This document shows, one piece after another, positions 1-64,000 of a DNA stretch of 64,000 bases. The translations under genes were made by a program, and so were the position numbers. The stretch's first letter is position 1, and each line of letters begins with the position of its first letter. A model generated the notes under the pieces. That model did no database searches. It was not told the DNA's origin and worked only from the letters and a program-made list of their open reading frames with translations. This DNA is from Azolla caroliniana (taxonomy: Eukaryota > Plantae > Polypodiophyta): contig JBHGNT010000005.1 of assembly GCA_043228905.1 (NCBI GenBank), positions 12,958,001 to 13,022,000 on the forward strand, given 5' to 3'.

Positions 1-244
1 TCATTTGTTATAGAACAACCAATACACTTTTGATGTAGATCCAGAAATAACAAAGGTTGAGATGAAGAAGTGGGTTGAACTTTTCTTCAACGTTGAAGTG
101 AGAGGCATTAATAGTCTTTGATTACTTGGCACAAAGAAGAAACAAAAAAAGACAAATAGGATGGAATTTCCAAGTTACACGCGTCAAAAATGAATGATTG
201 TTACACTCCAAGATAAATATTCTATCCCATTATTTTTCAACTAA
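1..244 (+). pseudogene. rpl23: plastid rpl23 fragment (NUPT)
   Basis: Translates [28 protein letters not shown]...MIVTLQDKYSIPLFFN* with internal stops. Confidence 0.85.
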
Positions 245-285
245 AAAAATGTTGTTGCTAACGATAAAAAAGAGGAAGAATAAGT

Positions 286-405
286 ATGGCTATATGATTT
301 TTTAAGGCACATATACCGGCACGCGTAATCAAGTTGTTTCATGTTTCATCGAAATAACAATGTTAGAACCCGAAAAGATGTTGACTTGCCGTAATGTATC
401 TAGAA
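286..405 (+). pseudogene. rpl2: plastid rpl2 5' fragment
   Basis: ATG GCT ATA TGA TTT..., then GTRNQ after a frameshift; directly follows rpl23 as in the plastome. Confidence 0.7.
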
Positions 406-570
406 ATGAGTGCCATCATGACTGGAAAGCCAGTCCCAAAACCGAATACTGTTCCAGAATCTTTTCGATTGCTAGTCTGAGAATTACGATGCATGGGCCT
501 GAATTTGAAACACGAGTTTGTGTTTGAAGAAGATTCAGGTAGGGGAAGCAAGATATTTGATACTCCATAG
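406..570 (+). pseudogene. rpoB: plastid rpoB 3' end
   Basis: TGKPVPKPNTVPESFRLLV*ELRCMGLNL matches the RpoB C-terminus. Confidence 0.85.
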
Positions 571-605
571 AAGTAAAAAAAACACCAATTGAAACTTTTT
601 ATCTT

Positions 606-828
606 ACGATTCATGACACTAATTATCAAAAACTTTGTATTGGACTAGCTTCCCCCAAACAGATTCGTAGTTGGGCCGAAAGAAGGTTACCTAATGGAGA
701 GACTGTTGGTCAAGTTGCTTAACCTTATACATTGCATCATAAGACCCATAAGCCAGAGCGAGATGGTTTATTCTGTGACAGAATTTTTGGGCCAATAAAA
801 AGTGGAGTTTGTGCCTACGGTAACTTAT
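606..828 (+). pseudogene. rpoC1: plastid rpoC1 exon 1, 5' part (ACG start)
   Basis: [26 protein letters not shown]...[22 protein letters not shown]. Confidence 0.9.
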
Positions 829-1299
829 CGAGGAATCCTTGATCATGTTTTTTTAATCCACCAGTAACTCCTTTTTCTATTTTTATTTTTTCCCTTATTC
901 CTACCTATCTGTGATAGAATCTACACTCCCACAAGATGGATAGAATATAAATAAGTTGATAGAAACTATTACTACATAGTAGAGAATTTTTATGAGTTTT
1001 TTCGTTCCTAACAGGCATTTTTTCTATATCTTGGGTTAATTTCTTTGGTTGATTTGATATGTCAAAAGCTTCTGAAGGAATGAAACAATCTTTTTTACAA
1101 AAATATAACAACCAAAAAGATATATTTTGTTATTGAAGTGACTACGTTGGCAATCGACAAAATTTATCATACTTTGTTAGACCTACCCCTAAAAAAGAGA
1201 ACTTTTTAAATTTAAATAGGTTGATATAAAAATTGAATTTACATGCATATATAAATATTTAGAAAAAAATCTCTCTATACATTTCCTTGTTTTACTCGT

Positions 1300-2512
<1,213 letters not shown>

Positions 2513-2610
2513 TGTTGAGATCTAGATATGAGATATCTTCTAAAAATAAGTCTTATAATATATAAAGTAAAGGTACAAGGTTCAAATCCCAGTGTGCTTG
2601 ATCCTCAACA
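2513..2610 (-). repeat. 3' LTR of copia element
   Basis: TGTTGAGA...CTCAACA; 96/98 identical to 6989-7086; PPT (TGAGAGGGAA on minus) adjacent. Confidence 0.95.
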
Positions 2611-5600
2611 TTCCCTCTCAAGCACATTAAGATCATAAAGACCAAGTTTTCTTCTAAACTTGAAAAACTTCTCTTTTGGTAATGGCTTGGTGAAGATATC
2701 AACAACTTGATCCTCTGTTTTGATATGTCTCAAATCAATGAGGCCTTCGACTATCTTTTCACAAATGAAATGATAATGAACCTCAATATGTTTTGTACGA
2801 GCATGAAAAATAGGATTCTTTGCTAACAAGATAGCACTTATGTTATCACAATAGATAACTAATGGTCTTTGTATTTTGACTCCAAGATCCTTTAATAACA
2901 TCTCTAACCATGTAGCTTCAGATGTAGGTTGGGTTGTAACTCTATACTCTACTTCTGTGGTGCTCAATGCAACAGTTGGTTGTTTCTTTGACAACCGTGG
3001 CACAACTCCACTACCAAGTGAACAACAATATCCACTTGTACTTCTTCTTGTCTCTTTATCTCCAGCCCAATCTGCGTCACAAAAGAAACTAGGAGACACC
3101 TTATCATTAAAATACAAAAGACCATATTCTAATGTTCCTTTTATGTATCTTAGAATTTTTTTTACTCTCACCATATGCGCTTTCATAGGCTCTTGCATAT
3201 ATCTAATGACAATACCAACTGCAAATGCAATATCTGGTCTTGTTATTGTCAAGTACATAAGCTTTCCAACTATCTGTTGATACATCTTGACATTTGTAAG
3301 AGCATCATTTTTAGTAGCATCTAACGTCATTCTTTCTTGCATTGGTGTTTGCATTGGCTTACAATCATACATACTAAATTCTTTTAGCATATCAACCATA
3401 TACTTTTTCTGAGAAAGCATCCAACCATTAATACATTTAATCACTTCAATGCCCAAGAAGTACTTAAGCTCTCCTAAATCCTTCATCTCAAACTCATTTG
3501 ACATATTATGTTTTATTTTTTGTACAAGATCATCATTATCACATGTTATAATTAGATCATCTACGTATAAAAAAATAATGATTTTACCATTTGTACCATC
3601 ATTCATAAAAACTGATGCGTTTGTACAACTTTGCTTGAAATTCATACTTTTCAAGTAGTTTCCCAACCTTTCAAACCATATTCTTGGTGATTGTTTTAGT
3701 CCGTATAAGCCCCTCTTCAATTTGCACACATAATCAGGGTTAACATTATCCTAAAAACCATGTGGTTGTTCCATGAACACTTCTTCCTTCAAAATACCAT
3801 TCAAAAAAGCATTTTTCACATCGATCTGATATAAATTCCATTTTAGAGATGCTGCTAAAGAGATAACAACCCTAATAGAGGCCATTTTAGCTAATAGTGA
3901 AAATGTTTCTTCATAATCTAGACCATATGTTTGAGAATAACCTTTAGCCACTAATCTTGCTTTACATCTATTCAAAGTACAATCAAAATTGAACTTAGAC
4001 TTATATACCCACTTACAACCAGTTACCTTTTTATCATTCGGTCTAGGCACTAACTCCCATGTATCATTCTTGTATAATGCATCAATTTCTTCCTACATAG
4101 CATACTTCCATTCTCTATTCTTATATGCATCTTCAAAACAATTAGGCCATAAACAGATAATGTTGTGCAATGCAACTATCATATATTAACATCTGAACAG
4201 GTTTTCTTATTCTACTAGATCTTCTTAATTGTGAAGTTGTCCCACAATTTATGTCAGCTTCTTCAACGTAATTATCTATTTTCTCATTCTTGGTATCAAC
4301 ATCATTTTCGCAATCCACGCTACTTAGCTTACTTGACAAATGTATTTGCACATCACATTCTAATGTTTTCCTATTTTGCATTTCATCAAATTTTACACTC
4401 TTTGAGATGTAAAACTTCTCATCATCTATATCAAAACATCTATATCCATTTTTTATGACATCAATACCGAGGAAAATACACTTTATAGCCTTTTCATCAA
4501 GCTTCTTCCTTACTTGACTAGGAACATATACATAGCAAATACATCCAAAAACTTTTAATGTATCAACTCGAGGCTTTTTATTATAAAACAATTCATAAGG
4601 AGTATTATTACCAATTATGGTTGTTGGCATTCTATTTATCAAAGTCACTGCATAGTGACAAGCATCAGCCAAAAACCTTTTTGACAAATTTACTTCAAAT
4701 AGCATAGCTCTAGCTGTCTCTAGTATATGTCTATTTTTCCTTTCTACAACTCCATTCACTTGAGGAGTGTATCTAGGTGTGACTTGCCTTATAATACCAT
4801 TTTCTATTAAGAACTTATCAAATTCATTTGACATATACTCAGTTCCTCCATCACTTCGAAGCATTTTTATTTTTCTATTACATTGATTCTCAACCATTTG
4901 CTTGAATTCAATGAGCTTTGTAAAAATGTCACTTTTCTTTTTTACAAAGTATATCCACACCATTCTAGAATAATCATCAATGAATGTTACAAAATACCTT
5001 GATCCTCCAATGCTTGCTACTTGTGAAGGACCCCAAACATCTGTATGAACCAACTCCAATGGGTGCTTGAAAGTTGGATTCCTCATCGGCATTACCGTCC
5101 TTGTGAACTTTGCTTTACAACACGACTCACAAAAAGGTAGAACACAATCTCTATTAAACTTTGGCAATCCATGAACCAAATCATTATTACTCATATTTAA
5201 CAATCTTTTTGCACTCACATGTCCCAATCTTTTACGCCACAACTCAAACTCATTTTTTTCATTTGCAATCATGCATTTCTTTTCTGTGTCATTCAATATG
5301 AACATTCGTCCTACTTTTCTTCCGGTTACAAACACTTCTCCCGTGTTTGAATTTGTTATGGTACATCCATACTTATTAAACAATACATCCATATCTTTCT
5401 CAACTAGTTGACCAATAGAAATTAAATTCTTTTTAACACCAGGTACGTACCACACATCTTTTAGCATTTTGGACATGTCATTCGACAAATGCAATTGAAC
5501 ATCTCCACAACTTTTTACATCATAACATGTATCATCACCCATACAAATTTCAATTGGAGTGGACAAACCCTTTGTTGCATCAAACAAACCACAATCTCCA

Positions 5601-6694
5601 GTCATGTGATGTGAACAACCAGAATCAAGATACCAAGCATTATTTGCATTCTTACCAATTGTAACTGCAAGTGCATTTTTGTCACATGTATTCTCATCAT
5701 GTTCATCTACTTGAGTAATACTACTGGATGCATAATTACTTTCACTATATTTTCCATTATTTATATCACTTTGTCAAATCCAACAGTCTTGCACATGATG
5801 CCCAATCTTATTACAATAAAAACACTTAATAGTTGAGGCTAAATAACCATGAAAATTACCTTGATTATTCTGAAATTTTCGTCCTCTTTGTATTCTCCCT
5901 CTCCCTCTAATATTATTGTTATTGTAGTTCTCACCTTCTTGTTTATTTTCATTGCAAATTTGTTCATTTTGCCATCTTCCACGAGCTTGATTTCTTCCTC
6001 GTTGTTGCCACCTTCCTCCTCTTCCTCTTAGAGATTTTCCTCTATTAGCATAGAAAGATGGTTCTTCACTCCAATCCTTACCACTCTTTGATGAACTTGT
6101 AATTTGTTCTTCTTGTAGCAGCTTAGGAATCAACTCATTAAATGATGGTATTCCAGCAACATAAATGGATGTTTTAAATATATTAAAGTTTGATGGCAAT
6201 CCTTTCAAACATACATGCACAATATCATCATCATCCACAATACAATCTATCAATGCCAAATCATCCACAATTTTCTTAATTTTTCCAACATAATCCATGA
6301 TTGTCATGTTTCTATCCATTTTAACATTTTGTAATTGCTATTTTAGTTGCATTTTTCTAGGCGAAGATACATTCGAAAAAAACTTTTCTAATGTATTCCA
6401 CATTTCCTTAGTAATATTACAATGCTTTATATGTGGAATCAAAGATGATGAAAGAGTGTTTGAAAGTATTACCATGGCTTGTGCATCCTTTTTATTCCAA
6501 TCTTTTGCATCCTCAATAACACCCGATTCTTTTTCCTTTCCCTTTCTATCTTCTTCTTTTATTGTAGGACTAGGTTTATCATTAACAACTATATGCCACA
6601 ATTCTTCTGCTTTTAAAAACAACATGACTTTATACTTCCATGATGCATAATTATCTTTAGTCAATTTTTCAAGTTTCGCTACTTGAACAGACAT
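2605..6694 (-). pseudogene. copia gag-pol polyprotein broken by stops and a frameshift
   Basis: Zn knuckle CFYCNKIGHHVQDC, PR WYLDSGCSHHMTG, INT VHTDVWGP/RSDGGTEY, RT LYVDDL, RH DADWAG; stops at 6338, 5774 and 3751, frameshift near 4140. Confidence 0.95.
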
Positions 6695-6975
6695 ATTGAA
6701 TGCAAGTACATAAGGATCTTAATTAAAAATGTTTACCAAAAAATTGTTGTTGTTGAAGAGCTTGCGTGTTCGTGATAGCTTGATGCTTGACGGCCTTTCG
6801 ATATGTCGTTGCGATAATCGTAGAAGAAATTACTTATTGTTGAGATGCTGATATTGATAGTTGAGATGAGGAAGAAAAGGTTGTACAAAAGTTGGCTATG
6901 GTGTTGAGATGTTGATATTGATGGTTGAGTTTGTGGAGAAGTAATAGAGAAATGATGGGAGAAATGGTTGATTAT

Positions 6976-6988
6976 GGCTCTGATACCA
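6976..6988 (-). promoter_or_regulatory. Primer binding site (tRNA-iMet)
   Basis: TGGTATCAGAGCC immediately inside the 5' LTR. Confidence 0.95.
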
Positions 6989-7086
6989 TGTTGAGATCTA
7001 GATATGAGATATCTTCTAAAAATAAGTCTTATAATATATAAAGTAAAGGTACAAGGTTCAAATCCCAATGTGCTTGATCGTCAACA
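6989..7086 (-). repeat. 5' LTR of copia element
   Basis: Direct repeat of 2513-2610. Confidence 0.95.
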
Positions 7087-7091
7087 CTTAG

Positions 7092-7388
7092 TTTTAATAC
7101 CAAGTAATTTCGATAAGAGAATAAGCTTCGAAAGACCTATAGGATTCAACTTCTCGGTGTAATAATCGATCGTATCTATCACAAATTTTTGGCGAGTAAC
7201 TTCAGTAACAATCGTTTTGTAAAGAAGTAAAACATTGAGAAATTTATGAGGATACTTCTCGTTATTCCGAGTGATTTTGTTGATACTAGTACCAACACTA
7301 CCTAGTAGTTGGCTTCTCGTTTTTGATAAACCACAAATCGATTTATCTAAGTCATACTTTAGTTTTAAAGATACTCTCCCGAAAGAGG
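7092..7388 (-). pseudogene. ycf2: ycf2 fragment, continuation of 2049-2512
   Basis: Flanks the copia TSD; plastid-like composition. Confidence 0.45.
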
Positions 7389-8177
7389 GGAAAGAAGAAT
7401 CTCCGATTGTATCGAGCCATCAGGACCTTTGTTACAAGCATCGGGAGTTAAGTGGGATCTCCGAAAGGTTGATAATTATGAATGTTATGATAAATTGGAT
7501 TGGCAAATCCAATCAAAAAAAGAAGGAGATTACTTGGCTCGTTACTTGGTAGGAAAGAAGAATCTCCGATTGTATCGAGCCATCATGACCTTTGTTACGA
7601 GCATCGGGAGTTAAGTGGGATCTCCGAAAGATTGTGTTAATCGGCTAATTACTAACTACTACCGATACAGAAGAGTGAACGTCGCTACCCAACGTTCTAA
7701 CAAGGAATTGTGTTTTACGAACGGAAATATACTATATTAATCGGTAATTACCGTGATCGTTACTTAGTTATAAATTAGGAAGATTGCACTTAACAACATA
7801 GACAATAGAAAGAACACAAAATCCGTACATGATATTCCTAACTTAAACTTATATTACTAAATAAACGACCTTTCTTACAATGCCTTCGGTTCCCTTTTAT
7901 AGGTATACCGAAGGTCTTTTCTCATCAAGAACTATTCCTACTTACTATCAAGAATTACAAAATTATCTAACTAACTTAGTTCTCTTCGTTCACTGCTGAG
8001 TCATTGATCCGAACAGTCGATCCGAACCGACTCCGTTTTCGACGCTTTCCCACTTGTTCGGTAAAACTGACTGTCCGGGTTCGGGTAACAGATTGATAAT
8101 TATGAATGTTATGATAAATTGGATTGGCAAATCTAATAAAAAAAAGAAGGAGATTAGTTGGCTCATTACTTGGTACG
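7389..8177 (+). pseudogene. ndhH: Tandemly duplicated ndhH fragment; second copy split by a solo LTR
   Basis: [44 protein letters not shown] occurs twice (unit about 163 bp). Confidence 0.9.
7635..8090 (-). mobile_element. Solo LTR (456 bp)
   Basis: TGTTA...TAACA ends, 5-bp TSD GATTG (7630-7634 and 8091-8095), CCTATAAAAGGG TATA-like motif on minus strand. Confidence 0.88.
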
Positions 8178-8604
8178 AATCAACAAGGTCAGCCGATCCG
8201 GCTTTCAAGCATCAGTATACGCCTAAGACGTGGATGACCCTGATAGATTATTCCTAACATGTCATAAGATTCCCGTTCCTAAAAGTCAGAACTTTTCCAA
8301 ACCCAAAAGAATGAAGGAATTATAGGGTTTTCTCTTGGAACAAAGATCTTTGTACAAACCTCCTCAGGTTGATCCGCCTCGTCCTGCATCTGCGTGAGGT
8401 GATACACACTAACTAAAACCCCCCCTGTGTAGCATCATATGCACATTGGGAATGTAGGTAGTTGAAACAAAAAATGTATGGAGCAACAACTTTAACCTGC
8501 GAAGTTTCGACACCTCTGTAATCATAACCTAGGGGTCTGTGAGCGAATCCGTGTTTGGTCAACCAAGCGGATAATTGACCCTGCGTCGTCTTGGTGTCAA
8601 ACAT
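8178..8604 (-). pseudogene. ndhJ: ndhJ, nearly complete
   Basis: [12 protein letters not shown]...YLHSQCAYD...QPEEVC...ERESYDMLGI...HPRLRRILM. Confidence 0.9.
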
Positions 8605-8678
8605 TTGTATATCGATTAAAACCTCTCTTCTGTTTCTATACCCAAAAAAACTATTAACTCATCAGCTTCCGATATTGA

Positions 8679-9440
8679 TTATTCTGAAAGCTGATCTTTT
8701 ACTATTATTGAATCTAACGAGACCAAAAAAGCATCTAACGAGGACTCTCTACCCCAATCATCTAGTTGTTGGTTGTATTCACCAGTGTGAATGCTAGGTA
8801 CTAAATGGAGGTGATGATTCATACCAAAGTACTTTTTTCGAGTAGAACTAGAAGCTCGATCCTTGTTCCTATAGTTATTCTCTTGAGTCACTTTTTTGTG
8901 AAGTTTAGTCACAACATCAATAATAGCTTCAGGTCTAGGTGGACAACCCGGCAAATAAATATCTATAGGAATTAATTTATCTACCCCGTGAACAATGTTG
9001 TAGAAATCTGTACTAAACATACCTCCTGTAATTGTGCAGGCTCCCATAGCAATTACGTATTTTGGTTCAAGCATCTGTTCATATAACCTGACCAGGGATG
9101 GAGCCATTTTCATAGTTATCATACTGGTTGTCACGATGAGGTCAGCTTGTCTGGGGCTGGACCTAGGTACTAAGCCATATCGGTCGAAGTCGAATCGCGA
9201 ACCTATTAGTGAAGCTAACTCAATAAAACAACAGGTAGTACCGTATAATAGTGGCCACAAACTTGATAGTCTAGACCAATTTGAAAAGTCCTTAATACTA
9301 GCTAAAAAAATTGAGTTTGACGTGCCCTGATCAAGTAACAAAGACTCTATTGAATAGAGAAGGGAATTCTGGGGGGGTTTATCTTTGTCACTGCTTTTTC
9401 CATTCGAATATTCAGTAATTGAGACTGTTCCGATGCCCTT
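8679..9440 (-). pseudogene. ndhK: ndhK (frame still open) preceded by the last codons of ndhC
   Basis: [64 protein letters not shown]. Confidence 0.95.
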
Positions 9441-9803
9441 TAAAAGAATATGCTCGAAAAACAGAAGAAGGGTGTAGATCTTTTTCTGATTCATTTTTTA
9501 CTTCTTGCTCGGTCAAACTAGTAGCATTGGATATTTGCTTTGTTAGAGACTTCATGTGGTTTTACTTCGAATGAACCATTTAGACAGTCTTATAGGCTTG
9601 CTGAATGGTTCATTTGTAATTTCTACCTAAATAGAAAGAAATTGAAATCGTTTTCAATCTGAAAGTACGGAATGTTCCGTAATCAATCAAGTTTTCTTTT
9701 AAGTGGACGACATTAATAGCTTTACCTCTTAATAGAGGCACGTCGATCTAAAAACCTATCTGATCTATAAAAGATTCAAAATTTTCTCTTTATACTATCC
9801 TAT

Positions 9804-9915
9804 TAGGGATAGAGGGGCTCGAACCCTCACGGTTAAAAAACCAACGGATTTTCTTTCTACCACGATGTACATTGTTATGCTCGCCGAACGTGTAGAATGA
9901 GACTCTATCTTTATT
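9804..9915 (-). pseudogene. trnL-UAA: trnL-UAA exon 2 with 3' end of its group I intron
   Basis: AAAATCCGTTGG...CGTGAGGGTTCGAGCCCCTCTATCCC preceded by the intron motif GATAGAGTCTCATTCTACA. Confidence 0.85.
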
Positions 9916-10464
9916 CACGAAAAAGCTATCAATTGCTAATATTTGTGGAAGCTGTTTTTTTTAGTGCACCAGAAAGCAAGTTGAGCGAAGTAAAAAAATC
10001 GGAAGTAACAAGAATAAGGATAGATCCTTTAGATAGCAACTATATATATTGCAGCAAGGATCACACCCGATATTCATCCTACCCAACTACCCAACCCTCT
10101 CATCCGTTCCTGTACCTTATCTAATCCGATGGATGGTCGTAGTAGTCGTACGGTTAGTAACTCTCGGATTGTAAAGATTGAAAGATTGTTCGTTCGAATA
10201 GCTCCCGTCGAGTCTCTGGAGTCTGTACCTATCTCGCTTCGATGTCCGAAAGTCATTTAGCTGAAGTTAGATTTGGCTCAAGATTACCCGCAAAAAAATC
10301 ATGGGTTCCCCTGAATATGGGAGTTGTCACTGGATCCGTTTCCACACCCAGGCTCGATCCGATTGAGTCCGTAGCGTCTAGCATTCCGCCATATCCCCTA
10401 CTCTTGGTCCCCAAAAGACTGAAACACAAGTAACAATCAATCTGGTAGTTCGGGCTTTGGGTCA

Positions 10465-11699
10465 TATTTCCATTTCCTATCAGAAATGATATGCTTTGTT
10501 TTAGAGATTTCTTTATCGTCTTGGTCAACGCCGCCGACTATGAAGAAGCTTATTGTTGATTGGAAACCTTCCCGATCCATTCATTCAATATTTCTATTTC
10601 TAGAAGATAGATTGCCAAAATCCAACAATATTTTAGGTATCAAAATACCACAAAATGTTCATTCAGAAAGTTTGATTCGATTGTTTCGAAGAAGTATACA
10701 GGATGCTCCATTTCTACATATTTTGAGATTGGCTTTACATAAATATTAAAAAATTTTGTTAACTTTGTTAACTCTGTTAATCTTTCAAGAAACAAGGGAA
10801 TAAAAAATATTGCCAGTGTACCTTGGAATTTCTACATCTCTGAGATTGACTCAACAATATTGTTCCTAAAAAACCAGGTACATGGACCACAATCGAGATC
10901 TTTTAGATCTATCGATTGGAATAGCATTACTCGGAAGGGGGGGCGATGTAGTTGGTATGAATACCGATCGTATGGGACAAACATGCGTTTTTGCCTGAGT
11001 CAATTTTTTTTTCATTATGGAAGGTATAGAAATCATAGTATCTTGGCTATCGGGGGGGACTAAATACTTTGCAAGAAAATGGATCTGTTTTATTTCGACA
11101 CTCCTCGAATCTTATTCTAATTCTTGTGTCAAATACAATCGAGTTTCTTTTGAAAGGCTATACAAAGATTCCTTTTTTTTCTTGGGTTATAACCTGGGTT
11201 TTCAATCAATATTAAGGAGAGTTCGCGTCAACAATGCATGAGGAGAACCCTACTTCATCCTTTTTGTGATCAATCAAGTATTTACGGAACTCCCGATTAC
11301 ACTTATGGTTAAGCTTATGGCAAGAAAGAATTCCTGCGATAGTGCCGGACATCCGATTAATAAATCAGCTTCGGTTACGCTTCTAGATCACGATATTTTG
11401 AATAGATTTTGACACATTTGGAGGATCCTATTTGTTTTTTATGGTGGTTCTACAAATCGAGATGGATCGCGTAGATCAAGGTATATTTTGCAATTATCAT
11501 GCGATAAAACTTTGGCCTGTAAGCATAAAAGTACAACCCGTTCGTTGCAACGCAGATTTGATTCGGAAACTGTTTTAGGTAATAGTGTTAAGTATAATGA
11601 GATGACGTCTAATTTTTATCAAATGATCCAAGATCTTGGTATATGAACGTCATTCGACCCACCGTATCGACACTAGCAATATCGGAAATACAAAAATAG
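10465..11699 (+). pseudogene. matK: matK, 5'-truncated and frameshifted
   Basis: RSIHSIFLFLEDRL, QDAPFLHILR, KNSCDSAGHPINKS, LSCDKTLACKHKST. Confidence 0.92.
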
Positions 11700-11929
11700 C
11701 TCCCCTCTCAATTGATACAATCAGAATTATCTCTCTTCTTAGTATTAGTAGAAAGTTGATCTTGAATCGATTCATAAAAAAATCTAATTGTTTTTGTCTT
11801 GCAGTTTACATAGACGCAAAAATACCTAGATAATACATTTGGTTGACCCTTCAATCAATTGCGCATAACACAATAATATAAAAATTATTATATTACCTTG
11901 ATTTTCATTACGAATAAAACTTATTTTTC

Positions 11930-12424
11930 CCTTTCATTCGTTGATTTGCCAATTCTTCTGGAATCTATATTGATTCTCGGCTTAATCATGATTATTGCCA
12001 CTGATTTATTGGATGAAGGAAGAGACAAAATTTTGCTTTGTAGAATCTCATTACTATCTCTGGTAATAAACATGATTCTTCTTTTGTACCAATGGGAGGT
12101 AAAGTCTTTTCCGGTTTTTCCTGAAAGTATTCAAGTTAGCACTTTTAGTAAAATATCTAGATTCTTTCTCTTGATTTGCTCACTATTATCCATTCCATTA
12201 TCCGTTGATTATGTGCAATGTACAAAAAATGTTATGGTAGAATTTTCATTATTTGTAGGTTCGGGAGGAATGCTTATGCGTAGTGCCAATAATCTAGTAA
12301 CAGTTTATGTAGCTTCAGAGTGTTTGGGTCCATCCTCTTATCTTTTATCAGGATAAGCCAAAAGAGATGTCAAATCGAACGAAGCGACTATGAAATTTCT
12401 ATCGATGGGTGGGGTAAGTCCATC
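11930..12424 (+). pseudogene. ndhB: ndhB 5' part
   Basis: ESILILGLI...SIPLSVDY...SSYLLSG*AKRDVKSNEATMKF. Confidence 0.88.
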
Positions 12425-12442
12425 TCGGGTAAGTTCGGATAA
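12425..12442 (+). pseudogene. psaB: psaB last codons (SGKFG*), followed by the psaB-rps14 spacer
   Basis: TCG GGT AAG TTC GGA TAA upstream of rps14, as in the plastome. Confidence 0.7.
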
Positions 12443-12712
12443 TCCATCCGTTTCTGAATTTACCTCCAAATCAACAGATTCTTTTTTTCTATTTTGAGTA
12501 TGTCCGTGCCACTATTACCCCGTTGGGGCTAATCGCAAAATCAACCAAATTACAAGTTGATTCATAAAAAGAAAAAGGAAAAAAAAGTATATATACATTT
12601 TTTTCCTTTTTCTACCCACAAGTCGAGGGCAAATAAATATTTCCATAACAGATCTTATCCATGTTCTATGTTTAGAATAACATAACAATCTCATTCAACT
12701 GACTTGTGAATT

Positions 12713-13015
12713 ACGGCAAGAAAGAGTCTTATTGAGAAGGAGAAAAGGAAAAAAGAATTAGTAAAAGAATATGAAGCTATTTGTCAATCTTTGAAACGAC
12801 AAATTAGGATTAGTTCATCAATCCCGCAAAAGATAGAAATTTCTAAGCAGCTGCAATCTTTGCCGCGTAAAAGTGCGCCTACTCGTCTCCGTAACCGATC
12901 TTCCCTAACCAGACGACCCAGATCCAATTATCGAGACTTTGGTTTATCCAAACATGTACCTTGTGAAATGGCACATACTTGTTTGTTGCCTGCGGTAAAA
13001 AAATCAAGTTGGTAA
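12713..13015 (+). pseudogene. rps14: plastid rps14, complete 100-codon frame with ACG start
   Basis: (ACG)ARKSLIEKEKR...LQSLPRKSAPTRLRNR...YRDFGLS...KSSW*. Confidence 0.93.
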
Positions 13016-13139
13016 ATAAAGAGAAACTCTACTAATAAAGTATAAAAAAAGATATATATAGATTACATAGTTCTTTCGTTTTTCATGTTCAATGCAATTA
13101 TTAAAGGATGTATAATAATTACATCGAAGGTATCGATTA

Positions 13140-13213
13140 GGCGGGGTAGAGCAGCTTGGTAGCTCGCAAGGCTCATAACCTTGAGGTCACAGGTTCAAAT
13201 CTTGTCTTCGCAA
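13140..13213 (+). tRNA. trnfM-CAU: plastid trnfM-CAU copy (NUPT, T-arm and acceptor mismatches)
   Basis: GCGGGGTAGAGCAGCTTGGTAGCTCGCAAGGCTCATAACCTTGAGGTCACAGGTTCAAATC. Confidence 0.9.
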
Positions 13214-13229
13214 AGGAGACCACCGATTC

Positions 13230-14224
13230 TTTCTCTATTGTTGGTGCAACAAGTCAAGCCCCCCGTCGAGCTTACCTAAAATTTCCGCTCATCTACTTAG
13301 TATTCGTTACTCAAGCTTCAACGGGCCTTTTTTGAGTAGTCTTGAATCCCTTTGCACGTGCCATCTACACCCCCGAAGGGAGGTTGGTTCCCCTCACTCT
13401 CTTCGGTTCGATCTTGTCCCTAATACGATTATTAATCTTCTTTGGATTTCCACTTTGAGAAACATCTGCGATGATTGGATTTCTATAACTTATCTATTCT
13501 TTAAAGGAGCTTTAATAAAAAGAAACCTCAAAAAAAAAAAAAAAAAGCATTTGAATCGGACTTTGATCACCCAATCAAGATTGTCAGATTAGACTCGTCT
13601 TTACGAAGCCTGATTGAAGGATTAATTGATTAATCCTGGAAGAGAACCCTCAGTATGTACATAGTACTTTTAATCCCGAGTTACAAAATTCTCCTCGATT
13701 GTGAGAAATATGTCGGAAGTGGAGGCATCCCATCGTCGTATGAGATGACAGGCTGGGTTTAGTCTGTGGTGATCGAAATATACAATCGAGTCACGCATCA
13801 CAATACACTGGGTTTTCTGATTCCTTGTGAGGCTTAGCAAGTAGATTTGCTATGTAGTTGGGACTCGCTTTGGGAACTATACGTGAGTTACCAGGCATGC
13901 TAATTTGATATATCCCATTTGGTATCTTCGAACTCAAGAGTCGGTGAATTCAACCCCGCAATGCTTACAAAAATTGGAAGACTCCTCATTCTCAACAGAT
14001 CAATAGTTTCCATAGGCACACACTCCAGTTTTTATTGGCCCAAAAATTCTCTCACAGAATAAACCATCTTGCTCTAGCTTATGGGTCTTATGATGCAATC
14101 TATAAGGTTAATCAACTTGACCAACGGTCTCTCCGTTAGGTAACCTTCTTTCAACCCAGCTACGAATCTATTTGAGGGAAGCTAGCCCAATACGAAGTTT
14201 TTGATAATTAGTGTCCTGAATCGT
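13230..14224 (-). pseudogene. rpoC1: second rpoC1 copy: exon 1 (13798-14224) plus part of the intron
   Basis: ...CGVEFTDS...RRYQMGYIKLAC...VYCD followed by an intron-like start GCGTGACTCGAT; ACG start. Confidence 0.88.
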
Positions 14225-14261
14225 AAGATAAAAAGTTTCAATTGTTTTTTTTTTTTTTTAC

Positions 14262-14340
14262 TTCTATGGAGTATCCAATATCTTCAATTCCCCTACCTGA
14301 ATCTTCTTCAAACACAAACTCGTGTTCCAAATTCAGGCCA
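14262..14340 (-). pseudogene. rpoB: rpoB 3' end, second copy
   Basis: Reverse complement of about 496-570. Confidence 0.8.
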
Positions 14341-14555
14341 ATATACTTTCAATCCAGGTTTGCTAATACGTTTGATTATCGTAATACATGGCTCCCTTTT
14401 TTTACCCTAATACTTTAAATTCACATCCAGAAATTCTTTCATGTTTTCGGTGTGTTCAGAAATCCCTTTAACAAAACTTTCTTCTAACAGGGTTCTTCCG
14501 ATACGTCTAGTCATTCTGGTAGCAAGCACTCTTATTGTCGTTATCCCTCCACAAA
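14341..14555 (-). pseudogene. rps8: plastid rps8 internal fragment
   Basis: TIRVLATRMTRRIGRTLLEESFVKGISEHTEN...LKY*GKKREPCITIIKRISKPGLKVY. Confidence 0.85.
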
Positions 14556-15157
14556 GTAGTAGTATCTCAAGAAAACGATCGTGGTCTTTACTCAAATCTG
14601 GAATCGATGGTGTGATGGACCTATTAGAGAAGCAACGAAAAAAAGAGAATAACTAAATTAGCTTGCTTGGGACTATGGATGGCTGGTTCTGGGCCATCCC
14701 GTCTAACCTTACCTAGGAATTATTGCTTTGAAGGGTTCTTTCAAAATGTTCAATGTAGTGCTTTTGGAATAGTGTTCAATCCTGGACATACATAGGTGCA
14801 CCAACGAACATATATCACTCTCTGGTTGATTTGGTGGCTTCTTTCTGGAGCGGTATTTCGCCTCTATCCCTTATCCTATCCCCTATACAAACAACAAACT
14901 CGATCGGGCCGTTGGGATGCAACAAGGTGATTGGCGGTAATAGTGATATAAAAAGAAGAAGAAAAAAGTCTATGTGTATCAATTTATAATGCAAAGTGTA
15001 GAAGGAGATTCGCTAGTATATTGATTCTTTTTTTATTCCGTTGTTTTTGTTTTTTTAGTTTGGGAGACTACCACAATGAAGAGCAGTCATAGATCTTTTT
15101 CTTATTCTAGGGACTTTATGATGAGTCAATGGATCAATTTCAACAAAGAATGTTTTT

Positions 15158-15335
15158 TGTAGAGGTTGGACAAGTTAAGCGGTTCTTGATTCAGCTACGT
15201 GAGTATATAACAACCAATAAACCTCAATTTGGTGAAATCATTCGTTCTACCAAGACGTTTACAGAACAGGCAGAAACTATCTCAAAAGAAGCAATTAAAG
15301 AGTCAATAGAACTATTTTTACTGCAAGAAAAGTAA
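15158..15335 (+). pseudogene. atpA: atpA 3' end
   Basis: [38 protein letters not shown]...LFLLQEK*. Confidence 0.92.
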
Positions 15336-15436
15336 CTAGCTATTTTTTTTTGCGTGAGTGGGCGGAGAGCATGGAGATTTCAACTCTCCAACCACGTTCT
15401 CCACACACGCATGGCTATAACTATAAGGAAGGCAAC

Positions 15437-15508
15437 TACATCCAATAGGATTCGAACCTATACTTAAGGTTTAGAAGACCTCTGCCCTATCCATTAGACG
15501 ATGGATGC
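15437..15508 (-). tRNA. trnR-UCU: plastid trnR-UCU copy (NUPT)
   Basis: GCATCCATCGTCTAATGGATAGGGCAGAGGTCTTCTAAACC...GGTTCGAATCCTATTGGA. Confidence 0.9.
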
Positions 15509-16209
15509 ACTTTTCTATCTAGTCGATAGTCAACTATCAAGAAGCTAGAGCAAGAGTACCATATCGCAAACACACAAGAGTTTTTTTTCGTTCATGACAC
15601 GGTTTAGAAACAATAAAGAAAAGCAAGATCGTTTTGGATAACCCTTTCACCCCTACGTTCTATTTTTAGCGGGTAGTGGGAATCGAACCCACATCATTAG
15701 CTTGGAAGGCTAAGGGTTATAGTCAATGCCAATTTCTTTTTATGACACCTCTAATTCAGAACCGAACATGAAAATCTCTATTCATTCGGCTCCTTTATGG
15801 AAAATTAAGGTAGATGTCAAAGCATATGGCATGCTTTTTTCTACCAACTGGCAGGGGTTCCTCACCTCGTCTCATAAGGAAAGTGGAGATAACGAAAGCC
15901 TATTACTTTTTGGAATCCCCCCCACTTAAAAAATTCTCTTATTCAATGAACCTCTTTCTATTATAAGCCCGGGGACTTCACTATCAAAACTTGTATGATA
16001 GCACGTGAGTTCATCAAAAGGGGTTTTAATTAATTAGTGAGATACAGAATATATATACATAAGGGTATTAATGAAGATTTGAAAATATTTTACATAAGGG
16101 TATTATCAATTATGCTGGAAAAAAAATTACGTAAGCCCATGAAATATTAGATATTTCAATGAGATAGTAAAGAATATATTATGCAAAGAATACTCAAATT
16201 TGAAGTGGC

Positions 16210-17067
16210 ATACATACATACATACATACATATACATGCATGCATCCATATATACCTACATTCAAACATTACATCCATGAATATGTATATACATACATAC
16301 ATTACACCCATTTATACATGCATGCTGACTAAACATAAATATATATTACCATATGTAAATATGTACATACACATACATACATGCATTACATACTACATAC
16401 ATATTAAAATTGGCCATATATATTGACATACATATATAGATAATACATATATAAAAATTACATATTACATTTATACATACACTTCCTTACAAATATATTT
16501 TATATATTACATATTACACACAATTATATACAAATGCAAATATACAAACCAAACACACACACAAAAAAATTCATATTATATATAATAATATATATATATA
16601 TATATTATATACACATACATACACATACACACATTCCATACATACAATACAATACAATATGTACATACATACACACACAAACATAACACACATCACACAT
16701 GCATATATACCTACAAGCTACATTCATATATCACACATCACACATGCATATATATCTACATCCATGAATATGTATATACATACATTACACTCATTTATAT
16801 ATACATATTAACTAAACATAAATATATGTACAAATATATATTACCATATGTAAATATGTACATAATACATAAAATAAAATTACATATTACATACATATAT
16901 ACATACACAAATGCATATATACATACAAAACACTCAAAAATAAATTACATATTATATATATGTATACACATACACATACATATTAACACCAAAAGGCTAA
17001 GATTACATACTATATATATACAAATCTTCATACTTACAAACAAGTTACATATATTACATATATATAC
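16210..17067. repeat. Degenerate (CA/TA)-rich low-complexity tract
   Basis: TACA/CACA/TATA mosaics, very G-poor plus strand. Confidence 0.85.
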
Positions 17068-17457
17068 ACGTGCACCATAGTTCCTAATATTCGCGTACGT
17101 CCAATTTATTGGACGTACGCAAACGTTTGCAAACGTACGCGTATGATACGCGATATTTGTTTGGTTTTTTTTTTTTTGACTTTTTTTTGGTTTTTTTAAT
17201 TTTTGATATTCATAATATTTTGTGAATAGAAGTGACATCTGACACACATACACACACTCTCTCTCTCTCTCTCACACGAGAATTGACAGATTTTCTCTCT
17301 CTACAAAATCTAGATATCTAATATACATATTACATACTCCCTCACACAAACAAAACCCATAGCTCCTCTCTCTCTCTCTCTCTCTCTCTAGAGTCTAGAT
17401 ATACACTCAATCATTGTCTCCTCACACATGCAAAACAGGGCTTCTCTCTCTAGACCA

Positions 17458-17502
<45 letters not shown>

Positions 17503-17667
17503 TCACACACACACACACACTATGTACACCCAGTGTTGCCTTTTGACGGCTAACATTGCCTGTCATGAGAACGGTATTCCAAAATTTTTGCCCGTCAAAT
17601 TAACGGTTTGTAAAAAAAAATGCCCTTCAAAAAGTAAATACATCGAATATTTGTACGAAACAATATA

Positions 17668-19953
17668 TTATATCCTTCTATCCTTTGCATCTTTCCAAAT
17701 TTCATGTACACGATCCCATTGTATTTCTTCAATGCGTGGCCCATTCAATGAGACTCGCATTAAATCATCTAAATGCTCTATATTCAATCGATTTCTTTTC
17801 ATCTCTTTGATGAGATTTTGCTTAGAGAACCCTCTCTCACACGAAACTGTGCTAGAAGGAATAACCAAAGTAGCTTGCCATAATTTCATCAAATGAGGGA
17901 AACTATCTTGCCAATCCTTCATTTTGCAAAACATACGCCAAGCTTCATGCATAGTATAGCCTTCACAATTTAAACGTAAAGTGTCAACAAACCTATAGAG
18001 TTCCATTTCACAAGCCTTTGCATCATGTGAAATTTGAGGACATGCATTGACATCAACATTTGGCTGTAAGTGAGAAATCAAAATTCCCAACCATGTCTTT
18101 GCTTTACTATCCCTAATCACATCATCATCTGCATAATGGCATGGGCTGAATAATTTTGCTGCATTGAAGAGGCTTAAGTCAGGGAATCTTGCATTTAGTC
18201 CATCAATAACATTTTGCACATAATTTTGAGATAGTTTAATACAACTTTCAAGTGATCCATCTATAAATGGCCTCATTCCCTTAGATTTTGCAATAGTGGG
18301 ATTTGGATCATTTTGACTTGCTTTATCCATAGGAATTTGTTTGAAGTATAGTTCATGTCTATATGTAACGCCATCTTTATCCTCTATTTCCAAAAACCCA
18401 ACTTTAGAACATCTTAAGAACTTGGATAAATACATTGTTCCATCCGCAAATGTGTCATTTCTCAAGAAAGACCTCCGCAAATTAGAAATTGTAATATCAA
18501 TTTCTGCACCAATTGAAGTTACATCCAAATTCTCTTTTTGAAGTTTCAAGCTCAAGATATTCATCAAATGCAACACATCAGCCATGATACAAAAGCAAAA
18601 TTGCACACTATAGATACAAGCTTTATTATACCACTCGTTTAAGTTCTCTTTCTTCCAAATAGTAAGTATTGCAAGCATTATACTCACTAGTCTTTCCATG
18701 ACTTGACCACGTGACAACCAACGAATATTATGAATTTGTAATGGTCTATGAGCATCCAATTGCATTTGTTCCAAGAGCTCTAAAATTTCATGTGTCCTTT
18801 TGGTACTATTGTTAGCCCATGTATATACCTTATTTGCAATTTTTTCTACAAGAATGAGCTCAGGGATATCTTTAGATACATCTAAAATAACCAATGCTTC
18901 TCTATGAGCAATACAATGTACACCAACCAAATTTGGGATATCATTTTTCATTAATGTTACTGTTCCAATTTCACTACCAATCATTGATGATGCACCATCA
19001 GTTGCCAATCCGATCAACTTGTTCATGTTGAGGCATCGATCGCCTAATAGATGCTTAACATGTTCATATATAGTTCTACCTTTACCATTGGGAATTTTCA
19101 GCAAACCCATATATTCAGTTTGCTTAGGCCCACAACCACCACATTGCAAATATGTAACATACATAATGAGATGCAACTCTAATCCATTGTCAGTACTTTC
19201 ATCTAGCATCAAAGAGTAGTATGGGGAATTTATTAGGTTTGAGCTTTGAATTTCTAGAAGATATTTCCCGAAGGCAACCAAAAATTCATATCCCCCATAT
19301 CTACTAGTATAAGATATATAATCATGTTGCTTAGGCATATTAGGCACCTCTAGTAGCACAGCCAAATCACATAATTCTTGGTATGTAGCGATAGACAAAT
19401 CTTTTTTTGCAATAAAGTACATGAGTTTCATTGTTGTTATGACCTTATTTTTGTTAATATCATCCAATTGTGATACATGCTTTGAGATGGACATTGCTTT
19501 CCCTTCAACATCACATATCCACTTTGATGCACATAATTTATGACCACTTGAGTTGACATGGGTCAAAATTGCATCAAGTTGCAAAGTAATGCATCTAGAA
19601 CCAAGACCCCAAGGCCCAGGACTAGCGTATTTCTCACACCATGCACATTTCATTAATGTTTTGTCTCCTTGCACAATGCATCTTATCCATGGGAATTTAT
19701 CTCTCCATGCTTCACGGAATTTTCTCTTAGGCTTTTCTTTAGTTATATTAGAGGAACAACTCTCTCGAGTTAAACTCTCTAAATCAGTCCCAAACATATC
19801 CATATCCTCATTTGAATCATTGTTTAGATTTATGTCATTGGTATCGTTGGGTGGTTTCCATGCAAACATCGCACTGATGGTTCGTTGGTTTTTTCTTTTA
19901 GGAGCCATAATTATTCTGAATAAGAAGAAATGGGTCATGTAAGAAAAGATCAT
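17668..19953 (-). CDS. hAT transposase, ZNF862-like (likely start MAPKRK at 19908)
   Basis: N-terminal Zn-finger-like FPWI..CAWC..H..H, LMLDESTD, LATDGAS, HCIAH, RWLS, SCERGFS dimerisation domain; uninterrupted 761-aa ORF. Confidence 0.93.
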   Translation of the reverse strand: MIFSYMTHFFLFRIIMAPKRKNQRTISAMFAWKPPNDTNDINLNNDSNEDMDMFGTDLESLTRESCSSNITKEKPKRKFREAWRDKFPWIRCIVQGDKTLMKCAWCEKYASPGPWGLGSRCITLQLDAILTHVNSSGHKLCASKWICDVEGKAMSISKHVSQLDDINKNKVITTMKLMYFIAKKDLSIATYQELCDLAVLLEVPNMPKQHDYISYTSRYGGYEFLVAFGKYLLEIQSSNLINSPYYSLMLDESTDNGLELHLIMYVTYLQCGGCGPKQTEYMGLLKIPNGKGRTIYEHVKHLLGDRCLNMNKLIGLATDGASSMIGSEIGTVTLMKNDIPNLVGVHCIAHREALVILDVSKDIPELILVEKIANKVYTWANNSTKRTHEILELLEQMQLDAHRPLQIHNIRWLSRGQVMERLVSIMLAILTIWKKENLNEWYNKACIYSVQFCFCIMADVLHLMNILSLKLQKENLDVTSIGAEIDITISNLRRSFLRNDTFADGTMYLSKFLRCSKVGFLEIEDKDGVTYRHELYFKQIPMDKASQNDPNPTIAKSKGMRPFIDGSLESCIKLSQNYVQNVIDGLNARFPDLSLFNAAKLFSPCHYADDDVIRDSKAKTWLGILISHLQPNVDVNACPQISHDAKACEMELYRFVDTLRLNCEGYTMHEAWRMFCKMKDWQDSFPHLMKLWQATLVIPSSTVSCERGFSKQNLIKEMKRNRLNIEHLDDLMRVSLNGPRIEEIQWDRVHEIWKDAKDRRI

Positions 19954-20590
19954 ACCATCAGTTCAAAACAATCACTAGCATCATTAAACCCATACATATT
20001 AGTTATGACCTATTGGGCAATGAGATTTTACATGAATATAATTCCCAAACTTTTGCCCTTAAAGAGGAGAGCAATACTAGTTTTGATGGACTAGTAAAAG
20101 AATTTGGTGGTATATCTACTTCATCTAGAACTCAACAACTAAAACCAATGAAAGCCTAGAAAAGGCGTGACAAGAGAGCAAACCAAGAAGCTAAGAGAGA
20201 ACAAAGAATTCAAGAAAAGCAAAACAATGTGGTGAGTGATCGGATGGTGGAAAACGAATTGCTTGAAGGAAAATAAATTGCTTGAAGGTGTATCATCCCA
20301 CACCATCAAGGAACCATAGGTGCAATCAAAAGAAGAAAACATGACACAAGTACGAGCAACATTCGTAGTTAACAAAAGCAACAATGATATTAGGCAAGCC
20401 ATTCTAAATTTCCGTAGAGGGAAATATAAGAATGATTTAGCCATTAATAGAGTCGGAAAATGCTCTGGCCATCAACGTTGGATATGTAGTAATTTCCTAA
20501 CCATAGGAAATAACTATTGATATGATGAGATGGATCATTGTTAAAAGTTGGGGATTTTTATTGATTTTTATTGAGACAATAAACATTAGT

Positions 20591-20611
20591 CTCTATTAAT
20601 CTAAAGTTCAT

Positions 20612-20653
<42 letters not shown>

Positions 20654-20768
20654 GCAGGCAGAAGAAGAAGAAGAAGAAGAAGAAGAAGAAGATCCTCTAT
20701 TATCTAAAGTTCATACCAGAGAGAGAGAGAGAGAGAGAGACGACACAGGTGGAAGAAGAAGAAGATCC
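20591..20768 (+). repeat. Two-copy tandem unit CTCTATT(A)ATCTAAAGTTCATACCAG(AG)n...(GAA)nGATCC
   Basis: Read directly; the second unit runs into RPS7. Confidence 0.85.
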
Positions 20769-21322
20769 ATAAGGAGAAAAGCCTCGAGCCTGATGATTTT
20801 GAAGAGTCTGTTGCACAGGCTCTCTTTGATCTCGAGAACACTAACCAGGAGCTAAGAAGTGACCTAAGGGATCTATTCATCAATTCTGCAAAGCAAATAG
20901 ATATCAATGGAAGCAGGAAGGCTGTCATAATCCATGTGCCATACAGACTGAGGAAATCTTTCAAGAAAATTCACAACCGTCTTGTCCGTGAACTTGAGAA
21001 GAAATTCAGTGGCAAGGATGTTATTTTCATTGCGACAAGGCGCATTATGAGGCCTCCCAAGAAGGGAACAGTTGTTGCTCGTCCTAGAAGCCGCACATTA
21101 ACATCTGTTCATGAGGCTATTCTTGAAGATTTAGTCTATCCAGCAGAGATTGTGGGAAAAAGAGTTCGTTTCCGTCTGGATGGTTCACGTATAATGCGAG
21201 TATATTTGGACCCCAAGGAGAGGAACAATACTGAGTATAAGTTAGAGACTTTTGGTGTTGCTTATAAGAAGCTAACTGGAAAAGAAGTAGTGTTCGAGTA
21301 CCCTGTACAGGAAGCTGCTTAA
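20759..21322 (+). pseudogene. RPS7: Captured intronless cytosolic 40S ribosomal protein S7 (eS7) coding sequence, lacking the ATG and first few codons
   Basis: [32 protein letters not shown]...VPYRLRKSF...[15 protein letters not shown]...[19 protein letters not shown]; 187 uninterrupted codons; in-frame TAA at 20705 upstream with no ATG between. Confidence 0.93.
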
Positions 21323-21575
21323 AGACGTTTTATCTTGGGATAGTTTTTGAGGTTTCAGTTTTTTTTTTACACTTTATGGTTTAAAATTCCTTTTGTAGGA
21401 ATTGAAGGTATCAATGGAGTCTTCATGTGTATGCTTATCCCCTGTAAGGATACATTAGAGACATCCTTTTTTCTGCAATCTATTTCTGGAAGTGAGGCAA
21501 ATATGAGCAGCATGCAAATATATTCATTAAGGATCCCATTGCTTCAATGAGGATGGTTTAGTCTATTTTAATCTT

Positions 21576-21625
<50 letters not shown>

Positions 21626-22315
21626 CTACCTTAGATGGGTGAACAGGACTGTTGTAGGAGATGTTGCTGAATCTATGAGTAGCAAGCAACGAGCAACAAG
21701 CTTCGAGTAGGGATAGTGAGCACTGAGTTGCGAGCTTCCAACAAGGTGCAGGGTTGAGGGAGCAACGAACAAACAGGGAAAATGGGGGAAAAGGGGGAAA
21801 AGGGGGGAAAAGGGAAAGGAAGGTCTTAGATGGGGAAACGGGGAATTGGGAAGTAAAGATTCATAATTTAGACTCTATTAGTTTTTTACCTTTTTGTTAC
21901 ACACATAGTGACATATGTGAGCCTTTCAAATTCCTACACTCCCAATGCAACTTGAACAATTTGTTCCTACTACCTAGGACTATACTACTATAGTATTGGT
22001 CTTAGTAAAATTTGACGGTATTATGAAATTTTAAGCCTTCATTTTTACGTTTTCATAAAACATATGCCCGTCAAGATTGACGGTTTCATTTTAAAATTAA
22101 CTTTCATATACGGTTAAATTTGCCAAAAACGTTCAAAACGGCCGTCAAAAGGCAACACTGTGTACACCATATACACCATATGTATATATAATATATCTAT
22201 GTACCGCGTATGGATTTCAATCATACTTGGAGCCTTTTCACGTATGAGTATGATACGAATATTGGCGTTTGAGTATGACACGAATGGGACGTATGGCTAG
22301 AACTATGACGTGCAC

Positions 22316-22516
22316 GCACATAAATAAATTAGATATTACATAGCATATATTACACAATATTCAAATTTACACATACATAAATTACATATATACATATATA
22401 GATACATACATAGATATACATATTACATATGTACATACATATTCCACATATCACCATATATATATGTATAGATTATACTGGACCATACAAACCAGAATAC
22501 TTATATATATACATAC

Positions 22517-22563
<47 letters not shown>

Positions 22564-23439
22564 TAGATATATGTATACTTACACATATCACCATATATAT
22601 ATGTACATATGCCTACAATGTTAAAAGTTTTACAAACATACATCCATACACATATATACATACATTACATGCATGCATACACATAAATATGTTACATACA
22701 CATACATACATACATTTCATCACAGACTACAATACATACATGTATACTTACACATAAATAAATTAGATATTACATAGCACATAATCCATACCTATTACAC
22801 AATATACAAATTTATACATATCTTCATTTATACATTGCTACACATACATACACATATATACATTAGATATCTACATAGATATTATGCATATATTACAATC
22901 ACACATCAATACACATTGAATCATGTACATTTGCATATGCATATATGCATACACATACATACATGACATATGCATATATGCATACACATATATACATTCG
23001 TACATGGACATGCATATAGTCTTTTATACATTGCTACATGTACATACACATACATACATACATATATTAGATATATACACACATACGTATATATATATAT
23101 ACACCTACATATAGTCTTCTATACATACACACACATTACATATGGATATATGCAAACACATATGTACATTCGTACATGGACATACATATATTCATTTATA
23201 CATTGCTACATATACATACACATATATATAGATAGATATTATGCACATATTACAATCACACATCCATACACATTGAATCATGTACATTTGCATATGCATA
23301 TATGCATACACATATATACATATTACAAACAAATATCCACACACACACACACACACACAAATATACATACATTACATATTACATATGTACATTCATATTT
23401 TATTCATTGAAGCATACATATTTTATGCATACATTACAT

Positions 23440-23484
<45 letters not shown>

Positions 23485-24614
23485 TTCATTCATTCATTCA
23501 TGCATACATTATGTGCACATACATACATAACATACATTCATACTAAACATACATTCAAACATTCATGTTTTTTTATTTAGATATTTGCCGCCTCCTCCTT
23601 TGCTCCCTCCTCTTCTTTGCTCATTTCTGCGATTGCTTCTTCTCCCCTTCTTTTTGTCCTCATTTTGCCGCCGCCTCTGTTCTCATTTTGCCGCCGCCAC
23701 CGCTCGCCTTGTGCCGCTTTTGCTCACCATTATTCTCTGTTGGGGCTGCCACAACTATTCTACAAATATTTTACAGGTACACATAAGTACAAACATAAAC
23801 CAACACATAAATTCTTAGCCACACACACACACGGGCCATACATACAATAAACGAAATTAATACATTACAATACAATATGTACATATATACACACATACCT
23901 ATGTACACATACTTACACATTTACACATATAACACATACATACAATACAATATGTACACACATACATACATACACATGGAATACAAACAATACATACATA
24001 AACACACACACATACATGTGTAGAATATACATACACACATGTACACACATATATATTGTATGGAACATACATACACACATACCTATATACACATATATAC
24101 ACTTACATACATACACATTTACACATATAACACATACATACAATACAATATGTGCACACATACATACATAAACACACACACACACACACACACACACGTG
24201 TAGAATATACATACACATATGGACACATATATATGTTGTATGGAACATATATACACACACACAAACATAACACACAACACACACATGAAATACATACAAT
24301 ACAAAACATAAAACACAACACACACATGAAATACACATGAAACACATATATGTTGTATGGAACATACATACACACATGTACACACATATATGTTGTATGG
24401 AACATACATACACACATGTACACACATATATGTTGTATGGAACATACATACACACATGTACACACATATATGTTGTATGGAACATACATACACACGTACA
24501 CACATATATGTTGTATGGAACATACATATACACATACCTATATACACTTACATACATACACATTTACACATATAACACATACATACAATACAATATGTGC
24601 ACACATACATACAT

Positions 24615-24673
<59 letters not shown>

Positions 24674-25048
24674 TAGAATATACATACACATATGGACACA
24701 TATATATGTTGTATGGAACATATATACACACACACAAACATAACACACAACACACACATGAAATACATACAATACAAAACATAACACACAACACACACAT
24801 GAAATACACATGAAATACACATGAAATACACATGAAATACATATATGTTGTATGGAACATACATACACACATACCTATATACACATATATACACTTACAT
24901 ACATACACATTTACACATATAACACATACATACAATACAATATGTGCACACATACATACATAAACACACACACACAAACATGTAGAATATACATACACAT
25001 ATGGACACATATATATGTTGTATGGAACATACATACACACACACAAAC
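22316..25048. repeat. CA/TA-rich satellite with 40-bp minisatellite and larger repeated blocks
   Basis: ACACATATATGTTGTATGGAACATACATACACACATGTAC in tandem at about 24340-24520; repeated blocks at about 23900-25050. Confidence 0.9.
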
Positions 25049-25775
25049 ATATTGTTGAGGATGAGACTGTGATTAAGCGGAATGTTAAGTGGGATAGCTC
25101 AAATGATTTACTTTTGGGTTTTTGTGGGTTGAAGTCATCCAATCATCAATGTGTCTCATCATGTATGATAAAGGTGGGTGACTCTAATGTTGGTTATTAA
25201 ACCATTGTCAGCTCCTTTAAAGACTATGTGGTTGGACACTATGCTAGGGTGTTAATTACGAATCCTCTTCACCCTAAACTTCCACGATTAGTATTGGTTG
25301 TACAATGTACATGTAATTGCTTTGATGCAGATTTTGTAAAATGCCAATGGAATGAAGTGGAAACTTTATGGGAAAAACACCTCTCCACAAGTATTGGGCC
25401 AATTGTTGGACATGCATCTGATGGAGATAGTAGGAGAAGAAAGATTATGCTTCAAGTTTACTTAACCCCAAGCATATGCTTAAGATATAAATTGCCTTGG
25501 GATGGTTGGATCTTCACAGGTCAAATGCATAATGATATGGTAAGTTGTCTTCATGATCAAGATTTCATCCATAATGGAAAGAAACTTGTGAATGCACTAG
25601 ATAATCCCTCAAGATAATTAGTAATTGGGGATGTATGGATCACATTGAATCATGTGTCTTTGGTATATAATAACTTCTCTATTGATGCACATGGCTTAAG
25701 GGAATGTGATATTACGAGAGAAGATAGGCAAAATTGGGTTGGAGCTCAAAGAATTGCAAGTAGAAATGTAGAAAC
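25049..25775 (+). pseudogene. DDE transposase core remnant, P-element-like
   Basis: One frame with two stops: VEDETVIK...NPLHPKLP...GHASDGDSRRRK...DQDFIHNGKKLVN...DRQNWVGAQRIAS. Confidence 0.65.
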
Positions 25776-26987
25776 CAAATATAAACCTACGGTATTCCAA
25801 ATATATTTTTTGATTTCTTTAATTCCATGTATATTAAGATAATATTTACTTCCATGTATATTAAGATTTCTTGCTTTTGTTGTTACATTTTATGATATAG
25901 GTCCAATGTTGAAGATGGAAACGACATGAAATTTACAGCCTAAAATGAACTTCTTAGGGTTTTCTTTTTATATACTCAGTCTTTATAAGGGTAACCTTTA
26001 TTGCAATAAGTTTTTTAAGTAGATATTGCAAATAACAAAATGATTTATTTTATTTCATTTTGATTTGGGTAAGATTATGTGAATAGATGATGTCTTACAT
26101 TTCAAATGGAAATATGAAGTAGGTTGCCATTTGTTTGATCAATGTGTTTGAGAAAAAATAATGTTATGGCTTTATATGAGTCTATATCCATGAAACCAAA
26201 CATAATGTTAATTTGTTAGTAATTTCATTATTGATATGCATTTTGGATTGTTCCATATGTGCTCTTTGAGATGTATGTGTTAAGTTCAAGATTGTTTTAT
26301 TGTAAATTACATTGTTTTTTATCACTCAATGTTCTTCATACGTCTCAATAAACTAAAAACAAAAACTTATATGTGGCTTGTATATGTTATACCTGTAGTG
26401 TTTTTGGGTAATGTTTCCTAATTGTGTGTACATTACTTTGTACTTTACACATTGTGTTTTCAATCTATGTGGCACTTAATGAAGCATTTCTAGGAATTTG
26501 CATATGATGTTTAATATCGATTCATAATTTTGCGAGTCATCAATTGTAAAGATGGTCATTGATCCCTTCTAGGATCGCAACCTATGTGTGCATGTATATT
26601 TTATATGTAAGGGTATTTAAAATGGGTGGTTATCAAAAAATATATTGGTAATAAGGGGTATTTTTATTAATCTTTTTTCTACAGAAAGGTTACTAAAATA
26701 GTAAAAATCATACGTATAAGGGGTTTATAAATGATGTCATGAACGCACGTGATACAACCTTCTTATGTATAGTGGAGTCCCCGGGATTATAAGGTTATTG
26801 CAAATAAAAGTATCCATAATATCTATGTCAGTTTAATCTTTTTTCAAGAGTACAAACTTTTTAGATGATCCCGCTGGTAAGATTATTACCTATTATGAGT
26901 CCCAACTAAGATACACTTATGGAACATGATTTTTTTACTTCCAGTTACTTCGTTCATTTTTTTTATGAAAAGCAGAAATCTTTAGGG

Positions 26988-27009
26988 AAGCAGTGGTATC
27001 AACGCAGAG
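26988..27009 (+). other. Library adapter contamination (SMART/ISPCR-type primer)
   Basis: Exact AAGCAGTGGTATCAACGCAGAG; copy 2 has unrelated native sequence at about 51199-51223. Confidence 0.95.
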
Positions 27010-27534
27010 AGCAATCGCTTCTTCAATGGAAAAAGCCAGAAAATCTTGATAAACCAAGATTATTCTTTCTAGGACTGTCAAGCTTGGAGTTTTTTTTTCC
27101 AAGGTTTAGTGACGATGAAACAGACATTTTTAGCATCTACCCATAGATGTTTACCCATCTTCTTTAAGAAAAACTTTGGGCTTCCGGGTATTTTAAAAGT
27201 TTCGCTTCGTTATTCGTCGACCTTGCTACGCAAGCAAAAATAATGGGAATAACCTAATTTTGTACCCATAATATTTTGTTTTAGAGAAGTTTACTTGTTC
27301 TTCATAGAAAAAAAGCTTCTTGAGTCAATTCAGCCAAAAAACCGGTTTGAAGGATCCTTTGACTAGTCGGCCCAAAGTAGGACGAATCACACTTTTACCA
27401 CTAAACCATACCCGCCACAATCTAATTGTATTACATAGATGGTTCCTCTATCTAATTCTAATTATGCTCGAGGGACCCCCGATCACTCTCTGAGGGGTCC
27501 CCCATGGACTATGCTGCTTAGCCCCAAGTGATAG

Positions 27535-29803
<2,269 letters not shown>

Positions 29804-29984
29804 TTTTTATTAAAAAAATCTCAGAAAGGCTCAATTCAATAAAAGAAAATAAGAGATTGACAAAAAAACATTAATTAGTAGATTACTTTGTCTATCCAAT
29901 CAACCAAACGGATCGGTGGATTGTAATGATTCGTTAGATATGGATAGAATGGAATGAATTAACAATTTTTTTATACTTGAGGGG

Positions 29985-30062
29985 ATGATGCAACAGAGAA
30001 ATCGGGATATTGATTCAGAAACAATGATGGGGGCAGGGGTTCATTTTGGTCATTAGACTTAG
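29985..30062 (+). pseudogene. rps2: rps2 5' end
   Basis: MMQQRNRDIDSETMMGAGVHFGH; follows rpoC2 as in the plastome. Confidence 0.85.
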
Positions 30063-31845
30063 AAGGAATGAATCGCGTTTGCTATAACCTGTAGTTCCAG
30101 ACCCAGTACCTTCAAGAAGAGGCGAATTAGCTTCAATTTCGAAGCCTTTGATGCGTAGGAGAATTGACAATCCTTTCTGACGTTGACACTTGTTGGACCT
30201 TCGGAAATTTATCAATTGGTTTGGCCGGTTCGGAGCTATCGGAGCTGGATCCACCCTTGTTGGTACATGAGTCGAAGCAATAAGAATAATATTCTTATGG
30301 ATGCGAGAGTTACTGCGCTCATTACCAATATTACTCAGTATTAGGCAAAGCAAAAACCTGGGATTAGCTTCTATTCTTTGATACGAACGATGAATATTCA
30401 ATTCATGAATATCTTGAATCCATATTGTGCAGGGAGAGAACTCTCTCACTATTCCAAAAATGAGACCCAATCGGCGTACGCTCTCTCTCGAGATGAAACT
30501 TCCATGTACATTTCTAAGATATGATTGATTGTATAACAACTTTCTTATTGGTAGCCTCACCAACGGAAAGTAGGAATTGGATGCTATATCCCTAATGACG
30601 GAAGATCATCTAGTTTCTATGGGTCCTACTAATGGAGTTCCCTCAAATGGTAATAATCCTGATTGGAGTGAGATAGGTATGTCATGACATGGCATATCTA
30701 GAACGCCTCTCCGTCTCGTCATTGCTGAGAATAGAAGATTTCTTTCGAGGGCGAAAAGAGCCCACTTCTCCGCAGTATCTAACCTACGGATCTTGTAACT
30801 AAATTAGAATTGGAATTTGATTTCGACTGATACTTGGAAATAGTATTATTTGTTACTAAATAGTGCTTTAATAGTTCTTTCTTACTATTAAGGAAATTGG
30901 AGCTTTCCCTACAAAGTATCCACAAATCTAGTTCCTTTTTGACGAAGGAGAAAAATAATATATTATTTATGTAATTCAAGAATCTCTTCAAATAATGGAT
31001 TAGTACATCTCTCGTTTGCATTTGTCTTGTTGAAGGGGAAGAAATTCCATTCTCTGAATAGGATCCACGCATTGGGTCTATTAAATATCCAATAGTATTG
31101 AAACGTTTCCATGAATGAAGGGAGTTAGAGCCCGAAACGGCAGATAAAAGATACTTGGATAATGCAAGAATGTATAATACTGAAAGAACGAAGTAAGATA
31201 AGATAACCTTATTGGAAAATTGAGAAACTAACCACCTTGAATGTAACATCTTCGTTTCATTAGGAAATTCCTTGAAAAGGATAAGATCTATTTTGGATAA
31301 TCTTTTATTGGTAGAATCATTCTTGAATCTCAATCTTAGGCTTTGTGATGAATAAGTTTTGGCTCTATATACACCCTCATAAATTCTTTTAGAAATTCTA
31401 GGTAAAGGGTAATTCAGGTCATCACTTATTTTATGTACTACTTCTAGATATGTTTCTCCAATCAGATCCTAGAAATATCTCCACCAATTATGGGTAAAAA
31501 ATCAAGGCATATACTCTCTGAATAGGCTCCATTTTTCAAAGATATTGTCTTTCCAAAAGATCAAAGATATCTTATATTCGTTCAAACCTTTCGAGAATTC
31601 ATTGAAATTGATAAGATGGAATGGGCGTATAGGTTCTTTCCGAACATACGGATCTACGATTTTCGTATCTTCATGCGAAACCTTCTTCCCAGTCAATCCT
31701 ATTTGAGATCTTGATGTTACATCGTTGCGTAGTGAGAATCTTAGCGACCAGTAAAGCATTTTCAATTCTTCTAGTTCCCAGAAACACACAATGGATGAAT
31801 CATTTTGATAGAATCGATTCTGGGTTAAAACATTCCCCGAGTCTG
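30063..31845 (-). pseudogene. ycf2: ycf2 fragment including AAA-like region
   Basis: FEKWSLFREYMP, FSPCTIWIQDIHEL, IASTHVPTRVDPAPIAPN. Confidence 0.9.
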
Positions 31846-32714
31846 ATCCACCTGTCTCAAACGCATATCTGATATTTGTATAGCAGAATTATTAGAATCT
31901 GCGCAAAGTTACAGGGTGCATTGTATGTGCAAATTGCCACCTAGCAAAGAAACTGGTAGATGTGGAGGCTCCACAATCTGTTCTTCCCGATACCGTATTT
32001 GAAGTAGTCGTTAAGATTCCCTATGATACATAGATAAAACAAGTCCTTGCTAATGGGAAAAAGGGTGGGTTGAATGTAGGTGATGTTCTTATTTTACCCG
32101 AAGGGTTTGAATTGGCTCCTCTTGATAGGATTCTGGCCGAAACAAAGGAAAAAATGGGAAAACTATCGTTCCAAAAGTATCGCTCCAATAGAAAGAACAT
32201 AATCGTGATAGGTCTGGTTCCAGGCAAACCATATAGTGAGATCGTATTTCCAATTCTTGCACCGGACCCTGCTAACAATAATGAGGTGCACTTCTTGAAA
32301 TATCCAATTTATGTTGGAGGAAACAAGGGTAGAGGGCAAATATATCCAGACGGGAGTAAAAGCCACTACACGGTTTATGCCGCTTCGGTAACAGGAAAAA
32401 TAAAGAAGGTAGTTCATAGAGAGGGTAAAGGTGGTTACGAAGTTGTTATTGAAGAATTATTTGAGAGTTGTGAAATTACTGATATTATCCCACTTATCGT
32501 TTCAAAAGGTAAATTCGTCAAGGTAAGTCAGGCATTGACTAATAATCCTAACGTGGGTGGTTTCGGTCAGGGGGAAGTGGAAATCGTACTCCAAGACCCA
32601 TTACATATTCAATGTCTTCTAGTCTTTTTTGCGTCAGTTGCTTTGGCACAAGTTTTTCTCGTCCTTAAGAAGAAACAGTATGAAATGGTCCAGTTGGCAG
32701 AAATGAATTTCTAA
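31846..32714 (+). pseudogene. petA: petA (cytochrome f), 5'-truncated
   Basis: IVCANCHLA haem motif, [29 protein letters not shown]...LAEMNF*; internal stops. Confidence 0.95.
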
Positions 32715-32861
32715 TTCCACACTTTGCATTGTACCCCTTTTTAAGTCTAAACTACGAATCAAGGGTCAGGTCTGAATTGAACCTGGTCTGCCCCCCCTCC
32801 TCACCAAGGAAGGGACAAGTCGAGGATTTAGAAAATGTTGAGAGACAAGCTCAACATTCGG

Positions 32862-33849
32862 TGTGTAAAACCGTGCGCACAATAGGCCGTAACAGTGTGT
32901 AAACCGCGAGGCCGTTGGAAAGATATTCCACGTAGGAATATATTTTGGGAGTTAATGTAGAGCTCATTTATGAGCAGTCAAGTACTATCAGTACTTGTGT
33001 CAGCCCGATAGTCAGGGCTTGTGTAAAAGGTGCTCACTGAGCACGAAGTATGCCCAATTCACTGGAGAGGACAACTACGGCCGACAACACTGAGGAAGTT
33101 ACGGATAGGGTAGAGCCTCAGTCCACCGAGAGCCCGCAGACGGAAGAGCCAGCCACAATAGAACAGAATGAGCCAGCAGACCCTGGGCCGCCCACGCAGG
33201 GAGATGTTGACGCCATGGAAAGCCTCACGGAGCAAGTACAAGACATGCAACCGTGCAACGACGCGCTTACAGGCACTACTCCATCCCTGGACCAATACGT
33301 CAGAGCGGAACCAAACATCCGGGATATTTTGGAGGAAGAATAAATGGGGTCCGACGTGCCATGGCACTGTCCCACAGGCGTGCCAAGTGTTGTCCATCGG
33401 AATAGTAACCAACGGATAGAAGCGCAAGAGCATTATAATATAGTAAAGCGTTAAGAAATGGATGTAACGGTTCATGCGGGAAGCATGAACGGCTAAAAGC
33501 CCTCAGTATATAAAGGGTAGAAATCCTCTATAAGAGGTAGCATGTAATTTTGGTGTATAGAGCGTTGTTCTATTAGAATACTATCATCTCTTATTCCTGT
33601 GTCTATCTGAGTGACGATTCAGTATTCTCTGTTGTGTATTGATAAATCATAAGTAACTATGTAAGTGTAAGATACACGCGTATACTAGTGCGTTACTGAG
33701 GAGTTTGGTTGTAGCCATCTCCCTCCTATGCTTCTCGGATACAAAGTGGTATCTTGCTACGATTTACGACTAACCCATTCCACGTAACACAGTCACCTTC
33801 AGGTCTACCTCGAAGGACTGAGCGTAGAAAGTGTTCCTAATCGGTAACA
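32862..33849 (+). mobile_element. LTR-like fragment
   Basis: TATATAAAGGG at about 33507, ends ...GGTAACA abutting gypsy pol; no matching TSD found. Confidence 0.55.
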
Positions 33850-35310
33850 GCTAGCCCGGTGGACATTATTATTACAAGAATTTGAATTTGAGATCTATCA
33901 CCGGCCAGGTATACAACATGAGGTTGCCGATTATTTGACCCGGTTAGAATCCGGAGAGACCGGTGACAGTGGTCAAGATGAATTTCCGGATGCCGAATTG
34001 TTTAAAATTACAGCGGAAACCACGGTAGATGGAACAATCGCGGACGAGGACAAATGGCTAACGAATATGCACCAGTTCTTAAGCACCGGTCTACCCCTAG
34101 ACGGGATGAACCGGGATGAACGTAAACGGTTGGTAGTGCAAAACTGACACTTTTGTCTAGTGCAAGATACACTATATCATAAAGGAGTGGACGGCATATG
34201 GCAACGAGCGGTTTGGAGTGATGACAAAGACACCATTTTACGGGAAGCGCATTGTGGGGTCGTCGGAGGACATTATGCCGGAGAAGCTACGGCAAGGAAA
34301 ATATGGCGCAACGGCTTATGGTGGCCAATGACACTAAAGGACTCGGTCCGATATACGAAGGAATGTGATCAATGTCAAAGAATGGGCCAGCCAACAGAAC
34401 AAACATGCATGCCGCACCAACCGAGACTACTTCTAGAGCCATTCCAGAAATGGGTGCTGGACTTTGTTGGACCATTCAAGCCACCAGCAATGTGAACCAG
34501 CAACAAGTACATAATTGTCGCCATAGATTACTATACAAAATGGGTGGAAGCCAAGGCCCTACGTGACAATACTGTGACGTTGACGACAAAGTTCCCGTCC
34601 AAGTTCCTGTCCAATCGAATTAATCAGCGACCAAGGTGGACACTTTCTCGGCCAAGTGGTGGAAAGCCTAACAACTTTTTATGTGGTCGTACACAAGCGA
34701 AGCACCCCTTATTACCCACAGGCCAATGGATTGGCCGAATCCACCAATAAAACTCTACAGAACATTCTCCGGAAGAATGTCAATGAGAACCGAACCGATT
34801 GGGATACAAAGCTGCACAGCGCGTTATTGGTTTATGGGACGGCATACAAAACAACTATCCGGACAACACCATTCCAGTTAGCGTTTGGTTTGGAAGCGGT
34901 GATGCCAATAGAATTCCAGATTCCAAGCTTATGGATACAGGTCCGGGAGTGGCTGAGCGAGGAGTCGGAAAAAATCCGGTTAGCAGCACTATGAGAGCTA
35001 GAGGAGCACAGAATAGCGAGCCTAATGCAGATGGAACTCGAGCAACGACAAAGTAAAGCATTCTTCCACTGCCATTGGAAGGGTAACGAGAAGATGTTTG
35101 GAATCGGCAAGCCGGTACTAGTGTTCCAGACCCGAATGGGCAAGATGTCGGGGAAGCTACGGTTCCGGTGGACCGGACCATATTGGATAATGCCAGAGTT
35201 CAACGGCTCATATCAGCTGGGAACGTTAGCCGGCAAGGTGTTGGACAAGTGGGTAAATGGGTTCCGACTTAAACCGTATTATAAACCCATGCCATAGAAC
35301 CCGTTTCCGA
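33850..35310 (+). mobile_element. Ty3/gypsy RNase H end and integrase remnant
   Basis: [48 protein letters not shown] (GPY/F motif). Confidence 0.92.
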
Positions 35311-38251
35311 CTTAATACAAGTGGGTCCCTTTAATTAATCCGCAGATTCTTCGGTCGTGTCGTTTACGGTGTGGAACAGGTTTGGTGGCACCGGTCCCAG
35401 GTAGAGTTTTAGTCGAAACCCATTCACCTTTTGTCATAGCACTTCTCCGGCTAGGGTGCCTAATTAAAACGTGCCATTTTTTGCGCCAGCTATCCAATAC
35501 GGCCCCGTCCAGCGGAATCTTAATTTACCTGGCATTTGCCCCATCCGTGTTTGAAAGACCAAGACCGCTTTGCTGACCGCAAAATCTTTTTCATGCACAT
35601 TTCGATGCCGGTCCACGAATGCTTTACGCCGACGCTACTATTGTTCCAGTATGGCCATGCTTCGTAATCGTGTCTCGCCTAGTTCGAGCAACTGTTGTAG
35701 CCGTATTTGTTCGGACTTGTCTTGTAATAGCCGGTCTCGTACCTGAATCCGCAAACTGAGCACCTGAAATTTGACCGGCATTACGGCCTCCAGCCCAAAT
35801 GCTAGCCGGAAAGGCGTGGATTGTATGCTAGTCTTATAGCTGGTTCGGTACGCCCATAACGCTTTGTGTAATTTGGTATCCCAATCTGTTATGTTCTCAT
35901 TGACGATCTTTTTTAGTATGGTCGATAACGTTTTGTTCGTGGATTCCGCTCAACCATTCACCTGTGGATAATACGGTGTGCTCTTCTTGTGGACAACGGC
36001 ATAGTGTTGTGTCAGCTCCCGAATGACCGAATTTAGAAAGTGGCTTCCTTGGTCTTTGATGAGCTCGATATGGCAGCCAAAACGACACTAGATGTTTTCG
36101 TAAAAAAAATTCGTCGTCATTGCCACGGTATTTTCTCGTAGTGCTTTCGCTTCCACCCACTTGGTGCAATAATCAGTAGCCACCAATATATATTTATTGC
36201 CAGTCTGTGTTGCCGCTGGTGTAAATGGCCCCACAAAATCGAGTCCCAATTTCTGGAATGGATCCAACGGCAACACTGGTTGATGTGGCATCCTTGCGAC
36301 CTTCGTGGGCTGGCCCATCCGTTGACATAGATCGCATTGTTTGCAATATTCATATGCATCATTTTGCGTAGTCGGCCACCATAGGACGGCTTGCCAAACA
36401 TTACAAGCTGTAACATCGCCCGCGGAGTGTCTCTTGCCGTACCACAGTGAGCTTCATGTAAAACCGCTTCCTTCTCATCCTGGAGTATTCCGCGTCGCCA
36501 AATTCCGTCGCTGCCTTTGTGATACAGGACCCCTTCGACCAAACAGAAGTTATGACTTCGGACAACCAATTGTTTCTTCTCGTCCGTCCTTAATTGTGGT
36601 GGTGGTAATCCTGTGGTTAGAAAGAATGTCATCTCCATCAACCAATGATCTGGAAAAGTTTTTTTCGTACGTGTCGCTATAGATGCAATCCACAGGATGT
36701 CCACATCAGGAAAGTCGTCATCCTTTTGTATCATTTCTCCGTTATCTATCCGACTTAAGAAATCTGCTATAGCGTGCTGCGTAACAAGTCGATGTTGTAT
36801 AACAAAGTCGAACTCTTGAAGCAACAACATCCATCTAGCCAATTTTCATGTCAATGCCTATTTCCTCACTAGGGATAGCAACGTCGTATGGTCCACGTGA
36901 AACATAAATCTCCGCCCCAACAGATAATGTTGGAATTTATTGATGTTGTATATCATACCCAACGCTTCTCGTTCCATTGTGGAGTAGTTACGCTCAGCCT
37001 TTGATAGCTTCCTACTGGCGTAGTACACTGGTCTATACCAATTTGGCTCCGTGAGCTGCATCAACGCACTACCTATTGCTATGTATGAGGCGTCTACAAA
37101 AACGTGAAATGGTTTCCCCCAATCTGGTGGTTGTACGATTAGTGCTTGAGTCAGCATTACTTTAAGCGTTTCTTATGCTTTTTCTTCATTAGCCGTCCAT
37201 TTGGAAGGTGTACGGTGGATGGCAGCATGTAAAGGTGTGGCGAAATCCACCAAATATCGTAACATACGACTATGCTAATGTATTTGTCCCAGAAAACGGC
37301 AGAGTGCTTTGGCAATTGTTGGCGTTTTTGCTTGAATGATCGCGGAAATTTTATTAGGATCCACCGCTATCTTCTCCTTGCTGACGATGTGGCCGAGGAG
37401 GGCTCCGCTTGTGACGCCGAACGCGCATTTGACTGGATTCAGGCTAAAGCGTGCAGCCCGACAACGCTCTAGACACAATCGTAACTGACTCAGATGGTCG
37501 GATGTTGTCCCATACACCGCGAAATTGTCCAAAAAGACTTCCATGAAGGCGGGTATGTATTCCCTAAAAATTTCCGTAATTGTCCATTGGAATGTAGCAG
37601 GCGCCGTCTTTAACCCGAACATCATGACTACCACGACATAAACTCCCTAGTCGGTGACAAACGTCGTCTTCTCTTGGTCGTTAAGATGCATGCGTACTTG
37701 ATTGTAGCCACTAAAGCCGTCTAGGAAACTATACATGTCATGCCTTGTGACTGCGTCTAGTACATTGTCGGTGAAAGGTAAAGGAAACGCATATGTAATA
37801 GTTACAACGTTTAATTTCCGATAGTCTACGCAAACACGAATTTTTCCATTTTTCTTTGGAACTACGATTATCGGGCTCAACCACGTAGCTTCCTTGACTG
37901 GTCGAATGAATCTGGCCTTCAGAACTTTGTCAATTTCTTCTTTTATGCGAGCCACATAATTTGGATTCATTCGGTATCGACGTTACTAAACAGGTTTCAC
38001 GTCGGTAGGTAAATTGATCTTATGCTGATAGAATTTTGTATCCAATCCCTTCATGTCTTCGTGAGACCATGCGAACACATCTTTATATTCCTTGAGCTGA
38101 GCTAACATCACCTCTTTCTGATCCAGTAGTAAGTCTTTTGCGATGGAGAGTAATCGGGGATCCATTGTCATTCCTACGTTAACTTCTTCCAACGCTGAGG
38201 CAATGACTCGTCGTGAAATTTCCATTTCTTTCTCGAACGCGGCCCGTGCTT
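35311..38251 (-). mobile_element. Ty3/gypsy pol remnant (RT-RH-INT), runs into the gap
   Basis: RVCVDYRKLN, FLDGFSGYNQ, FGLKTAPATFQ, VDAS, YYASRKL, ARWMLLLQEF, LDFVGP. Confidence 0.93.
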
Positions 38252-38351
38252 NNNNNNNNNNNNNNNNNNNNNNNNNNNNNNNNNNNNNNNNNNNNNNNNN
38301 NNNNNNNNNNNNNNNNNNNNNNNNNNNNNNNNNNNNNNNNNNNNNNNNNNN
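38252..38351. other. Scaffold gap (100 N)
   Basis: Run of exactly 100 N. Confidence 0.99.
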
Positions 38352-39625
38352 ACGAATCTATTCGAGGGAAGCTAGCCCAATACGAAGTTTTTGATAATTA
38401 GTGTCCTGAATCGTAAGATAAAAAGTTTCAATTGTTTTTTTTTTTTTTACTTCTATGGAGTATCCAATATCTTCAATTCCCCTACCTGAATCTTCTTCAA
38501 ACACAAACTCGTGTTCCAAATTCAGGCCAATATACTTTCAATCCAGGTTTGCTAATACGTTTGATTATCGTAATACATGGCTCCCTTTTTTTACCCTAAT
38601 ACTTTAAATTCACATCCAGAAATTCTTTCATGTTTTCGGTGTGTTCAGAAATCCCTTTAACAAAACTTTCTTCTAACAGGGTTCTTCCGATACGTCTAGT
38701 CATTCTGGTAGCAAGCACTCTTATTGTCGTTATCCCTCCACAAAGTAGTAGTATCTCAAGAAAACGATCGTGGTCTTTACTCAAATCTGGAATCGATGGT
38801 GTGATGGACCTATTAGAGAAGCAACGAAAAAAAGAGAATAACTAAATTAGCTTGCTTGGGACTATGGATGGCTGGTTCTGGGCCATCCCGTCTAACCTTA
38901 CCTAGGAATTATTGCTTTGAAGGGTTCTTTCAAAATGTTCAATGTAGTGCTTTTGGAATAGTGTTCAATCCTGGACATACATAGGTGCACCAACGAACAT
39001 ATATCACTCTCTGGTTGATTTGGTGGCTTCTTTCTGGAGCGGTATTTCGCCTCTATCCCTTATCCTATCCCCTATACAAACAACAAACTCGATCGGGCCG
39101 TTGGGATGCAACAAGGTGATTGGCGGTAATAGTGATATAAAAAGAAGAAGAAAAAAGTCTATGTGTATCAATTTATAATGCAAAGTGTAGAAGGAGATTC
39201 GCTAGTATATTGATTCTTTTTTTATTCCGTTGTTTTTGTTTTTTTAGTTTGGGAGACTACCACAATGAAGAGCAGTCATAGATCTTTTTCTTATTCTAGG
39301 GACTTTATGATGAGTCAATGGATCAATTTCAACAAAGAATGTTTTTTGTAGAGGTTGGACAAGTTAAGCGGTTCTTGATTCAGCTACGTGAGTATATAAC
39401 AACCAATAAACCTCAATTTGGTGAAATCATTCGTTCTACCAAGACGTTTACAGAACAGGCAGAAACTATCTCAAAAGAAGCAATTAAAGAGTCAATAGAA
39501 CTATTTTTACTGCAAGAAAAGTAACTAGCTATTTTTTTTTGCGTGAGTGGGCGGAGAGCATGGAGATTTCAACTCTCCAACCACGTTCTCCACACACGCA
39601 TGGCTATAACTATAAGGAAGGCAAC

Positions 39626-39697
39626 TACATCCAATAGGATTCGAACCTATACTTAAGGTTTAGAAGACCTCTGCCCTATCCATTAGACGATGGATGC
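39626..39697 (-). tRNA. trnR-UCU: trnR-UCU NUPT, copy 2
   Basis: Same as 15437-15508. Confidence 0.88.
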
Positions 39698-41646
39698 ACT
39701 TTTCTATCTAGTCGATAGTCAACTATCAAGAAGCTAGAGCAAGAGTACCATATCGCAAACACACAAGAGTTTTTTTTCGTTCATGACACGGTTTAGAAAC
39801 AATAAAGAAAAGCAAGATCGTTTTGGATAACCCTTTCACCCCTACGTTCTATTTTTAGCGGGTAGTGGGAATCGAACCCACATCATTAGCTTGGAAGGCT
39901 AAGGGTTATAGTCAATGCCAATTTCTTTTTATGACACCTCTAATTCAGAACCGAACATGAAAATCTCTATTCATTCGGCTCCTTTATGGAAAATTAAGGT
40001 AGATGTCAAAGCATATGGCATGCTTTTTTCTACCAACTGGCAGGGGTTCCTCACCTCGTCTCATAAGGAAAGTGGAGATAACGAAAGCCTATTACTTTTT
40101 GGAATCCCCCCCACTTAAAAAATTCTCTTATTCAATGAACCTCTTTCTATTATAAGCCCGGGGACTTCACTATCAAAACTTGTATGATAGCACGTGAGTT
40201 CATCAAAAGGGGTTTTAATTAATTAGTGAGATACAGAATATATATACATAAGGGTATTAATGAAGATTTGAAAATATTTTACATAAGGGTATTATCAATT
40301 ATGCTGGAAAAAAAATTACGTAAGCCCATGAAATATTAGATATTTCAATGAGATAGTAAAGAATATATTATGCAAAGAATACTCAAATTTGAAGTGGCAT
40401 ACATACATACATACATACATATACATGCATGCATCCATATATACCTACATTCAAACATTACATCCATGAATATGTATATACATACATACATTACACCCAT
40501 TTATACATGCATGCTGACTAAACATAAATATATATTACCATATGTAAATATGTACATACACATACATACATGCATTACATACTACATACATATTAAAATT
40601 GGCCATATATATTGACATACATATATAGATAATACATATATAAAAATTACATATTACATTTATACATACACTTCCTTACAAATATATTTTATATATTACA
40701 TATTACACACAATTATATACAAATGCAAATATACAAACCAAACACACACACAAAAAAATTCATATTATATATAATAATATATATATATATATATTATATA
40801 CACATACATACACATACACACATTCCATACATACAATACAATACAATATGTACATACATACACACACAAACATAACACACATCACACATGCATATATACC
40901 TACAAGCTACATTCATATATCACACATCACACATGCATATATATCTACATCCATGAATATGTATATACATACATTACACTCATTTATATATACATATTAA
41001 CTAAACATAAATATATGTACAAATATATATTACCATATGTAAATATGTACATAATACATAAAATAAAATTACATATTACATACATATATACATACACAAA
41101 TGCATATATACATACAAAACACTCAAAAATAAATTACATATTATATATATGTATACACATACACATACATATTAACACCAAAAGGCTAAGATTACATACT
41201 ATATATATACAAATCTTCATACTTACAAACAAGTTACATATATTACATATATATACACGTGCACCATAGTTCCTAATATTCGCGTACGTCCAATTTATTG
41301 GACGTACGCAAACGTTTGCAAACGTACGCGTATGATACGCGATATTTGTTTGGTTTTTTTTTTTTTGACTTTTTTTTGGTTTTTTTAATTTTTGATATTC
41401 ATAATATTTTGTGAATAGAAGTGACATCTGACACACATACACACACACTCTCTCTCTCTCTCACACGAGAACTGACAGATTTTCTCTCTCTACAAAATCT
41501 AGATATCTAATATACATATTACATACTCCCTCACACAAACAAAACCCATAGCTCCTCTCTCTCTCTCTCTCTCTCTCTAGAGTCTAGATATACACTCAAT
41601 CATTGTCTCCTCACACATGCAAAACAGGGCTTCTCTCTCTAGACCA

Positions 41647-41689
<43 letters not shown>

Positions 41690-41854
41690 TCACACACACA
41701 CACACACTATGTACACCCAGTGTTGCCTTTTGACGGCTAACATTGCCTGTCATGAGAACGGTATTCCAAAATTTTTGCCCGTCAAATTAACGGTTTGTAA
41801 AAAAAAATGCCCTTCAAAAAGTAAATACATCGAATATTTGTACGAAACAATATA

Positions 41855-44140
41855 TTATATCCTTCTATCCTTTGCATCTTTCCAAATTTCATGTACACGA
41901 TCCCATTGTATTTCTTCAATGCGTGGCCCATTCAATGAGACTCGCATTAAATCATCTAAATGCTCTATATTCAATCGATTTCTTTTCATCTCTTTGATGA
42001 GATTTTGCTTAGAGAACCCTCTCTCACACGAAACTGTGCTAGAAGGAATAACCAAAGTAGCTTGCCATAATTTCATCAAATGAGGGAAACTATCTTGCCA
42101 ATCCTTCATTTTGCAAAACATACGCCAAGCTTCATGCATAGTATAGCCTTCACAATTTAAACGTAAAGTGTCAACAAACCTATAGAGTTCCATTTCACAA
42201 GCCTTTGCATCATGTGAAATTTGAGGACATGCATTGACATCAACATTTGGCTGTAAGTGAGAAATCAAAATTCCCAACCATGTCTTTGCTTTACTATCCC
42301 TAATCACATCATCATCTGCATAATGGCATGGGCTGAATAATTTTGCTGCATTGAAGAGGCTTAAGTCAGGGAATCTTGCATTTAGTCCATCAATAACATT
42401 TTGCACATAATTTTGAGATAGTTTAATACAACTTTCAAGTGATCCATCTATAAATGGCCTCATTCCCTTAGATTTTGCAATAGTGGGATTTGGATCATTT
42501 TGACTTGCTTTATCCATAGGAATTTGTTTGAAGTATAGTTCATGTCTATATGTAACGCCATCTTTATCCTCTATTTCCAAAAACCCAACTTTAGAACATC
42601 TTAAGAACTTGGATAAATACATTGTTCCATCCGCAAATGTGTCATTTCTCAAGAAAGACCTCCGCAAATTAGAAATTGTAATATCAATTTCTGCACCAAT
42701 TGAAGTTACATCCAAATTCTCTTTTTGAAGTTTCAAGCTCAAGATATTCATCAAATGCAACACATCAGCCATGATACAAAAGCAAAATTGCACACTATAG
42801 ATACAAGCTTTATTATACCACTCGTTTAAGTTCTCTTTCTTCCAAATAGTAAGTATTGCAAGCATTATACTCACTAGTCTTTCCATGACTTGACCACGTG
42901 ACAACCAACGAATATTATGAATTTGTAATGGTCTATGAGCATCCAATTGCATTTGTTCCAAGAGCTCTAAAATTTCATGTGTCCTTTTGGTACTATTGTT
43001 AGCCCATGTATATACCTTATTTGCAATTTTTTCTACAAGAATGAGCTCAGGGATATCTTTAGATACATCTGAAATAACCAATGCTTCTCTATGAGCAATA
43101 CAATGTACACCAACCAAATTTGGGATATCATTTTTCATTAATGTTACTGTTCCAATTTCACTACCAATCATTGATGATGCACCATCAGTTGCCAATCCGA
43201 TCAACTTGTTCATGTTGAGGCATCGATCGCCTAATAGATGCTTAACATGTTCATATATAGTTCTACCTTTACCATTGGGAATTTTCAGCAAACCCATATA
43301 TTCAGTTTGCTTAGGCCCACAACCACCACATTGCAAATATGTAACATACATAATGAGATGCAACTCTAATCCATTGTCAGTACTTTCATCTAGCATCAAA
43401 GAGTATTATGGGGAATTTATTAGGTTTGAGCTTTGAATTTCTAGAAGATATTTCCCGAAGGCAACCAAAAATTCATATCCCCCATATCTACTAGTATAAG
43501 ATATATAATCATGTTGCTTAGGCATATTAGGCACCTCTAGTAGCACAGCCAAATCACATAATTCTTGGTATGTAGCGATAGACAAATCTTTTTTTGCAAT
43601 AAAGTACATGAGTTTCATTGTTGTTATGACCTTATTTTTGTTAATATCATCCAATTGTGATACATGCTTTGAGATGGACATTGCTTTCCCTTCAACATCA
43701 CATATCCACTTTGATGCACATAATTTATGACCACTTGAGTTGACATGGGTCAAAATTGCATCAAGTTGCAAAGTAATGCATCTAGAACCAAGACCCCAAG
43801 GCCCAGGACTAGCGTATTTCTCACACCATGCACATTTCATTAATGTTTTGTCTCCTTGCACAATGCATCTTATCCATGGGAATTTATCTCTCCATGCTTC
43901 ACGGAATTTTCTCTTAGGCTTTTCTTTAGTTATATTAGAGAAACAACTCTCTCGAGTTAAACTCTCTAAATCAGTCCCAAACATATCCATATCCTCATTT
44001 GAATCATTGTTTAGATTTATGTCATTGGTATCGTTGGGTGGTTTCCATGCAAACATCGCACTGATGGTTCGTTGGTTTTTTCTTTTAGGAGCCATAATTA
44101 TTCTGAATAAGAAGAAATGGGTCATGTAAGAAAAGATCAT
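41855..44140 (-). pseudogene. hAT transposase copy 2 with premature stop
   Basis: TAC>TAA at 43406-43408 splits the ORF into 244 aa and 514 aa. Confidence 0.9.
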
Positions 44141-44798
44141 ACCATCAGTTCAAAACAATCACTAGCATCATTAAACCCATACATATTAGTTATGACCTAT
44201 TGGGCAATGAGATTTTACATGAATATAATTCCCAAACTTTTGCCCTTAAAGAGGAGAGCAATACTAGTTTTGATGGACTAGTAAAAGAATTTGGTGGTAT
44301 ATCTACTTCATCTAGAACTCAACAACTAAAACCAATGAAAGCCTAGAAAAGGCGTGACAAGAGAGCAAACCAAGAAGCTAAGAGAGAACAAAGAATTCAA
44401 GAAAAGCAAAACAATGTGGTGAGTGATCGGATGGTGGAAAACGAATTGCTTGAAGGAAAATAAATTGCTTGAAGGTGTATCATCCCACACCATCAAGGAA
44501 CCATAGGTGCAATCAAAAGAAGAAAACATGACACAAGTACGAGCAACATTCGTAGTTAACAAAAGCAACAATGATATTAGGCAAGCCATTCTAAATTTCC
44601 GTAGAGGGAAATATAAGAATGATTTAGCCATTAATAGAGTCGGAAAATGCTCTGGCCATCAACGTTGGATATGTAGTAATTTCCTAACCATAGGAAATAA
44701 CTATTGATATGATGAGATGGATCATTGTTAAAAGTTGGGGATTTTTATTGATTTTTATTGAGACAATAAACATTAGTCTCTATTAATCTAAAGTTCAT

Positions 44799-44836
<38 letters not shown>

Positions 44837-44947
44837 GCAGGCAGAAGAAGAAGAAGAAGAAGAAGAAGAAGAAGAAGAAGATCCTCTATTATCTAAAGTT
44901 CATACCAGAGAGAGAGAGAGAGAGAGAGACGACACAGGTGGAAGAAG

Positions 44948-45511
44948 AAGAAGATCCATAAGGAGAAAAGCCTCGAGCCTGATGATTTTGAAGAGTCTGT
45001 TGCACAGGCTCTCTTTGATCTCGAGAACACTAACCAGGAGCTAAGAAGTGACCTAAGGGATCTATTCATCAATTCTGCAAAGCAAATAGATATCAATGGA
45101 AGCAGGAAGGCTGTCATAATCCATGTGCCATACAGACTGAGGAAATCTTTCAAGAAAATTCACAACCGTCTTGTCCGTGAACTTGAGAAGAAATTCAGTG
45201 GCAAGGATGTTATTTTCATTGCGACAAGGCGCATTATGAGGCCTCCCAAGAAGGGAACAGTTGTTGCTCGTCCTAGAAGCCGCACATTAACATCTGTTCA
45301 TGAGGCTATTCTTGAAGATTTAGTCTATCCAGCAGAGATTGTGGGAAAAAGAGTTCGTTTCCGTCTGGATGGTTCACGTATAATGCGAGTATATTTGGAC
45401 CCCAAGGAGAGGAACAATACTGAGTATAAGTTAGAGACTTTTGGTGTTGCTTATAAGAAGCTAACTGGAAAAGAAGTAGTGTTCGAGTACCCTGTACAGG
45501 AAGCTGCTTAA
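44948..45511 (+). pseudogene. RPS7: Captured RPS7 (eS7), copy 2
   Basis: Same translation as 20759-21322. Confidence 0.92.
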
Positions 45512-45764
45512 AGACGTTTTATCTTGGGATAGTTTTTGAGGTTTCAGTTTTTTTTTTACACTTTATGGTTTAAAATTCCTTTTGTAGGAATTGAAGGTAT
45601 CAATGGAGTCTTCATGTGTATGCTTATCCCCTGTAAGGATACATTAGAGACATCCTTTTTTCTGCAATCTATTTCTGGAAGTGAGGCAAATATGAGCAGC
45701 ATGCAAATATATTCATTAAGGATCCCATTGCTTCAATGAGGATGGTTTAGTCTATTTTAATCTT

Positions 45765-45842
<78 letters not shown>

Positions 45843-46733
45843 CTACCTTAGATGGGTGAACAGGACTGTTGTAGGAGATGTTGCTGAATCTATGAGTAGC
45901 AAGCAGCGAGCAACAAGCTTCGAGTAGGGATAGTGAGCACTGAGTTGCGAGCTTCCAACAAGGTGCAGGGTTGAGGGAGCAACGAACAAACAGGGAAAAT
46001 GGGGGAAAAGGGGGAAAAGGGGGGAAAAGGGAAAGGAAGGTCTTAGATGGGGAAACGGGGAATTGGGAAGTAAAGATTCATAATTTAGACTCTATTAGTT
46101 TTTTACCTTTTTGTTACACACATAGTGACATATGTGAGCCTTTCAAATTCCTACACTCCCAATGCAACTTGAACAATTTGTTCCTACTACCTAGGACTAT
46201 ACTACTATAGTATTGGTCTTAGTAAAATTTGACGGTATTATGAAATTTTAAGCCTTCATTTTTACGTTTTCATAAAACATATGCCCGTCAAGATTGACGG
46301 TTTCATTTTAAAATTAACTTTCATATACGGTTAAATTTGCCAAAAACGTTCAAAACGGCCGTCAAAAGGCAACACTGTGTACACCATATACACCATATGT
46401 ATATATAATATATCTATGTACCGCGTATGGATTTTAATCATACTTGGAGCCTTTTCACGTATGAGTATGATACGAATATTGGCGTTTGAGTATGACACGA
46501 ATGGGACGTATGGCTAGAACTATGACGTGCACGCACATAAATAAATTAGATATTACATAGCATATATTACACAATATTCAAATTTACACATACATAAATT
46601 ACATATATACATATATAGATACATACATAGATATACATATTACATATGTACATACATATTCCACATATCACCATATATATATGTATAGATTATACTGGAC
46701 CATACAAACCAGAATACTTATATATATACATAC

Positions 46734-46772
<39 letters not shown>

Positions 46773-47648
46773 TAGATATATGTATACTTACACATATCAC
46801 CATATATATATGTACATATGCCTACAATCTTAAAAGTTTTACAAACATACATCCATACACATATATACATACATTACATGCATGCATACACATAAATATG
46901 TTACATACACATACATACATACATTTCATCACAGACTACAATACATACATGTATACTTACACATAAATAAATTAGATATTACATAGCACATAATCCATAC
47001 CTATTACACAATATACAAATTTATACATATCTTCATTTATACATTGCTACACATACATACACATATATACATTAGATATCTACATAGATATTATGCATAT
47101 ATTACAATCACACATCAATACACATTGAATCATGTACATTTGCATATGCATATATGCATACACATACATACATGACATATGCATATATGCATACACATAT
47201 ATACATTCGTACATGGACATGCATATAGTCTTTTATACATTGCTACATGTACATACACATACATACATACATATATTAGATATATACACACATACGTATA
47301 TATATATATACACCTACATATAGTCTTCTATACATACACACACATTACATATGGATATATGCAAACACATATGTACATTCGTACATGGACATACATATAT
47401 TCATTTATACATTGCTACATATACATACACATATATATAGATAGATATTATGCACATATTACAATCACACATCCATACACATTGAATCATGTACATTTGC
47501 ATATGCATATATGCATACACATATATACATATTACAAACAAATATCCACACACACACACACACACACAAATATACATACATTACATATTACATATGTACA
47601 TTCATATTTTATTCATTGAAGCATACATATTTTATGCATACATTACAT

Positions 47649-47697
<49 letters not shown>

Positions 47698-48382
47698 TTC
47701 ATTCATTCATGCATGCATACATTATATGCACATACATACATAACATACATTCATACTAAACATACATTCAAACATTCATGTTTTTTTATTTAGATATTTG
47801 CCGCCTCCTCCTTTGCTCCCTCCTCTTCTTTGCTCATTTCTGCGATTGCTTCTTCTCCCCTTCTTTTTGTCCTCATTTTGCCGCCGCCTCTGTTCTCATT
47901 TTGCCGCCGCCACCGCTCGCCTTGTGCCGCTTTTGCTCACCATTATTCTCTGTTGGGGCTGCCACAACTATTCTACAAATATTTTACAGGTACACATAAG
48001 TACAAACATAAACCAACACATAAATTCTTAGCCACACACACACACGGGCCATACATACAATAAACGAAATTAATACATTACAATACAATATGTACATATA
48101 TACACACATACCTATGTACACATACTTACACATTTACACATATAACACATACATACAATACAATATGTACACACATACATACATACACATGGAATACAAA
48201 CAATACATACATAAACACACACACATACATGTGTAGAATATACATACACACATGTACACACATATATATTGTATGGAACATACATACACACATACCTATA
48301 TACACATATATACACTTACATACATACACATTTACACATATAACACATACATACAATACAATATGTGCACACATACATACAT

Positions 48383-48437
<55 letters not shown>

Positions 48438-48851
48438 TAGAATATACATACACATATGGACACATATATATGTTGTATGGAACATATATACACACACACA
48501 AACATAACACACAACACACACATGAAATACATACAATACAAAACATAAAACACAACACACACATGAAATACACATGAAACACATATATGTTGTATGGAAC
48601 ATACATACACACATGTACACACATATATGTTGTATGGAACATACATACACACATGTACACACATATATGTTGTATGGAACATACATACACACATGTACAC
48701 ACATATATGTTGTATGGAACATACATACACACGTACACACATATATGTTGTATGGAACATACATATACACATACCTATATACACTTACATACATACACAT
48801 TTACACATATAACACATACATACAATACAATATGTGCACACATACATACAT

Positions 48852-48906
<55 letters not shown>

Positions 48907-49259
48907 TAGAATATACATACACATATGGACACATATATATGTTGTATGGAACATATATACACACACACAAACATAACACACAACACACACATGAAATACA
49001 TACAATACAAAACATAACACACAACACACACATGAAATACACATGAAATACATATATGTTGTATGGAACATACATACACACATACCTATATACACATATA
49101 TACACTTACATACATACACATTTACACATATAACACATACATACAATACAATATGTGCACACATACATACATAAACACACACACACAAACATGTAGAATA
49201 TACATACACATATGGACACATATATATGTTGTATGGAACATACATACACACACACAAAC

Positions 49260-49986
49260 ATATTGTTGAGGATGAGACTGTGATTAAGTGGAATGTTAAG
49301 TGGGATAGCTCAAATGATTTACTTTTGGGTTTTTGTGGGTTGAAGTCATCCAATCATCAATGTGTCTCATCATGTATGATAAAGGTGGGTGACTCTAATG
49401 TTGGTTATTAAACCATTGTCAGCTCCTTTAAAGACTATGTGGTTGGACACTATGCTAGGGTGTTAATTACGAATCCTCTTCACCCTAAACTTCCACGATT
49501 AGTATTGGTTGTACAATGTACATGTAATTGCTTTGATGCAGATTTTGTAAAATGCCAATGGAATGAAGTGGAAACTTTATGGGAAAAACACCTCTCCACA
49601 AGTATTGGGCCAATTGTTGGACATGCATCTGATGGAGATAGTAGGAGAAGAAAGATTATGCTTCAAGTTTACTTAACCCCAAGCATATGCTTAAGATATA
49701 AATTGCCTTGGGATGGTTGGATCTTCACAGGTCAAATGCATAATGATATGGTAAGTTGTCTTCATGATCAAGATTTCATCCATAATGGAAAGAAACTTGT
49801 GAATGCACTAGATAATCCCTCAAGATAATTAGTAATTGGGGATGTATGGATCACATTGAATCATGTGTCTTTGGTATATAATAACTTCTCTATTGATGCA
49901 CATGGCTTAAGGGAATGTGATATTACGAGAGAAGATAGGCAAAATTGGGTTGGAGCTCAAAGAATTGCAAGTAGAAATGTAGAAAC
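49260..49986 (+). pseudogene. P-like transposase remnant, copy 2
   Basis: Same motifs as 25049-25775 (one R>W change). Confidence 0.63.
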
Positions 49987-51747
49987 CAAATATAAACCTA
50001 CGGTATTCCAAATATATTTTTTGATTTCTTTAATTCCATGTATATTAAGATAATATTTACTTCCATGTATATTAAGATTTCTTGCTTTTGTTGTTACATT
50101 TTATGATATAGGTCCAATGTTGAAGATGGAAACGACATGAAATTTACAGCCTAAAATGAACTTCTTAGGGTTTTCTTTTTATATACTCAGTCTTTATAAG
50201 GGTAACCTTTATTGCAATAAGTTTTTTAAGTAGATATTGCAAATAACAAAATGATTTATTTTATTTCATTTTGATTTGGGTAAGATTATGTGAATAGATG
50301 ATGTCTTACATTTCAAATGGAAATATGAAGTAGGTTGCCATTTGTTTGATCAATGTGTTTGAGAAAAAATAATGTTATGGCTTTATATGAGTCTATATCC
50401 ATGAAACCAAACATAATGTTAATTTGTTAGTAATTTCATTATTGATATGCATTTTGGATTGTTCCATATGTGCTCTTTGAGATGTATGTGTTAAGTTCAA
50501 GATTGTTTTATTGTAAATTACATTGTTTTTTATCACTCAATGTTCTTCATACGTCTCAATAAACTAAAAACAAAAACTTATATGTGGCTTGTATATGTTA
50601 TACCTGTAGTGTTTTTGGGTAATGTTTCCTAATTGTGTGTACATTACTTTGTACTTTACACATTGTGTTTTCAATCTATGTGGCACTTAATGAAGCATTT
50701 CTAGGAATTTGCATATGATGTTTAATATCGATTCATAATTTTGCGAGTCATCAATTGTAAAGATGGTCATTGATCCCTTCTAGGATCGCAACCTATGTGT
50801 GCATGTATATTTTATATGTAAGGGTATTTAAAATGGGTGGTTATCAAAAAATATATTGGTAATAAGGGGTATTTTTATTAATCTTTTTTCTATAGAAAGG
50901 TTACTAAAATAGTAAAAATCATACGTATAAGGGGTTTATAAATGATGTCATGAACGCACGTGATACAACCTTCTTATGTATAGTGGAGTCCCCGGGATTA
51001 TAAGGTTATTGCAAATAAAAGTATCCATAATATCTATGTCAGTTTAATCTTTTTTCAAGAGTACAAACTTTTTAGATGATCCCGCTGGTAAGATTATTAC
51101 CTATTATGAGTCCCAACTAAGATACACTTATGGAACATGATTTTTTTACTTCCAGTTACTTCGTTCATTTTTTTTATGAAAAGCAGAAATCTTTAGGGCA
51201 ATGTTTTTTACCGAGTCATGGAAGCAATCGCTTCTTCAATGGAAAAAGCCAGAAAATCTTGATAAACCAAGATTATTCTTTCTAGGACTGTCAAGCTTGG
51301 AGTTTTTTTTTCCAAGGTTTAGTGACGATGAAACAGACATTTTTAGCATCTACCCATAGATGTTTACCCATCTTCTTTAAGAAAAACTTTGGGCTTCCGG
51401 GTATTTTAAAAGTTTCGCTTCGTTATTCGTCGACCTTGCTACGCAAGCAGAAATAATGGGAATAACCTAATTTTGTACCCATAATATTTTGTTTTAGAGA
51501 AGTTTACTTGTTCTTCATAGAAAAAAAGCTTCTTGAGTCAATTCAGCCAAAAAACCGGTTTGAAGGATCCTTTGACTAGTCGGCCCAAAGTAGGACGAAT
51601 CACACTTTTACCACTAAACCATACCCGCCACAATCTAATTGTATTACATAGATGGTTCCTCTATCTAATTCTAATTATGCTCGAGGGACCCCCGATCACT
51701 CTCTGAGGGGTCCCCCATGGACTATGCTGCTTAGCCCCAAGTGATAG

Positions 51748-54016
<2,269 letters not shown>

Positions 54017-54275
54017 TTTTTATTAAAAAAATCTCAGAAAGGCTCAATTCAATAAAAGAAAATAAGAGATTGACAAAAAAACATTAATTAGTAGATTACT
54101 TTGTCTATCCAATCAACCAAACGGATCGGTGGATTGTAATGATTCGTTAGATATGGATAGAATGGAATGAATTAACAATTTTTTTATACTTGAGGGGATG
54201 ATGCAACAGAGAAATCGGGATATTGATTCAGAAACAATGATGGGGGCAGGGGTTCATTTTGGTCATTAGACTTAG

Positions 54276-56058
54276 AAGGAATGAATCGCGTTTGCTATAA
54301 CCTGTAGTTCCAGACCCAGTACCTTCAAGAAGAGGCGAATTAGCTTCAATTTCGAAGCCTTTGATGCGTAGGAGAATTGACAATCCTTTCTGACGTTGAC
54401 ACTTGTTGGACCTTCGGAAATTTATCAATTGGTTTGGCCGGTTCGGAGCTATCGGAGCTGGATCCACCCTTGTTGGTACATGAGTCGAAGCAATAAGAAT
54501 AATATTCTTATGGATGCGAGAGTTACTGCGCTCATTACCAATATTACTCAGTATTAGGCAAAGCAAAAACCTGGGATTAGCTTCTATTCTTTGATACGAA
54601 CGATGAATATTCAATTCATGAATATCTTGAATCCATATTGTGCAGGGAGAGAACTCTCTCACTATTCCAAAAATGAGACCCAATCGGCGTACGCTCTCTC
54701 TCGAGATGAAACTTCCATGTACATTTCTAAGATATGATTGATTGTATAACAACTTTCTTATTGGTAGCCTCACCAACGGAAAGTAGGAATTGGATGCTAT
54801 ATCCCTAATGACGGAAGATCATCTAGTTTCTATGGGTCCTACTAATGGAGTTCCCTCAAATGGTAATAATCCTGATTGGAGTGAGATAGGTATGTCATGA
54901 CATGGCATATCTAGAACGCCTCTCCGTCTCGTCATTGCTGAGAATAGAAGATTTCTTTCGAGGGCGAAAAGAGCCCACTTCTCCGCAGTATCTAACCTAC
55001 GGATCTTGTAACTAAATTAGAATTGGAATTTGATTTCGACTGATACTTGGAAATAGTATTATTTGTTACTAAATAGTGCTTTAATAGTTCTTTCTTACTA
55101 TTAAGGAAATTGGAGCTTTCCCTACAAAGTATCCACAAATCTAGTTCCTTTTTGACGAAGGAGAAAAATAATATATTATTTATGTAATTCAAGAATCTCT
55201 TCAAATAATGGATTAGTACATCTCTCGTTTGCATTTGTCTTGTTGAAGGGGAAGAAATTCCATTCTCTGAATAGGATCCACGCATTGGGTCTATTAAATA
55301 TCCAATAGTATTGAAACGTTTCCATGAATGAAGGGAGTTAGAGCCCGAAACGGCAGATAAAAGATACTTGGATAATGCAAGAATGTATAATACTGAAAGA
55401 ACGAAGTAAGATAAGATAACCTTATTGGAAAATTGAGAAACTAACCACCTTGAATGTAACATCTTCGTTTCATTAGGAAATTCCTTGAAAAGGATAAGAT
55501 CTATTTTGGATAATCTTTTATTGGTAGAATCATTCTTGAATCTCAATCTTAGGCTTTGTGATGAATAAGTTTTGGCTCTATATACACCCTCATAAATTCT
55601 TTTAGAAATTCTAGGTAAAGGGTAATTCAGGTCATCACTTATTTTATGTACTACTTCTAGATATGTTTCTCCAATCAGATCCTAGAAATATCTCCACCAA
55701 TTATGGGTAAAAAATCAAGGCATATACTCTCTGAATAGGCTCCATTTTTCAAAGATATTGTCTTTCCAAAAGATCAAAGATATCTTATATTCGTTCAAAC
55801 CTTTCGAGAATTCATTGAAATTGATAAGATGGAATGGGCGTATAGGTTCTTTCCGAACATACGGATCTACGATTTTCGTATCTTCATGCGAAACCTTCTT
55901 CCCAGTCAATCCTATTTGAGATCTTGATGTTACATCGTTGCGTAGTGAGAATCTTAGCGACCAGTAAAGCATTTTCAATTCTTCTAGTTCCCAGAAACAC
56001 ACAATGGATGAATCATTTTGATAGAATCGATTCTGGGTTAAAACATTCCCCGAGTCTG
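54276..56058 (-). pseudogene. ycf2: ycf2 fragment, copy 2
   Basis: Same as copy 1. Confidence 0.88.
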
Positions 56059-56927
56059 ATCCACCTGTCTCAAACGCATATCTGATATTTGTATAGCAGA
56101 ATTATTAGAATCTGCGCAAAGTTACAGGGTGCATTGTATGTGCAAATTGCCACCTAGCAAAGAAACTGGTAGATGTGGAGGCTCCACAATCTGTTCTTCC
56201 CGATACCGTATTTGAAGTAGTCGTTAAGATTCCCTATGATACATAGATAAAACAAGTCCTTGCTAATGGGAAAAAGGGTGGGTTGAATGTAGGTGATGTT
56301 CTTATTTTACCCGAAGGGTTTGAATTGGCTCCTCTTGATAGGATTCTGGCCGAAACAAAGGAAAAAATGGGAAAACTATCGTTCCAAAAGTATCGCTCCA
56401 ATAGAAAGAACATAATCGTGATAGGTCTGGTTCCAGGCAAACCATATAGTGAGATCGTATTTCCAATTCTTGCACCGGACCCTGCTAACAATAATGAGGT
56501 GCACTTCTTGAAATATCCAATTTATGTTGGAGGAAACAAGGGTAGAGGGCAAATATATCCAGACGGGAGTAAAAGCCACTACACGGTTTATGCCGCTTCG
56601 GTAACAGGAAAAATAAAGAAGGTAGTTCATAGAGAGGGTAAAGGTGGTTACGAAGTTGTTATTGAAGAATTATTTGAGAGTTGTGAAATTACTGATATTA
56701 TCCCACTTATCGTTTCAAAAGGTAAATTCGTCAAGGTAAGTCAGGCATTGACTAATAATCCTAACGTGGGTGGTTTCGGTCAGGGGGAAGTGGAAATCGT
56801 ACTCCAAGACCCATTACATATTCAATGTCTTCTAGTCTTTTTTGCGTCAGTTGCTTTGGCACAAGTTTTTCTCGTCCTTAAGAAGAAACAGTATGAAATG
56901 GTCCAGTTGGCAGAAATGAATTTCTAA
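56059..56927 (+). pseudogene. petA: petA, copy 2
   Basis: Same as copy 1. Confidence 0.93.
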
Positions 56928-58062
56928 TTCCACACTTTGCATTGTACCCCTTTTTAAGTCTAAACTACGGATCAAGGGTCAGGTCTGAATTGAACCTGGT
57001 CTGCCCCCCCTCCTCACCAAGGAAGGGACAAGTCGAGGATTTAGAAAATGTTGAGAGACAAGCTCAACATTCGGTGTGTAAAACCGTGCGCACAATAGGC
57101 CGTAACAGTGTGTAAACCGCGAGGCCGTTGGAAAGATATTCCACGTAGGAATATATTTTGGGAGTTAATGTAGAGCTCATTTATGAGCAGTCAAGTACTA
57201 TCAGTACTTGTGTCAGCCCGATAGTCAGGGCTTGTGTAAAAGGTGCTCACTGAGCACGAAGTATGCCCAATTCACTGGAGAGGACAACTACGGCCGACAA
57301 CACTGAGGAAGTTACGGATAGGGTAGAGCCTCAGTCCACCGAGAGCCCGCAGACGGAAGAGCCAGCCACAATAGAACAGAATGAGCCAGCAGACCCTGGG
57401 CCGCCCACGCAGGGAGATGTTGACGCCATGGAAAGCCTCACAGAGCAAGTACAAGACATGCAACCGTGCAACGACGCGCTTACAGGCACTACTCCATCCC
57501 TGGACCAATACGTCAGAGCGGAACCAAACATCCGGGATATTTTGGAGGAAGAATAAATGGGGTCCGACGTGCCATGGCACTGTCCCACAGGCGTGCCAAG
57601 TGTTGTCCATCGGAATAGTAACCAACGGATAGAAGCGCAAGAGCATTATAATATAGTAAAGCGTTAAGAAATGGATGTAACGGTTCATGCGGGAAGCATG
57701 AACGGCTAAAAGCCCTCAATATATAAAGGGTAGAAATCCTCTATAAGAGGTAGCATGTAATTTTGGTGTATAGAGCGTTGTTCTATTAGAATACTATCAT
57801 CTCTTATTCCTGTGTCTATCTGAGTGACGATTCAGTATTCTCTGTTGTGTATTGATAAATCATAAGTAACTATGTAAGTGTAAGATACACGCGTATACTA
57901 GTGCGTTACTGAGGAGTTTGGTTGTAGCCATCTCCCTCCTATGCTTCTCGGATACAAAGTGGTATCTTGCTACGATTTACGACTAACCCATTCCACGTAA
58001 CACAGTCACCTTCAGGTCTACCTCGAAGGACTGAGCGTAGAAAGTGTTCCTAATCGGTAACA

Positions 58063-59523
58063 GCTAGCCCGGTGGACATTATTATTACAAGAATTTGAAT
58101 TTGAGATCTATCACCGGCCAGGTATACAACATGAGGTTGCCGATTATTTGACCCGGTTAGAATCCGGAGAGACCGGTGACAGTGGTCAAGATGAATTTCC
58201 GGATGCCGAATTGTTTAAAATTACAGCGGAAACCACGGTAGATGGAACAATCGCGGACGAGGACAAATGGCTAACGAATATGCACCAGTTCTTAAGCACC
58301 GGTCTACCCCTAGACGGGATGAACCGGGATGAACGTAAACGGTTGGTAGTGCAAAACTGACACTTTTGTCTAGTGCAAGATACACTATATCATAAAGGAG
58401 TGGACGGCATATGGCAACGAGCGGTTTGGAGTGATGACAAAGACACCATTTTACGGGAAGCGCATTGTGGGGTCGTCGGAGGACATTATGCCGGAGAAGC
58501 TACGGCAAGGAAAATATGGCGCAACGGCTTATGGTGGCCAATGACACTAAAGGACTCGGTCCGATATACGAAGGAATGTGATCAATGTCAAAGAATGGGC
58601 CAGCCAACAGAACAAACATGCATGCCGCACCAACCGAGACTACTTCTAGAGCCATTCCAGAAATGGGTGCTGGACTTTGTTGGACCATTCAAGCCACCAG
58701 CAATGTGAACCAGCAACAAGTACATAATTGTCGCCATAGATTACTATACAAAATGGGTGGAAGCCAAGGCCCTACGTGACAATACTGTGACGTTGACGAC
58801 AAAGTTCCCGTCCAAGTTCCTGTCCAATCGAATTAATCAGCGACCAAGGTGGACACTTTCTCGGCCAAGTGGTGGAAAGCCTAACAACTTTTTATGTGGT
58901 CGTACACAAGCGAAGCACCCCTTATTACCCACAGGCCAATGGATTGGCCGAATCCACCAATAAAACTCTACAGAACATTCTCCGGAAGAATGTCAATGAG
59001 AACCGAACCGATTGGGATACAAAGCTGCACAGCGCGTTATTGGTTTATGGGACGGCATACAAAACAACTATCCGGACAACACCATTCCAGTTAGCGTTTG
59101 GTTTGGAAGCGGTGATGCCAATAGAATTCCAGATTCCAAGCTTATGGATACAGGTCCGGGAGTGGCTGAGCGAGGAGTCGGAAAAAATCCGGTTAGCAGC
59201 ACTATGAGAGCTAGAGGAGCACAGAATAGCGAGCCTAATGCAGATGGAACTCGAGCAACGACAAAGTAAAGCATTCTTCCACTGCCATTGGAAGGGTAAC
59301 GAGAAGATGTTTGGAATCGGCAAGCCGGTACTAGTGTTCCAGACCCGAATGGGCAAGATGTCGGGGAAGCTACGGTTCCGGTGGACCGGACCATATTGGA
59401 TAATGCCAGAGTTCAACGGCTCATATCAGCTGGGAACGTTAGCCGGCAAGGTGTTGGACAAGTGGGTAAATGGGTTCCGACTTAAACCGTATTATAAACC
59501 CATGCCATAGAACCCGTTTCCGA
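58063..59523 (+). mobile_element. gypsy integrase remnant, copy 2
   Basis: Same as 33850-35310. Confidence 0.9.
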
Positions 59524-62520
59524 CTTAATACAAGTGGGTCCCTTTAATTAATCCGCAGATTCTTCGGTCGTGTCGTTTACGGTGTGGAACAGGTTTGGTG
59601 GCACCGGTCCCAGGTAGAGTTTTAGTCGAAACCCATTCACCTTTTGTCATAGCACTTCTCCGGCTAGGGTGCCTAATTAAAACGTGCCATTTTTTGCGCC
59701 AGCTATCCAATACGGCCCCGTCCAGCGGAATCTTAATTTACCTGGCATTTGCCCCATCCGTGTTTGAAAGACCAAGACCGCTTTGCTGACCGCAAAATCT
59801 TTTTCATGCACATTTCGATGCCGGTCCACGAATGCTTTACGCCGACGCTACTATTGTTCCAGTATGGCCATGCTTCGTAATCGTGTCTCGCCTAGTTCGA
59901 GCAACTGTTGTAGCCGTATTTGTTCGGACTTGTCTTGTAATAGCCGGTCTCGTACCTGAATCCGCAAACTGAGCACCTGAAATTTGACCGGCATTACGGC
60001 CTCCAGCCCAAATGCTAGCCGGAAAGGCGTGGATTGTATGCTAGTCTTATAGCTGGTTCGGTACGCCCATAACGCTTTGTGTAATTTGGTATCCCAATCT
60101 GTTATGTTCTCATTGACGATCTTTTTTAGTATGGTCGATAACGTTTTGTTCGTGGATTCCGCTCAACCATTCACCTGTGGATAATACGGTGTGCTCTTCT
60201 TGTGGACAACGGCATAGTGTTGTGTCAGCTCCCGAATGACCGAATTTAGAAAGTGGCTTCCTTGGTCTTTGATGAGCTCGATATGGCAGCCAAAACGACA
60301 CTAGATGTTTTCGTAAAAAAAATTCGTCGTCATTGCCACGGTATTTTCTCGTAGTGCTTTCGCTTCCACCCACTTGGTGCAATAATCAGTAGCCACCAAT
60401 ATATATTTATTGCCAGTCTGTGTTGCCGCTGGTGTAAATGGCCCCACAAAATCGAGTCCCAATTTCTGGAATGGATCCAACGGCAACACTGGTTGATGTG
60501 GCATCCTTGCGACCTTCGTGGGCTGGCCCATCCGTTGACATAGATCGCATTGTTTGCAATATTCATATGCATCATTTTGCGTAGTCGGCCACCATAGGAC
60601 GGCTTGCCAAACATTACAAGCTGTAACATCGCCCGCGGAGTGTCTCTTGCCGTACCACAGTGAGCTTCATGTAAAACCGCTTCCTTCTCATCCTGGAGTA
60701 TTCCGCGTCGCCAAATTCCGTCGCTGCCTTTGTGATACAGGACCCCTTCGACCAAACAGAAGTTATGACTTCGGACAACCAATTGTTTCTTCTCGTCCGT
60801 CCTTAATTGTGGTGGTGGTAATCCTGTGGTTAGAAAGAATGTCATCTCCATCAACCAATGATCTGGAAAAGTTTTTTTCGTACGTGTCGCTATAGATGCA
60901 ATCCACAGGATGTCCACATCAGGAAAGTCGTCATCCTTTTGTATCATTTCTCCATTATCTATCCGACTTAAGAAATCTGCTATAGCGTGCTGCGTAACAA
61001 GTCGATGTTGTATAACAAAGTCGAACTCTTGAAGCAACAACATCCATCTAGCCAATTTTCATGTCAATGCCTATTTCCTCACTAGGGATAGCAACGTCGT
61101 ATGGTCCACGTGAAACATAAATCTCCGCCCCAACAGATAATGTTGGAATTTATTGATGTTGTATATCATACCCAACGCTTCTCGTTCCATTGTGGAGTAG
61201 TTACGCTCAGCCTTTGATAGCTTCCTACTGGCGTAGTACACTGGTCTATACCAATTTGGCTCCGTGAGCTGCATCAACGCACTACCTATTGCTATGTATG
61301 AGGCGTCTACAAAAACGTGAAATGGTTTCCCCCAATCTGGTGGTTGTACGATTAGTGCTTGAGTCAGCATTACTTTAAGCGTTTCTTATGCTTTTTCTTC
61401 ATTAGCCGTCCATTTGGAAGGTGTACGGTGGATGGCAGCATGTAAAGGTGTGGCGAAATCCACCAAATATCGTAACATACGACTATGCTAACGTATTTGT
61501 CCCAGAAAACGGCAGAGTGCTTTGGCAATTGTTGGCGTTTTTGCTTGAATGATCGCGGAAATTTTATTAGGATCCACCGCTATCTTCTCCTTGCTGACGA
61601 TGTGGCCGAGGAGGGCTCCGCTTGTGACGCCGAACGCGCATTTGACTGGATTCAGGCTAAAGCGTGCAGCCCGACAACGCTCTAGACACAATCGTAACTG
61701 ACTCAGATGGTCGGATGTTGTCCCATACACCGCGAAATTGTCCAAAAAGACTTCCATGAAGGCGGGTATGTATTCCCTAAAAATTTCCGTAATTGTCCAT
61801 TGGAATGTAGCAGGCGCCGTCTTTAACCCGAACATCATGACTACCACGACATAAACTCCCTAGTCGGTGACAAACGTCGTCTTCTCTTGGTCGTTAAGAT
61901 GCATGCGTACTTGATTGTAGCCACTAAAGCCGTCTAGGAAACTATACATGTCATGCCCTGTGACTGCGTCTAGTACATTGTCGGTGAAAGGTAAAGGAAA
62001 CGCATATGTAATAGTTACAACGTTTAATTTCCGATAGTCTACGCAAACACGAATTTTTCCATTTTTCTTTGGAACTACGATTATCGGGCTCAACCACGTA
62101 GCTTCCTTGACTGGTCGAATGAATCTGGCCTTCAGAACTTTGTCAATTTCTTCTTTTATGCGAGCCACATAATTTGGATTCATTCGGTATCGACGTTACT
62201 AAACAGGTTTCACGTCGGTAGGTAAATTGATCTTATGCTGATAGAATTTTGTATCCAATCCCTTCATGTCTTCGTGAGACCATGCGAACACATCTTTATA
62301 TTCCTTGAGCTGAGCTAACATCACCTCTTTCTGATCCAGTAGTAAGTCTTTTGCGATGGAGAGTAATCGGGGATCCATTGTCATTCCTACGTTAACTTCT
62401 TCCAACGCTGAGGCAATGACTCGTCGTGAAATTTCCATTTCTTTCTCGAACGCGGCCCGTGCTTGGTTTAATTCCATTATCGACTCTGGGTCCGGTTCAT
62501 AAGCCTCTGTCGAATACATG
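59524..62520 (-). mobile_element. gypsy pol remnant, copy 2, interrupted at 62521 by a copia insertion
   Basis: RT, RH and INT motifs as in copy 1; extends 56 bp beyond the copy 1 end. Confidence 0.92.
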
Positions 62521-64000
62521 TGTATAATGGACGTATTCACACTATCCCGTTTTGGCCATTTATGTAATTAGCATAAAGGGTAGTTGCCCTAAGTCGGTCA
62601 CTATATATAGTGACCTTGTAACCTTTTTGTAAGGTTGGGTGTTGTATTATTGCTTTATGGAATAAGAAGTCTTTTGTGTCTCTCTCTCTCTCTCTCTCTC
62701 TGTGCAACGACCTACAATCTGTCATACGCAGGTGCAGAAAAGAATCCATTGCTTCTTGATCTTCCGCATCGACACGGCCTTGTCTCCAACATCTGGTATC
62801 AGAGCCTGCACAGTAGTCGGTCCTTCAATCCGCTGTCGGCCGTCGTCTCAGCATTCGGTTTCCTGCGTCATTCGAAGAAGAGAGAAGAAGAAGAAAAAAA
62901 CGAGGCTTGCATCTCCTCGCGTTAGATCCTCTTCGCTTAGAGTAAGCCAGCCGGTTGTACTCCGTTCCTTGTGATCGCAACGCTCGAGGTGAAATCCCCT
63001 TGTGCAACATTGACACGATCGCGCTCCACTCGGTTAAACGGCATCCGAAAAGGTCATTAAACGCTGCTCGCCGCTCGTTGTAACCACTCGGTGCAGATCG
63101 GTCTCAAGACAACAACCCCAATTCGCGCTTCATCCGGCTGATCGACATTCGGGAGGATCAGTTGGATCTGTCTCTCTCGTCGCTGCAGCCACCCGAAGCA
63201 GAATCGGTCCAGATAATCGGTTTCAATAATCGGTATTCGGCATATATATCCGAAGCGAACCGGGCTCAGTCCGACTCGGCAACATTCGGGAAGACCAGTC
63301 GGTTCTGTCCCTCAAGTTACCGGAGTCAATTCGAGCAAGTTCCGAAGCCGAACCGACTCGGGTTCAAATCCGACTAGAACGATATCGGGTGAGCCAACCG
63401 GCTGCACTCCAACAAGGTTCGTAGTCAACTCCGAACCGAGCTTCGTCAACCGAAACCGAATTTGATGGCATCAACATCCGGCTCGTCAGAAATGAGTCTA
63501 CGAAAGTTCGATGGATCGAACTTCAACTTCTGGAAGGAGCAAATGCAGGACTATCTCATAGTCAAGGGGCAAATCGATCCCATCGAAAATGAAGAACCTC
63601 CAGAAGGATACAAACCAATTGAGTGGCAGAAGCTGGACAGAATCGTCCGCGCCACGATTCGGATGCACCTATCGGAATCGGTATACTTTACGGTGCAATC
63701 GTGTACGACAGCATTCGAACTGTGGAAAACACTGTCGGACACTTACGAAAAGAAGGTCGCCGCAACGAAGATGTTTCTGATCCGGCGCCTCTACAACTTG
63801 CGGATGAAAGAATCCGATTCGGTTCAAGCACACCTCAATGAGTACGAAAGCATAAGCTCCCAAATCTCGTCACAGGGGACGGCAATCGAGGATGAACTCA
63901 GAGCAATGATACTCATGAGCAGCCTTCCCTCATCATGGGAAACTTTCGTCACAACCGTGTGCAACGCGTCAACCACGGCTGTTAAATACTCCGAAGTCAC
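62521..64000 (+). mobile_element. Tnt1/Tork-like copia element 5' end (LTR about 62521-62791, PBS 62794-62806)
   Basis: TGTA...CCAACA, then TC and TGGTATCAGAGCC; LTR start could be 62519. Confidence 0.88.
63465..64000 (+). CDS. copia Gag N-terminus (open to window end)
   Basis: KFDGSNFNFWKEQMQDYL...WQKLDR...TAFELWKTL...LYNLRM...SLPSSWETF. Confidence 0.9.
   Translation, partial: MASTSGSSEMSLRKFDGSNFNFWKEQMQDYLIVKGQIDPIENEEPPEGYKPIEWQKLDRIVRATIRMHLSESVYFTVQSCTTAFELWKTLSDTYEKKVAATKMFLIRRLYNLRMKESDSVQAHLNEYESISSQISSQGTAIEDELRAMILMSSLPSSWETFVTTVCNASTTAVKYSEV

Follow-up and report, generated by a model that had tools for sequence, protein, structure and literature searches.

An insertion in the genome of the fern Azolla caroliniana raises the question of whether cut-and-paste transposons of the P superfamily belong to land plants. 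The insertion lies in a 64,000-nucleotide stretch of contig JBHGNT010000005.1 (the window). Plant TIR superfamilies have been given as seven, with P not among them (PMC10741241); the accessible text of a second survey likewise counts seven terminal-repeat superfamilies in all, without P (PMC6839031), and a third found P only in Chlamydomonas. The initial annotation of this DNA had proposed a deletion derivative of a divergent, possibly undescribed P-related family. With a probability of roughly 85%, our analysis favors the reading that the window copy is a non-autonomous, doubly deleted form of a cut-and-paste transposon of about 10 kb, which has a predicted P fold and likely belongs to an old, vertically inherited lineage of seed-free land plants. 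The features on which this reading draws are collected in Table 1.

Table 1. Positions of the P-type insertion, its parts and the elements nested in it, numbered from the first base of the window.
Feature	Position	Strand	Remarks
Whole element	15968..26785	+	doubly deleted derivative of a 10.2-kb P-type transposon plus two nested insertions; basis, alignment to full-length copy
Left TIR, CCCGGGG-type end	15968..15984	+	
Right TIR	26769..26785	-	
Left 8-bp target site duplication copy	15960..15967	.	8/8 = 26786-26793; single copy in empty sites L273-L276
Right 8-bp target site duplication copy	26786..26793	.	
A/C-rich simple-repeat interior	16200..25047	+	broken by nested elements; homologous to ~230-4750 of full-length copy
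Nested element A	17076..22307	.	8-bp TIR, 8-bp target duplication; own coding frame not seen
Nested element B, hAT	17531..22160	-	20-bp TIRs, 8-bp target duplication
hAT transposase of nested element B, intact, 745 aa	17668..19905	-	zf-C17orf113, Dimer_Tnp_hAT; unrelated to P-type remnant
Intronless RPS7 copy inside nested element B	20760..21322	+	Pfam S7e 1-182/182
P-type transposase remnant	25048..25769	+	first two catalytic aspartates (remnant codons 5, 125), DxxH..K block, start of helical insertion domain; two TAA stops
Element 3' end	25768..26785	+	joined to remnant by 1.55-kb deletion (full-length bases 7639 to 9194)
Second copy of the P-type insertion	40157..50996	+	19 substitutions, 94 gap columns in 10,876

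The proposed 17-bp TIRs and 8-bp duplication were both borne out: the ends at 15968 and 26785 match in inverted orientation at 16 of 17 positions, and the flanking octamers are identical. A second, subterminal inverted match was found at positions 34-47 from either end, the left one at about 16001-16014. An empty site in other plastid-derived copies was likewise confirmed. Among seven other plastid-derived loci where the left flank was located, four were uninterrupted, one gave a partial match (29/40 bases) and two gave none. In the four empty sites the left flank, a single 8-mer and the right flank follow one another without interruption (38, 38, 38 and 35 of 40 bases). A group II intron match (15716-15794), next to tRNA-Arg(UCU), lies 170 bases away from the insertion site; by plastid gene order this would be the trnG intron.

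These ends recur across the genome. The 17-mer repeat had 63 exact matches in the 523-Mb assembly compared with 0 for the reversed control, and is therefore not a chance occurrence. As the initial annotation had anticipated, other copies carry 8-bp duplications, which were present with at most one mismatch at 22/22 paired ends (17 perfect); no 7- or 9-bp duplications were seen at this threshold, and the control gave 0/460. The terminal dinucleotide was CC at 29/29 left ends and 38/39 right ends. Flank counts only hint at a purine-pyrimidine target pattern.

A full-length copy of 10.2 kb (G000:C2:23838239-23848419) has the same ends and neither of the nested elements; the P-type gene is the only one it carries, and the spliced product is a transposase of about 1,370 aa. 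Alignment to this copy confirmed that the window element is a deletion derivative, missing full-length bases ~4750-6920 and 7639-9194, and with them E746. The deletions remove the upstream exons, which encode the N-terminal half, as well as the catalytic glutamate, and so leave the window copy non-autonomous. Its remnant frame (25048-25776) holds EDET, SDG, DFIHNGKK.VN and DRQNW..AQR in the order claimed and is interrupted by two in-frame TAA stops; the copy is dead, with no function of note. The 3' deletion junction was common to 10 of the 30 transposase loci examined, and the deletion derivative itself was therefore mobilized in trans. The transposase would have been supplied by an intact copy, would have bound the C-then-G-run ends and excised the element, and would have inserted it, through cuts staggered by 8 bp, into nuclear DNA of plastid origin. 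The genome stretches examined yielded no intact copy, and no second gene was evident among the open frames listed from 40 stretches. Synonymous:nonsynonymous counts for six copies against the full-length copy (e.g., 34:62, 12:27 and 9:28) look close to neutral decay and are uninformative on selection.

Nested elements, absent from the initial annotation, account for 5,232 of the 10,818 bases. Nested element A, where the full-length copy is contiguous (base 1228), is likely a non-autonomous hAT; nested element B has many copies elsewhere in the genome, and its RPS7 copy has an intron-containing parent gene on contig C20. The statement that the element lacks hAT motifs is accordingly true of the remnant and not of the interval, which contains an unrelated hAT. 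Because hAT elements also make 8-bp duplications, and the sole intact transposase in the interval is of this type, the whole 10.8-kb unit might be read as a hAT whose duplication was made by the internal hAT transposase, with the P-like piece as cargo. However, that transposase belongs to an element with ends and a duplication of its own, and the two proteins are dissimilar (best E 1.6; Hermes Z 7.8 versus 26.4 for Drosophila P transposase in the alignments described below). The full-length copy carries the same outer ends without a hAT gene, which refutes this reading and leaves its probability next to nil.

The P-type assignment of the outer element was supported by structure prediction. The model of the transposase core had a pLDDT of 94.1. 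Its best Foldseek match was the Drosophila P transposase (6p5a; E 3.1e-11, TM 0.60), followed by RAG1 (E 1.7e-4). VIA-align gave the same order (Drosophila P, Z 26.4, rmsd 3.6, 381 aligned; RAG1, Z 10.4), at a structural identity to Drosophila P of 13-15%. The 381 aligned residues (model 1-471 to chain 159-565) take in the helical insertion domain, with the DxxH..K and KQKVK-equivalent blocks aligned. The predicted triad D389, D509 and E746 (P0002 numbering) corresponds to D230, D303 and E531, with D230 and E531 paired through the profile alignment and D303 by position; in the model the first lies on strand 75-83, the second follows strand 194-199 and the third is in helix 434-443. They were kept in 75/76, 86/90 and 81/82 of the homologues having a residue at the respective site. 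The predicted architecture is a split RNase H core interrupted by an all-helical P-type insertion domain, with a P-type HTH ahead of it.

Sequence comparison gave a concordant result. Profile A3 matched 6p5a at E 4e-7 with the D230, DxxH..K, KQKVK, DWFDIF and QD..E blocks aligned, although blocks two and three scored 6.3 and -1.3 bits and D303 fell outside the aligned blocks. The profile alignment spans 6p5a 102-247, in keeping with an HTH ahead of the RNase H. The ESM neighbors included P-transposase clusters at 0.95, and 10/10 best named matches lay in a shared family or clan; Basidiomycota clusters (0.96) were among the top neighbors. Searches of PDB sequences with the single protein and with profile A2 did not find 6p5a or anything relevant. 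The relationship to P suggested in the initial annotation is thus upheld by the fold match, by a family profile that matches Drosophila P and keeps the proposed motif pairs aligned, and by the language-model neighbors.

The hAT, MULE and CMC/Transib/RAG1 groups were a poorer match. No hAT, MULE, CMC or KDZ Pfam match was found on the element's own transposase, the core had no Pfam match of any kind at E<=5, and the fold lists contained no KDZ structure. A hAT transposase was rejected (no PF05699; Hermes rmsd 7.8, 312 aligned), as was a MULE (repeats of 17 bp, not long; ISCth4 Z 9.0, rmsd 6.5, 247 aligned). CMC, Transib and RAG1 have, in most members, 2-5-bp duplications and CA..TG ends, according to the accessible text of PMC12730594; this group was rejected on the 8-bp duplications and CC ends and on the fold scores (Transib Z 8.8). 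The Pfam P family likewise had no match on the remnant, the long frames or the full-length relatives of the plant branch, and standard libraries miss the family; PF12017 rose above cut-off in only 3/33 and 1/39 more distant relatives and not in the host protein. Collectively, these data indicate that the family is a real, divergent P-type lineage in seed-free plants.

We next consider its descent. In a phylogenetic tree, the host family grouped with three Adiantum proteins (100/99) inside a branch supported at 99/99, where three Riccia proteins are the only further named members. This plant branch, a group defined from an earlier tree, has a known host for 7 of its 22 rows, and the tree was built without canonical P, 1360/Hoppel, Galileo, THAP9 or zebrafish P-like sequences and lacks resolution at its deep forks. 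Searching the genome with a Riccia relative returned the same family only. The grouping with Adiantum and Riccia fits old vertical descent. A recent horizontal transfer into the fern from an aquatic animal or fungus would be in keeping with relatives at 35-37% identity in Clytia and in a EukProt proteome with GoldUCD identifiers, which we take to be that of a jellyfish, and more distantly in Amphimedon, and with the absence of any seed-plant name among the named matches. P elements are also known for such transfer (accessible text of PMC5751038). However, the nearest named relatives are from fern (48-54% identity) and liverwort (37-47%), clearly closer than every animal match with a name; the order of host and Adiantum relative to Riccia follows plant kinship, and near-identical DNA is present in five organisms. 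Such a transfer is therefore very improbable, and the lineage is likely old and vertically inherited in seed-free land plants; an ancient transfer, into early land plants, may have occurred. Plasmid and phage collections gave no match.

Ends of the CCCGGGG type were also found in relatives about 50% identical. Among 33 of 80 metagenome loci scanned for inverted repeats and duplications, one (L198) was clear, alongside two low-complexity chance pairs. L198 is a complete 6.1-kb element (49% identity) whose inverted repeats are 26 bp long and share this type of end; its duplication is 8/8, and its open frame spans 1,520 aa. At another locus, L200, the ends match but the duplication is absent (3/8). 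C-Y-C plus G-run ends were present in 8/76 related metagenome loci, one of them outside the plant branch, in a scan with 12 matches, 2 apparently internal, compared with 2 for the reversed control.

The family departs from canonical P in several respects. Canonical P termini normally start with CA, unlike the CC found here. A scan of the host N-terminal frames and of 77 relatives and locus frames detected no THAP match, and the Atlas search gave no usable match for the N-terminal part of P0006; the single-sequence model of exon 1 had a pLDDT of 39, too low to use. The N-terminal region has two Cys/His clusters, which could take the DNA-binding role of the animal-P THAP domain. The P reaction depends on GTP and cleaves the transposon ends with a 17-nt stagger. 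P is described as the only transposase known to require GTP, and eight contact residues are given for Drosophila P (D528, K385, K400, V401, S409, F443, D444 and N447) in the accessible text of PMC7776569. In a register taken from weakly scoring blocks, five of the eight (K385, K400, V401, F443 and N447) are replaced, while a like residue is kept at D528 (77/82), at D444 (D or E, 84/88) and, in the host, at S409 (S in 31/91). The odds that this transposase needs GTP are about even, and a P fold with most GTP contacts replaced makes the requirement testable.

These departures bear on whether the family is instead a separate superfamily, sister to P, which would share the fold, differ in ends and DNA-binding module, and use no GTP cofactor. 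The C-Y-C plus G-run ends conserved among metagenome loci, the missing THAP, the replaced GTP contacts and the low identity to Drosophila P all point this way, as does the finding that most of the 39 relatives scanned, out of 7,280 at E<=0.001, go unrecognized by the Pfam P models. On the other hand, a chain of sequence similarity runs unbroken to P HTH family proteins and Drosophila P, the fold match spans HTH, RNase H and insertion domain, and the duplication is of 8 bp as in P. We consider a sister superfamily improbable, and the difference from a divergent P branch is more one of rank than of mechanism.

A further trait of Drosophila P is regulation by a splicing-controlled truncated repressor. 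Three GT..AG joints were found in contigs of run X19, which is probably RNA; none was present among those listed for three DNA runs or in 190 genomic loci. One contig joins GT..AG across 3,157 nt, skipping the whole catalytic core, with a predicted product of 347 aa; this joint is seen in a single contig, in which the shorter flank spans 29 bases, and the RNA status of the run is a guess. The two splice donors lie at full-length bases 6021 and 9079 and the acceptor at 9179. Splicing of the last-but-one intron of the long form was not seen. By analogy with the Drosophila 66-kDa and KP proteins, an early splice donor might yield a short N-terminal protein that binds the ends and represses transposition; we regard this as possible, if doubtful. 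A splice form that removes the core would parallel Drosophila P control across the animal-plant divide. Two raw RNA runs from another organism, sampled at 12-13%, gave 0 matching reads, too little to test expression, and none of the listed sources of near-identical DNA is recorded as RNA. Run X20 is probably DNA, and an X19 joint of 4,153 nt with non-canonical ends was rejected as probably derived from a deleted copy.

Compared with Drosophila P (6p5a, 6pe2; accessible text of PMC7776569), the fern element shares the predicted HTH, split RNase H and helical insertion, the D..D..E and DxxH..K motifs, the 8-bp duplication, short terminal and subterminal inverted repeats, an abundance of copies with internal deletions and possibly a spliced short form. 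It differs in size (10 kb and about 1,370 aa versus 2.9 kb and 751 aa), CCC ends, two Cys/His clusters with THAP not found, a long extra C-terminal region and a plant host. With 1360/Hoppel, Galileo, THAP9 and zebrafish P-like elements it would share the superfamily fold by way of Drosophila P, and these have 7-8-bp duplications; they are described from animals, plus Trichomonas (accessible text of PMC3698922 and PMC7776569). P has been reported outside animals, as here, in Chlamydomonas (bioRxiv 10.1101/2021.07.25.453727) and in the fungi Allomyces and Pucciniales (PMC5751038), and a Dfam label P-Fungi appears in a PlantRep supplement; in the accessible text of these sources the hosts are not land plants.

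Two other groups invite comparison, each as described in the accessible text of its source. GingerRoot has a similar distribution, in seed-free plants and aquatic animals and not seed plants, but an unrelated, integrase-like transposase, a 6-bp duplication and long inverted repeats (PMC6839031). Lanisha, from the moss Ceratodon, is likewise a recently proposed cut-and-paste group of a seed-free plant; it was set apart by its description as EnSpm/CMC-like, with C(2)C and H(3-4)H motifs and a clade with 2-5-bp duplications (PMC8245031, PMC12730594). As far as the literature search goes, the family appears to be undescribed. The land-plant superfamily list is extended by a P-type family that exists in many copies in one fern, has moved recently, and has relatives in a second fern and in a liverwort. 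A wider picture, which we hold only tentatively and think unlikely in its entirety, is an undescribed ancient P branch of seed-free land plants that shares its ends with an aquatic-animal branch, was lost in seed plants, replaced THAP by other zinc clusters, perhaps changed or dropped the GTP cofactor, and independently acquired a splicing switch between transposase and short repressor. If true, it would add a superfamily to land plants, provide a natural test of the role of GTP in transposition by P elements, and make available intact P transposases native to plants, such as that of L198.

The second copy of the insertion in the window, also missing from the initial annotation, lies within a 24.2-kb duplicated unit that starts directly after a 100-N gap at 38252-38351. 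It is possibly an assembly duplicate and was counted as the same insertion.

The initial annotation placed a transposon with 17-bp terminal inverted repeats (TIRs), an 8-bp target site duplication (TSD) and an empty site at 15968-26785. The inverted repeats at 15968 and 26785 were alike in 16 of 17 bases; positions 34-47 from each end formed another inverted match, and the flanking 8-mers were identical. The element flanks were plastid-derived, with plastid gene fragments on both sides, and from plastid gene order we take the interrupted intron to be that of trnG. In four of the seven other loci where the left flank was located, the right flank followed at once after a single 8-mer, at 35-38 of 40 matching bases, as claimed for the empty site. 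Around the element, window 1-15967 and 26794-33000 contained scrambled plastid-derived DNA with one Copia-like and one Gypsy-like retroelement; by frame reading, the plastid-like fragments resemble psaB, ndhB, ndhK, ycf2 and petA.

The 17-mer end gave 63 exact matches in the 523-Mb host genome assembly, compared with 0 for a reversed control, and the remnant protein gave 54 matches. Searches with the 240-base ends identified 257 left and 264 right candidates, and 40 of each were scored. Ends read from the examined loci (29 left and 39 right) formed 22 pairs, with seven left ends lacking a partner there. All 22 pairs, which include both window copies although these represent one insertion, displayed the anticipated 8-bp TSD with at most one mismatch (17 perfect). 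At the same tolerance, no pair had a 7- or 9-bp duplication, and no 8-bp duplication was found in 460 crossed-pair controls. The second window copy (40157-50996) differed from the first by 19 substitutions and 94 gap columns. It lies in a 24.2-kb unit that occurs twice (14162-38251 and 38352-62464, 99.4-99.8% alike) as either a tandem duplication or an assembly duplicate; the second unit, directly after the intervening 100-N gap, may be the latter. Near-identical element DNA was also present in sequencing runs of five organisms.

A full-length copy on contig C2 (23838239-23848419, on which bases are counted) spanned 10,181 bases. Its interior is A/C-rich for about 4.6 kb, and a single long gene runs from base 4900, with introns predicted at 5633-5712 and 9080-9178 and codon 1373 as its natural stop. 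Five premature stops interrupt the gene in this copy, and none of the assembly stretches examined yielded an intact one. In contigs assembled from other samples, 96.5-97.2% identical, the second exon was open over 1,137-1,151 codons, and the first exon was open in two of three of these contigs. Relative to the C2 copy, the window copy lacked bases ~4750-6920 and 7639-9194, in agreement with its proposed status as a deletion derivative, and retained only bases 6920-7639 of the gene. Thus, the start and N-terminal half are missing, as is the catalytic glutamate. The remnant frame (25048-25776) held the four claimed motifs in the proposed order and was interrupted by two TAA stops; it was 92-99% identical to other copies, most at 95-98.5%. 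The 3' deletion junction was common to 10 of 30 transposase loci and the 5' junction to 13 of 30; the derivative itself thus spread, which requires transposase in trans.

A second deletion subfamily, with base 5097 joined to 9548, was found in 8 of 20 stretches (L303, L306, L308-L312 and L319; 85-92% identical) and has an interior segment missing from the C2 copy. At another locus (L069:2406-4496), a truncated element copy is immediately preceded by a transposase-like DUF7869 gene. Within the A/C-rich interior, window 23580-23780 forms a G+C-rich island (about 200 bases) flanked by splice-like sites on the + strand and kept in other copies; it may serve the transposase gene as a promoter or 5' exon.

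Coordinates of features in the window and splice joints in run X19
Feature	Position	Description
tRNA-Arg(UCU)	15436-15509	plastid-derived left flank
Group II intron match	15716-15794	plastid-derived left flank
Nested element A	17076-22307	8-bp terminal repeats, 8/8 duplication
Nested element B (hAT), inside A	17531-22160	20-bp repeats, 8/8 duplication
X19 joint 1		80-nt first intron, as predicted
X19 joint 2		109-nt intron near 3' end
X19 joint 3	base 6021 to acceptor at 9179	3,157-nt skip

Neither Pfam searches nor single-sequence PDB searches with the transposase gave a match. A model of the 500-residue core, built with 79 homologues as input, had a pLDDT of 94.1 and a pTM of 0.92. The top Foldseek match was the P transposase of Drosophila (E 3.1e-11, TM 0.60), with RAG1 next (E 1.7e-4). 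VIA-align against 48,161 chains gave P transposase at Z 26.4 (rmsd 3.6, 381 aligned, 13% identity), followed by RAG1 (10.4), ISCth4 (9.0), Transib (8.8) and Hermes (7.8). A profile built from 49 relatives of greater diversity reached P by sequence alone (E 4e-7), while the narrower profile A2 did not find it. The former profile aligned the proposed motif pairs EDET/FDEM, DxxHNGKK/DTPHLIK and DRQNW/AKQKV, together with GSD..E/NQD..E, the last two blocks scoring weakly. Among Atlas neighbours, P-transposase clusters scored 0.95 and unnamed fungal clusters 0.96. The predicted catalytic residues D389, D509 and E746 (P0002 numbering) were conserved in 75 of 76, 86 of 90 and 81 of 82 homologues, respectively. 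With Drosophila P transposase the best match by fold and also reached by profile, these data support the initial assignment of a P-related transposase with a predicted P-type fold and active site.

No THAP match was found in any protein scanned; in its place, the N-terminal 350 residues held two Cys/His clusters. Among the eight GTP-contact residues listed for Drosophila P transposase in the accessible text of PMC7776569, a like residue was aligned only at D528, D444 and, in the host, S409, in a register that depends on weakly scoring blocks. In these three respects, the enzyme differs from canonical P. The canonical P family is THAP-bearing and CA-ended; since both features were looked for and absent, the element does not belong to it. 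Its best classification is as a divergent branch of a broadly defined P superfamily, and the main rival is a separate superfamily, sister to P.

Sequencing run X19 was taken as RNA by guess, and its contigs contained three joints with GT..AG ends, joints 1 and 3 on one contig. These joints were absent among those listed for three DNA runs and occurred in none of 190 genomic loci, where unspliced forms were present in 34-73 loci. The skip, supported by one contig with 29 bases on its short side, removes the HTH, RNase H and insertion domains and brings in a stop at the joint, leaving a predicted 347-aa N-terminal protein. Core pieces were also present in X19, and the 99-nt long-form intron was not seen spliced in its contigs. 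In Drosophila, a splicing choice yields a 66-kDa repressor and deleted elements yield the 207-aa KP repressor (PMC7776569, accessible text). The core-skipping form, seen in one contig, would offer an attractive parallel.

Collectively, the feature annotated initially is real and its interpretation is supported; that the element works like a P element is about 85 to 90% probable. Cut-and-paste activity from an intact copy would have moved the window derivative into a plastid insertion in the nucleus, with a stagger of 8 bp. The Cys/His clusters may bind subterminal sites, and the short splice form may repress transposition.

Informative names were available for 12 of 97 homologues of the first search: four from Adiantum nelumboides, six from Riccia sorocarpa and two with EukProt GoldUCD identifiers, presumably a jellyfish proteome. 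Clytia hemisphaerica turned up in later searches, as did a more distant clade that includes Amphimedon and the P HTH family, and a profile search returned 7,280 relatives at E<=0.001. In an IQ-TREE tree of 67 rows chosen from a 171-row FastTree tree, containing no canonical P sequence and with its deep forks unsettled, the host family joined three Adiantum rows (100/99). Both sit in a 99/99 branch of 22 rows, with hosts known for seven; apart from them, the named rows of this branch are three from Riccia. From this placement the host is likely a fern, and the tree fits a lineage passed down vertically since early land plants. Names of seed plants did not occur among the homologues, which is weak evidence because most matches are unnamed.

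The sequence of the ends characterises the lineage: a search of 76 metagenome loci for C-Y-C plus a G run gave 12 matches, compared with 2 in reversed sequence. The element at one locus (L198) is complete: it is 6.1 kb long, has 26-bp repeats and an 8/8 duplication, and contains a 1,520-aa frame. At another (L200), the ends matched without a duplication. The L216 element (967-8467), with a transposase that is nearest P0052 and groups outside the plant branch, also has C-plus-G-run ends on both sides; its duplication is 7/8 to 8/8 depending on end placement. Ends of this type may characterise a far broader lineage. Several distant relatives (P0111, P0118, P0122, P0158, P0159 and the Amphimedon-containing clade) have the transposase fused to Tudor, C1, SAP, PHD or Ulp1-type (PF02902) domains.

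In the accessible portions of the literature searched, there was no description of P elements in land plants or of transposons with these ends. P is not among the seven plant TIR superfamilies named in PMC10741241 or the seven DNA superfamilies named in PMC6839031, and among 20 plants it was reported only in Chlamydomonas (bioRxiv 10.1101/2021.07.25.453727), all as far as the accessible text goes. Accessible sections of PMC5751038 report P in Allomyces and Pucciniales, those of PMC3698922 describe the superfamily, and the available supplements of PMC6786969 do not contain "P element". Lanisha was rejected as the same family, being CMC-like by its available description. The available PlantRep supplement (PMC9035001) includes an automatic class, TIR-P, with 192 matches by column count in Azolla filiculoides and 0 in the other six of seven fern and bryophyte rows. 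This label, which may denote the CCCGGGG-ended family, counts against novelty; an entry for the family may already exist in a repeat database. The enzyme class is already known and the window copy is dead; the element merits specialist description and would allow GTP use and splicing control to be put to the test.

Nested elements A and B entered the window copy later; the C2 copy is uninterrupted at A's site. The interruption of A by B gives three nesting layers. Element B carries an intact 745-aa hAT transposase, with no similarity to the P-type remnant. It also holds an RPS7 copy that lacks introns and whose S7e domain is open. The hAT family to which B belongs is young: a further 14 transposase matches are full-length, at 96-100%, and many have no stops. 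The RPS7 carriers form a subfamily within it. Five other RPS7 copies (98-99%), each adjoining a hAT gene, were found on contigs C9, C10, C18 (two) and C22. Since the parent RPS7 gene (C20:9142076-9145194) has five exon matches, a spliced cDNA was captured by the DNA transposon and then spread.

Follow-up and report, generated by a model that had tools for sequence, protein, structure and literature searches.

A processed copy of the ribosomal protein gene RPS7 was found inside a hAT DNA transposon in a 64,000-nucleotide stretch of Azolla caroliniana DNA (assembly GCA_043228905.1, contig JBHGNT010000005.1, positions 12,958,001 to 13,022,000; hereafter the window, to which all positions refer). 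RPS7 probably entered an ancestor of this element that carried RPL21, by mRNA- or cDNA-templated break repair with microhomology, and the element then spread to further sites. The initial annotation had proposed capture of a spliced mRNA or cDNA by a transposon that kept its transposase, and this is supported in part by the spliced copy, the intron-containing parent gene and the full-length transposase. The features are listed in Table 1.

Table 1. Positions of the RPS7-bearing hAT element, its parts and its second copy in the window
Feature	Position	Strand	Remark
Left 8-bp TSD, TGTACACC	17523..17530	+	identical to 22161-22168
Left 20-bp TIR, transposase 3' side	17531..17550	+	perfect reverse complement of 22141-22160
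hAT transposase, 746 aa, uninterrupted	17668..19908	-	ATG 19908, stop 17668
Predicted 1714-nt 5'-UTR intron of transposase gene	19916..21629	-	putative; spans whole cargo slot
OTU-deubiquitinase cargo remnant, 213 nt	20060..20272	+	matches OTU cargo of L039/L040/L079/L095 and host gene L094
Older captured segment	20284..20536	.	also in L038/L040
(AG)n / (GAA)n repeat units, partly RPL21 5'UTR-derived	20651..20767	+	32-nt match, 94%, to RPL21 parent 5'UTR
Processed RPS7 copy, codons 6-192, stop 21320-21322, 225 nt of 3'UTR	20759..21547	+	microhomology at both ends
RPL21 3'UTR remnant of earlier cargo, 33 nt	21542..21574	+	97% to RPL21 parent, E 1.7e-12
(AC)n tract	21578..21624	+	other subfamilies have (AG)n here, at which the RPL21, RPS27a and OTU cargos end
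Right-end segment, predicted promoter and non-coding first exon of transposase gene	21630..22140	-	putative
Right 20-bp TIR	22141..22160	-	reverse complement of 17531-17550
Right 8-bp TSD, TGTACACC	22161..22168	+	identical to 17523-17530
Second copy W2, same insertion, same TSD	41718..46377	+	within 24-kb near-identical duplicate across 100-N gap at 38252-38351

The element is a genuine cut-and-paste hAT DNA transposon. The TIRs match perfectly over exactly 20 bp, as first described, and are flanked by an 8-bp TSD. Searching the genome with the TIR pattern gave 82 exact matches and none for the reversed control, and among 45 TIR pairs a perfect 8-bp TSD was found for 36 and one with at most one mismatch for 40. 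Short TIRs, an 8-bp TSD, transposase motifs and a dimerisation domain together place the element in the hAT superfamily. Seven RPS7-bearing copies were found in the genome, at six distinct TSDs, so the cargo is not a one-off insertion at this locus. Counting the element (W1) and W2 as two insertions was rejected, as they share the TSD and both lie in the 24-kb duplicate; the transposase of W2 has a stop at codon 230. The transposon family is young, with 0.2-0.8% divergence within subfamilies.

The transposase was confirmed as uninterrupted and full length. Pfam matches were obtained to zf-C17orf113 (E 1.9e-9) and Dimer_Tnp_hAT (PF05699, E 5.6e-7). The residues D236, D304, C332-x2-H335, R396-W397 and E691 are present, which we take to be the D-D-E, CxxH and RW motifs of hAT transposases, with a C-terminal dimerisation domain. 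In an alignment of 18 sequences D236, D304, C332, H335 and E691 were invariant, and R396 and W397 nearly so. The match to Hermes (4D1Q/2BW3) was weak (E 0.065), and the nearest named relatives were fern proteins, the best at 59%. An intact 746-aa frame was found in three of the seven RPS7 copies (W1, L015 and L018, the last with W68R and R400C), in 8/9 Q/G/Y-type copies and in 0/3 RPS27a copies tested. Judged by its intact transposase frame, the element may be autonomous; it is the frame, rather than activity, that bears out the earlier suggestion of autonomy.

The cargo slot likely lies within a predicted 5'-UTR intron of the transposase gene, with a GT donor at 21629 and, 7 nt upstream of the ATG, a polypyrimidine-CAG acceptor at 19916. 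We lean slightly towards the view that the element would remain autonomous because the slot sits antisense inside this predicted intron. The right-end segment is common to all cargo-bearing subfamilies; no host source for it was found among the 40 of 44 candidates scored, the candidates retrieved being element copies. In eight RNA runs from related organisms, not from this genome, transposase reads were nearly absent and no spliced reads were found at the predicted intron, and minus-strand RNA over the right-end segment amounted to few stranded reads in related organisms (depth at most 3.5). The predicted acceptor is mutated in two old copies.

The RPS7 cargo contains 187 stop-free eS7 codons, the number given originally, at 20759-21319 (Pfam Ribosomal_S7e, E 1.5e-78). 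Only one intron-containing RPS7 gene is present in the genome. It has four GT-AG introns of 1409, 77, 661 and 191 nt, and all four are absent from the cargo at the exact junctions. The cargo is thus intronless as reported while its parent is not, and the retained introns expected of genomic-DNA cargo are not found in RPS7. A search by DNA and Pfam, with 15/15 candidates scored, gave no second resident RPS7 paralogue as donor. The stretch of about 250 bp described as 3'UTR-like consists of 225 nt of RPS7 3'UTR (21323-21547), and the next 33 nt or so are the RPL21 3'UTR remnant. The first five codons of RPS7, ATG included, are missing, and no upstream in-frame ATG was found in 6/6 copies tested. 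Neither poly(A), whose absence had been noted before, nor a TSD surrounds the cargo, and no parental flanking genomic DNA was co-captured.

RPS7 replaced earlier cargo. At the insertion 642 nt of RPL21 cargo gave way to 774 nt of RPS7, and remnants of RPL21 persist on both flanks. The ends of RPS7 show microhomologies of 9 nt and 6 nt; among 1,714,920 randomly drawn pairs of recipient and donor positions, P(>=9) was 6.6e-5 and P(>=6) was 2.3e-3. According to the published extracts on RT-product-mediated double-strand-break repair (RMDR), Cas9-induced breaks in mouse zygotes are mended with processed mRNA that shows two microhomologies and no TSD (PMC4516963). The RPS7 cargo resembles such products in being a processed, truncated mRNA without TSD, with microhomology at both ends (one or two ends in RMDR); unlike the experimental Cas9 breaks in mouse cells, the event took place inside a transposon and its product was later mobilised. 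A break would have arisen inside the RPL21-carrying element, in an excision gap or at microsatellite tracts, and RPS7 mRNA would have been reverse-transcribed by a borrowed reverse transcriptase. The mRNA or cDNA would have templated gap repair, with the ends joined via short microhomologies, and the repaired element would then have transposed to new sites with RPS7.

RPS7 was rightly recognised as cargo in the initial annotation, which missed that several cargos have replaced one another in one slot. Across sister subfamilies this slot holds RPS7, ubiquitin-RPS27a, RPL21, OTU, a Q/G/Y-rich last exon or an FCF1 piece. The only intron spanned was removed at the GT-AG junction in both the RPS27a cargo (790 nt) and the RPL21 cargo (1198 nt), and the OTU cargo is likely spliced. 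Three other cargo pieces differ from their sources by gaps of 203, 204 and 120 nt; these are not GT-AG and were excluded from the intron-loss count. The FCF1 piece, identified by PDB search, retains its intron (L058/L037), as genomic-DNA cargo does. No Pfam match was obtained for the Q/G/Y-rich and FCF1 pieces. The host OTU gene L094 has a Pfam OTU match, its first exon was not found within about 35 kb upstream, and the junction-spanning OTU peptide gave a weak PDB match to yeast OTU2 (E 0.19). Contigs from runs X2-X5 match segment 20284..20536 and continue into other sequence. Five mRNA-like cargos are antisense to the transposase and FCF1 is sense, a sample too small for bias. Three cargos are ribosomal-protein mRNAs, an abundant class; read depth in X10 and X11, from related organisms, was about 1400-2100 for RPS7 and about 30-50 for OTU.

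The transposase tree is ladder-like, one lineage bearing differing cargos. Transposase distance to the RPS7 group was 0.6% for Q/G/Y, 2.0% for RPS27a, 2.4% for RPL21, 3.8% for FCF1, 4.3% for OTU and 7.2% for L041. In one master lineage the order of capture would have been OTU, RPL21, then FCF1, RPS27a, RPS7 and Q/G/Y-rich. Tentatively, this plant hAT lineage could be an autonomous serial mRNA sampler, in which microhomology-guided repair repeatedly overwrites the predicted-intron slot with abundant, reverse-transcribed mRNAs without cost to transposition; it would also have brought gene copies of a sister lineage into this genome. Cargo-to-parent dS is 0.07-0.19. These distances are larger than expected from the transposase tree, and the resident genes are therefore not the exact donors. 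The RPS7 cargo is closer to the RPS7 of a related lineage than to the resident gene, a resemblance that hints at introgression.

In weighing RNA-templated capture, intron loss, microhomologies, RPL21 remnants, abundant-mRNA cargos and the ladder-like tree were counted in its favour. Counted against it were the kept FCF1 intron, the end base shared with the free retrocopy L020/L021 and the lack of any spliced intron read, together with the mutated acceptor, the small orientation sample, the missing OTU first exon and the excess cargo-parent distances.

An unlikely alternative is that pre-existing genomic retrocopies were copied as DNA, by gap repair with template switching as in Pack-TIR gap-filling, with no RNA template at the element. 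The unspliced FCF1 capture in the same family indicates that DNA-templated repair operates and could have copied a retrocopy since lost, and microhomology is typical of gap filling in the extracts of PMC8277862. Genomic retrocopies do exist, of RPS27a (L084) and of RPS7 (L020/L021), the latter sharing its end point with the cargo. This shared end either marks a poly(A) site or hints at a retrocopy donor; 76 reads in X10, from a related organism, extend past it. L020/L021 itself was rejected as donor: the first 48 nt of the cargo are missing from it, it carries a 19-nt deletion, and its distance to the cargo (5.2-6.0%) exceeds that of the parent (4.0-4.7%). No TIR-less retrocopy spanning the whole RPS7, RPS27a or RPL21 cargo was found in the genome, neither poly(A) nor TSD nor insertion-site DNA was captured with the cargo, and three to four processed cargos in about ten captured pieces would be many for rare genomic templates.

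Much less probable for RPS7 is target-primed retroposition of the LINE type, by which the mRNA would have been put into the element as in the bat Helitron retrogenes. Its 5' truncation would fit, as would the intron loss of LINE-made retrocopies. However, RPS7 has neither poly(A) nor flanking TSDs, both of which the bat cases show in the extracts of PMC4224331, and the replaced recipient sequence contradicts such an origin. The RPL21, RPS27a and OTU cargos and the free retrocopy L020/L021 end at an (AG)n tract, and LINE-like fragments are located at (AG)n tracts; for cargos ending there the LINE route is possible.

Among the RPS7 copies 15 nonsynonymous and two synonymous variants were found, which fits neutrality (p=0.27) and not a dN/dS of 0.2 (p=1e-5). 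The comparison of cargo with parent, called for at the outset, gave a dN/dS of 0.14-0.19, with 10 synonymous and five nonsynonymous changes. Fixed and segregating changes differ (p=0.003), and the low dN/dS of the fixed changes is consistent with a donor allele that was functional and distinct from the resident gene. With no start codon and with neutral variation among them, the RPS7 copies are likely pseudogenes; neither the start codon nor the purifying selection among copies expected of a functional retrogene was found. The predicted spread of RPS7 is borne out by the cargo at six distinct TSDs, but not as a spread of useful genes. That the cargo is a working accessory gene under selection for element or host is scarcely credible despite a 187-codon frame open in 6/6 independent copies and the low parent-versus-cargo dN/dS, given the missing start codon, the neutral variation, the loss of RPS7 from the youngest subfamily, and reads of related organisms that agree with the host gene and not with the cargo at diagnostic sites, 20906-7 among them.

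The RNA-templated reading can be set beside systems known from extracts of the literature. Fungal hATs with intronless histone H3 are described from Pseudocercospora fijiensis and relatives and from Pyrenophora tritici-repentis, and their authors concluded that a transcript or retrocopy was captured (PMC6710886). Like these, the RPS7 element combines a hAT domain, 20-bp TIRs and an 8-bp TSD with intronless housekeeping cargo containing exon-exon junctions, as transcript-derived hAT cargo of this type does, and the cargo was multiplied along with the element, most copies being dead. A hAT with such cargo is present here as claimed; the initial annotation missed the fungal precedent in print. 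Unlike the fungal case with its one cargo gene, for which the extracts mention no analysis of junctions, at least three spliced cargos have replaced one another in the slot in a land plant, the junctions and ancestral recipient are readable, and young copies have an intact transposase frame. Bat Helitrons with nested retrogenes, among them one for the ribosomal protein RPLP0, likewise amplify intronless mRNA copies after sequential captures; they are rolling-circle elements of which no intact autonomous one was found, and their insertions have poly(A) and TSDs according to the extracts (PMC4224331), whereas RPS7 replaced sequence via microhomology. The members of Hatvine-6, a hAT family of grapevine, likewise have transposase and TIRs in common and vary in a region of host sequence; the captured pieces are described as genomic (introns, exons, non-genic), and the extracts do not mention spliced cargo (PMC2528002).

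Pack-TYPE and Pack-hAT elements (PMC8903248) and animal Pack-TIRs (PMC8277862) share with the present element a host gene fragment between the TIRs, breakpoint microhomology and multicopy spread. Pack-TYPE elements are defined as non-autonomous in the extracts, whereas this element has a full-length transposase; only short RPS27a derivatives (L044-L051, n=8) are transposase-less as Pack-hATs are. packFinder classes any element with a transposase match as autonomous (PMC8903248), and the Pack-TIR pipeline drops intronless copies of multi-exon genes (PMC8277862), as far as the extracts describe them, so both would overlook a transposase-bearing element with intronless cargo. While hATs with intronless housekeeping cargo are already known from fungi, neither spliced cargo nor serial cargo replacement in a plant hAT was found in the literature searched, which covers a minority of subscription journals.

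According to extracts of PMC13317346 and PMC8277862, it is still an open question how TIR transposons acquire host genes to which they are not linked. Recipient, donor and product are all readable here, and indicate RNA-templated repair as one route of capture. The route is testable because the family is young, with intact transposase frames and several successive captures. In this genome, counts of ribosomal-protein genes are inflated by transposon cargo, with six to seven RPS7 and 12 ubiquitin-RPS27a copies, and the cargo may record past gene flow among related species. If the lineage is indeed a serial sampler of mRNA, TIR transposons would be able to capture genes repeatedly by way of RNA, a route that current Pack-element pipelines filter out of their results.

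The uninterrupted transposase between perfect TIRs that the initial annotation had assigned to W1, the element under study, was confirmed. In an alignment of the W1 transposase with 17 homologues selected from 120 listed, D236, D304, C332, H335 and E691 were invariant and R396 and W397 nearly so; these residues presumably have catalytic roles. The nearest named homologues among the matches listed were fern proteins from Adiantum (59%) and Ceratopteris (44%), making a fern the likely host. Among the RPS7 elements, a full-length frame was found in W1, L015 and L018, and a disrupted frame in L016, L017, L019 and W2, the second copy in the window. The transposase gene of L016 contains an internal duplication of about 290 nt. 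A 76-nt duplication was present in the short derivatives L046 and L047, and the right end of L033 is inverted and truncated.

Features of the element, related loci and subfamilies (unprefixed coordinates refer to the window)
Feature	Location	Strand	Remarks
hAT element W1	17531-22160		perfect 20-bp TIRs, 8-bp TSD TGTACACC
Transposase frame	19908-17668	minus	746 codons; Pfam zf-C17orf113 and hAT dimerisation domain
RPS7 codons	20759-21319	plus	187, stop-free
OTU remnant	20060-20272		213 nt; older cargo layer
Predicted GT donor	21629	minus	just before dinucleotide tract
Predicted polypyrimidine-CAG acceptor	19916	minus	7 nt ahead of transposase ATG
24-kb near-identical duplicate halves	14162-38251 and 38352-62464		either side of 100-N gap
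RPS7 retrocopy, TIR-less, 5'-truncated	L020:5001-5715, L021 (G000 C694, C11)		inside a gene's intron; (AG)n end, no poly(A)
Ubiquitin-RPS27a copy outside elements	L084:4442-4787 (G000 C4)		intronless, 3'-truncated; flanks with direct repeat of ~18 nt
Further captured pieces (element coordinates)	L023 2580-3190 and 4240-4540; L030 2630-3120; L056 6700-7660
RPS7 subfamily			at least 7 copies
Ubiquitin-RPS27a subfamily			at least 12 copies; 8 without transposase
RPL21 subfamily			at least 4 copies
Q/G/Y-rich last exon and 3'UTR subfamily			at least 8 copies
OTU deubiquitinase subfamily			at least 4 copies
FCF1-piece subfamily			at least 2 copies
Subfamily with one further captured piece, none of the named genes			at least 2 copies

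The RPS7 cargo was stop-free as claimed, and its 3'UTR on the plus strand of W1 measured 225 nt and not about 250 bp. A genome search by DNA and by Pfam identified a single intron-containing RPS7 gene (L022 on contig C20), seven elements that each hold an intronless copy, and one retrocopy without TIRs that occurs on two contigs (L020, L021). All four introns of this parent (1409, 77, 661 and 191 nt, all GT-AG) are exactly absent from the cargo, which confirms the reported intron loss and excludes an intronless resident parent. A single-locus insertion is contradicted by six distinct TSDs among the seven RPS7 elements. W1 and W2 have a TSD in common and lie inside a 24-kb duplicate (99.4-99.8%) spanning the 100-N gap, and were therefore counted as one insertion; they differ at three sites within the first 2470 nt, one being a stop at transposase codon 230. 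The duplicate is either an uncollapsed haplotype overlap or a recent tandem duplication. In RNA of related organisms (sequencing runs X2, X4, X5 and X10-X12) a second, more distant RPS7 paralogue was expressed (57 differences over 373 nt in X4), to which no search found a match in this assembly.

For the RPS7 junctions, an RPL21 element served as the recipient in the comparison and the RPS7 parent, in spliced form, as the donor. A stretch of 642 nt of the RPL21 element is exchanged for 774 nt of RPS7, with a 9-nt microhomology inside codons 6-8 at the 5' junction, whereby the ATG is removed, and a 6-nt microhomology at the 3' junction. The frequencies of such matches among 1,714,920 random position pairs were 6.6e-5 and 2.3e-3, respectively. 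Two microhomologies are likewise described, in the available text, for reverse-transcript-mediated break repair in mouse zygotes (PMC4516963). Neither poly(A) nor TSD was observed at the RPS7 junctions inspected, in contrast to bat Helitron retrogenes, for which the available text reports both (PMC4224331). Exact intron loss and the intact W1 frame support the proposed capture of a spliced mRNA or cDNA by a transposase-bearing element; alternatively, the donor may have been a genomic retrocopy since lost. The TIR-less retrocopy L020/L021 ends at the same 3' base as the cargo, followed by (AG)n, and is ruled out as donor because it lacks the first 48 nt of the cargo, has a 19-nt deletion and, at 5.2-6.0%, diverges more from the cargo than the parent does (4.0-4.7%). 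Judging by its motifs, the gene hosting it may be ankyrin/TPR-like.

The TIR pattern gave 82 exact matches in the genome and none in the control, and 36 of 45 TIR pairs among the stretches fetched had perfect 8-bp TSDs. Subfamilies were distinguished by the content of the slot between transposase and right end, and the proposed count of members with and without RPS7 revealed a family more varied than the initial annotation had described, its observation itself being real. The RPS27a and RPL21 cargos lack parent introns of 790 and 1198 nt, both GT-AG and exactly removed. The OTU cargo is likely spliced, since its reading frame runs on across the acceptor site of the parent; the first exon of this parent was not found in about 35 kb upstream. 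No intron falls within the span of the Q/G/Y-rich cargo. The FCF1 piece, identified by a PDB match (E 1.4e-10), retains intron sequence across 760 nt and is oriented opposite to the mRNA-like cargos. A tree of the transposase half (25 copies, rooted on L041, L056 omitted and L040 cut at an insertion) was a ladder of OTU, FCF1, RPL21, RPS27a and then RPS7 and Q/G/Y together. RPL21 UTR remnants, an older cargo layer, form both flanks of RPS7 in W1. The RPL21 3'UTR tail is also retained in the FCF1 subfamily, so RPL21 capture preceded that of FCF1. Some family members contain nested insertions: the C14 copy of the FCF1 type (L036/L037) harbours an LTR retrotransposon, those on C17 and C12 (among L034/L035 and L088) have large inserts, and in L039 a LINE-like fragment sits at the (AG)n tract. 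For the pieces captured by L023, L030 and L056, other places in the genome (C3, C6, C1) match at 78-90%.

The predicted donor and acceptor would define a 1714-nt 5'-UTR intron of the transposase gene with the whole slot inside, and its splicing would remove the cargo from the transposase transcript. The five mRNA-like cargos are antisense to this predicted intron. In runs of related organisms, a few stranded reads gave minus-strand RNA at 21725-22160 (depth up to 3.5), and no read contained the spliced joint. That the element stays autonomous because its slot sits in the predicted intron is slightly more probable than not.

An in-frame ATG upstream of RPS7 was absent in all six independent copies. 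Variants between copies (15 nonsynonymous, 2 synonymous) fit neutrality, under which a share of 0.73 is expected (p=0.27); a dN/dS of 0.2 was disfavoured (p=1e-5). Near-full-length RPS7 has reached six insertion sites, as had been anticipated, in copies that are likely pseudogenes. The suggested dN/dS of cargo against parent was 0.14-0.19 for RPS7 (10 synonymous and 5 nonsynonymous fixed differences); RPS27a showed 18 and 3. Since these differences are mostly synonymous, the bulk of cargo-parent divergence accrued in a working gene, outside the element. Of 10 RPS27a cargo copies, 4 (L031, L032, L046, L047) keep the ATG and the 154-codon frame. Within the family, 18 nonsynonymous variants (two of them stops) and 12 synonymous ones give a dN/dS of 0.54, below neutral. 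The four cargos with an open frame differ from the resident parent by dS 0.15-0.19 and dN 0.009, so their donor was another allele or paralogue.

Contigs of the study P2 (X2, X4, X5) are generally nearer to the window RPS7 cargo than the resident gene is over equal intervals. Substitutions relative to the cargo, P2 contig first and resident gene second, were 9 vs 23 (21112-21547), 4 vs 7 and 5 vs 5 for X2, 6 vs 22 and, in a further interval, 10 vs 14 for X4, and 3 vs 13, 6 vs 12 and 3 vs 5 for X5. At RPS7 sites 21074, 21327, 21434 and 21488 and OTU-remnant sites 20075, 20120 and 20255, the cargo has the P2 letter and the resident gene the X10-X12 letter; the opposite pattern was absent among the sites listed (40 of 401 and 40 of 207). 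Both 20060-20272 and 20759-21547 are nearer to P2 genes than to this genome's own. The simplest reading would be capture in a sister lineage, with later arrival in this genome through hybridisation or transfer; the same likeness might also stem from old polymorphism or from paralogues since lost. In X1, probably DNA of another organism, contig depth was 26-72 at the transposase and 6-9 at RPS7, depth not being equal to copy number, which suggests a family present there without amplified RPS7 cargo.

As far as the available texts describe them, hAT elements of several fungi, with TIRs of 20 bp and TSDs of 8 bp, carry a histone H3 gene without introns, concluded by the authors to be a captured transcript or retrocopy (PMC6710886), a grapevine hAT family combines transposase with variable genomic cargo (PMC2528002), Pack-TYPE elements are by definition non-autonomous (PMC8903248), and intronless captures were discarded in an animal Pack-TIR survey (PMC8277862). 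A 2026 review of plant gene capture leaves room for an undiscovered route by which DNA transposons could take up unlinked genes; the words 'hAT', 'intron' and 'mRNA' are absent from its available text (PMC13317346). A plant hAT with spliced cargo or serial cargo replacement was not found in the literature searched. The element belongs to a known kind, hAT transposons whose housekeeping cargo derives from a transcript, to which it adds a land-plant host, repeated replacement within one slot and legible junctions.
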